DNA of 50,769 nucleotides, from positions 1 through 50,769 of the forward strand of contig MQRK01249966.1 of assembly GCA_001938485.1 (NCBI GenBank). Reading direction: 5' to 3'. The notes beneath the pieces were generated by a model, which was not told the DNA's origin, searched no databases, and saw only the letters and a program-made list of their open reading frames with translations. Below, piece by piece: positions 1 to 50,769 of the stretch. Each line of letters begins with the position of its first letter. Within the stretch, counting starts at the first letter, position 1. This stretch comes from Girardia tigrina. Taxonomy: Eukaryota. Position numbers and translations under genes: made by a program.

Positions 1-200
1 CATGTGGGGAGAAGCCCCATTTTTCCCCTACTAAGCACAGTTTTTTCATTCTAGATTGAGATTTTTCAATAATTTACATTAATTTAATATAAAAAACACT
101 GAATATTTTGGCTGTTATATGAATTACACGTCTTGAAAATTTATTTGAGATTTAACTCTATATAAATTATACCCGTCTTACATGACGGGTGATTTACTAG
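1..200 (+). mobile_element. Helitron 3' end (non-autonomous; 5' end outside window or unrecognised)
   Basis: Hairpin ACCCGTC-ttacat-GACGGGT (171-190), then CTAG (197-200) followed by T; a near-identical terminus occurs at 18827-18856. Confidence 0.7.
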
Positions 201-302
201 TATTAAATATTTAATTATATTTGTTTAAAGGTAGTTATTTTGATATAATATACATTTTTAAAATTGTACTTATTTTTTGCTTATGAACCAAAATAACGAC
301 AC

Positions 303-750
303 TAGTGTCAGAAGCGTGGCTGAGACCAGCCACATCCAAGTCAGAATTCCATCATATTTTAAGAATATCGTACCCAAGAATAGATCACCCAAGTTGAAGC
401 CGCTTTCGAACTGGCAAATATTTCCAGTCAAAGGACGAAATATTTTCATATCCTAACCAGCCTGCCTCCTGACATTCTCAAAACACTGACGACAGCCATG
501 GATCCATTATGCAGTTAAACGTACGAGAAGTTAAAACAGGCCTTACTCAAGGAACACTCAATGACAGCAGCTCAGGCCTTGCGTCGCGAAACAGAACTTG
601 GAATGGACCATCAACTCAAACCTACCCGATTACTGGAAGAACAAAAGAAATGCCATTGAGTAATCCAGCCCAACGTCAATCTTGATAAATGTGAATTCCT
701 CAAACAACAGTTCCTAGCTGCTCTTCCAGTTTCTATCCGAATTTTCCTTC
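303..750 (+). pseudogene. Gypsy LTR-retrotransposon PBS plus degraded gag fragment
   Basis: TAGTGTCAGAAGCG resembles a tRNA-Leu PBS (TGGTGTCAGAAG). Translation from 498 gives YEKLKQALLKEHSMTAAQALRRETELGMDHQLKPTRLL...FLKQQFLAALP, a Gypsy gag pattern with stops. Confidence 0.55.
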
Positions 751-1587
751 TATGATTTTGTATGAAAGAAGTCCGTTATGGAGAACCATCATCCAGACCA
801 TAACACTACCCCCTTTACATTGGCGCTTTTAACGAGTATATTTTCGATTTTTTGTACATTTGTTCTCCAATCGTCTGGCCCATCCAATGTGAATCTTTTC
901 TCATCCGTAAATATTGTCGTTTCCCAACTATGGTTTTCGTTAATTCATCTAGAAATATGATCAATTCTATCATTCTTCTGCTTCCTTTAATTTTTTGATA
1001 TTTGTAACCTACATCTTTCAGATGTCTTTGTACTGTCCGAGTTGAACAATTTAAATCGCATTCTGCAATCAATTTGGACGAATTAATTTTTTGAAAATTT
1101 GACTGCAATTGTTCTATCGTCCTCTTAATTGATAACTTCATATTTTTTGTTAATTTTTGTCGCGGTCCTGTTTTCTTGAGACATCTTTTTATATCGACAA
1201 AGATTAATTGCCGAATTTCTAGAAATCTCTGAATAACTCAACCCTTCCGTTTCCCACTTCCTTGCCAAATGTCTTTCAAAATTACTTCGCATTTCTGTCT
1301 AGAATTTAAGAAAATATCTGTATATTTATAAATAATAACAATTAAACTGGGCAAATCGCTTAATAAAATAAAAAATCTTACTGCTTTTTAAAAAAATATG
1401 TTGACTTTGAATTTTTGCGTAATAAATAAATTTAAATAATTTAAACAAAATGCTTTATCCATTTCCATTTATACTAAACATAACACTTGACAAAATTATT
1501 TGATTCACTACATTCATTACTCAAAATAATGTTTATTTTCTTTTATTTCTTAAATAATACAAGTGTTTTAAAAAATTTGTTGCTCAG
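750..1587 (-). mobile_element. Truncated Tc3/Tc1-like transposon (5' half, frameshifted)
   Basis: HTH CSTRTVQRHLK and DEKRFTLDGPDDW on the minus strand; same family type as 21161-22665; probable terminus TA|CTGAGCAAC at 1587. Confidence 0.8.
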
Positions 1588-1889
1588 TATATATACCTAT
1601 ATAGAAAGTGAGTTAATAAAAAGAAAGGGAAAAAAGACATGCAACATTCAATATTGAAATATGAAATCATATTTAAAAGTACTCATCAAAACGATATAAA
1701 ATATTTTATGAAAAATGTTGTTAAATAAAAAATAAATAAATTTTTTTCTAAATTTACTGGAATCCGTTCCCATATCATAACCAAACAAAAAACTAATTAA
1801 ATGATTTTTAATAATAATATTTCTTAAAATTATTATCCGCGCCCAAACGTGCCAGCATCCAAACGTCCTGCTTCGGAAAAACTATTTGA

Positions 1890-1981
1890 AAAATTAGAGC
1901 GACATGTTCCATTAGACCGACATGATGACCACCATTCGAAACAATAGACCGAAATGTTGCTCTATTAGAAGAAAAACGGTA
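1890..1981. repeat. pogo-family terminal fragment related to 43993-45106
   Basis: Shares TAGAGCGACATG and TAGACCGACAT subterminal motifs and ends TATTAGAAGAAAAACGG|TA like the 45106 terminus. Confidence 0.6.
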
Positions 1982-2430
1982 TACTGTTCATTTGAAATTT
2001 AAGGTTTAAACGAACCATTTCCACAGGTATTAATGAACCAAATTAAATCATTGTTAAAGTATTGATTTCACAAACAGATAATATTAATGTATTTAATTGA
2101 ATTTTATAGTAAAACTTATTTCTTATTTTGTGTAAAACATTTAATTTTATTCTAATTTCAGAGAATTTCTTCAAATGCTGGAATATTATATGAATTTGAT
2201 AATTGAAAATCATTGATAATTGAAATGTTTATGAACAAATAAAATATAATTCGTCAGAGTCATTTATTAACAATTAAAGCAATTATCACTAAATAAAGAT
2301 CATTTTACGTAGTGCTCGACAATATTAAATATCCAGTCAAACAATCATATGTATAAATTAGTAAACAAGTAATAAGCTCAAAATATGACACAATAGTTAC
2401 AAAATAGTTTAAAGAAAGCAAAGTAAATTA

Positions 2431-5400
2431 TCAGCATTTTTTGATGTTTTTATTTTCCAGTATAGTTTCTTCTTTGGTTATAAATTTCATATGATCTCTA
2501 AAATATCCAAACATAAACTATTATATTATTAGCGAATTATACATCATTCCTATTGGTATATCTTTGTATGACTGGAGATTTTTGAGAATGAATTGTGAAT
2601 ATCGGGGTGACTTTTTCCACACATAATAAAAAAATATCAATTCCCAGAATTGTCGATTCTGAAACTGTTCAAACTTAAATAATGAAACACGAATTAAAAT
2701 ATACTATTTCGTTTGATTCTAGATAACACCTAAAGTTTTTATTATGCTTCAGAAAATTCTTTTCGAATTCTCTACATTCAGCAATTGAGAGCTTTTTTGG
2801 TTCTCTGGAGATTTTAACTGTTGAAAGAAAAGTATATAAAATTTTACAATTCAAATAAATATAAACAAGTAAAATATAAAAAAAGAATGATAAAAACTTA
2901 TGTATTTGACGAAAGAAAATATTTTGCTTATCATATCTTAAAATTAATTTGCCTATAAATTTAAGTGAAAAATCAGATAGACGTACTAATAATGTACAGA
3001 ATTATGTAAGTTTATTTTCTGATCATGTGAAAAAATATCGTTTTTGTGAGAAATTTTGATATAAAAAATATGAAAATAGATATAAATAGTAAAAAAGATT
3101 GGAGAAATTTATTTAAAATTAAGTTTATTATAGCATTTTCATAATGAAAATGATATTTTGTTAATAAATATTTTTTGAAAACTTAAAGATTTGATATACT
3201 TTTATAATAAAAAATTTAACAAAAACAATTCAGATTGTGAGGAATATTTTAAATTGTTTGAATATGTAAATGTATTGATGTTGTATGTTGATTTAAGTAT
3301 GTTGAATTTAGAATGGTGATTCTCCCATCCAGATGGAAATTGGTATTTTTTTATTTAAATTTAAAGTGATTGACTATTCGAACATAATTAAAATAATCAT
3401 TTTATAAGTTCATATTTTTAATTTCACAAATTAAAATTAAGTTTAATAATTTTTAGTAAAATTTAAATTAAATACATTTTTAATAATTTGATGACATTTT
3501 TATTATTTTTGGATTTATTGAGAAATTGTAAAAATTATTATTTTTTAATTAATATTTTTAGAGGTTAAATATTTTAAAAAATAACTTAGAAAATATTTAA
3601 CATATTTAAAATAACTTAGAAGGATGACAAACGATGAAAGACTTTCTGAGAGTCATAATGACTCTAAATGTGATTGTAATAAATATTCAAACGAGACTTA
3701 ATGTTCTTAATACAAATAAAATATAAAAAATATACTAAAAAAGAGATTGTTTAAATTAAAGAAGCCAAAAACATATTCCTTCTTACATGTATAAACCATC
3801 CTTCACAATGAAGAGAAATCATATTTGATATCGCTTCCATTATGCTATTCCCTTAATCAAGCTCTCTCTACGAGTAAGCTTCTTACACATGTTTTTTTAC
3901 TAAAGCTGAATTCTATCGGGTTTAACATATATGAATGCGGCGATAGATACTTCGTCAATGATATTAGTGTTTCACAGGCAGTTCTTGTTTCATTTAAAAC
4001 GTGTGCTCTAGCATTATCCGTATGAAAGCACACATCATTGATTTCCAATCTATTTACTACAATTTCGTTTAATTCTCTTAAAAATTCAACAAAAATTTTT
4101 CTTACAAGAACCAGAAAATATTTCATAATGTATTATTCCAGTGTTGTTTATTGCAACCAAGAGTCGTATTTGTTCCTCTTACTGCCGGAACTGTTACATT
4201 GACCCTTGTTCCACGTGGTGATCATCCAAAATTTCTCCTAAGGTGTAGATTAAAACCACACTCATCAATGAAAATATTTTTACGATCAATAAATCGAAGC
4301 ATTTGATAAAAATTCGATTGCATAAGTCTTTCGTAAGGCCAATCTGTCTGAATCATTTACACGATCCAGAATAAGACTGACTCTTTTTTAGCGTGATTTT
4401 AAGACCACGCAAATAGTTATGAATGGTCGTTAATGACAAAACAGCAACTTTATGTCCTTTGCATTCTCTTTTTAAATTCTCGAGAGTTATTGAACAATCT
4501 ATTTCGATCATTCTCTCGATGAATTGACCAATTTCTATATCGATTTTTTATGAGGTTTTCCTTGGATATTATTTTTTACAATTCTACTTGAATCTTTATA
4601 AACTTTTATAACCATTGAAACAGTCGATCTATCTATATAAATATCTTGAGAAACTTTAGTGATTGTTTCACCAAAGAAAATAACCTTTTCAATTATTAAT
4701 CTATTGGGTTGTTGCGTAAGTTCCCACCGTTACATGAAACTATTTATTCTACAAAGACTTTTTGATGTTTGGCAAAGTGTTATATACCATTAGAAAGCCC
4801 GTACTATGCTCTACAAGATTAAAGTAATCGTTTTTGTCTATATTATTTTTTTGCCTTTTTTAGAACCGTCAAATGGATTGTCAAGTCGACAAAAAATCGC
4901 ATTTTCGATACCTCCTTCTTTTCGCCTTTAATCGAGGTCAAAAATCGAGTGAAGCTAACAGAGATATTTGTGCCGTGTATGGAGAAGACGCTTTAGCTGA
5001 GAGAACTGCTCGTGATTGGTTTGCCAGGTTCAAACACGATAATTTCGACCTCAACGACGCTCCTCGTTCCGGAAGACCAGTCGAGATGGACAAGGACCAA
5101 CTCGGAGATCTTTTGAAGGAAGATGGCTGCCAGACATGCAGAGAATTGGCCGAAAACATGAATTGTGATTTTGCGACAATTTCACGCCATCTTCAGTCGA
5201 TGGGTTTCACTCAAAAGCTTGGAGCTGGGGTCCCGCACGAACTCACCCAAAAACAGAAGGATAAGCGGCTTTCCTTTGCTACTCAAAATCTCGCTCGACA
5301 CCAAGGAACCCATGGCCACAGGCAACGTTTCTTATACAGAATCGTCACTGGAGACGAGAAATGGTGTCTCTATATGAATATGAAACAAAGGAAAGAGTGG

Positions 5401-8400
5401 GTGAGTCCTGGAGAGAAGCCTAAGCCCAGGATCAAGAAAGACCTGCACCCGATGAAGACAATGATTTGCGTATAGTGGGATTGGGAAGGTCTAATCCACT
5501 GGGAAATGCTTGGAAAGAACATGACAGTAGAAAAGAATCTCTATAAAGCTAAATTACATCGAGTCAATGAGGCAATTCAACAAAAAAGACCGGATCGATA
5601 AGGCCAGGTGATCCTCCTCAATGACAATGCTCGACCACACACCGCAAAAACTGTCAAGATGGCACTCCAAGAGCTCGATTGGGAGGTTATTCAACATGCT
5701 CCCTATTCCCCAGACCTCGCCCCGACGGATTACCATCTCTTCCGCTGCCTTTCAAATGAAATGAGGGGTCTTAGCTTCGAAAATCAGGATCATCTTGAGA
5801 ATTGGCTCAACAACTTCTTCGAGACTCGGACCTAAGGATTTCTGGCGAAATGGAATCAAAAAACTGGTGGAAAGATGGGAAGAAGTAGTGAACAATGAAG
5901 GGAGAGTACATAATTGATTGAAGTGTTATGATTTTTGCTGTTAAAATTTTATGATTTCATTAAATATATAATTAACTGAGTCATTATTTTGGTTGTTAAA
6001 ATTCTTCGATTTCTTTGAAAATAAATGTTTAAAAAACGGCGGGAACTTATGCAACAACCCAATACTTATTTCGTTTGGTAAATGATTTCTAGTATTATTT
6101 AACGCTCTATACATTGGATTAAAAGAATACAAAAAGATATATATTTATTAATAGACTAAATTATTCTTTAAAAAATATTTATTTACAAAATTTCAATTTA
6201 TTTTCAAAAACGTCAATTTCATTTTAAAAACCGTCAATTTCATTCTGAAAATACTATATAAAGTTAAAATTTGATATATTTTTCGAAAAATGGAAATAAT
6301 TAATTTTAACTAATTAATCAATGAGCTAGTAAATTGTTAAGATAAATATAAATATTGGTATAAAGATCTACGTAATTATTCAAGAGGAAATAAAATTTTC
6401 TTGTTGTCCTAAAACTACATCTGCCAATATTTAATAAATTTATATCACAAATAATTTTTAGTAAATGACAAATTGCAATTTGAAATTTCGCAATATTTAT
6501 GTAATTTATGTAATAATCTTAAATATCCATATAAAACATTACAAAGTTTCGAAAAAAAATCACATATCGCACACTTTTTATTGTTGATTAACCAATTTTA
6601 CAATAATGTCTGACTCATTGCAAGTTTTAATTTGAGAAAAAAAGTTAACCTGGATACTATACAGCCATTACTCATTTTCGTTAAGAAAATTTAGAATTTA
6701 CACTATTTTATAACAAAATACATTACATAATAAAATTCTAAAGGTTTGTAATTCAAATTACTAGCACGAGTTGTGGTAAAAAAAGTAAGGAAAATATTTA
6801 TTAATGAAACGGTATTCTTGCCGCCTTTATAAGTACGACCAGCTGCAGCATTATAATAGTTTACACATTTGAACTAACAACAATGATCCTATTCTGATAC
6901 TAAATTATCACAAGATACTGCAACACTTACACTGCAAAAATGATCAGATTCAGTCTGTTTATTCAGATGTTTTATTTTGAAAAAAGAATACTTATTAAAT
7001 GAGCGTGTAACTAGAGAGAAACTTTAAGACTCAAAGTAGAATACTATTTTTTCACATCCATGAATTTTGAAATTTTCACAATTATAAGCTTTTCTATTCT
7101 TCTGACATCTCGGATGTAAATATAAAATTCCTTAAAATTTTTCCAAATATTCTACGAGCCTACATTAAACTCGATAATATTTTTAAAGTCACAGGTCGCA
7201 GGATTAGACTTTTATCCTTCCTCTTATTATTAGAACTCTGATTTAAATTCGTCATCATGTAACCGAATATCAAAAATCCAAGATACAAAAAAGTAATAAT
7301 AATAGAAAAATAAATAATCTAAATAATTGCTAAATTTATTTTTATCATTTGAATAAGAATTCAGCTAATTTTGTCTATTTTATGCGTAAGAAATTTACAT
7401 GGACTTCATTTAAAATGAGAAGCCTCATCTCTCATTCTAAGATTTGTAGCCTTCAAAACCCAAAAGTATTTTTGATAACTCAAGGTAATGATTAAGAGAA
7501 AAAGCTTAAAAAAATAAATATATTTTAATCTATTTTGTTTTAATTTGTTCTATCGATCGAATTTATAATATTTTGCTAATATTATACTTAATGATAAACT
7601 TCGAAACGAGTCATGTTTTGATTGGAATGACGTTCGCAATTAACGCTTTTATGGTCAATTACAATTGCAAGTAGATATTAAATATAAAAACTTTAATTTA
7701 TTTAATTTAGCAATATCTTGTTGATCGAAATTTACTACAGCACTGACTCAATAATTTCTGAAGATCCGAAGAATTTTACAACTGAATACCTCAATTCGTT
7801 GACACCATCAGGAATGTCTCCTGTACTGGTACTCAGAAAAGAACAATAATAATGTTGCTTAGAAATCTGAATCCTAATAAAGGACTGTTCAATGGAACAT
7901 GATTTATAGTAGAAATACAATACAACTTTTAAGAAATACAATTATTGCATGTATTGCATGTATTCACAGTGTAATTATGAAGAAATACGAATTACCCTTG
8001 CACTACAAGATAAAACTCTGACATTTATTCTAAGAAGACATCAGTTTCCAGTCATGCCAGCATTTTGTATTACTATATATAAGTCACAGTAACAAACGTG
8101 ACAAAGGAGGAATAGATTTGGAACAACTTGTCCTTTGTTCAGGGCCAGATATGTGTTACGTATTCAAGAGGTCGAAATTCTAACACTATCAAAGTCAAAG
8201 TGTCTCAAATACCAGAGCAAGACAAGCTAATGAAGGATGATCGAGAATTCACGAGTAATTTCGTTCATAATAAGATAATCAAAATGTAAAAATGAAAACA
8301 AATATTAATGAGACTTTAAAAAATAAACGTGATTTTTATTCAAGTGAAATTACGGGACGGGGGACTAGCCGCTGAAAACCTACTAGTGCCTCATTAATCC

Positions 8401-11400
8401 AAATTTATACTTTAAGTTTTAAATATTAAGTTTCGGATTTTAAAGCGATTATTAATCTGCCATCTTGGTAAGAGAGAATTCCAAATCAACATACAACATT
8501 CAAACACAAAACATCAAACATTCCTCACAGAGATCATTTAGAATCACCATCGAAATTTCATTTGCTTTATTGATAATGCTGATGTTCGAGCAACTGATTT
8601 CGGCCATTTCGTGCCTACTTCGGACACCACTCCTTTCGATTTCTAACGTAATTTCGACAATTAGACAGGTTAAAAATGCTGTATTTTCTAAATTCTGAAC
8701 TTTCTTTGCTAATCTAGAAGTTTCAGCTGCATATTCATCGATTGAATCGAAATTAGATAGTTATATTTCCTCCAGTTTACGATATGCTTCGAGAGATCCC
8801 ATTCTATAAGCTGCATCTAAAGCTCAAAATGCTTCGGTCGTACTTTTTTGTGTCTCCGAAAGCATTTATCTGCTGAATTTCCGCCATCATTTAGAATTAC
8901 TTTCTTCATAACTATCATGAATTATTACCATTATTTTTTTACACTTGACATGCTAGGATAGGTTATAATATAAGACAAAATTATGATAATTAAATTTTAT
9001 TTCAAATACAAAAAATCCTTTTAAATATATATAACGAATCTTCAAACAAATATTGGTAGAAACTATTTTAACACTAGACTTACCAATCGGTCAAAATGAC
9101 CAGTTGTATCAATTGTTGACAAGATGTCTCTTTAAATTGTATTTAATATTTTATGATAATATTAGACTTTTTCTAATTTTATGTATTTAATAATATTCTA
9201 GATTATTTTGATTCCCCGTCGTACATTGATAAAGTTATACAAAACTGTTGGTAGTTCTAATGTTAATACATTTCCACAATTAATGTAATAATATTCCTAA
9301 GCTGTAGAGATGTTTCAACGTTCTTTTGCATTAAAACGAAACACAATATTCTTTGAAGTTAATCCAGCAGCATAAAATGAACTTGAAGAAATGATACATA
9401 AAAAGATATTATTTGTAAACAATAACATGTCTTATATACTTAAGAATACGTTTCAAATTATTCAACTTGATAAAGACATTCAAAATTAAATTAACTGACA
9501 TTTACAACAGAAGAAATGAGTACGTCATTTTTTCATGTTTAGATTGCAACATCTGCTGTGAAAATTCACCACAAATGAAGACTCCCTTTTTCCTATAATT
9601 TTCACATTTCTAGTTCGTTCTAGACAAAACTCATGTCAGGTATTTATGATCTCCAATCAGATTTATTAGGTTGAGGAATAAGTTCCCGCCGTTTTTTGAA
9701 TTCTTAATCAATTTTTAATCAATTTTATATTTAAATCAAATTTTTTGATATTATTTGAAAGCTATTGTTTTGCTCTAAAAAATGGTGTATTTTGTTTTTT
9801 ATTCAGATTAATTTTTGTCGATTTTTAGACCATTGAAATGGAGTGTCAAGTCGACAAAAAAGTTTGGTTGGCTGAATTCTTCGAGTCAAGACCGGGTGAT
9901 TTCTACAAAAGAGGCATTGAAAAACTCGTTGAACGTTGGGAAGAAGTCGTGAACAATGGCGGAGATTATGTTTGTGATTACTTTGTAGTAACTTTTTGTT
10001 AAAAAATAAAATTTTAATTTTTCAAAAAACGGCGGGAACTTATTCCTCAACCCAATACATTGTCTGTTTTATTTAAACAGTAATGATAATGATGTAAATT
10101 GTGGATTGTCCGCTTCGGACTATTTTGACAAAAATGGAACAATTAACATTAAACATTGGAATAATCGGGTAGATATTTAAATATAAAAAATATTTTCATA
10201 AATTTAATTTATTCATTTAAAAAATGTAAAATAAATATAATTACGCAGTGGCGTAATTTAATTTATGTCTGTGATCTATCTTCCAAAGAAAACCTCTCAG
10301 AAATGTCTTAATTATTCCGATGTTAACATTCCATAGTTATGTGAATTACCATGAGAATTTGTAAAATGTAGTACAGAAAAGTCTAAAAATAAGGTATACA
10401 AAAAATAAAAAGTCCGATGACTCCAGTTTCTAAGTAATTTGTTTTAATTCTAAAAAGCAGTTTCATTATTTTCGTCTATAATCACTAATACATGATACGA
10501 ATAGAGAATAATGCACCTCATTTTAATATTGTACGTTTTTTTAGTTCAAAAAAAAGTTTATAATGCTTTTATAAGGCTTTATCCTTAAGCAATGCATTAT
10601 TTTCTTAATGAGTGGCGACCCCACAGGTAACAAAATGCTAAGTAAAAATACTCCCTAACTTTAGGTTTTTTAAAAAAATGTTTACAATTAAATCGCTCCA
10701 TTACTTGTTTTTCTTAACAAAATAATTTAAAGAAAACATTTTTATAACGATACTTTTGGTAAGTCCTTTAAATGTCGTTATAAAGGTTTAATTGTAGAAT
10801 ATTTGATATCCTTCGAACGCTATTTAAATGTTCATTAAAGATATTTAATTTTACTTTATTCTGATTTTTTTCAGAAATACATTGTTAACACAATAAATAA
10901 TAGAAACTACACTCATGAATCATGAAAAAGCAGACCTGATTGAGCCGACTGAGTGTTGGAGTGAATCGTCATTTGAACAAGAGATTTCTCAATATTGTAA
11001 TTGTTCCTCATTAACAAATAGAGTGCCTTAAAACAAAATGCGAATAAAAATTAGACAAATGACAATACGATCTGCGGAAATTGTTACATATTGCACTCTC
11101 CCAAAAATTAAACGAAAAATATTATTAAAAACAATTTTCACTTTTATCGAAGAAAAATTTTGCTAATGACAATATATATATATATATATATACAATTAAA
11201 ACAAGAAAATACTGAAGAATACAAACAAATCATTAAAATTCCATATTCTGAAGGATTTAGAGCGTTTAAGAAGAGTATTTGTAGAACAATAAGTAGTGCT
11301 AAAGTAGTNNNNNNNNNNNNNNNNNNNNNNNNNNNNNNNNNNNNNNNNNNNNNNNNNNNNNNNNNNNNNNNNNNNNNNNNNNNNNNNNNNNNNNNNNNNN

Positions 11401-11943
11401 NNNNNNNNNNNNNNNNNNNNNNNNNNNNNNNNNNNNNNNNNNNNNNNNNNNNNNNNNNNNNNNNNNNNNNNNNNNNNNNNNNNNNNNNNNNNNNNNNNNN
11501 NNNNNNNNNNNNNNNNNNNNNNNNNNNNNNNNNNNNNNNNNNNNNNNNNNNNNNNNNNNNNNNNNNNNNNNNNNNNNNNNNNNNNNNNNNNNNNNNNNNN
11601 NNNNNNNNNNNNNNNNNNNNNNNNNNNNNNNNNNNNNNNNNNNNNNNNNNNNNNNNNNNNNNNNNNNNNNNNNNNNNNNNNNNNNNNNNNNNNNNNNNNN
11701 NNNNNNNNNNNNNNNNNNNNNNNNNNNNNNNNNNNNNNNNNNNNNNNNNNNNNNNNNNNNNNNNNNNNNNNNNNNNNNNNNNNNNNNNNNNNNNNNNNNN
11801 NNNNNNNNNNNNNNNNNNNNNNNNNNNNNNNNNNNNNNNNNNNNNNNNNNNNNNNNNNAAAATCGAAACATGTCCAATAGTTGTATTAAAAAAGCTTTAA
11901 TCAAATTATATTTTCGAAATACTAAACTTGCGTTCACAAGACT

Positions 11944-11975
<32 letters not shown>

Positions 11976-13181
11976 GACGACGCGTTTCGAAATAATAAAA
12001 ATCCCATCATCAGGTCACAAAATACACTACACAAGTACACAATATGGTAGCTTGCCGAACATAAATAAAATTTATCCAAAAAATTATTGGATGAAAATAA
12101 TTTTAAATTTCGAGAGCTCGAAACGCGTCGTCTTGTTTTTATCCCTATTATATAGATTTTACTTTGCAATGTATATATATATATATATATTTATATACAG
12201 TATGATTCATAAGTCTGTTCACCACCCTTATTTTTTGAGAAAAAGATCAAATTTTTAACAAAACATTTATTAGGTGGAACTTTCAATACTTAGTTGAATG
12301 TCCTTTCATGTCCTTTATCATTTTTAATCGCCTAGGCATGGATTCAACAAGACTTTTACAATAGTCTTTTGATAGTTCGTACCATATTTTTTGAACAGCC
12401 ATCCACAGCTGTTCTGATGATGTGCACCTTATCGTCTGTAATTTCCTTTTTAAAAGTCCCCATACATTTTCGATAGGATTAGCGTCTGGTGAATTTCCTG
12501 ACCATGGTAAAAGGTCGACTTCCTTTTTTTAAGAAATTAAATATCGACAGTGCACGGTGTGGTGGTGCAAGAAATGAATGAAATGGTGCTGAAAAATGAA
12601 TTGTTGTTTTGGAAATACCAAGCACTTTCCAATAATATCAATGTCATGTATTATTCCTGGTACATTTGAGCATTCATTGAACCTTCTACTTTTCTAAGAA
12701 GACCTACCCCGTTTGCCGAAAAGCACCCCCAGACATGAACTTTGGCTCCGTGGCTCATGGTTTCATGGATGTTTCCGAGTTTNAGCNTTTCATTTCTAGT
12801 TCGTCTGATCCAACGTCTACCACGATGATTATAACATTGGAAAATGCATTCATCGCTAAATATAACAGAATACCAAGTTTCTTTATCCCAATTTTGATAT
12901 AATGAAACCAACTGCATTCTTCTTTGTCTCTGTTTAGCGGTAAGGAAAGGTTTCTTTACAGCTTTGAATGCCCGTATTCCATATTTCTGTAAAATCCTGT
13001 CGATTGTCGACTTACTGACTCGATTTTTAGCTTTTGAAATTATTTTTCACAAACTGACATTTCCAGTAAAAGGTGAGAAGTGTTTTATTAAGCTTTGCGA
13101 AAAATTCAGAAGCTGATATATATATATATATNNNNNNNNNNNNNNNNNNNNNNNNNNNNNNNNNNNNNNNNNNNNNNNNNN

Positions 13182-13232
<51 letters not shown>

Positions 13233-16200
13233 GCTATTGAGGAAGAAGAATTAAATATCCTTGTAATATTTAACGTGGAAATATCATTGTTTAAACGACT
13301 TATGTGTTTAAACACTCTTTCTGATCTGGCGCTTAGTTTATGAGGTCTGCCTCCACGTGGTTGATCTTTCACTTATCCTGTTTTTAAATACTTCGCCCAT
13401 ATTTTTTGCATTCCACGTTTTGAAATATTTCTATTATATCTTCTAAATAGTTTGACCTTTATTTGATTCCATGTACTTCCTTCATTTTTAAGCGCAACAA
13501 TCATACCACGTTTAAATTCCCTAAATACTCTTGGCATTTAATTTATCTAAAATTTAAAAAAATAAGTCATTAATGAAAATTTCAATATTTAACATATAAA
13601 TTCAAATGTGTAGCATAAAAAACTATATATAAACAAATATTCAAAATTAATATGACGTAAAATTTTTAGTTAGAAAATAAGTAATCAAAATACGAGGGGT
13701 GAACAGATTTATGAATCATACTGCATATATATAATATTGAGTCTTGTGAACGCAAGTTTAGTATTTCGAAAATATAATTTGATTAAAGCTTTTTTTATAT
13801 AATTATTGGACATGTTTCGATGTTTTTCATGTTTCCGAAAATTGTTGATGATGATGTATGTAAAAATCATAGAATTCAATTAGGTGGCCCTCTCTCCCGA
13901 TCTCTTCTAGTGCCTTCCTAATTTTTGATAATTGTGACACTCAAAAACTTATCGTGAAATAATACTAGTTGTGAGGAATGTTTTGAATTGCTTGTTGATA
14001 TTGTGCATGTCGGATTGTGTCTCTTCTATCCAGATGGCTGATTGGTATTTTCTTTAATTCTTATTAATTAAAATAATTTAACTTAATTTTAAAGTAAAAA
14101 GATTTAAAATAATTTTCGAATGCAATATTTAATTTTTAATGTAATTTATAATAAAATATATTAATTGATCCTTTTATAAATTGTTTAGAAAATAGTTTTG
14201 TTTAAAACTTAGTTTGAATTTAGAAATATATTGATCAAGAAAATGTCAAATAGCGAAAGTCTTTTGAATAATTGTTGTCATTATAATTGTAAGTAGCGTT
14301 TATGCCACTTTCATTATTATCACATTCTAAAGCCATAATTTAACACCACCAAAAATTTATTACTATAACAATTCACATTTCTAAAACAAATTTTCCTGTN
14401 NNNNNNNNNNNNNNNNNNNNNNNNNNNNNNNNNNNNNNNNNNNNNNNNNNNNNNNNNNNNNNNNNATATTTTTGTTTTCTTGACATTTTTAATTTTAAGA
14501 TATTTAATATTATTTAGATACATTAAAGATATTTTTTATTTTTAAATAAATATTTTACTTTTTTATGATTTTCTTTTATTATATGATTTTTAATTTTTTA
14601 AAATATTTAATAAGTAAATTAACATAAAAATATTTTACCCTTTAAATTAAAAAAATAATAAACTATTCAGGCGAGATAAAAATTTAAAATTAACACCTCA
14701 TAATAATAATGATTGTGGTGTTAATAAATGTTTGAAGAATCATATTGATGTTGTTAATACTGGTAAAAATAAATAAATATAGTTAAAATAACTCGAAAAT
14801 AAGGTTAGCAAGTTAGGTTTAAATTGTGATAATAAATGAAAAACCTGAAAGAAATTCTTTATTTCATATGTCAGAGAGAGATGTGAGGAATTTCCAATCT
14901 TTTTCGTTTAAATTTTTAAGTTTGCGTGAAAGAGCCAGGTTCTTTTTATATCCTAGTAAAATGTGGATCTATCATATCCTAAAAACGGATCTAATTCGGC
15001 AAAACAATGTAAAAATTACTATAGAATTCATTTGGGCATCCCTCTTCCCTTAAGTTAAGTCATTAAATTGTGACGATTGAAGAATAACTTGGAAAAAAAT
15101 TCTTTTGTGTCAGGGAGAAATGGGAGAAACGTTCAGTCTTTTGCTTACTTTTCGAGTGCAATAAACAAAAAAATCCTGGATGTATTTGGTTATGGTTCCC
15201 CAACAGTTTAAGAGTTTAAATCTATGGAAAGTTTAACTTTAACAGCATGTTGGACATTTGCTTTTGTACATTATCTTCATTGGAGTTGTTCAAGTGTCTC
15301 TAATGTTCCACGTTTATAAGAAATTTGTTTCTGCTATTTTAAAAATTTTTAATAAATTATTTTATTTTGATTTCAAAAAAATGATAATTTTTAAATAATT
15401 TCATAAATTAATGATTAAATCAAACGGTAAGTTAGCAATTAAACTCAAATAACACCATTTCAACTTTAAATTTTCATTGGAAAACATGTTTCGCCACTTT
15501 TGTGTCATCTTCAGTTCTGTATTTAATTAGAAAGTTATTGTTTATATAGTAAGATGACCATTACGTCACAATGTGTTACGTCAAAATACTCTAATCTGAT
15601 TGGACGAATCACTTTGCATATTTAAACTAGGTGTACAAAACTTTATTAACAGTGCTTCAGTAAATGTCCTTTCATAATTGTCATCAAAGTTACTAATCAA
15701 AAAATTCCATATTCCGAAGGTGCTGGGATTTTAAACAAATTTCAAAAAAACAGGCCCCAGTAGGTGTTACAATTAAAATATTGTTTCTAACTAATAAAAT
15801 TTCTTATTATTTTTCAAATAAATCTAAAACACAATTGGGTATGAAAGCAAATTTAGTTTACCAATATAAATGTCACAAGTGTGAATCCTTGTACATTGGA
15901 GAGACAAATCGTCACCTCCGATCTAGAATTGCAGAACATACCCAATCAAGTAGAATAAGCTCAATTTTGGACCACACAGTGAAATGTCATGGAACTCAGA
16001 TGATGGTATTTGATAATGATTTTCGGGTTTTGATTAGTAACTTTGATGACTGTGAGGATAATTAGATGTATATAAGTATTTATACAGTGTCATGTGGTTA
16101 ACTGTAGTTAACCAGCATTTAAGAAAAAATGGCGGATTCTGATTTTTTCTTAATTAGGCTGATAAATTTATTTGTTAAATTTAAAACAGTAAGATTTTTT

Positions 16201-19200
16201 TATAATATTTATTTACAGAACAATTATTACAAAAATTAAGATGTTTCTGCATTCAATCACCGTGGATATCGTTCTTCAGAATGCAGTCAACAAAGAATTT
16301 CTTCAGATGATGGAAGTAATTGGACATATCTTTGTTGCTTTCATTTGCTGCCACAGCCTCGATTTTCTACTGCAAAACGACCAGCCTTTGGTGATGGCTT
16401 AGTGTCAGGAGGCCTGGATGGTTTGTTATTGCTGTCCTGACTTCCCGCTTCATTTTTGCGAAAAATGCCTCATTTGGATTGAGGAATGGAGAATATGGCG
16501 GCAAATTGACCATTTCATGATTGGAGACAGTGTTGGAATGGATTCTCGCATTATCCTGGATTAAATAATGCGGTGTCCCTGGCAGAATCCTCGATAAATC
16601 GTTTATGAATGATTGATATTTGGCATGATCCACACTGCCACAGTATAATTTAATTAGCAGGATACCCTTCCTGCCTATTGCCATAATGAGGGACATATTT
16701 TTCCCCTGTTTGTTGGGATGACAATATTCACCGGATTACCTCTCTTTGAACGACCGAATTGGCGGCTGGTCCATAAATTAATCCGATTTCGTCAATGTAA
16801 ACACATTGACTAATTCGCCAATCTTCCTTCATAAATCAGCAGGCATATTGAAATCGGAGGTCCTTCACTCGATCAGAATTTCGTTCTTGGACGGAGCCCC
16901 TGATCTTCTTAATGGTAATTAATTTACCGGTGAGGAAGCGGGAAATTGTGGATTCCGATATATTNNNNNNNNNNNNNNNNNNNNNNNNNNNNNNNNNNNN
17001 NNNNAATGTGGATTGCGGTTTCTCCTCCACATACCGAATTATCGTCTCGCCGATTTCGTCGGTAATAATGGATTTCTTGTGGCCTCCATGTTTACCGACC
17101 GATAGGAGACCGCATTTTTGATATTTATATATGATGTTCTTTGCAGCTGATTGGGATATATCCAGCTGCCTTGCAGGAGTCAAATAGTCCTCTGACATAT
17201 TGTAGGCTCTGACGAGTCTTTCTTTGTCGATTAGACTTATTCTTGAATAATTTTATTATTTTAATTTTAAATTGTAAATAAAAATTACGATTTGCGAGTT
17301 TTCTTTATCCGACATGGTTGTGTTTTTTGGCTGTCCTCGGTATCGCTGCTATGATTATTTAATAAAATATCATGATTGACAATAAAGTACCTTATTTCAG
17401 TGTCATCGGCACTGCTAACGGGCGATAAATTGTAATGTTCCAGCATTTTTGAAATTTAATTTTTTTACTCTTAAAGTCTGGATTCACTCTTAAACGCTGG
17501 CAAATCAGGTGTGTATGAGGTATGTATGAGGTGTGTTTTTGTCTCTGTATGTATGTATTGTATGTGTGTTTTGTGTGTATGAGGGGTAGAACATTCTTTT
17601 CTATAATATAAACTATTCTTCAATGCTGTGAGTTATTTTTATCATCTGTTTAAACGATTTTTATGATTTTTAATTGGCTATTTATTTTTAGATTTCCAAT
17701 TTTCATTTGGATTTTTCAAACGAACGATGTTAAGTCACTGTTAATTGCCAGTGACTGTAATAACATATTTCTATTTATAATTATAATATATTAATGGATC
17801 CAAAGTATTCTTAATAAAAATCTCCTGTGTTTTAATATTCAGAAAATTTGTAACAGATTCAAATTATTGTGTAATTTGTTATTAAAAATAAATGTTGGAA
17901 AATTCTTATAATGACAATTATGAAAGGACGATTACTGAAGCACTCTTGCTAAAGTTTTGTAAACCTAGTTTAAATGTGCAAAGTGATTTGTCCAATCATA
18001 TTAGAGTATTTTGACGTAACACATTTTGTCATAATGGTCATATAAATAATATTTGTCTAAAAAGTGTGTTTGGTTGTCAGTCACGCTTTTCAATGTTAAA
18101 TTGCGGACGAACTGGAATGAATCTTCAGTGAAAATTCTGTATAAGAAACGTTGCCTGTGACAATGGGTTCCTTGGTGTCGAGTGAGATTTTGAGCAGCAA
18201 TGGAAAGCCGCTGATCCCTCTGTTTTTGGGTGAGTTCGTGCGGGACCCAAGCTCCAAGCTTTTGAGTGAAACCCATGGACTGAAGATGGCGTGAAATTGT
18301 CGCAAAATCACAATTCATCTTTTCGGCCAATTCTCTGCATGTCTGGCGGCCATCTTCCTTCAAAAGAACCCCGAGTTGGTCCTCGTCCATCTCGACTGGT
18401 CTTCCGGAACGAGGAGCGTCGTTGAGGTCGAAATTATCGTGTTTGAACCTGGCAAACCAATCCAGAGCAGTTCTCTCAGCTAAAGCGTCCTCTCCATACA
18501 CGGCACAAATATCTCTGGTAGCTTCACTCGATTTTTGACCTCGATTAAAGGCGAAAAGAAGGAGGTGTCGAAAATGCGATTTTTTGTCGACTTGACAATC
18601 CATTTGACGGTTCTAAAAAAAGACAAAAAAATAATATAGGCAAAAACGATTACTTTAATCTTGTAGAGCATAGTACGGGCTTTCTAATGGTATATAACAC
18701 TTCGCCAAACATCAAAAAGTCTTTGTAGAACAAATAGTTTCATGTAACGGCGGGAACTTATGCAACAACCCAATAATTACGATTTAAAAATAAAAACAGA
18801 AACTTTCAAAGTCGGAAATTCAGCTCACCCGTCATTTATGACGGGTCTTTTTCTAGTCTTACTATATAAACAATAACTTTTCACTTTAATACAGAACTAA
18901 AGATGCCACAAAAGTGGCGAAACATGTTTTCCAATGAAAATTTAAAGTTGAAATGGTGTTATTTGAGTTTAATTCCATTAATTATTTTAATTTATTTCCA
19001 GAAAAAATCATTTATTTCAACTTTTAAATTAAATTTTTTAATTAAAACTAAAAATTTTAAATATTTTTTCCTAGAAAGAAAATTATTAATTTTAATTCGA
19101 TTTTGAGAATTTGGATGTTTTATTTCAAAATAAAATAATATTTTCGGAAATGAATTGAAATAATTTATTAAATATTTTGTAAAACGATTAAAGAAATATC

Positions 19201-20375
19201 AGAAATCAAGTTCTAATAAAACCGAAACAAAAGAAAACTTAAATGATTTAAGTAAAGCGGTTTAAGTTATTTTTTCCATTAATTTAATCAATTCTTTTAC
19301 TTTAATTTTATTTCCTTTATTTAAAATTTTAAATATTTTTTTAATTATTTGATTCAGTTAATATTTGATAATTTTAAAATATTTTTCCTGGAATGAATAT
19401 CGATTTTCTCTTCTTATAATTTGTTAATAATTCGATTTTGAGCATTTAGAAAAATCGATATTTATTTCGAAATAAAAGAATAATTTTCAGAAATTAATTA
19501 AAATAATTGTAGAAAAATAGCAGAAACGAAATTCTAATGCAACCGAAACAAAAGAGACATTTAAACAACTTAAATGATTTAAGTAAAGCGGTTAAACTTA
19601 GCACAGATTTAATTGCTACTGGTGAACACTGAAAATCACGAGGAAAGAAAAGAAGACAAGCAACATTGTCCGGAGGAGAGTGACAGAAATATTAGGTAAA
19701 AGACCGGAATCAATAGAAGAGATGATTAACAGAAGGAAGCTAAAATTCTAAAAAGGCACTTGCGAAGGTTATGATTGAAGAAAGAGTGGAAGGAGAAAGT
19801 CCAAAGAGACAATGGACACCCGATTCAAAATAATGGAGTGGATTTAGCATGAAAGGATTGAGAAGAGAGGCTACAGATAGAGATACGTGGTGAAAGCTTG
19901 TGGATAATAATGACTAAGTTCCAAAAGAAAGAAAGCGGGTTAAATTAAATTTCTCCATAGATTTACACTCTCAAACTAGTGTGGATCGATAACCAAAAAA
20001 AACCCCAAATAAATTTTAAAAAATCGATAAATACGTCTTCGTCGTCGGCCGGTTTGACAATCTGATATCCGCATTTGTTGCCGTATTTCTTGAGGAACAT
20101 TTTTATGTCGTTTTTTTTCAACTTAAACGGTCGCCAATGGCAACAATCAGACTTGCGGTCGGCGTAATGTTGTTTAGGTTTGATGTGAGTGATCGATTTC
20201 GATATTTTCGCCTGAAATTCGACCCCGATTCGCGACTGAAGAAAACGAGTTTCAAATTATCGATTTGGAATCAGTCGCGATTTACCGAAAAATTATACGA
20301 TTCAGAATTATCGAGAATGTTGTTCGATCGGTATGAACTCAGTAAGGACGATCGTCCTCGATAAAATGTAATCAT
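2431..20375 (-). CDS. MIER1: MIER-family ELM2-SANT corepressor. Exons 20375-20286, 20235-20035, [one exon not located], 2817-2705, 2664-2543, 2497-2431
   Basis: Exon 2 encodes an ELM2 pattern (SRIGVEFQAKI...Y...CHWRPFKLKKNDIKMFLK...DDED). The 3' exons encode a SANT pattern (LSIAECREFEKNFLKHNKNF...FWELIFFYYVWKKSPRYSQF) and a PIGMIDHM tail. GT-AG introns of 50, 40 and 45 nt keep the frame. Family-level call; paralog not resolvable. Confidence 0.75.
3236..3712 (+). mobile_element. Solo LTR, TGTGAGGAA...TTCTTAATA family
   Basis: Highly similar to 27962-28464; 5-bp TSD CAGAT/CAAAT (one mismatch). Confidence 0.8.
3750..6255 (-). mobile_element. IS630/Tc1-like DD34E transposon (pseudogene) split by a mariner insertion
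   Basis: Removing 4704-6062 plus one TA restores MYRALNNTRNHLPNEISRLIIEKV. Motifs IFIDECGFNL and DNARAH-x-LSPHSYMLNPIE (D34E); frameshifts and stops; outer boundaries approximate. Confidence 0.8.
4704..6062 (+). mobile_element. Full-length mariner (DD34D) with inactivated transposase (4873 to ~5920)
   Basis: ~26-bp TIRs TTGGGTTGTTGC(G/A)TAAGTTCCC and TA TSD. Motifs GVPHEL (WVPHEL), TGDEKW, DNARPH, YSPDLAPTD; stops at 5473 and ~5600, frameshift near 5833. Confidence 0.97.
7740..8387 (+). mobile_element. Helitron Pif1-like helicase C-terminal fragment and 3' end
   Basis: EYLNSLTPSGM, MLLRNLNPNKGLFNGT, RRHQFPVMPAFCITIYKSQ*QT and YSR motifs with frameshifts; ends CTAG|T near 8386; may extend upstream to ~6.6 kb. 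Confidence 0.85.
8390..8529 (-). mobile_element. Truncated copy of the TGTGAGGAA LTR family
   Basis: Minus strand reads TGTGAGGAATGTTTG...TGTATGTTGATTT...CCAAGATGG, matching the 5' part of the 3236 and 27962 copies. Confidence 0.65.
8532..8890 (-). pseudogene. Gypsy gag-like fragment
   Basis: ALDAAYRMGSLEAYRKL...FDSIDEYAAETSRLAKK...AFLTCL resembles retrotransposon gag capsid; contains stops. Confidence 0.5.
9072..9262. mobile_element. piggyBac-like MITE
   Basis: Flanked by TTAA on both sides; TIRs CACTAGACTTACCA / TGGTAGTTCTAATG. Confidence 0.7.
9666..10055 (+). mobile_element. Internally deleted mariner (MITE-like, 390 bp)
   Basis: ~35-bp near-perfect TIRs TT(A/G)GGTTGAGGAATAAGTTCCCGCCGTTTTTTGAA with TA TSD; retains only the transposase N- and C-termini. 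Confidence 0.92.
11193..11950 (+). mobile_element. 5'-truncated Penelope-like element between (TA)n tracts (spans an N gap)
   Basis: KIPYSEG motif shared with the element at 15705; 3' tail contains the GAAACATGTC hammerhead half; tail copies at 13735-13830 (-) and 39398-39530 (-). Confidence 0.65.
11976..12016 (-). ncRNA. Minimal type I hammerhead ribozyme
   Basis: Minus strand reads GAC-CUGAUGA-U-GGGAU(uuuuauu)AUUUC-GAAA-CGCG-UC-GUC: complete core, helix I GAC/GUC, G-U-rich helix II, palindromic helix III. Confidence 0.75.
12198..13723 (-). mobile_element. Tc1-like DD34E-type transposon, degenerate; ORF interrupted by a (TA)n microsatellite
   Basis: TIRs CAGTATGATTCATAA(G/A)TCTGTTCACC; motifs VIFSDE, VWGCFS, WSGNSPDANPIENVW; ATG at 13537. 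Confidence 0.92.
13735..13830 (-). repeat. Penelope-like 3' tail copy (inverted relative to 11859-11950)
   Basis: Reverse complement of 11863-11950, including GAAACATGTCCAAT. Confidence 0.75.
13970..14323 (+). mobile_element. Divergent LTR related to the TGTGAGGAA family
   Basis: Starts TGTGAGGAATG, shares the CCAGATGG...ATTGGTATTTT core, ends TTATCACA; no TSD found. Confidence 0.5.
15430..15703 (-). mobile_element. Inverted 3' segment (pLTR) of Penelope-like element, with a hammerhead motif at 15480-15517
   Basis: Reverse complement of 16032-16050 + 17916-18040 + 18857-18975; contains CUGAAGA-U-GACAC AAAA GUGGC-GAAA-CAUG-UU. Confidence 0.8.
16051..17910 (+). mobile_element. Solo LTR (TGTGAGGA...TTCTTATA) inserted in the Penelope ORF and itself hosting a DNA transposon
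   Basis: Perfect 5-bp TSD ATGAC (16046-16050 and 17911-17915); removal rejoins the Penelope sequence as seen in the inverted copy. Confidence 0.8.
16085..17515 (-). mobile_element. IS630/Tc1-like transposon with apparent DD27E triad, degraded
   Basis: HTH ORF 16836-17198; IDEIG motif; QDNARIHSNTVSNHEMVNLPPYSPFLNPNE; imperfect termini around CCAGC(A/G)TTTAAGA; boundaries approximate. Confidence 0.8.
18041..18856 (+). mobile_element. Non-autonomous Helitron inserted at A|T in the Penelope 3' UTR
   Basis: The inverted copy shows the empty site GGTCA|TCTTACT with no TSD; 3' hairpin ACCCGTCAT-tt-ATGACGGGT plus CTAG. Confidence 0.8.
18122..18773 (-). mobile_element. 5' half of mariner, same family as 4704-6062
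   Basis: Same TIR at 18748-18773 with TA; ORF from 18603 is nearly identical to the 4873 ORF and breaks at the TGDE motif. Confidence 0.95.
19605..19915 (+). mobile_element. RTE-type LINE 3' fragment
   Basis: CYW*TLKITRKEKKTSNIVR...IEEMINRRKLKF...SPKRQW...GLRREATDRDTW*KLV, typical of an RTE ORF C-terminus. Confidence 0.7.
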
Positions 20376-21160
20376 TTGAATGAAAATTCCATTTGACAGA
20401 AAATATTACTTTTATAAAATAAAAAACTGTTGTTTTGATTGCAATTTTCTTCGGGACTAATATGACAGTCGATATCGATCACTAATTTACTAGACACACT
20501 GTCGATATCGGAATTATCTTCCATTTATAAAAGATTTTAAATAATTTTCGAAAAATTAAAAAATCTAAATTTAGTTATTTATTTTTTTATTCAGATAAAC
20601 AAAACTTTTCGAATGACATTTATGTTTAATTTATGTAAATTTGAACATTATTTTTTGAAGCCATACTGTTCTTGGCATTTTTTATTATGTTTTCCTAATT
20701 TTTAAACGTTATTTTTTCATGATTTTGTTTTTTGTTGATCTAATTTGCGTTAAAAAAATTAAACAATAGTATTCGTTGTACTTACAATATATACTTCAAA
20801 AATGCCCGTAAGATATAATGGATCAGCTGAATTTTTTAATCTTTGAAAGTTTCCGTTCTTATTTTCAAATCGTAATTATTATAATTTATTATTCATTGCT
20901 GCATTTACGTGTTGATTTAACAGTCCATCAATTAAGTCAGCTCCGGTGCTAATCGGCCAAGTCTCTGCACAGACAGAACCTTCTTGAGGTGGGTTATGCA
21001 AATTGACATCAACTTTATACGGATTCACTTCATGTTCCTCAACCATTTTGCATTTTATGAGCATATATATGATCATAGTAAAATTTGAGCGTGAACGACA
21101 AACAGTGATTCAAATGATAACGAAATTTTACAAATGTATACTAAATTGATTTTTAGAATA

Positions 21161-22665
21161 CTCAGCGTCATAATTTTTTCCACTTTTTCTTTTATAATGT
21201 AATTAAGTCATAATTTAAATGATCGCTTATCAATTCTTATAAATTAAAAAAAAATTCAAGACTTTGATTTCTACCTAATTTAATTCATTATTATGACTTG
21301 TTTAAATTAATCAATTACATTTTAAAAATATTTACTTTTTTAAAAGCGTCATAATTATTTCCATTTATATATTTTTTATACATGTATTATATTTTATCAA
21401 AATATTTGTAAATACCTGAATTTATTATGTTGTTTTAGATATTAAAATGTATTCAGAAGAATTGAAGAAAGTTGCTTTGAATCTGAGAAGTGGTAATAAA
21501 ACATTTGAAGAAATTGGAAAAATTCTAGGTATTACTAAAGAGGTTGCTAGACAATTGTGTCGGTATAAAAGTGTAAAAATACCAAGAAAACGAGGGCCAA
21601 AATTTAAAATTGTCAGCAGAGACAAATTGTGTATTAAACGAGCAATTTCTGCNNNNNNNNNNNNNNNNNNNNNNNNNNNNNNNNNAAAAATTTTAAAGGA
21701 GACTAAAATTGACGTTAGCAAGCGTACACTACAAAGATATATGAAACGTAATGAATATAAATACATCAAAGCAAGACGGAAAATTTATCTCACAAAGGCC
21801 CACAAACAGATTCGAGTCCAAACCATAACTGAATGGTTTTCGAATAACCAAAACTGGCAGATAACAGCTTTCAGCGACGAGAAGAAATTTAATCTGGACG
21901 GCCCAGATCATTGGTGCACGTATACGAATGAAAATGAAAAATATTTTCTTGAAAGCAGGCAATGTAAAGGGGGTGGAATTATGATATGGGCAATGATACT
22001 GCTCAATGGTTTGATAGCTCATAGATTTCTGAAAGGGAAATTTAAATCAAATAACTATGTACAGTTATTGCAAGAAGTAGTAGTGCCTATATTAAAACTT
22101 AACTATGGAGAAAATGTATTTTATAAGGATGATAATTGCTCCGTACATCGGGCATTCTGCGTAAAAGAATTTATGAAATCGACAGGTATAAACACTTCAA
22201 AATGGCCATCGAAGAGTCCAGGCATAAATCCTACAGAGGATGTTTGGAAAATGATATCAGAACGCGTATACGATGGTCCTCAATTTTATTCAACTGGTAC
22301 TTTAATGCAAAAGATCAATGAAGAGATAAATCACATAAANNNNNNNNNNNNNNNNNNNNNNNNNNNNNNNNNNNNNNNNNNNNNNNNNNNNNNNNNNNNN
22401 NNNNNNNNNNNNNNNNNNNNNNNNNNNNNNNNNNNNNNNNNNNNNNNNNNNNNNNNNNNNNNNNNNNNNNNNNNNNNNNNNNNNNNNNNNNNNNNNNNNN
22501 NNNNNNNNNNNNNNNNNNNNNNNNNNNNNNNNNNNNNNNNNTATTTAACTATCGAGAAATAGCTTAAGCAATTGTCTAATATTACAATATATAAGGAATT
22601 AACATATTGCTTTATAATGAATATTAATTAAAAATTTAAAAAGCGGAAAAAAATATGACGCTGAG
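21161..22665 (+). mobile_element. Tc3-like DD34E transposon, full length
   Basis: TIRs CTCAGCGTCATA..TTTTTTCC with TA TSD. Confidence 0.93.
21447..22339 (+). CDS. Tc3-like transposase (open up to the N gap; true stop lies in or after the gap)
   Basis: FSDEKKFNLDGPD, GGGIMIWA and DNCSVH-x-WPSKSPGINPTE (D34E); no stops in the sequenced part. Confidence 0.88.
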
Positions 22666-22699
22666 TAAAATAAAATTAGTAAATAAGTGATAAAAATAG

Positions 22700-22855
22700 T
22701 CATTTATCAATTGAATCAATATGTTTGTAAGTACTTTCCATTATAAAAAGAATCACATCAAATATCGCAAAATTTATTAATATCCAAAAATGTGCCAAAA
22801 CACAATATTAAAACAAATCAGGAGTTTATAAAATTAATCTGGATCCAAATTACAA

Positions 22856-22906
<51 letters not shown>

Positions 22907-23560
22907 ATATGATAATTTAATATAAATATTAATATATAAGTTAATTTTCCTCACATCCCCCTTCTTTTAGTCCCTCTATATATTGACATATCAAACAGCC
23001 TGTTTAAATTTCTAATTCTACACTCCGGTGGTGTATATTCCGAATAATCTGATATGGCCCTTCATATCGATCTGTTCCTTTTAATCTATTTTCAACTTTC
23101 AACAATACCAAATCCCCTTGTTTAAAACATCGTTTCTGTAACTATGTTTAACTTTTTTTGTTTTCCATTTGTTGTACTTCTTCGATAATTTTTTTATTGT
23201 CAAGATCATAACGGCGCGGTCCCTCCAATATTATCCGTTTTCCGAAAACAATTTCTGATGGGCTAAATTTTGTTGTAATCTGCTTAGAAGCATTAATACT
23301 AAATTCAGTTTCCTGTAAGATATCAACCCAATTTTTTCTACCGGTATCTTTCAATGTTGCATTTAGGGTATTTCTAATAGTACGGAACTGGCGTTCTATA
23401 ATCCCATTAGCGCTGTGGTGATATGGGCTTGAAAATTGCAACTTGATTAACATTGATGTGGTAAAATTTGTGAAATATCTTGTTTCAAAAACTTTTCCTC
23501 GATCTACATGAATACATACCGGAGCTCCAAATTTTAATATCCACTACCTCATAATAGCCC
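22700..23560 (-). mobile_element. Gypsy 3' end: integrase fragment, PPT and start of 3' LTR
   Basis: FGAPVCIHVDRGKVF, SSPYHHSANGIIERQFRTI and GPY motifs; PPT AAAAGAAGGGGGA (22968-22956) directly followed by TGTGAGGAA (22955). Confidence 0.88.
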
Positions 23561-25348
23561 CCATCAGTTTTTAGAGTTCAACGGCAACTCTGATACATAA
23601 TCTACGTCTCTCCAGGTTAATATTTCGCCAGTGGGAAACCGACGCGTCTCCTCTGCGCGCATCAACAAGTCGTGTGTGCTTCGGAGCGCCTTCGGGTTCA
23701 ACCAGTAAAAGGTATTGCCCGGCTGGTAGCAACAGCGTCTGAAGGGGTTGTGTTATTTCAGATCGAATTTTAAATGTTTCACCATGTTCGTTAAAATGAA
23801 TAAATCGGACGAAGAGAGCCCTAAGGAAATAAACGTCGGCCCGCCGCGTGCCCCTTGCATTCTGCGGCAGCCTGTGTCATCCCCAAAAGGTTCCTCGTTC
23901 TTTTGCGATTAAATTATCATTCAGAATTTACATTGATTTCGTGCTTAGTTACACTTTGACAAAATACTCTACATTCAACTTTGAGTTCTTTTTATAACTT
24001 TGTAATTTAATTTTTTATTAATTCTATTTTATTAAATTAGCACTCGTAGCCCTGAATTTTTATAATCAGAAGTGCAATCTTTTCTCTACTGTTTCCTGAT
24101 GTCAAATTTAATTAATGTGGTTCAACAATTGTTGGGAAGCACAGTGACCCTCCGACATTTCTGCTGTTTGGTGTGATAGATCAACTTTTCTCATTACCTT
24201 TTTAATCTTGAGTTCCTACACTCTTTCAAAAAAAATTTTGAAATAAACTTTTCTCTACCTCGATTTTATAACCACACATCATATTACTAAAGAGGGCCGT
24301 TTATATGTTTATATAGGTTTGTCATAGTTATTTTGACAACGACCTTTCCTCTTTTAAAATAGAATTAAAATTCGGAAGACTTTAAATCAACTCCAACACT
24401 CCGATAAGTTCGGGATCTATCCCAAGCTACCAATCTCAAAACCAATAATTTGTCGTAATTACTTACCAGAGCGAAATCAATAAAAAAATAATTAAGGGAA
24501 ATTACTAAAATTATAAATTCCAAATTTATATTAAAATCAATATGAAGGAGAAATTACGAAACTTTTTTAATTTTAATTACCAACTTTACAACAGGCAAAT
24601 TAAATTCCTCAATCATGAGTTTTAATCATAAAATAACAAAAATAAAAGAAATTTAATCTTTGAATTCATTAAATAAAATATAAAGAATTAGCTAATTAAA
24701 TTAGTCAAAGTTAATAATTTCAGATAAAATTTTGCCTTTAATTGAATCGAGTAAATAATTAAGTAAACCGTTAAATTAAATCAATTATAAGTCGTTGCTT
24801 CTAATGCCAATTAAAATATTTACATATCATAAATATTATTACAGGGGAGTTCCATACGAATATTAAACTCATCGTTGTTATTTGTATCATCATAAAATTT
24901 ATTATTATGAAACTCCAAACCATAATAAAACTTTCATGATAAAATTTCGTAAGGATTACAATAAAAGTTATAAAATAAAATTACATATTAGAATTCAACT
25001 CATCGTGTCACTATGTGAAGAAGAGTGGTAAGGAGCATTAGCCATAATCCCGAGCTTTCCTTATCACCCATACAATCTTTTATATATAGGTAAACCTTTC
25101 ATAATTTTAATTTTCATGATTCTCCCTTTACAAGCTTGTCGTCCTCTATAACCATGCTCATGTTGGCTATTACTTTGAACTTTCTCTAAAACCGATAAAC
25201 TTCTATACCCCCCACTCGGCGTCTTCACTCCTTATCTTTTCGTCGACCCACAAGATCCTCTCACTCCAGTCTTTCCTTCCCAACTGTCTCTCTCCAGTTA
25301 ATCCCCTTATTCTTGAATGGTAGCGGAATTCACGCTTATCTGCACCCC

Positions 25349-25518
25349 TTCCCGCTCGTGACACCATGAGTATTTTAAGAATTAAATAAAATAATAAGCA
25401 ATAAATAAATTAGGAGTAAAAATAAAAATGTATTAATTTACACAAATTGTAAACACCAATTATCAGATAATATTAAGGAAATTAAAATTCATAAATAAAC
25501 AAACAAAGTAGTAACTCA
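25349..25518 (-). mobile_element. Short LTR (25367-25518) with adjacent primer-binding site
   Basis: Termini TGAGT...ACTCA, followed immediately by TGGTGTCACGAGCGGGAA (tRNA-Leu-like PBS). Confidence 0.6.
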
Positions 25519-25971
25519 TCCATACCTTTGACTAAAATATTTCGATCTCTCAAAAGAACTGTCGTATTGATAAAACAATGAATCGCCAAAACAAAATCGT
25601 TGAATCGGTAAAATCAGTTGAGACGAATTAAACCAGTAAAATCGGTACAATATCGTGCAAAATAAATAATAAAGTTAGTGAAGTCTGTGCAAATTTGTGT
25701 GTGAATAATGATAATAATAAGTGAGTGTTTACAGTGTTCAAAGTGTTCAGATGTTCAAGTGTTCAAGTGTAATGGATTACAGCCGCTTATCAAATATGAA
25801 TTTCCTCAAAAGTGTTCATCGTAAGCTTTTTTTCTTATTTTTTTAATTTTTTTCAAGAGTAACCTGTATGGGTAAAGATGAAAAAGATAATAATCCTATT
25901 TTTTTTAAAAGATCAAAGTCAACAACAACCAACTCCACACAGAGTAATCTTATAGAAAGGAATAGTCAAAA

Positions 25972-27148
25972 ATGTTAGGTCGAGATAACATATATGAAAA
26001 TAGAGCCCTCACGGACAATCTTGCATTCCCAAATGACATTAAAGTGTCGGATTTAGAAATCGAGATACATTTACGGGTTTTAACCCAGATGGATCCAGTA
26101 AGACTACGCGAAATATTTTCAAAGGAATGGTTAGGAGAATTGGAATTACATATTGTTAGTCATAGGGTGGAAGTTTCAACAAATTCCCAGAGATTTTTAG
26201 CCGATCAAACAATAACATCTCGGGTCACAGAAAACGAAATAAATGTGTTAGAGCGACGCACGAGTTGGAAATTGAACGAAGAACAATTAAATTTTTATGT
26301 GCGAGCCTACAATGCTCCTGCTTTAGTGGCCATCGAGTATAGAAAATCACCGGAAAACCCACATTATAACCCAAAATTTAGGGTTCATAAAGAAGAACTG
26401 GAAGATGCATTATATGAGCCAACAAAGGAGGACTTTAGTCATAGAAAAAGTTTTATAGGGAAACCTTTGTCAAAGAAGGAAATACAAAAAAAATTAATAT
26501 TTTTGATGCTAAATTCACAACGAACAAATCGATAAAGCAATAGGTTTTGTGTCCATTGCAATCATAAATATCAAGGGTGAGGAACTGATCAATGTATTCA
26601 CCACGCCCAGACAGAAAATAATATGCACAGGAGAAAGACATCACGGCATTACAGAGCCGATGATGAGAAAACAGAGGGACGAGTATGAAGTTATCGAAAA
26701 GGTCCAGCAACTGTGTTACGGAAAAATTCTAATGGGGCATGACCTCCAACTAGAATTAAAAGCATTAAATATAAATAAAAAAGAATTATTAGAAATTAGG
26801 GATTTGTCTGCGACGAGAACATTATATGAAATTGGTCAAAAATCCAAAGCAGGTGGTATACTCTTCAAGCGTCAAACATTAGCAAGGAATATCCTTAAGA
26901 GAAACATTCAAATTCCGGGATGCCACAACGCGTTGGAGGATGCCATAGCGATCAAGGATAGAGACAATGCAATCGAGCCAAATTATATCGATCACAAGAT
27001 TTGGGAATCCATGGAAGTAGATAGCCAAAAAAGGAAAACAGTTCTGGATTGTAGAATTATGATCAATGAAAAAAAGAGAAAAAGAAATCTTGAAGAAGAG
27101 TTAAAAATCTTGGATACAAATGATATAAAACATTTTTCTCTTCCTTAA
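25972..27148 (+). pseudogene. Unknown N-terminal domain plus REX4/ISG20-like DEDDh 3'-5' exonuclease (frameshifted)
   Basis: ExoI-like IFDAKF (~26490-26515, shifted frame), HHGIT, GKILMGHDLQLELKAL, IRDLS, LARNILKRNIQ and ExoIII HNALEDA (H-x4-D). Confidence 0.75.
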
Positions 27149-27296
27149 TTTGAAATGGATAAGCTTCAGCACATTCTACGACATCCATTAATGAATATAT
27201 TTTGCCCACTTCTGTTTGTGAACAATCATACGCTACTAAAGACATCGCTGGAGATATACTTAAGAATCAAATCATCATTAATGATAACTACCACAT
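27100..27296 (-). pseudogene. N-terminus of a chuvirus-like envelope glycoprotein (env)
   Basis: Hydrophobic leader MW*LSLMMI*FLSISPAMS, then LVAYDCSQTEVGKIYSLMDVVEC, matching the YDC-x-SLxDVxEC start of chuviral-type glycoproteins; truncated. Confidence 0.55.
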
Positions 27297-27299
27297 TTT

Positions 27300-29760
27300 T
27301 GAATTATTTTTAGATTTTTTACCATCATCAATTTTGTTATCTTTCAAGGATTCATTTCTTATTACTTTAGTACGAACGTTTTTACTTCTTTTTGATACAC
27401 TTTTACTTATTAAATTAACATTTATATCTACATCGGGAGTATTTTGATACTGAAACATATTTTCTTCCTTTTTTATTTCAACTTTTTGTAAATCATCAGT
27501 AAATTTGTTACAATCATTAATATCGTAAATTCTTCAATATAATAAACTGTTATATTATTAATTTCTTTTTCCAGAGATACATAATCATATAAATAATTTT
27601 CATCTTGTAATTCTAAATCCAAAATAAATAAAAGTACTGTTCCTTCAATTTTAAACATTTCTTTGACTTTTTGTCTTAAAGTTTTTACTTTAATTGTCCA
27701 AACTACAGCAGTATTAATTGTACCTTTTCCTGGAACTTCTATTGCTAGAAATAACTTTTGAATATCTTTATTTTTCTGTCTACTATATTGACCAAATTTT
27801 ATCAAAATTTCTTGTATTTCTTTTTTCGACATCGTTTCTTGTTTTAATTTATATATTAATACCGATCTAAGATTATTTATTACACTATCATTAATGTTTA
27901 ACGTTTCTATTTCTTTAATTATATTCTTTAACTTTTCTTCATTAACTTCATTTTTTAATAGTGTGAGGAATATTTTAAATTGTTTGAATGTGTAAATGTA
28001 TGGATGATGTATGTTGATTTAAGTATGTTGAATTTAGAATGGTGATTCTCCCACCAAGATGGAAATTGGTATTTTTTATTAAGTTTAAAGTGATTGACTA
28101 TTCGAACATGATTAAAATAATCATTTTATGAGTTCATATTTTTTTAATTTAAGAATTAAAATTAAGTTTAATATTTTTTAGTAAAATTTAAATTAAATGC
28201 ATTTTTAATAATTTCATGTCATTTTTATTATTTTGGGATTTATTGAAAAATGGTAAAAATTAATATTTTTAATTAATATTTTTTAGAGGTTAAATAATTT
28301 AAAAAATAATTTAAAAAAACTGTTCGAATAATCATGATTAAAAACAGAAATAAGAAAACCAACTAGAACTATGGCAAACGATGAAAGACCTTCTGAGAGT
28401 CTTAATGACTCTAAATGTAATTGCAATGAAGATTTAAACGAGACTTGTTTAAATGTTCTTAATAAATAGTAATGCCAAATCTTTAATATAATTTTCAGAT
28501 ATATTCATTTTATTATCATTATTTTCTAACATTATAATATCAAGTGTTAATGTTATTTGGTAATATTCCATAATCCACATAAATAGTATTCTAATTCTAA
28601 TTCAAAACATTTGAAATTCATAATAAATTTATCATTTCCAATCTTTTGCACAAGCATTTCCTTCAAATGTTTAACTTTCTGAAGATGATTTATTTGAATT
28701 ACTGTAAATTCTTGTCAATTAAGAGTTATAAAAATCTGAAGATTATCTGTCATAGGCATTTTTCTCAATTGTTCTCCTAAAAATTTCAAAAATGTTTTCA
28801 TTTCACAATTCATCGTTGTATTATAATCTAAATAATTCACTACCAACTTTATAAAATGTTCAGTTTTATCATTTGGTAAATTCAATTCAATTATTTCTTT
28901 AATATTTTTACTTATTTTACCATTTAAATCTTTATTCATTTCCATTTTGTTTATTAATCTACTCATATATATTCTCGATTTATCTAACTTAACATCATCA
29001 ATTTTATCAGAAACACTTTGAACTTTACTTTCAATTTTACTATTATTTTCATTTTGTTTCAATTTATTTTTATTTTTATCTTTCGATGTTGATAGCATCT
29101 GTACACTTGGATCAGTTTTATTAAGTTTTTTTAATTTTCTTCTTCAAAATTGATGGTGATGGTATTTGTATATTTGATTTACATTATCTGGCAACATGAC
29201 CATATTTTTTATATTTTTCACACTGTATTTGACCTTCACTGTTAAGTTTTGCTCTCTGTGGAGAAGGAGTTAAAGATCTATTTCTAGTCATATCTGTTCT
29301 ACATACATTGGCTAGATGAACTCTTTTCACACATTTGTAACATGTTTTAATAGGTGATTTTCGATTATTATTTGTATTATTCTTGAACCAACATTGACTG
29401 CTGACATGACCAATTTTGTTACAGTTATAACATTGAGGTTTTCTTGTATAATTATTTGACTCTATACTGTCGTTAAATCTCATTGATCTTGAAAAATTCG
29501 GACTTCTCAAATAATTTGGGCTTTCATTATTGTTATTTCTACAACCAAAATATTGATTTTGTCTTGGATTTTAATTTTGGGGTCTGTATCTTTGCATTTT
29601 TGGAGATGCATAAATTTGAAAATCTTCATCTGTATCATTGTTGTTTGAATATGTCTTCTGTTTAGGTCTTTCTATCGGTTTTAATTCAGTTACATATACT
29701 GGTCTGTAGTGATCACAATTTATTAATTTAATAATTATTAATTTAATTTTAACAATCAAA
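27300..29760 (-). pseudogene. Degraded retroelement Gag-like polyprotein: 3 CCHC knuckles, coiled-coil region and ubiquitin-like domain
   Basis: CYNCNKIGHVSSQC, CYKCVKRVHLANVC and CEKYKKYGHVAR*C; K/N/E-rich helical region at 28715-29098; UBL-like 27473-27832; frame restored across the solo-LTR insertion (YIKDLALL|LKNEVNEE). Confidence 0.7.
27962..28464 (+). mobile_element. Solo LTR, TGTGAGGAA...TTCTTAATA family
   Basis: Perfect 5-bp TSD AATAG; near-identical to 3236-3712. Confidence 0.88.
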
Positions 29761-29976
29761 ATTTAATAACAAAAAAATGTGTAAAAATGCGAAATTTAAT
29801 TTAAAAAAAACAATGGAGTGAATTGACAACATTAGAACAGAAAAAAGTATCGAAAAAAAAACTTAAAAAAATTAACACTATAATTATGTTGTTTGAATAA
29901 TTTCAATTTGGTCGTTACTTTCAAAAAAAATATATATCTTTTGTGATTGTAAATAAAATCTTTGTACAGATTTAAA

Positions 29977-30440
29977 ATGTTTTTCTATTTTGACCAATTT
30001 TCTCAACAAATCCGTTATCGAATTTAATGAAATTTAATTGAAATTTCTGAGTGAAATTCGAACGATTGGTCATGACCATCTACAAAGAACTGACAATCGA
30101 CGATATTATCGAATGTTTCACTGATCCCTCGAACAAAATCGACAGTCAATTGTTGAATATTTTCTTGTACACCTATCGGAATTATTCGCCTGTAATCAAC
30201 TTTTTTGACTCGAAAATGCATTCGATTCCCGAACCCGATCAAACTTTCCAATCGTCAAATTTCAGCAACGATCACACCAACTCGACCAATGAGAACAGCG
30301 TCAGTTTACTCAACCAGTCGCCCGTGGCCGACTTCAATTTGTCTCATTTGGATCAATCGGCGGCCAACAACAACGGTAACAACCTCACCAATCATATCAA
30401 CGGCACTAACGGCAACTCGATCGCCCTCAAGTCAAATTGA
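29977..30440 (+). pseudogene. RasGEF N-terminal (REM) domain fragment, RalGDS/RGL-like
   Basis: KFERLVMTIYKELTIDDIIECFTDPSNKIDSQLLNIFLYTYRNYSP matches the REM pattern (T.d.lie.l...D...l.iFL.TYR.f). Possible 38-nt intron at 30014-30051; CpG-rich like host exons; no downstream CDC25-domain exons found. Confidence 0.55.
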
Positions 30441-30559
30441 CTTCGTTCCGGAGCTGTCGGGCAAGATGGCGGCCCCCACTATATCCCAACGCCATCCGAA
30501 ACCGGTAGGCTATTATTTTTTTTAGCAGTTTCTCTCGATCCAATTCCCAGGATCGATTT

Positions 30560-31408
30560 ACATAGACGAAGTGGCGCCCACTCTTCATGGTCGAATAGGA
30601 GCTGCAGTAGTATTCATTTCTATTTTCATAGCCTTTTTACCAGATCATCGTATTTTGTATAGTCTGCAAAACAAAGTGCTGTTCTTATGTCATTTTGAAC
30701 TCCAGCCCAAAACTGATCTTCAACTATATTTTTTGTTTGTTCTGTCCAATTTCTCTTTTCTCCAAACGCTTTTTCCGCAAGTGTAGATAAATGAAAAGCG
30801 AATTCACCAACTGATTCCTCCGCATTTTTAATTAGAGAATAAAACTTTTCCGTATGATTCTACCAAAATCGCCAATTATTAATTTTTCAGCCATTAAATC
30901 TTTCATATTTTCTGAAGTTTCAACTCCATTTTTATCAATTTGATTAAAAACTTCTCTAGCTACACCTTTTCAATATAACGCTAATCTTTGAATCATTATT
31001 TTTTCGGCTCATCCATACGCTGTAGCCAACATAAAATATTCTGTCATAAAATCTACAAATTCCACGGGGTCTGCCCCATATTGATTTACAGGTAACTTTT
31101 GACAATTCGCAAAATATATATTATTCTCTCTATTTTCTGTCATCGTTTCTTTTTTAACTTTTTCCGATTTCTCAAAGGATAATTAGACGTTTTGTTACTT
31201 TTTTCGAAATTTCAATTATTAAAAATATACTCTTTTTGTTTTAAGAACAGAGGGCTCACCAAATATATTTATGTTGGGTATTAAAATCTTTAATCTGAAA
31301 TATTTACTTTTGAGAAACACAAATCTTTAATCCTTAATCTTTACTTTTTAAACTTTAATTGCAAATCTGACTCCAATTAATCAGTAATTACTTCCAACAT
31401 AAATATAT
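30560..31408 (-). mobile_element. Gypsy 5' end: LTR/inverted repeat, PBS and degraded gag
   Basis: PBS-like TGGTGAGCCC (31261-31252); gag FVDFMTEYFMLATAYG*AEKIMIQRLALY*KGVAREVF from ATG 31143; LTR boundary ambiguous (31408 or 32519). Confidence 0.65.
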
Positions 31409-31455
31409 AAATGAATGAACGCAAATTCTTTTATAAAACTTTATTTTTATAACAC

Positions 31456-32009
31456 TGTGAGGAATATTTTAAATTTGGTATGTTGAAATTGGTTTGTTGA
31501 ATTTTGTATGTTGAGTTTAGTATTTGGAAATGTGTTTCTCCCACACAGATGGAAAATTGATATTTTAGATGTTCACGATAAATAATTATTCGAGTATAAT
31601 CCATATAATTTAAATTTTAATTTATATTTTAAAGTACAACATAAGATATTTAAAAACATTAAAAATATTAAATCTTTTCAAATCTTCATATTAAAATTTA
31701 AATAAAATAAANNNNNNNNNNNNNNNNNNNNNNNNNNNNNNNNNNNNNNNNNNNNNNNNNNNNNNNNNNNNNNNNNNNNNNNNNNNNNNNNNNNNNNNNN
31801 NNNNNNNNNNNNNNNNNNNNNNNNNNNNNNNNNNNNNNNNNNNNNNNNNNNNNNNNNNNNNNNNNNNNNNNNNNNNNNNNNNNNNNNNNNNNNNNNNNAT
31901 CAATTTAGAACGATGTCGAATGACGAGAGTTTCGCTGAGAGTTGTCCAAAAGACAATTCTGATTGTAATGAAAATAAAAGTTTGAAAAGCCATGTTGGTG
32001 TTCTTAATA
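31456..32009 (+). mobile_element. Solo LTR, TGTGAGGAA...TTCTTAATA family (contains an N gap)
   Basis: Perfect 5-bp TSD AACAC. Confidence 0.85.
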
Positions 32010-32648
32010 AACACAATATAGCACGCAGCTTTATATTGTTCAAATCAATAGTATCAATTAACGTATTCACAAACGGATAATCGATGAGAGTTTATCAGAT
32101 CACAGTTTATTAATATCGAAACTATAAATCCTCTAAAGAACGATAACCGTTAGACTCTCAAAATCAAATGAACTCTTATTCTCCTATACAGGATACTGAG
32201 TTCAACTTCAACTTCAGGATAAAAAAAATAAAAAGGAAAGAATTTAAATGAATTTACTCTACACGGAATCTTCTTTTAAAGTTTATTGTAAGAAATTATT
32301 GGTGTGATTTTGACTGAATTCGTTGCTGTTTATATATTAGCTTTTTCTAACCTTGAAAATTAAATAGCTAAAACAAATCTCAAAATATTTATAATTATTC
32401 TACAAATTTTATTAAAATAATGTAAATTGAAAATTAATGATTTTTTTTAAATTTTCAATTATTTTTTTGCAAGAATTTTTCTGATTAAAAATTTTAAATA
32501 ATATTTTCGAACCCCAACATATTTTAATTCCAACACAAATAATCAAATATTAAACAACAACAATAATTGAATATTTAAATAACATTTAATTATCCAACTG
32601 TAGTAAAATAATATAAATTTAACATTGTACAGTAATTATTTGTAGTTA

Positions 32649-33612
32649 CAGTAGGGGCGCATTATTATAACCACCTGATATTTTCATGTTTTTAGGTTTT
32701 CTCATTATTTATAAGGTTATTAGCAAATGCAGTCATAGTTTTGATACTTTCTGTGTTTGTTTTATTACCTCATCAGAAAATGTGATAACTTTTAAACCTT
32801 ATACTGAAAAATTACCACAATTCTATTAGAAAATGATCAAAATATAAGAAAATCAAAAATTTAAGAAATACATGTTTTATTCTAGAATGCAACATTTAAA
32901 TACCTACATACCTGATTACAAATTTTTTTTATTGTTCCTAGAATAAGTAAATTGAGTTCAATTAATGATAAATTAAACAATTTATTATTTTGTTTGTCCT
33001 CCTTTAGCGTTTACTACTGCCTGGTATGCTATTAATAGAGTTTTGAAGCTTCTGCTGAAATTTATCATCACGAAACCAATTGCGGAGGACGCTCGAAATA
33101 AGTTGATCCTTTGTTGTATGAGTAATTTGAGTGATTTTCTCCTTCATATGTTTTCTATGGGGTTTAAGTCAGGAGAATTACCAGGCCAAGGAAGGACATT
33201 GATATGTTTGGTCTCCAAAAATTGAGTCACCACCCTAGCCTTGTGGCATGGAGCTGAATCATGCATGAAAACACTGAGGACAGATCATAGTGTTTACCCA
33301 TGACTATGAATGATGTCTTTGTATTCAACAGGATACTAAAAAATAATCTGTAAGAATAAATTGTCAGATTACTGAAATTGTCTATTACTGTCAAATAATT
33401 AATTTATTTTCCTGCATGACAGCAACAGATCATTTTTAATTGTAATAAATAATTTTTGTATTATGAAAATGATACAGACCATATTTTAAAAGATAAATGT
33501 TTGATTTAGAATAAAATGATTTACTTGAAAAAATCAAAACATGAGAAAATACGGAGGTTACAATAAAAAAGCATGAAAATATCAGGTTGTTATAATAATG
33601 TATCCCCTATTG
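32649..33612 (-). mobile_element. Internally deleted Tc1-like DD34E element
   Basis: ~40-bp TIRs CA(G/A)TAGGGG..CATTATTATAAC.ACCTGATATTTTCATG with TA TSD; retains MHDSAPCH...WPGNSPDLNPIE. Confidence 0.9.
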
Positions 33613-34947
33613 TAAATTATGTAGATTTTAAAATTTATTGAAATATAATTCTGTAAATTGTTGCAATTTAAAAGGAAAAGAAATAATAATTTCAATTCGT
33701 AAAAATAACCATTTTAATAAATAACATCAATATTTGTAATTCAGTATATATTGTAAATAAATATTTTCAGTAATCGAAACAGAGCAATTTGAGTGTTGAT
33801 CCTAAAAATATTGAGAATCCTGCCCATTGTAAAAAGAATTGAATTGTACAATTTTGTAATAAAAATTATAATAAATATAAACAAGAATTATCAGTTGTTA
33901 TTGTTCATTACAGTCAAATATTGAATCTTATTGAGATCAAGTCTTGATAAGGTTTGTCACGAACGAAACTCAAACTATTTTCGTCAAAGTCAAATCAGTA
34001 AACTTTAATTGGGAACCGAGACTTGGAACTTCTGTTGGAAGAATCCTTTGATTTGAAGTCAGATGTTTATTATATAAAAACAAAAGAAAAAAGAAGTGAT
34101 ACCCAACAAAGTTACAAATTTCAATTAATTTTATACTATTTTGAGGAAAGAACATCTACTCCCGTCAATAAGTATAGGAAATATAGATTAAACTCCGATA
34201 AACTTCTAAATGCTTGGTAAACGATCAATTGATTCTAACGGTCTGAAAATTGTATTATTTTGAAGTAAAGGTAATGAAAAAACAAGATTTACAATTTTTC
34301 CTGTTGTGTCTAGCAACTGGAACAAAGTTGAAACAATTGATCATCTTTAGGCGTAAAAAAACCAAAAATAAAATTACCTTTTTGTGTTTTTGTCCAATCT
34401 CATAATAAAAAAAATGAATGAATGAAAATTGTTACATTGTGGATAAATAATGTATGAAAAAATCGACTAGAAGATAGGCTATACAGATATAATTGATTGA
34501 CTTGGAATATTTTTTGAAGTCACATAGGTAATAGTGGTAAAATTCTGTTATGAGAAAATAAAACTAATATAACAGTTATCGGAATGTCATCATTTTATCG
34601 GACTGAATAAAAATAATTATATTTCGAGTTACGCTTGTATTAATGGAGAAAATGTTCCTTTGAAAAGTATGAATCCAGTTTAAAAAAAATTATTTGTCAT
34701 TTTAATACAGTAAAACATTCATCTAAATTCTATTAATAATTTTCTGCATTTCAATATGTATAAAAATTAATTTTCTTTCGGCCAAACTCGTTTACATTGA
34801 ATACATAAAAATAACTGAATTTTTAAACATACACAAATACACCATTTATATTTATATTTAAACTAAATTTTACATTTTGGTAATATATGTATACATAATT
34901 ACGAAATTTTAATATACACTATCTTCGAAACTAAAATTAAATATATA

Positions 34948-35130
34948 CCGTGCTTCTCCAAATATAAGACATCCACCTGTATAAGACCTAGTCCAAAATT
35001 TAAAGAATCTAATTTCTTGAAATTTCAAAACTCTAAGATTTCTAATTTCGAAAATATGCTACTATAAGACCTACTGGTTATTTTTAGATCAAAATTAATA
35101 TAAGACAGTGTCATATTTGGAGAAACACGG
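34948..35130. mobile_element. pogo/Tc2-type MITE
   Basis: TIRs CCGTG(C/T)TTCTCCAAATAT, internal ATAAGAC repeats, TA TSD. Confidence 0.85.
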
Positions 35131-37202
35131 TATAAATTTAAAAACTTTAAAATGTTGAAGAGTACAACACCAGTTATACCTGGTGGTTTAAAGTCTCTAT
35201 TGCAACTATTTTTTTACGTCCTTACACAAGTCATTATGTCGTTTGCATGAATAATAGAATATTTGACTGTTAAATATTTAAAAAATCATTTAAACTAGGT
35301 GTAGGATTGCATGTTCCTCTGTTTGCTTCTTTGCGAGAATGGGATCAAATAATAGTTGCAACTGTCATTAGATCCTTTAAAATAGATGGTATCTCTAATA
35401 TTACGGGTGAAATATAAGAGGATTAATTACAATTAATCCGATTGTTGGGTTTTATTTCTAACACAAACAACAACTATTCAAACAATTTTTCGTCGAGGAA
35501 CTTTTCTTCTTTTTCTTTTTGACCAGATTTTTATATAAAAATATGGAATTATAAATACTGATAAGCTATTTTAAAATAAATTTTTTTTATTCTCTTTATT
35601 TTGAAAATTTACATTCCACTATTTTATGCAACTTCATTTAAATTAAAACCAACATAATTTATTGTAGTCATATTTTTACTAAATTAACAAAAATGATTTT
35701 TATTATTTTAGAATTAGTTTAATGTTATTTTCTTTTATTTGTGAAAACATTTTTAATTAATAAAAGATTTTAACGTTTTATTTATTATCAATATTTCAGT
35801 TTAAAAGCCTTTTATTACCCACAATAATTCAAAATACAAAAATAAACAATTTTAAATACAATTTAAAAACATTTTTTTACCTACAATTATTTTAAATACA
35901 ATAAAAAATTTTAAATACAATTTAAATATAAAAAAATAATTTACAGTATTCAAATTTTTATTATTATTACGATACATTAATGATAAAAGTTTTAAATTTG
36001 ATTTTTTTTACGAAAACTGTTTAGAATAAAGTATTTGTCAAATCTTTAATTTGCAGAATTTCAAACTGACTTTCAAATTTAAAATTATCTGTTTTTTTTA
36101 ATTTATATCTCTAGCAACAAACTTCATTATTTTATTTTTTAGGATAACTTTTAAAATTAGTACAAACATAATAATCCTTGTCTTTATATATTTCTTTTAA
36201 ATCAATTATTTAAAAATCCATTATTTCCCAATTAATTTCATTTTAAGTTTTTACTCTACAATTAAAATTTGATTATTTCCGAAAATAACTTTTTAAAATT
36301 AATTAAGATATATTTTTTAATTATAATTGATAAGAAAACTTTTGATTTTAAATATTTCCTTATTTTAGAAATTCTTTATAAAAATTAATTATTTCAAAAA
36401 TTTTAAGAGTGAACCTGTCCTTCGCACCGATAATTATTGGACATTGATGATGATCAAGGCAACATTAAGTCAGGAGACTCGAACTTTGATTCATATGAAA
36501 AAAATGTGAACAATGAATCTTCGAACATACTCGAGAAATTATTTTCCTCAGATAATTTAAAAGATGATATCTAACAAGTGCAAGTGAGTGATTAGGTAAA
36601 AATAATGATTACCTGTGTTTTATTTGTTTATTTTTTTATTAAAATGTTAGGTTTATTAATTATAATCCCTACATGTTGTATTCTTCAACATTATTAAATT
36701 TGTATTTCGCATATAATAGAAACCCTTAATTGCAATGCTACCCACTAGTTGTAATTCATACCTTATACACTATTGCATACGACACTCTTGAAAAGTCTCC
36801 AATGTATTTTATAAAAATAGTATCGTTTCTGAGAATAAAATAATTTTAATATTTCAAAAAGAATATATTATTGATTATCGTAAATTTTTATTTTAGGCTC
36901 AACGAAAAAAAATCCAAATAGATTTAAAAGCACAATTTTTTTAACATTTTTACAGTCATAATATATTATTTTCGTGAATATACCATTTTTAAAAAAAATT
37001 CTCCAGTTTCAAAATTTATTTTATTTAAAAAACTTTCTTTAAAGGGTTTTTATTCTTTCAAATTTTATTAATTAAAAAATCAATTTACTATTAAATTCGA
37101 TGTTATTTAAATTTAATAATTATTTTGTTTGTTCGTTCTCCAGTAACATGAGGACAAATATATCTAATTCAAATTTTTACAATTTTCATAATTCGGTTCT
37201 TC

Positions 37203-39351
37203 ATGAAACCACTATGTGTAGTTTTGTTGCTATTAAGTTTCATAGTCGTCGCGAGATCGCAAATCGAGGGTTTATATTGTGGCAAAGACAACTGCTATGA
37301 AGGTAGAGTTTTGATTGTCGTTCTGATTTTCGTTTCACGTGGCAAATAAAATTAAAAAAAACAGTTCTCGGAATTACTCGAGACGATGATAAAGCAACAA
37401 TTAGAAAAGCCTACAAAGTATTGGCGAAGAAATTCCATCCGGATAAACAGAGAACCGAAGAGGACAAAGAAGCGGCAGAAATAACTTTTAGGAAAATTGC
37501 CGCGGCATATGAAGTAATACGAGTTCAAATAATTTTTGCGATTTTTTGTCCATTTTTTTATTAAAAGAAAATCGGGTTGCGACCCTCATATTCTTAGAAA
37601 TTGATGTTAATATAATGAAAAACAATCTTCTTTTTCAATTATTTTAAAATGATTTATTGTTGTTATTTATGAAAAATGAATTTTTAAGAAAAATATTATT
37701 TAAAGTTAAAGTAAGTCCTATTTAAGTCTAAACTGGAGTAAAATATGATATATATATATATATTAAACCAAATTTGTGTAATTGCCGAATTCGTGAACTT
37801 GTCAAAATTTTCCTAATTCACTGACTATTTGAAAAATTTTCAATATAATATGAAAAATCTCAATTTATTATGCAAAATAGACTCGAAGTGTAAAATTTTT
37901 ATTCATAGTTATTACAACTTATTTCTGGGTGACAAGCTGAATCGCAAACGTTTGTATTTTTAAAACATTTTTTTCGTATTAAATGCAGAATATTTTATAT
38001 TAATTTCATAATTGAAATAAAAAAATTGCCGTTCTCGAATTTGGGAAGTCGATTGCCGAATACACAAATTCGCAGAACATATATATTAGGTTGGAGAAAA
38101 AGAAATCCATTATTTTGGCGTGAAATTCAAAACTTTATTTAACATGTTTCGGATTGTTCTCTTGGAGTCAAATATGCACTGTTTTGTTGTATTATTAGTT
38201 GCCATTTTGAAGGTAGCTTCATAATGCCTCTCTCGTAGAAGTCTTGGTCCTTATTGGCGAAAAACTGTAGTAATCGATTTTCACAATCTTCTATTGATCC
38301 CAATTTCTTATCACTCAGGAAATTTTGCAATGCGAGAAAAAGATGGTAATTGCTTGGTGCTAGGTCCGGACTATATGGTGGATGCGTTAAAACTTCCCGG
38401 CCAAGCTCCCTGAATTTCTAGCGAGTCACTACAAACGTATGTGGTCTGGCGTTGTCGTGATGGAACTCAACACCTCTTCTGTTGACCAATTCTGGTCGTT
38501 TCTCATCAATTGCTATCTTCAAACGGTGCAGTTGTTGACAGTACAGATCTGAATTTAGTGTTTGGCCAAGCGGAAGCTACTCATAATAAATGATTCCTTT
38601 CCAGTCCCACCAAATACACAGTAGAACCTTCCTGGCCGTTAGTACTGGTTTGGCGACCGTTTGAGGTGCTTCACCGTGCTTTGACTACAATCGTTTTCGT
38701 ACAATATTGTCGTATCTCACCCTTTTCTCATCCCCAGTAACCATCCGTCTTAGAAATGGGTCGATTTCATTTCATTTGACCAAGGCTTCGCAGATTGAAA
38801 TTCGATCCATCATGTTTTTTGGTGTTAATTGGTGTGGAACCCAAACATTAAGTTTCTTTTTGAATCCTGCTTTGCCCAAATGGTTTAAAACCGTTTTGTG
38901 GTCAATCTTCAGCTCCTGTGCGATTCTACGACTACTAACATGCCGGTTAACTTCGATCATTACCGAGATTTTATCGACATTTTCAACGATAGGCCTGCCT
39001 GTGCGAGTTGCATCTTTAACATCAAAAATGCCTCCACGGAATCGACGAAACCAAAATTGCGTGTAATTAACTGTTACAGTATTGGCACCATAAACACCAT
39101 TCACAATAACAGCCGCATGGCTTGCATTTTCGCCTTTATCGAATGAAAACTGTAAACTGTACCGAATTTTTTCTTTGTTGACTTCCATTTTTAACATCCT
39201 GTAGCTCAGAAGTGAATAAAAAAAGCAAAAAATTTTTTGTGAAATTACTGTGAAATGTTACCTTGACAAAGATCATAAATTTGAAATTGTTTCATCGATA
39301 AATAATTAATTAAAATAATAGTTTAAAATAATGGATTACTTTTTCCCCAAC

Positions 39352-39396
<45 letters not shown>

Positions 39397-42300
39397 TATT
39401 GAGTCTTGTGAACGCTAATTTAATATTTTTGAAAAATAATTTTCTTAAACTTTTTTTTAAGAAATTAATTATTGTACATGTTTTGAAAATTCTTTTTCAA
39501 TCATCAGCAATTTTATTTGTTGGTTATAATGTTACTTTTTTCATAAAGTTATATTAAAATGGAAAATATATTTATTTAAGATATTAATAGCAAAATTTTC
39601 ATTAAAATTTTAATGAAAGATNNNNNNNNNNNNNNNNNNNNNNNNNNNNNNNNNNNNNNNNNNNNNNNNNNTTAAAATGGAAAATATATTTATTTAAGAT
39701 ATTAATAGCAAAATTTTCATTAAAATTTTAATGAAAGATTTGAAACAGCTTTACTTTTTCCATTTTGAATGTTTATTAATGGGCTGTAGTGTAATATTAA
39801 TAATGTTTTACCGTAATTTATCCGCTCTCTAATCATTAGCTGCTCTGGAGAAATATTTTTTAAAAACATTTTCAGGCCTTTTGACCTAAATTTAATTTAG
39901 AAATTTAATTAAAAATAAAATTATTAATTAATAAATATTTAAATTTTTATTTTATTAATTTATATTAACTTTATTTTTATCAAAATTTTTGAAAATTTCA
40001 ACCATTTTCATATAAAATATGTTATTTTTGATTTAAAATTTTCAGGTGAGAAAAAAGATTAGCTAAGCTACCACTATAATTTTTGCATATATTTACACAA
40101 AATCTATTTCCCCAGAAGCCGTCGAAATTTTAAAATACTATAATCTTTATGTAAATTTGTAAAATAATACATCAAGCACGAAGAAATATTTCAACCCTTT
40201 ATTCTATGTTTTAAGATAAAATATGTTATCCTTTCATCAAAGGATATCAAGTGGACATCAAACACTGCCATGATTATGAGATAAAAATCAACCATTATTG
40301 TTCAAAATTTTTATATCTTTACGTCAGCGGCCACTATATAATAACTTAATACTATATATTTTAAAAATATAAATTTTCCTCGTACCCAGACGGAAGTAGA
40401 CGCGTTATAATTTTTAAAGTATTTAAAAATTGTTAGATAAAATTTCTAAATAAAGTAAAAAAAAACTTTTATTTAATTTTTTTATAAAGAAATATTTTTC
40501 TTGAATTTTTTTATGATAAATCATTTAAAAAATAAAGAAAATATATCGAAAAAATTTTTAGTAATTTTTTATAAATATATTTAATTTTTTTAAATATTTA
40601 TAAATTAAAAAAACAAATTAAAAAAATACTAAAATGGAAACTTTTTTCATAAAATAAAATGTTTTAATATTAAAATCGTCACTAAATAGACTGTCTTTTC
40701 CGTGTATTGTAGCACAATATTAGATTATTGGATTTCGATAGATCTTACTCAGCCTGCTGTGAACCCAATACAACTATTTTATATAAAAAATATGTAAAAA
40801 TTTGTAATATTTTAATATTTATTTATTGAAAAATAATGATAAATGATTTGAAAATTAAAAAAAATTGTTGTTGATGTGGAGGGATGCATTTTCTACACAC
40901 ACACACACACATATATATATATACATATATATATATATGTGTGTGTATTTGTATAGAAAAAATATATATAGAAGATACTACATCATAAATGCATTTCAAA
41001 TACATTAGTGAAATGTATCTCCCAATTTTTATTTCTTCAGAATCGAGGAGAATATTAAAAATAAATTTAAAATTAGCATTTTTATGCATGAAAATAATAT
41101 GGTAAAATAATATTAAAAAATATTTAACACGTTTTTGTGCCAGCATTATGTCAATATCCGAGAAATAAGGTGGATTTTCTATCGTCGGAGGTTGAGGATG
41201 CTTTTTTTGCTATTGATTTACTCAATTTATTTCACACACGACCTTAGCAGAATTTTCTATATACGGGCTCATTTTTACTAGGGCAGGGTTTTGGTGTTCA
41301 CATTAGGTTGTCTGAATTGATAGCAAAAGTTGATATAAAGGGTTATCGAACATAGGTAGTAAAGTTCGACAATTGAGTTAGTCTCTACGAAATCACTGAG
41401 TCCGCCAAGTTAATTTAAATTTTCTCCTAGAATGATTTTTGTCACGTTTTTGCTGTTCTAAGTACATATTTGGATGAGGCTTCATTATGTCGATCACTAT
41501 TTCTAGTAATTTAATCGATATGGAGTAACTTTTTTCCTGTAATTTTTTGCCACTAAGTATGATTGGTGAACTTTCTAGGGGAATATTTTGTTAAAATTGT
41601 GCAGGTGAGATAAACGAAAAATTAGGAAATCTGATGATGATTAGTGAAAATAGATATGAGATCCTAGTCGTAGTTTGGCTATTTAATGAAAATTTATTTT
41701 TTTCGCGAGAACATCATGTGTTTTTTGTTTATTTTAATAAAATTAATAATAATAAAGATTGTAAAATATGTGCTTTTTCTTAAAACAGTTTGATGATTCT
41801 CTGAACAAACCTTAGAAGGAATTTAATACATCAACATCGTTCTCAATTGAAAATAAAAGAATTTTTAAATCTTTTATTAGAACTAATTTTCACAATTTCA
41901 TTATTTAATTTTAAATATAATAAAAAATTTTCAAAATTTGAAATCTAATTTTCAATTTAATGATCAAAATTTAAATATGAATTTTTTTCGAACTGTTTGA
42001 ATCATAACTTAGAATTATCAATCAATTTTCCGGGAAGGAGAGACACAATACTAAAAATAACACAACAACAAAAATGCAACATACTGAATGTTTCGAAATA
42101 TTGCTTTAAAACGTAATTTTAGCTTATCATTTGCTATCATACAAATTAAAATTTAATTTATTTTTAATATTCTGCTCGATTCTGAAGAAATTTAAAAACC
42201 AAGGAATATTTTCCCCTTAAAATATAATTTTTATCTTTATATCTATATTTCAAAATCTTACCCGCACAACTTTAACATCAAAATGGTCCAAAATAACTCG

Positions 42301-45300
42301 CCATTTTAGACCCAGATTTTTAATTTCTAAAGAATGGAGAAAAATAAACCCGAGTTTTGCGTTGTAATCCAAACTCTAATTAATTCTTAGTTTTAGTAAT
42401 GCGTCGAAATCATGTAGTTTGAAATGTGTATACAAATTTCAAGTGTTTCAAACATTCTTGTAACATTTTGCACAATATTCAAATATCTTAAGATTCCTGT
42501 AAACTGTTTCAAGGACATCTTGACCAAAGTTGCTTTTTTAGGCATCATTTAAAATTTGTATTAATGTTAAGTATAATATTTTTTAAATAATCTTTTCTTT
42601 GTATTTCATTATATTTTGAATGTTTTTTTTAAATAGTTATTATATTAAATGTCCTGCTGAATCAAAGATTCCGTTAGACCAAAGTTTTTTAAAATTAGAA
42701 AAAAACTCCCTTTTTTCTAGGTAAAGTAATAAGTGTAAATATTACAATATAACTTTTCAGAGTCTTACATTTTATGAAAAATAGATTCTCCGAGATGACG
42801 AACAACGTAAAGAATATGATTATATGCTCGACAATCCAGACGAAATGTATTATCACTATTATCAATATTATCGTCGGCGATACGCACCGAAGGTCGATGT
42901 TAGGATTGTGATTTCAATCATTATTTCAATAATATCTATATGTCAAGTTGGTACTTTCTGGAAACAAAAGGCATTGAGTAATGATTTATATTGACAGTAT
43001 TACGGACAGTGGTCGAATTACAACGAGGCACTCGATTATCTCGTTAAAGAACCGAAGTATCGAATAAAAGCTGAAGAAATAGCAAAGAATGAGGGCCTTT
43101 GGAATGATGGTAAAAAACGGGAAAAGGGTCGAAAACAGACGAAAGAAGAAATCAAAATGTATAAGATGAATTTAATTAAAAAGATTATTAGTGAAAAAAT
43201 GGATATCAAGTTAGCATTGTTCTTCATTTGCTTTTGTTTTGATTTTTATGTAGCTTTATTCAATATTTGAATTAGATATATTTTTAATTTTAGATTTTAA
43301 TTTAATTTAGTTAAAATTTTTTAATTTTTCACGATTGGTTTAATTTTTTGTTTACACTTCGAAATTAAAATAAATAAAATTAAAAAAATATTTTTAGAAT
43401 AAATCCGAATTTGTGTTTAAGTTATATTCTCTTTTCTTTTCCTAAGGTACTTGTATCACATTTGAGATCATTTTAACAAATGAATACTTGTAATATATAA
43501 AATTAAAACTAAACTAAGAACAAAAGATAAAAGAGAAGATAAAAGAAAATCAATGCATTTTTAAAAATTATAATTTTTTTACGAAATATTTTATTTTGAC
43601 TTAAATTTAAAATTAAGAGACCTAAATACAGAGTTGTAACTTGTTTTACCTACTAGTTTTAATTACTGATATCCATAACTGATTTGCAAAATCGGTGGTC
43701 ATTTTGCAAGTGGTTTGTTCTTAAATGTAACTTATTGCGGTTATTTTGCATGCAGATTTCCACAGCATCCCTGAATTGGGTGAACGTTACCATTTTCTCC
43801 AAGAGTGTCGCTGTCACCACAATCGACTGTAACAGGCTGAAACACATTTCTCACTCCCAATTCGTCCTTACACTCGAGCTACCAAGCACACTGAAAACAT
43901 TTATCACTTATCACTCGTTTTACGCACGAGCGTAAACTTTACTTTTATGCATATAAATGAAAACTTTGTTCATATAAGGAGATACTAATATACCGTATTT
44001 ATTCTTATAGAGCGACATGTCGCTCTAATTTTTCAAATGGTTAGAAAAAAAACCATAAAAAAACATAATTTCAAACATGTCGGTGTTCGGAATTTAAATT
44101 CCAGTTATTATATTATAAATCATCTCCAGTTTATAGTTTTATTGCTGTTGCTTCTGGGAAATAAAGACAATAAAGAACACAAGCTTTTAAATGTAGTCCT
44201 GTGGTGGCCTTTGGCAAGCAGTTGTCGCACGACTCTGTACAATGTTGTGTCGCACCAGGAATTTGTATAAATCAGCCTGTTGAAAACTTCATTTCAGCTT
44301 TTCACCAACCGCTGTTTTACCGTTATTGATTGCTCTCGCTTTATCCACCAAACGACTGCGAGAAACCAAGACTTTCTTCTTAATATATTCTTCCACATAT
44401 CACGCCAATAATTTATCCTCTAATTCTGTCGAAGTCAGTTTCCTTCCTCCACCACAAATACACGCTCTCTTGCTTGTCTGAGGAAGTATTTGAGTCTCAT
44501 CTTGTATTTGTTTCCCTTGTTTCATCCGTTCAATGATGACATATCGATTAATTTCAAAATGCTGGGGTGCAAAGCTGTTGGAAGTCTTCTTTGCATTCTC
44601 TAATACACTTAACTTGAATCCAAGTGTGTATGAAGTTCTTTAATGACGAGTGTTTGATTCTATTCATCTTTACCTACAATTTTGACGATGTCCATTGGTA
44701 AAACACATCAATGAATCAATATCAATCTGTCATAATAGAAAGTAAATGTTAGATAACTGTACATGCCTTTAGCTTAGAAGTACCAATCATTAGAGGCATA
44801 AAGTGAGATTATGGTAGGTGTCAGGCGGTGCGTTACACACACTTTATTACTTACTGCTGCACAACCTCACCTCAAGATACAGTCAGTTGGATAACTCGTC
44901 CGCCATCCACTGTGTGTGTGATAAAGCCAAACGTTGATTATGTTGATGATTCATTTTTTAAATGGTTGTTACTAGACCTGTCTAATAGAGCGACATGTTC
45001 TAATTAAGCAATGTCGGTCTATTGTTTCGAATGGTAGTCATCATGTCGGTCTAATAGAGCATGTCGCTCTAATTAAGTACTGTCGTTATATTAGAAGAAA
45101 TACGGTAGTTGGAGTTCGATAATAATAAAATTTATTAAAAGTTATCTTCTGTCATTAATGATAAGTCTATGTATAAGTCTCTGTTCATTTACTTTACTGG
45201 CATGGATTTTGGCACTGATATTCTTCAAAGAATTTGGACGTTTTGTAAAGATCGGAGTAATAAATATCTATCAGCTCTTACTCGGTCATATACTTAAAAC

Positions 45301-48300
45301 TTCGGCCATATATCAGTTACCAAATTTTATGAAACTGTAAGATGGCAGTGTAATTGACATGCTTTAATTGTACATAATTTATGTACTGTACTTTCTGTTA
45401 CGACAATTTTTTTTACAAATCTGTTGTACTATGTAAATTATATTGAATGATTTTTGTTAATATAAATCTTCTTGTAATCAATTAAATCACAGGGTTTGCA
45501 ATGAGACTCTTGCTTAGTCTGACCAGTTACATTAAAATTATTCTTTTATTTTAAAATGCCACCAAATTGGATTTGTATTTAGTTATCGATCATTGTCGAC
45601 TTCAAATCAGATGGAATCATTTCCCCATTTGTCAACCATCCCTTAAATCTTTTCTCTAAATTACATTCGCTTTAGTACACGTTACTGTTATTCTCATTTA
45701 TTTCTTTCACTTTGTCGCATCTGCATTCAGTCACTTATTTTATTTGTACCATTTTAAAATAGGTTATTAGTTTAAGTCAATTATTTATTGTTAATATTTT
45801 GATAATATAAAACATTTACAATTACAGAAGAGCAGCGGTCATTCAAAGACTGCTAAATTAAATCTTTCCTATTAATATTTCAACATTACAAAATGAGTCA
45901 AAAAACACGTGGCTTTACAAAACTAATGGTTGCACAAGATATAATAAAAGAACATCAGAATAAGCCACGCATTTGAAGACGAGAAGCATTTGTTAATTCA
46001 TTGATCGATAATGTTGTGTATCTATTGTATAGGAATATATGCACGATCCAGTAAGTCATATAATCACTACAGCTTAATACATAGAAGTTCTGACATTGCG
46101 CAGATGGTTGAGCACTCGGTGGTACACAAGGTCTGTCCAATGACAATTAATTTGGTGAATACATCACTTAATTAACGTTAATTTTTATTTGTTGGAAAAT
46201 TAATTTTTCCACGTTGCATTAATCGAATAAAACCCGTGAATCATGCATATCAATTAATGTATCAATGTTGTCATCAATTGAAAATTAATGTTTTATGCGC
46301 ATGACGTAATTAATCATTTTCGAATTTCTTTGATAAAGAATTCACGTCATCAGTGCTGATTTGGAGGAATTCAGGAATATTTCCTGGTTCAATGCATCAA
46401 TGTATGCTTTCCGTATGAATCGAACTATATTCTGTTTGGTTCTTATATATAAAATTGATTCTGATAGATCTTTGAAGGAAGCCCTTGACTTTGATTTAAT
46501 TGATTTTAATGAAGAAAATTATCTTCCACATGAACAGGTTGAGCGCCATGGCTGTCATTATGTCGCTGGCAAGGTTACATATAACGGAGTGATTTTTCCA
46601 TGGTGACCGCTCTTTCTATGCATTTTATTTTGCTGCATGGCCGCTTCGATCCTATAGATTGTATAAATAGCAGTTTATTAAATATATATATTAATTTTGA
46701 CATAGAGCTCAACCTGTTGACCTAAATGATAGGGAGAATAGTTAACTTTTAAAATCTATTTCTTTGCACTTTTGGACGAAAAATGACTTAACAAAAGTGA
46801 AGATATTTCTATATCTATTTCAGTGATTTGAAAATTTTATTCGAATTTCTTTAGATTTGAATGAATATATTGTTTAGTTCTGTACCGAGATGCTCTCCTT
46901 TTAATTTCTATATTTTATCCAAATAATTTTCAAAAATTTCAATCATTGAAATATTACAAGCATATTTGTTTTTTAATCTTATAATTCGAAATCCAAAGTT
47001 TTATATTTGATAATAACATTGTTCTTCAAATTAAGAGTATATACGAAAAGAGTTCAATAATATATTTACATAGACGAAAATGATACAAAGTTTATTTTGA
47101 TTTTTCTATGTAATCTCCATTAAGCTCAACGATTTTGTAGTTTTGTGAGGTATTGGAACGATAAAGACAGTATTTTGGGATCTAAATTTAAAATTTTTAT
47201 TTTATATGAATGTAAAAGTTGGATTTCATACTGTTTTTCCGACTCCAACTCCACAGTCATATTTAGATGTTTATTGTAAGCTGTAACGATTTCGTCATGT
47301 TTCAAAATAAATTCTTCTTTTATTTTAGAGCCATCATGACACTAAAAACTTAGAATTTTTTTAAGAAAAAGATATTCTTGTAATACAATGTTAATTAATG
47401 TATCAAGATAAAAATTATAATGTCTAATCTGATTGAAGGTGTAACTTAGTATAACTTAGTATACTTTAAACTCTGATATAAGGTAAATATTAAATTAAAT
47501 TCACATGCTCGAAACTCAAAAGAATGATGAGGAAGAGCGTGTTAAGACACAAAGATTTGGATTATTATATCATATAATAATCCAATTAATTTGAAGAACA
47601 ATGTTATTATCAAATATAAAACTTTGGATTTCGAATTATAAGATTTAAAAACAATTGTAATATTTCAATGATTGAAAACTTTGAAAATTATTTGGATAAA
47701 ATATAATATAGTATATATATATATATATATAACTTCAAGTTTAACAATCTTTATTGATAAAATATTACTTATAGTTGAATAATGATTGATTTATTATTAC
47801 CTAGACGCACACTAACAATACATTCAACTAACCAGAACTATTTATGTATTAATTAAAAGTCATTTCCCGCTTATCGGAATTCATTAAAGTATTACATATC
47901 TCATAAATTAACATTTTTGGACGGTATCCAGCGATATTTAAATCAATGTTTAACTTGTATTAAAATAAAGGTAATAATAATCCAAATCCAAATTGGAGAC
48001 TTATTAGGAGGATGAAGGGGCATGTCAACACCATAGAAATCCGAGAGATATGACTAACATTTGGAACGTCAGAGAATGTTATCTACAAAGAAAAAATTAT
48101 TTCGATTGTTCTTAACGTTTTATTAATTTATTTAGTTTTTAGATTTTGATATCATACTATATGAAGTATAGAAGTATAGAGGCCAAAGTTTTCAAATTCT
48201 ATTTTTAGTATATGAAAAATAAATGTAAAATTTATAAACACAAAAAATATACAAGGTTCGCTGTTAGAATCCGGAAAAATATATTACACAAAAGATTGTT

Positions 48301-50419
48301 TATTTAAGTAAATATACAAAAACATAAACAAGTGCTCTTATATCTCATATAAAGGTTCTTTGCTGAGGACTTTTATTCTGTATAGCCACCTGGGATCTCT
48401 ATGACCTGCTACACCATCATCATAAAGCACTAGTATGCTGTTTTTAACAGATCGCGGTTCATTGCAATGAACTGTCTCGATCACGACTAAAAGGGAGTTG
48501 ACGGTACGGTGCCTAGACTTGTTGGTTTGTCTCCCAATCACGACTCAAACATAGTAGTCCAAAGAATGTAGACCAGAATTTTCTTTCGACCAAAAGTCCT
48601 TAGAAGCATTGGATGGACATTGAGGGCGTATGATGTATATCTGAGATACTCAAACAGTCCGACAGATGAATGTTAAGCATACCCACAAGACGGAGACAAG
48701 TTTCTTAAGTGACGTCCCCAGTATTTTCAAAATCATATCTTGGGATTTCCGGATGATTTCTGGAGTCCCTGTTCATTTCTACCTCACATGTATTTTCCTT
48801 GCCGGAGTGGAAGAGCCCTTTTCGGACTGTTTTGAGACGTATCTTTTCAGAATGTTATATACAGTCGATCTTGGGTATCAGAAGAATTTATTAATTTTGA
48901 TAGCCGTTCTTCTTACGAAGGTTCTCTTCAATCGCCTTTTTTTTGTCATACTTCATGTTTGGCTTAACGAGTTTGACCATTTTGAGGCTATGAAAATCTT
49001 AATATATTTATCTAAATTTACCTTCAAATTGAAATTTAGCTGAAACTTCAAATACAATTTTGTATGAATTATAACGACGCACCTGTATACAATTTTCATA
49101 TTTCTAGGAAACAATTTCTTTTCGCATTTTCATGATGTTTTAAAATCATTTTAATTAAAATCTAAGTGACAAAATAAATTATTTCAAATACAATATTTAT
49201 TTCAACCAGAGGTTTCCAGATTTTTTGATACATAGACTCCTTGCAAATAGTATTTGTTATTAATAAATAAAATAATAATATTTGACCTAAAATACATTGG
49301 GAGCAGTGACAAATAAATTGAGAAATATTAAATAGAAACAACTTTTATTAAATTATGACGAATAAACAGGAATTTTAAATTTATATTTATTGTAAATATT
49401 AAAAGTAAGTGTAAAAATGTTACTGATTTTATTTTAAATCAAATTTTAATTTTTATATAATGAAAATGTCCCTTTAGCTTCGATATTGTTTCACATAGCT
49501 CTGTATTTTATTATTTTTTTACTACATTATTAAACACTCGGTTATAATTTTATTAGATCAGAAAAATTACTTTTACAATTTGAGCAAATTTCCAAGCATG
49601 TGCTTGGACAGAAGGTGCAACAAATGCTTCAATAAATATGTCATTTCTTTAGCATTATTTACCCACTTGTGTATAATAATAATATTTGGGAATAGTTATT
49701 TACTGGTGTTTCCAAAAACGGGGTTTTATTATATGTCAGAGTAAACTGTTAATTTCGGTTATTTTAAATATTTATTCAAATAGAAATTTATAATAAATTT
49801 CTGTTAAAATGCTTTTATTTTTATTTTCAAAATCTTTCATAAAGTCTATTATCCTTAATTTGTGTGTATTGAATTGGGAGAATGATTTTAACTTTTACGT
49901 AGATTTGGAAATAATTTATTTGATATGACTTGTATTTTTAATTGACTTCTGAAAAATCTTCTTCAGAGGGGGATATGCTAAACCATCTCTTTATAAAGTT
50001 TTGTGGCTGCAAATATTTTTATTTCCTTATTGGATAATTTGTTGGATTGGAGGCTTAATTCGATGGATTTATCTGTATAAAATTCTGAAACGTGAATACA
50101 GTAAAGAAGATCAATTGCGCTTGATAGAGAAATATATGAAACTGCCAAGGCTACAATGGGAATCGATAAGTGATTTAGAAAAAGAAAATTTCTTAAAAAA
50201 AGAGTTATGGAAAAAAGAAAAATTTGAGGTTTTTTTTGTTATTAAAGAATTTTGTTTAGGGATAATTAAATTCAGATCTATCGTAAAGAAAAAGAAGATG
50301 AACAAAGAGCTAAACTTGCTTCCGATCCAAATTACAAACGATATCGAAGGTATTTGAAGAAAGGTGGGCCAAGTCAGATCACATTCGGTCAAGAAGATGT
50401 CGATATGGATTACAACTGA
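37203..50419 (+). CDS. DNAJC25: DnaJ homolog subfamily C member 25. Exons 37203-37302, 37365-37513, 42785-42946, 42998-43209, 49967-50228, 50276-50419 (342 aa)
   Basis: Signal peptide plus EGLYCGKDNCYEVLG; J-domain with HPD; [53 protein letters not shown]. All introns are GT-AG and the exons sum to 1029 nt in frame. Confidence 0.95.
38086..39355 (-). mobile_element. Full-length mariner (mellifera-like), inactive, in DNAJC25 intron 2
   Basis: TIRs TTA(G/A)GTTGG.GAAAAAG.AATCCATTATTTT in TA repeats; WVPHQL, TGDEK, HDNARPH and YSPDLAPSN motifs; internal stops. Confidence 0.95.
39398..39530 (-). repeat. Penelope-like 3' tail with degenerate hammerhead (39471-39511), abutting (TA)n
   Basis: AUUG-CUGAUGA-UU-GAAAA(agaa)UUUUC-AAAA-CAUG-UA-CAAU; tail homologous to 11863-11950. 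Confidence 0.7.
43993..45106 (-). mobile_element. pogo-like transposon, internally deleted (Brinker/CENP-B-type DNA-binding region only)
   Basis: TIRs CCGTATTT.TTCT with TA TSD. From ATG 44667: RTSYTLGFKLSVLENA...GGGRKLTSTELEDKL...FLVRHNIVQSRATTACQRPP; DDD domain absent. Confidence 0.82.
46909..47705. repeat. Foldback/MITE-like element with ~125-bp inverted repeats
   Basis: 46909-47034 is the near-perfect reverse complement of 47586-47705; ~550-bp non-coding spacer. Confidence 0.8.
48252..49085 (-). mobile_element. maT (DD37D, Bmmar1-like) transposon, internally deleted
   Basis: YPRSTVYNILKRY...GSSTPARK...TPEII N-terminus and DFWSKE...LDYYV*...TNKSRH...GGY(T)E* C-terminus; imperfect CA(A)GG termini with TA. 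Confidence 0.75.
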
Positions 50420-50738
50420 CAAGTCTTTTCTAATAACTAGCACTTTCTATAAATATTCACGTAACTTGTACAATCAAATTATTGCAATCCTTTCTTCGAT
50501 ATTTGTTGATAATATTTATTGTTTGGAGTCGTAAGGTCAAGTTGAAAATTTTTTGTTTGGATCGTTTTTTTAAGAATAAAAGATTTTTTGACTGTTTTGT
50601 CTTTGTGATTAAATAATTTTTGATCTGTAGTAAATTGAAATTCTATAGTGCTATGTTGAATTGTCGTTCCACAAAATTTTCAAGAACCCTAAAAATATTT
50701 TATTGTTTTATAAAAAATAATTATGCAGTTGTTTGATA

Positions 50739-50769
50739 TTAGGTTGGTCGAAAAATAATGGCGGTTTTT
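50739..50769. mobile_element. Start of a mariner TIR (Hsmar1/cecropia-like)
   Basis: TA|TTAGGTTGGTCGAAAAATAATGGCGGTTTTT resembles the Hsmar1 TIR. Confidence 0.7.

Follow-up and report, generated by a model that had tools for sequence, protein, structure and literature searches.

A probable decayed gag-env-pol LTR element of the planarian Girardia tigrina with an exonuclease gene in a locally convergent layout

Organization of the Locus

The window (the whole 50,769-nucleotide stretch of Girardia tigrina DNA analyzed here) carries on its minus strand the remains of an LTR, a gag region, and the start of an env gene, which meet an exonuclease gene on the plus strand. The upstream part of the 5' LTR (32010..32420, minus strand) is 73% identical to the LTR of another copy, L053, and in L028, L030, L032, and L038 the same sequence follows the exonuclease. 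A solo-LTR-like secondary insertion with a 5-bp target duplication and an N gap (31456..32009), missing from a second version of the window locus (L021), separates it from the 3' part of the LTR (31248..31455, minus strand), which ends at 31272 according to the alignment of 5' and 3' LTR ends and is followed about 10 nt further on by a primer-binding-like site starting with TGG. The decayed capsid domain of Gag (30635..31176, minus strand) is 94% identical at the DNA level to L053, the ORF of which matches Retrotrans_gag (E 3e-5). It is followed by an 883-bp multi-copy element inserted in plus orientation (29705..30587), with TG...CA ends, a 5-bp target duplication, and a piece of a RasGEF_N gene inside; an exact-match check at five other loci returned no target duplications for this insert.

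The nucleocapsid region of Gag (29130..29704, minus strand) contains three CCHC knuckles, the third of which is decayed. The zinc knuckles of the preliminary description were recovered on the minus strand at 29187-29570, with one stretch in the window matching Pfam zf-CCHC at E 3e-5 and three stretches in L053 at E 7e-13. On the same strand follow a charged helical linker (28742..29129; coiled coil by eye, its start about 90 bp shorter than in other copies), a decayed ubiquitin-like domain (28521..28741), a four-helix region (27745..28520; low-confidence model), and a second, weakly called ubiquitin-like domain (27527..27744). The four-helix region is continuous in other copies and is interrupted here by a 502-bp solo LTR from another Gypsy family (27963..28464), which is flanked by a 5-bp target duplication and is missing from those copies; its sequence follows integrase and a polypurine tract in L130, and a second copy lies in the window at 3237-3712. 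The single continuous coding track that had been described is split by the 502-bp insertion and starts at the 883-bp one, beyond which the capsid domain and the LTR lie at 30635-32420.

The track closes with an internal signal peptide, bearing stops in this copy, and the first ~44 codons of a truncated chuvirus/gB-type Env (27108..27296, minus strand). The signal peptide and YDC glycoprotein start proposed earlier hold up, at 27296-27108, with a match to Pfam Monjiviricetes_fusion of E 0.019 in the window and of E 4e-58 in copy L057. Here env passes into the plus-strand ORF2 through a 14-bp microhomology (27108..27121), recognized as an inversion junction by side-by-side comparison with 10 exonuclease and 9 env copies. 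ORF2 comprises a frameshifted N-terminal domain, predicted to be a cupin-like double-stranded beta-helix (25869..26360), and an exonuclease of ISG20/REX4 type in a D-E-E-D-h variant with the start of a tail (26490..27121), its first motif being disrupted and its tail cut at the junction. The opposite orientation of exonuclease and gag-env, as originally described for this window, is real. The inverted piece is bounded by an unrelated low-copy repeat outside the element (24180..25739), to which the stretch 25520-25739, formerly counted as part of the element, belongs.

Native Architecture of the Element Family

Other copies of the family show the native order on one strand: LTR-gag-UBL-UBL-env-PR-RT-RH-IN followed by a signal, FN3-like repeats, and a TM segment, then ORF2 (cupin-like domain plus exonuclease) and the LTR. 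Two contigs, C210912 and C252751, each carry the whole module series, which substantiates the earlier proposal that gag, ubiquitin-like domain, env, and exonuclease are parts of a single endogenous-retrovirus-like family with cargo genes. In all four copies examined for this, the exonuclease is followed on the same strand by the polypurine tract and the LTR, and comparison of four 5' and four 3' copies showed LTRs with TG...CA ends, a primer-binding-like site, and a polypurine tract. First-look candidates numbered 835-1550 per module and 2,639 for the exonuclease in the genome. The RNase H is nearest to Ty3 (E 8e-9), as is the RT-RH of the sister family L110 (E 8e-78). The PR-RT-RH-IN series is present in other copies and missing from the window copy; since pol natively follows env, no module has been lost from the interval between the two upstream genes, gag and env, and the internal deletion of pol postulated in the preliminary description falls away.

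Across copies, the reading frame is continuous at 40 of 41 junctions from the capsid to the last TM segment, with ORF2 separate; the RH-to-IN junction was open in none of the one pair available for this family and is open in the sister families L089 and L110. From this we infer a single polyprotein of ~3,100 residues, encoded by an element of ~15 kb by summed module spacing. It has to be noted that all copies examined are broken (87-96% identical) and that the assembly is fragmented. None of the data sets containing the element is recorded as RNA; three contig sets guessed to be RNA cover parts of the copy L023, and they do not give strand or level.

Origin of the Convergent Junction

On 13 of the 15 contigs that link the exonuclease ORF to upstream modules, everything lies on the same strand, with the exonuclease downstream of pol, and the two convergent cases are the window locus and contig C230115. 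It would be extremely improbable that the family natively has a convergent antisense exonuclease and that a pol once situated between gag and env was deleted from the window copy: the layout does occur twice, but the flanks of C230115 match those of the window at 90-94%, and it therefore represents the same event, in a second version of one locus, while the exonuclease is sense on 13 other contigs and PR-RT-IN come after env in other copies. A junction-spanning match was found in 2 of 40 scored matches, the second of which shares a 5 kb flank with the window. A rare inverted subfamily may nevertheless exist, because the contigs scored were best matches on long contigs and represent 40 of about 1,100 candidates. 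By sequence comparison, the antisense layout, first taken for a family trait, is a local rearrangement scar at one locus.

How the scar arose allows for a second explanation, in which two family copies lying head to head were fused by a deletion at the microhomology, rather than one copy having undergone an internal inversion. The FN3, IN, and RT parts expected to the left of the inverted block are indeed missing from the window, and the piece ends at 25739 against the unrelated repeat; on the other hand, the left side shows neither a second LTR nor any other part of a second copy, and the two pieces match one and the same subfamily at 90-95% identity, which leaves the two-copy fusion as a possible but rather unlikely origin. 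The choice between the two affects only the history of this locus. The reading preferred here, to which we assign a probability of about 80%, is that the region derives from a planarian Ty3/Gypsy LTR element that is present in many copies and follows the gag-env-pol errantivirus plan. The copy seen here is decayed, and its exonuclease, which in other copies is sense and conserved, with counter-defense as its most likely role, was flipped by an inversion-type join.

Ubiquitin-like Domains, Env, and the Tail after Integrase

The ubiquitin-like segment of the preliminary description finds support through the sister family L089, in which the homologue of the first repeat scores 26.5 bits against a Pfam ubiquitin cut-off of 25.4 bits and is linked to the present family at E 9.5e-8; the number of segments has to be corrected, as the family appears to carry two repeats. 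In the family itself the signal is weak: the PDB match, of the second repeat to the UBL of UHRF1, has an E of 0.58, the Atlas value is 0.82-0.83, and the pLDDT of the fold model is 41. The second repeat, the L089 homologue of which matches Pfam ubiquitin at E 0.09, stays a weak prediction. A fold search with the UBL-helix-UBL model, which is too poor for this purpose, gave generic helical matches only. Functionally, these domains would recruit or decoy the ubiquitin machinery.

The fibronectin-like stretch after integrase is predicted to form a second surface protein. Pfam fn3 was matched in 4 of 12 members with a modest best E of 3.4e-5, the three repeats were counted by eye, and the TM segment behind them reaches a hydropathy peak of 2.6; the second signal peptide, in front of the repeats, scores under the hydropathy threshold. 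The region had no match in the PDB, and no homologues were found among longer proteins, the profile search giving three unnamed proteins. In the mechanism proposed, cleavage by signal peptidase would send Env and the FN3-TM protein along the secretory pathway. PR-RT-RH-IN would stay on the cytosolic side, tethered by a membrane anchor at each end, and be freed by the protease; the particles would bear a fusogen and a second, attachment-type protein. The FN3-TM tail thereby suggests a two-protein entry system, with a membrane topology that is unsure because two hydrophobic stretches follow Env.

The ORF2 Exonuclease

The REX4/ISG20-like exonuclease recognized earlier on the plus strand is supported by a match of the window copy to Pfam RNase_T (E 2.5e-6) and by its nearest solved structures, ISG20 and ISG20L2; the PDB profile search lists ISG20L2, ISG20, SDN1, PAN2, and PolC. 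The acidic set with the catalytic His reads D-E-E-H-D in this family and D-E-D-H-D in some relatives; it is disrupted in the window copy and kept in 25 of 36 parsed copies. These features mark ORF2 as a putative DEDDh exonuclease of the REX4/ISG20 group, with a predicted 3'-5' RNase activity. Twelve database relatives have lost most of the catalytic residues; in the exonuclease tree, a quick IQ-TREE result, a branch of 11 relatives without these residues persists.

The model of the N-terminal domain has a pLDDT mostly of 70-90 over residues 11-160, and nearly all of its top matches are cupin-fold proteins, the best of which (Z 8.5, rmsd 3.2, 94 residues aligned) perhaps reflects only a common fold. 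A conserved metal triad is absent, with one near-invariant His alone among 31 relatives, and the best ESM Atlas match (0.75) pointed to no family.

The position of ORF2 is fixed at ~0.5 kb after the TM segment and before the PPT-LTR. ORF2 occurs in many diverged families, and its exonuclease, with dN/dS of 0.14-0.23 between subfamilies, is under purifying selection. Backbones that are 88-92% identical bear exonucleases of 71-91% identity, a greater divergence that fits an exchanged or fast-evolving accessory gene. In a set of 40 exonuclease loci of greater divergence, retroelement modules precede the gene on its own strand at 22 (the FN3 region at 15 of these) and lie only on the opposite strand at one. 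At the remaining 17 no upstream module was found, which could mean that ORF2 is a mobile element or host gene family in its own right that only tends to adjoin these elements. This is very improbable in view of the constant position of ORF2 and of the lack of visible introns; moreover, several of these 17 loci lie on short contigs or follow the membrane-protein tail of a sister family. The downstream flanks of 20 diverged loci contained no gag, and there is therefore no sign of ORF2 as a 5' ORF in this genome. On one metagenome contig (L079) ORF2 precedes a gag, an arrangement that may have arisen when the assembly ran through an LTR.

Possible Roles of ORF2

For the role of ORF2, counter-defense, by trimming double-stranded or small RNAs derived from the element, is the favored option, with not quite an even chance; a part in processing the ends of the element's RNA is a tentative option, and some other role a more doubtful one. 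A related proposal, in which ORF2 would be a housekeeping enzyme of the element cycle that trims the 3' end of the genomic RNA, primers, or reverse-transcription by-products and takes no part in counter-defense, is likewise possible but on balance unlikely. It accords with the catalytic residues being kept across ORF2 relatives at 25-35% identity and with the REX4/ISG20L2 kin being RNA-processing enzymes, but most Gypsy elements do without such an exonuclease, the branch of 11 relatives persists without the catalytic residues, and ORF2 diverges faster than the backbone. Housekeeping has also been suggested for the DEDDy ORFs of rotifers (PMC5408684).

The broadest model considered, put forward here tentatively and with less than even odds, regards planarian errantiviruses as complex endogenous viruses, with a multi-pass polyprotein bearing a gB-type fusogen and a post-integrase FN3 attachment protein, and with a separate cupin-ISG20-like exonuclease that would have been captured once from the REX4/ISG20 group, exchanged among lineages, some of its forms being dead decoys, and dedicated to antagonizing small-RNA or dsRNA defense in stem cells. 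To our knowledge, almost nothing is known of accessory genes in invertebrate errantiviruses; a conserved, selected exonuclease that is kin to an antiviral host enzyme is a candidate for explaining the persistence of env-bearing retroelements against PIWI/RNAi control in planarian stem cells (for the PIWI context only, see PMC8532177).

Comparison with Known Systems

For planarian elements, the literature already documents the gag-env-pol order, an env in frame, and a domain of the ubiquitin-like type (PMC6431247, PMC13524379). The closest parallels are Smed_errantivirus_1 and _2, flatworm GAG-ENV-POL errantiviruses with an HSV/gB-type Env (PMC13524379), which resemble the present family in being multi-copy Ty3/Gypsy elements of the same gene order and Env type; long motifs are shared, by eye only, with their listed Env domain. 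The main text of PMC13524379 mentions no exonuclease, fibronectin, or ubiquitin and describes nothing downstream of pol. The present family falls outside the inclusion rule of that paper (intact, near-identical recent copies), which is a rule of the paper and not a trait of the lineage.

Burro/GYPSM1 likewise has an in-frame env (mononegavirus-like in Burro) between gag and pol, followed by PR-RT-RH-IN, all in a single polyprotein that also includes Gag, two or three CCHC knuckles, and a Ubi2/SUMO-like motif (PMC6431247). Burro differs in size, exceeding 30 kb with an ORF of 4,900-5,100 residues, such that the present element is not the giant it had been called, and in having MATH, BIR, BCL2, and ankyrin domains (PMC6431247); Pfam scans of the ORFs of the present family showed none of these, and the sister family L110 has an ankyrin-like stretch (E 0.005). 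What the present family adds are two UBLs, the FN3-TM tail, and ORF2, the latter two being unmentioned for Burro in section 7 of PMC6431247. The module combination, initially thought undescribed, is in part published, as Gag-UBL-env in frame before pol (PMC6431247 section 7; PMC13524379). In the literature searched, no description was found of ORF2, as a DEDDh ORF, or of the FN3-TM tail after integrase; Repbase, Sacco 2022, and figure files may have recorded these domains.

Host-derived DEDDh exonucleases also occur in viral genomes as the ExoN of arenaviruses and nidoviruses, that of arenaviruses suppressing innate signaling (10.1101/2021.02.01.429129); with no sequence link found in the PDB profile search, they offer a functional analogy to ORF2 only. 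Closer in layout are the bdelloid LTR retrotransposons Juno and Vesta, which carry a DEDDy ORF3 (PMC5408684) and share with the present family a 3'-5' exonuclease encoded as a separate ORF after pol, often with E as the third acidic residue (DEED). Their enzyme is, however, RNase D-like and they have no true env (PMC5408684), whereas the planarian element is env-bearing and encodes a DEDDh enzyme of ISG20/REX4 type that is joined to a cupin-like domain, and these differences in enzyme class, fusion, and env argue for an independent capture in this family.

Native organization of the family

Every module of the window element is a high-copy repeat in the genome search, in which the exonuclease drew at least 835 first-look candidates, the env start at least 1,145 and the UBL (ubiquitin-like) region at least 866 (40 scored in each case), so that the native layout can be decided from other copies. 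Flanks were taken from the best matches on long contigs, and 22 module queries, each cut from a single natural copy, were mapped onto the copies. The resulting order runs from an LTR of approximately 0.7 kb through the capsid, three knuckles, a linker, UBL1, four helices, UBL2, a signal peptide, Env and its TM into PR, RT, RH and IN, followed by a second signal-like stretch, fibronectin type III (FN3)-like repeats and a TM. ORF2 lies about 0.5 kb beyond this last TM, with the PPT and LTR after it; the polypurine tract precedes the LTR in all four three-prime copies. Pfam matched Retrotrans_gag, three zf-CCHC, Monjiviricetes_fusion (E 4e-58), aspartyl protease, RT, RNase H and integrase in family copies, and fn3 weakly.

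The entire series from gag to exonuclease is present on single contigs (C210912 and C252751), which bears out the proposal of the preliminary description that gag, UBL, env and exonuclease belong to one family. Two further traits that it had assigned to the family, an antisense exonuclease and a missing pol between gag and env, did not hold: strand is the same throughout in 13 of the 15 contigs linking this family's ORF2 to upstream modules, and PR-RT-RH-IN is natively downstream of Env. That count leaves out L047, whose exonuclease belongs to another family, and L049, which has only a 176-nt ORF2-tail piece amid fragments on both strands. Copy L040 has one additional inverted env fragment.

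In the motif-pair analysis, for 40 of 41 junctions from the capsid to the last TM there was at least one copy with an open, in-frame passage; the RH-to-IN junction was open in 0 of 1 pair of this family and is open in sister families, and the TM-to-ORF2 junction was open in none of three. Order, strand, frames and selection are observations on the family itself, and from the copies we infer an element of about 15 kb, coding for one polyprotein of some 3,100 residues and for an ORF2 of 500-560 residues. In copy L026 an in-frame deletion (L026:3117-3120) took out env and protease, joining UBL1 to the pre-RT region, and at L049:5629-7758 (minus strand) a piece of a 14-3-3 host gene (Pfam E 9e-36) is fused in frame with the env C-half and protease.

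Evidence for the UBL domains is weak in this family itself; in sister family L089 the matching domain lies above the Pfam ubiquitin cut-off, and the second repeat reaches E 0.09. Across families the post-integrase region retains its signal-like stretch, FN3-like repeats and TM at 26-44% identity, with Pfam fn3 matched in 4 of 12 members and no match in a PDB search of the FN3-like region.

The window copy

The minus strand of the window retains the LTR, gag, both UBLs and 44 env codons, the Env body, pol and FN3 region being lost and all genes broken by stops, frameshifts or truncation; an unrelated repeat lies left of 25739. Six-frame translation recovered the parts named in the preliminary description, and its observation and interpretation stand in part. 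Pfam on window pieces gave zf-CCHC (E 3e-5) for the knuckles, RNase_T (E 2.5e-6) for the exonuclease and a weak fusion glycoprotein match (E 0.019) for the viral glycoprotein start.

Env and ORF2 join in opposite orientation at 27108-27121, a 14-bp stretch fitting both parents. A junction-spanning search found this join in 2 of 40 scored matches, and the second contig bearing it shares kilobases of flank with the window at 90-94%; the inverted join is therefore one event. Contigs C230115 (L021/L022) and C102616 (L146) match the locus at 90-95% with differing internal deletions, and may be strongly diverged haplotypes or duplications of it.

The window copy was later hit by three insertions, all flanked by 5-bp target duplications. 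One of them, an 883-bp mobile element at 29705-30587, has TG...CA ends; it contains part of a RasGEF_N gene (Pfam E 3e-6) and was found at 91-100% in 40 of 40 scored loci (1,048 candidates in the genome). A second Gypsy group left solo-LTR-like insertions at 27963-28464, 31456-32009 and 3237-3712; their ends are TG...TA, they have 5-bp duplications, and two of them lie within the single element copy. Many Tc1/mariner transposase relics (815-22600 and 38139-39257) and a Penelope-like GIY-YIG piece (15697-16065) were named by eye.

ORF2 and its possible function

Database searches (ENA, JGI and Logan records) returned full-length natural homologues with N-domain and exonuclease within one protein, the relatives forming 56 clusters at E<=1e-10. 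A profile from 31 relatives had ISG20L2 (E 2e-33) and ISG20 (E 5e-25) among its matches. In a quick tree of 137 exonuclease domains all 32 N-domain-bearing rows fall inside one 59-row branch (SH-aLRT 98), which is long compared with REX4-like proteins. This family's catalytic residues are D-E-E-H-D; some relatives have D-E-D-H-D instead, and in 12 relatives the set is mostly gone. The N-domain gave a confident fold model, which resembles cupin and 2OG dioxygenase structures (Z 8.5 at best, 94 aligned at rmsd 3.2); since it has a single conserved His and a full metal triad was not found, it is likely a binding module rather than an oxygenase. TQT motifs in the ORF2 tail of this copy's subfamily resemble dynein light chain LC8 sites and may be such sites; they are not family-wide. 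An open 1,095-residue ORF (L027:298-3582, minus strand), with no Pfam match, interrupts the ORF2 tail of copy L026.

By our own Nei-Gojobori script, the exonuclease has a dN/dS of 0.14-0.23 between subfamilies and the N-domain one of 0.17-0.29; among close decayed copies the values are 0.4-0.76. Identity to reference copy L026 is 87-92% for the backbone and 71-91% for the exonuclease. This faster divergence, the dead variants and the analogy with arenavirus ExoN point to an ORF2 that would trim RNA triggering or guiding host defence, at a probability of roughly 0.45; the main rival, that it serves self-processing of the element's own RNA, we consider less likely. As for the polyprotein, signal peptidase cleavage would free Env and the FN3-TM protein, the pol enzymes would remain cytosolic between two membrane anchors, and particles would bear both a fusogen and an attachment protein; this topology is unsure because two hydrophobic stretches follow Env.

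A genome search for diverged ORF2 homologues gave 2,639 and 1,980 candidates, and 40 loci were examined, picked on long contigs among 86 and 76 listed matches. Retroelement modules lie upstream on the same strand in 22 of the 40 (with the FN3 region in 15 of those), and on the other strand only in one; the remaining 17 showed no upstream module, some being short and some having a different membrane-protein tail. In sister families L092, L110, L113 and L093, what comes after IN is an ankyrin-like stretch, then a type I membrane protein of another kind, and then a longer ORF2. The post-integrase tail is thus an exchangeable slot. On metagenome contig L079, two short coiled ORFs precede the ORF2 homologue and gag lies 2 kb after it.

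Comparison with known systems

Flatworm errantiviruses are described in PMC13524379 as having a gag-env-pol order and an Env of the HSV/gB type; the Env domains listed there for Smed_errantivirus_1 and _2 resemble those of this family, a likeness judged by eye. Burro, the giant planarian Gypsy element, likewise has its env in frame and contains a Ubi2/SUMO-like motif (PMC6431247), and PMC5408684 reports DEDDy ORF3s in rotifer LTR elements. In a literature search, with Repbase outside its scope, neither a DEDDh ORF2 nor an FN3 tail turned up as described for elements of this kind. The window element is a planarian gag-env-pol errantivirus, of which ORF2 and the FN3 tail are apparently two accessory parts so far undescribed.

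What the first reader, a model, noticed from the sequence alone, without database searches (positions are those of the whole stretch)
27100..27296. Chuvirus-like envelope glycoprotein N-terminus
A leader (two stops) is followed by LVAYDCSQTEVGKIYSLMDVVECAE. From my recollection of the family, this matches the (G/A)YDC...SLxD(V/I)xEC signature that starts chuviral/Jingchuvirales-type glycoproteins. Sitting downstream of a gag track, it suggests env capture in a probably non-arthropod host. Only ~60 aa remain.
Basis: partly seen in the sequence, partly recalled or inferred. Interest (0 to 1): 0.7.

Follow-up and report, generated by a model that had tools for sequence, protein, structure and literature searches.

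The report
Broken envelope gene of planarian retrotransposon
This is the broken first 61 codons of a virus-like envelope (membrane-fusion) gene in a decayed copy of a giant gypsy-type retrotransposon, of a kind already described in flatworms, so it is real but ordinary.

Summary
The peptide is real and lies on the minus strand (27296-27114, 61 codons, two stops in the signal peptide). It is the N-terminus of a class III fusion glycoprotein (Pfam PF24664). A natural 745-aa paralog, 94% identical, scores 290 bits, has a C-terminal TM segment, and its model matches chu-like virus G and herpesvirus gB. It is not a free-standing chuvirus insertion. Its nearest relatives are envs inside single gag-env-pol Ty3/gypsy polyproteins, which form their own clade (97/99); chuvirus G is only about 22% identical. 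By my hand count the paralog is 63% identical to the published Schmidtea mediterranea 'errantivirus_1' env. The window repeats the known layout: gag zinc knuckles, ubiquitin-like module, linker, env. This copy carries a 508-bp secondary insertion and is cut at 27113, where it meets an opposite-strand exonuclease gene. The layout is published (Burro/GYPSM1, PMC6431247; GAG-ENV-POL gB-type elements, PMC13524379). The host is probably a planarian (inferred). Recent capture from a chuvirus is not shown. Verdict: decayed new member of a known kind, low interest.

The parts
27114..27296 (-). env N-terminus: signal peptide (27296-27240, two in-frame stops) and the first ~42 residues of a class III (PF24664, gB-type) ectodomain
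   Evidence: paralog P0003
27113..27121 (.). break point where env ends and the opposite-strand exonuclease gene takes over; the two homologies overlap by up to 9 nt (possible microhomology join)
   Evidence: env homology to 27114; exonuclease homology to 27121; loose end at 27113 in one contig of run X15
27297..27533 (-). charged linker in frame with the env signal peptide; a frame change separates it from the upstream ORF in this copy
   Evidence: similar linkers in P0002 and P0004; X6 contig 28 spans 27214-27573
27476..27956 (-). helical domain plus ubiquitin/SUMO-like domain (pre-env accessory module)
   Evidence: a profile from 4 relatives ranks it first of 839 segments, E 4e-6; UHRF1 Ubl E 0.06; Atlas Rad60-SLD 0.82, a lead only; single-sequence fold uninformative
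27957..28464 (.). secondary ~508-bp very-high-copy repeat inserted into the element; a second copy lies at about 3236-3712
   Evidence: joint 27956>28465 in 4 of 4 runs laid, loose ends at both termini; 86% identical copy
28465..29143 (-). broken ORF pieces between gag and the Ubl module; possibly a first, decayed copy of the helical(+Ubl) unit
   Evidence: matches P0006 402-476; second-ranked but not significant, E 0.33
29187..29570 (-). gag nucleocapsid region, CCHC zinc knuckles; no capsid domain seen upstream
   Evidence: PF00098 E 2.9e-5; collinear with P0006
25966..27121 (+). multi-copy DEDDh (RNase T family) exonuclease gene, split over two frames and cut at its 3' end; whether it belongs to the same element is unresolved
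   Evidence: PF00929 E 2.5e-6; homologs P0157 and P0158, 495 and 559 aa, 56-69% identical; depth table

Best explanation
The stretch is the dead 5' end of the env region of a GAG-ENV-POL Ty3/gypsy LTR retrotransposon (Burro-like; the same subgroup as the published S. mediterranea errantivirus_1/2), most likely in a planarian genome. Shown here: the order gag knuckles, Ubl module, linker, signal peptide, class III ectodomain; a 745-aa natural paralog with a TM segment and a gB-like fold; relatives that carry PR-RT-RH-IN in the same ORF after env; and breakage of this copy by stops, a frame change, a 508-bp insertion and truncation at 27113. Inferred for intact elements: one long polyprotein is made; the internal signal peptide and TM segment thread the ectodomain into the ER while Gag and Pol stay cytosolic; signal peptidase and the element's protease release the parts; the trimeric class III protein could let particles fuse with other cells. 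This copy makes no env and is a genomic fossil.
For: P0003 is 94% identical to the fragment and scores 290 bits on PF24664. It has 14 Cys before the TM segment, a TM segment at about 550-577 and 2 N-glycan sequons in the ectodomain. Its model has pLDDT 81; top Foldseek hits are chu-like virus G (E 1e-41) and herpesvirus gB (E 4e-15). Of the 23 hits scanned, 5 carry env followed by PR, RT and RNase H in one ORF (P0008, P0009, P0013, P0018, P0019; 4 of them reach integrase) and 6 more carry env followed by PR; P0154 is a 4844-aa example. P0009 pol is closest to Ty3 among solved structures (E 5e-119). P0003 falls in a clade of such envs: FastTree 0.998, 16 of 115 sequences; IQ-TREE 97.4/99, 14 of 38. 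P0003 46-201 against Smed_errantivirus_1: 98 of 156 identical by hand count. Reads show the element is multi-copy and that another copy continues env past 27113. The layout is published.
Against: No pol, LTR or capsid domain of this copy can be seen. The integrase remnant at 23543-23007 is only 22-31% identical to the relatives' integrases and probably belongs to another element. P0003 has no protease within its 745 aa, so env-pol fusion in this exact family is inferred. The Ubl call rests on weak scores and a profile whose segments I chose by eye. No Bcl-2-like domain lies between Ubl and env, unlike Burro1 as described. The host name is inferred; no genome was held. The 63% figure is a hand count over one 156-residue block.
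Confidence: 0.9

Rival explanations
1. An endogenised chuvirus glycoprotein gene that happens to lie near a gag remnant, or one captured recently from a chuvirus.
For: The top Foldseek hits in the viral library are chu-like virus G. Named chuvirus G proteins (Wufeng shrew chuvirus 2, Tacheng tick virus 4) are among the best-scoring stand-alone hits, E about 1e-43 to 1e-41.
Against: They are only 22% identical and lie outside the clade holding P0003. Env is in frame with an upstream linker, and gag-Ubl-linker-env is contiguous in other copies. No N or L gene was found among the neighbouring ORFs scanned. PMC13524379 argues for an ancient origin of gB-type env.
Confidence: 0.04
2. An Anakin-type Bel/Pao element (pol then env) rather than a gypsy gag-env-pol element.
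For: Anakin uses the same glycoprotein family. P0089 carries DUF5641 followed by env.
Against: In the window no pol lies between gag and env. P0089 is 21% identical and sits in the other part of the tree. The relatives' pol has the order PR-RT-RH-IN after env and is Ty3-like.
Confidence: 0.02
3. A non-autonomous family that keeps gag-Ubl-env but has no pol of its own and is moved in trans by Burro-type elements.
For: P0003 ends without a protease. No related pol is in the window. Depth over gag-env is high.
Against: P0003 comes from a 2347-nt contig and stops 30 residues after a YP motif that lies 30-54 residues before the protease in 7 of 10 relatives (motif chosen after inspection), which fits a cut or broken polyprotein. 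Its close published relatives are listed as intact elements spanning 14.8 kb.
Confidence: 0.04

Closest known systems
Smed_errantivirus_1 and _2 (GAG-ENV-POL Ty3/gypsy, HSV/gB-type env, Schmidtea mediterranea; Chary & Hayashi, PMC13524379)
   Same: Class III env downstream of gag. Env block 63% identical to errantivirus_1 by hand count, about the same as errantivirus_1 to _2 (63.7%). Multi-copy (45 and 215 copies listed).
   Different: A separate family at about 37% amino-acid divergence in env. This copy is decayed and truncated. The window's peptide did not occur in the 7 supplement files searched, but the env alignment rows that I saw begin just after it.
Burro/GYPSM1 giant planarian gypsy elements (Arkhipova & Yushenova, PMC6431247, section 7)
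   Same: Gag CCHC knuckles, then a Ubi/SUMO-like domain, then env in frame before PR. Hits to mononegavirus fusion glycoproteins. Decaying copies with stops and frameshifts were already noted in a dugesiid.
   Different: No Bcl-2 between Ubl and env; no MATH, BIR or ankyrin seen in the surviving part. That paper also cites HHpred homology to gypsy (F-type) Env; my model gives a class III gB-like fold, in line with PMC13524379.
Anakin (mosquito Pao element with chuvirus-type glycoprotein; PMC7642597)
   Same: Same glycoprotein family carried by an LTR retrotransposon.
   Different: Bel/Pao rather than gypsy. The one hit here with a DUF5641 domain before env is 21% identical and in a different clade.
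Chuviridae G (Tacheng tick virus 4, Wufeng shrew chuvirus 2)
   Same: PF24664 family, YDC-type start, class III fold.
   Different: 22% identity; stand-alone ~660-aa proteins of negative-strand RNA viruses.

Membership tests
Class III / PF24664 (gB-type) fusion glycoprotein | Profile match above the curated cut-off | tested here: met
   The fragment alone scores 14.4 bits (below 27). Paralogs at 96% and 94% identity score 63.8 and 290 bits.
Class III / PF24664 (gB-type) fusion glycoprotein | Signal peptide, Cys-rich ectodomain, C-terminal TM segment | tested here: met
   Hydropathy and Cys positions of P0001 and P0003. The window keeps only the signal peptide and the first 2 Cys.
Class III / PF24664 (gB-type) fusion glycoprotein | gB/G-like fold | tested here: met
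   AF2 model of P0003, pLDDT 81; PDB hits are herpesvirus gB, E 4e-15, TM-score 0.34-0.41.
Class III / PF24664 (gB-type) fusion glycoprotein | Trimer formation and membrane fusion | not testable with these tools
   No functional assay is possible; the trimer was not modelled.
GAG-ENV-POL Ty3/gypsy with gB-type env (Platyhelminthes) | gag upstream of env on the same strand with no pol between | tested here: met
GAG-ENV-POL Ty3/gypsy with gB-type env (Platyhelminthes) | env groups with envs of gag-env-pol polyproteins | tested here: met
   63% to Smed_errantivirus_1 by hand count.
GAG-ENV-POL Ty3/gypsy with gB-type env (Platyhelminthes) | Gypsy pol (PR-RT-RH-IN) downstream of env | tested here: inconclusive
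   This copy is cut at 27113 and P0003 ends before a protease. Met in relatives at 22-39% env identity.
GAG-ENV-POL Ty3/gypsy with gB-type env (Platyhelminthes) | LTRs and primer-binding site | not testable with these tools
   No genome held; no flanking direct repeats among those listed for the window; no related loci were returned.
Burro1/GYPSM1 in the narrow sense | Ubi/SUMO-like domain before env | tested here: met
   E 4e-6 with a profile from relatives; other evidence is weak; the fold failed.
Burro1/GYPSM1 in the narrow sense | Bcl-2-like domain between Ubl and env | tested here: not met
   Only a ~79-aa charged linker. X6 contig 28 spans it without a gap. So not filed as Burro1 itself.
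Burro1/GYPSM1 in the narrow sense | Element over 25 kb with very long LTRs | not testable with these tools
   Only about 2.5 kb of this copy survives.
Chuviridae endogenous viral element | G nested among chuvirus G proteins, or linked N/L genes | tested here: not met
   Only 2 tree tips are named chuviruses, so the reference set is thin.
Anakin (Bel/Pao) | Bel/Pao pol domains between gag and the glycoprotein | tested here: not met
   No pol between gag and env in the window.

The most novel reading that the evidence does not exclude
This family is a distinct, perhaps still active, enveloped retrovirus-like lineage of planarians. It would differ from Burro1 by having tandem helical+Ubl modules and no Bcl-2, and by carrying an opposite-strand DEDDh exonuclease gene in its 3' region. 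Like 4 of 4 long relatives it may also encode a second signal-peptide/TM protein after integrase that could act as the attachment partner of the gB-like fusogen. It would then spread between cells as particles.
Probability: 0.2. Interest if true: 0.5.

Novelty: new member of a known kind. Interest (0 to 1): 0.17.

Why it matters
Little on its own: it is one fossil fragment of a published element type. It does show a further multi-copy family of gag-env-pol gypsy elements, with sequence in runs under three labels (two coded organisms laid at high depth plus one more, and a leaf-litter library), and it supports a class III rather than F-type fold for Burro-like env. The open question, whether these elements are infectious in planarians, is not made easier to test by this broken copy.

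Tried and rejected
No whole genome is held. Locus scans found no relative: P0003 in metagenome contigs (84 pattern hits, 0 confirmed) and viral contigs (11, 0); P0009 in genome contigs (21, 0); alignments were too diverse to scan with. A sequence search of the PDB with P0003 gave nothing meaningful (best E 0.09). The Atlas gave no usable hit for the 51-aa piece and only 0.82-0.83 leads for the Ubl ORF. A search for longer homologs of the Ubl ORF found 0 of 1344 candidates. The single-sequence fold of that ORF had pLDDT 37 and was not used. Expression is not claimed: X15 is an RNA library, but contigs cannot show transcription and its share is small. Depth is not used as a copy number. I considered the integrase at 23543-23007 as this element's pol and rejected it as unlikely (22-31% identity). 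Trees left out hits whose env slice was under 480 or over 800 aa (115 kept); the IQ-TREE run used 38 of these (22 chosen, 16 random). Branching between the retroelement clade and the viral proteins is midpoint-rooted and mostly unnamed, so no direction of transfer is claimed. The original Burro paper (Grohme et al. 2018) was not held, so whether Burro carries an antisense exonuclease gene could not be checked. Three look-ups of earlier scan findings returned nothing.

Full report
Observation. The reported peptide is in the minus-strand frame that starts with M at 27296. It has stops at 27290-27288 and 27269-27267, and the AYDC motif starts at 27233. The strict motif occurs once in the window's six frames and 0 times in 200 triplet shuffles. 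The 51-aa stop-free piece hits Pfam PF24664 (Monjiviricetes fusion glycoprotein) at 14.4 bits, below the 27-bit cut-off. A search for longer homologs returned 2 of 4 candidates: P0001 (96% identical) and P0002 (68%). They score 63.8 and 49.7 bits, and P0001 has an unbroken signal peptide. Homology to P0001 covers 27296-27114, 61 codons.

The full protein. P0001's cluster holds a 745-aa member, P0003, 94% identical to the window piece and 290 bits on PF24664. It has 14 Cys before the TM segment, a TM segment near 550-577 and two ectodomain N-glycan sequons. An AlphaFold2 model built on a 103-sequence alignment has mean pLDDT 81 and pTM 0.60. Foldseek ranks chu-like virus glycoproteins first in the viral library (E 1e-41) and herpesvirus gB first in the PDB (E 4e-15, TM-score 0.34-0.41).

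Nearest relatives. Against 1.84 billion representatives P0003 had 1385 hits at E<=0.001, of which 150 were listed. The top hits are long polyproteins. Of 23 hits scanned, 5 carry env followed by protease, RT and RNase H in one ORF (4 of them reach integrase), 6 more carry env followed by protease, and 4 have gag domains before env. P0154 is a 4844-aa example. P0009's pol is closest to Ty3 among solved structures (E 5e-119). In env trees P0003 sits in a clade of these elements: FastTree 0.998, 16 of 115 sequences; IQ-TREE SH-aLRT 97.4 and UFBoot 99, 14 of 38. Identity to clade members is 22-39%; to the two named chuvirus G proteins it is 22%. Most tips are unnamed and the root is a midpoint, so the direction of transfer between viruses and retroelements is not resolved.

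Anatomy in the window. On the minus strand the order is: CCHC knuckles (29570-29187), broken ORF pieces, an ORF with a helical and a ubiquitin-like part (27956-27476), a charged linker, then env. A profile built from pre-env segments of four relatives, chosen by eye, ranked that ORF first of 839 window segments (E 4e-6). Other support for Ubl is weak (UHRF1 Ubl E 0.06; Atlas 0.82), and the fold attempt failed. Contigs of four runs were laid on 24800-29800. All four show a joint 27956>28465, and depth in X1 is roughly ten times higher inside it, so 27957-28464 is a secondary repeat; another copy lies at 3236-3712. One X6 contig spans Ubl end, linker and env start. One X15 contig leaves the window at 27113 with 255 loose letters, and the 30 shown encode the residues that follow in P0003 (read by eye). 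The window copy is therefore truncated there. It meets a + strand DEDDh exonuclease gene (PF00929) whose homologs are stand-alone 495- and 559-aa proteins. The two homologies overlap at 27113-27121, which fits a microhomology join, but alignment ends are fuzzy. Whether the exonuclease gene is an antisense passenger of the same element is open; P0158 has only weak similarity to a stretch of polyprotein P0014 (E 0.008 in a small database).

What is known. PMC6431247 (passages; section 7 whole) describes Burro/GYPSM1 of planarians: gag with CCHC knuckles, MATH, Ubi/SUMO-like, Bcl-2, then env with hits to mononegavirus fusion glycoproteins, then PR-RT-RH-IN. [quoted passage not shown] PMC13524379 (abstract, passages, section 6 part 2, section 10 and supplement searches) reports GAG-ENV-POL gypsy elements with gB-type env in Nematoda, Bryozoa and Platyhelminthes, lists six in S. 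mediterranea, and argues that the env is ancient. The env block printed for Smed_errantivirus_1 matches P0003 46-201 at 98 of 156 residues by my hand count, close to the 63.7% between errantivirus_1 and _2. That makes a planarian host likely; the species was not determined. For Anakin I saw passages of PMC7642597; for arthropod Jingchuvirales EVEs the abstract and Results of PMC10084718; PMC12440569 (first part) was not relevant. The original Burro paper was not available.

Mechanism. This copy is inert. For intact elements, the layout of relatives implies one polyprotein whose internal signal peptide and TM segment place the class III ectodomain in the secretory pathway, with Gag and Pol left in the cytosol and released by proteolysis. 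That step and any infectivity are inferred, not shown. Evidence against full certainty: no pol, LTR or capsid of this copy is visible; P0003 ends before a protease; Bcl-2 is missing, so I file it as Burro-like and not as Burro1.

Verdict. Real, correctly assigned at the family level, but a decayed new member of a published kind of element. Interest 0.17.

Noticed in passing
P0008 2484-2740, P0009 2256-2566, P0018 2778-3196, P0154 4361-4734 (relatives, not in the window): All 4 polyproteins that extend far past integrase end in a second module with a signal-peptide-like segment, a 240-400-aa region and a TM segment. Mutual similarity is weak (E 0.01-0.3 among four sequences); no Pfam hit in that part. 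Possibly a second envelope or attachment protein. I did not search the literature for it.
   Followed up: partly
P0154, P0006, P0008, P0005: Several relatives carry multiple aspartic-protease domains in one polyprotein (up to 6 stretches in P0154), plus ankyrin and C2H2 domains.
   Followed up: no
P0009: A gag-env-pol retroelement polyprotein is named 'hypothetical protein [Flavobacteriaceae bacterium]' from a MAG; probably eukaryotic contamination of that bin.
   Followed up: no
window 25966-27121 (+): Multi-copy DEDDh exonuclease gene facing the env fragment head-on; homologs are stand-alone ORFs on ~2-kb contigs. It may be an accessory gene of these elements.
   Followed up: partly
window 25368-23007 (-): A TGG-starting, primer-binding-site-like sequence at about 25368 (seen by eye, not tested) followed by decayed pieces and an integrase core with SH3_Tf2 tail: probably a second, unrelated gypsy remnant.
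   Followed up: partly
window 27957-28464 and 3236-3712: A ~508-bp AT-rich repeat of very high depth, 86% identical between the two copies, with weak terminal inverted repeats seen by eye; MITE-like, not classified.
   Followed up: partly
window 4864-5475, 18001-18612, 38772-39257; 16367-16735; 815-1237, 12651-13046, 16836-17252, 21420-22562: Mariner remnants (HTH_48; two copies 95% alike in inverted orientation), a DDE_3 transposase piece, and further Tc1-like remnants recognised from recall only.
   Followed up: no
window 15697-16065 (+); 30051-30440 (+); 49953-50357 (+): GIY-YIG endonuclease piece, Penelope-like by recall (PF01541); RasGEF N-terminal motif, probably a host exon (PF00618); an ORF piece resembling a DnaJ-family membrane protein by recall, with no Pfam hit.
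   Followed up: no
window 46909-47705: A pair of inverted arms about 69-83 nt long, up to 99% complementary, about 550-630 nt apart; probably a small non-autonomous DNA transposon.
   Followed up: no
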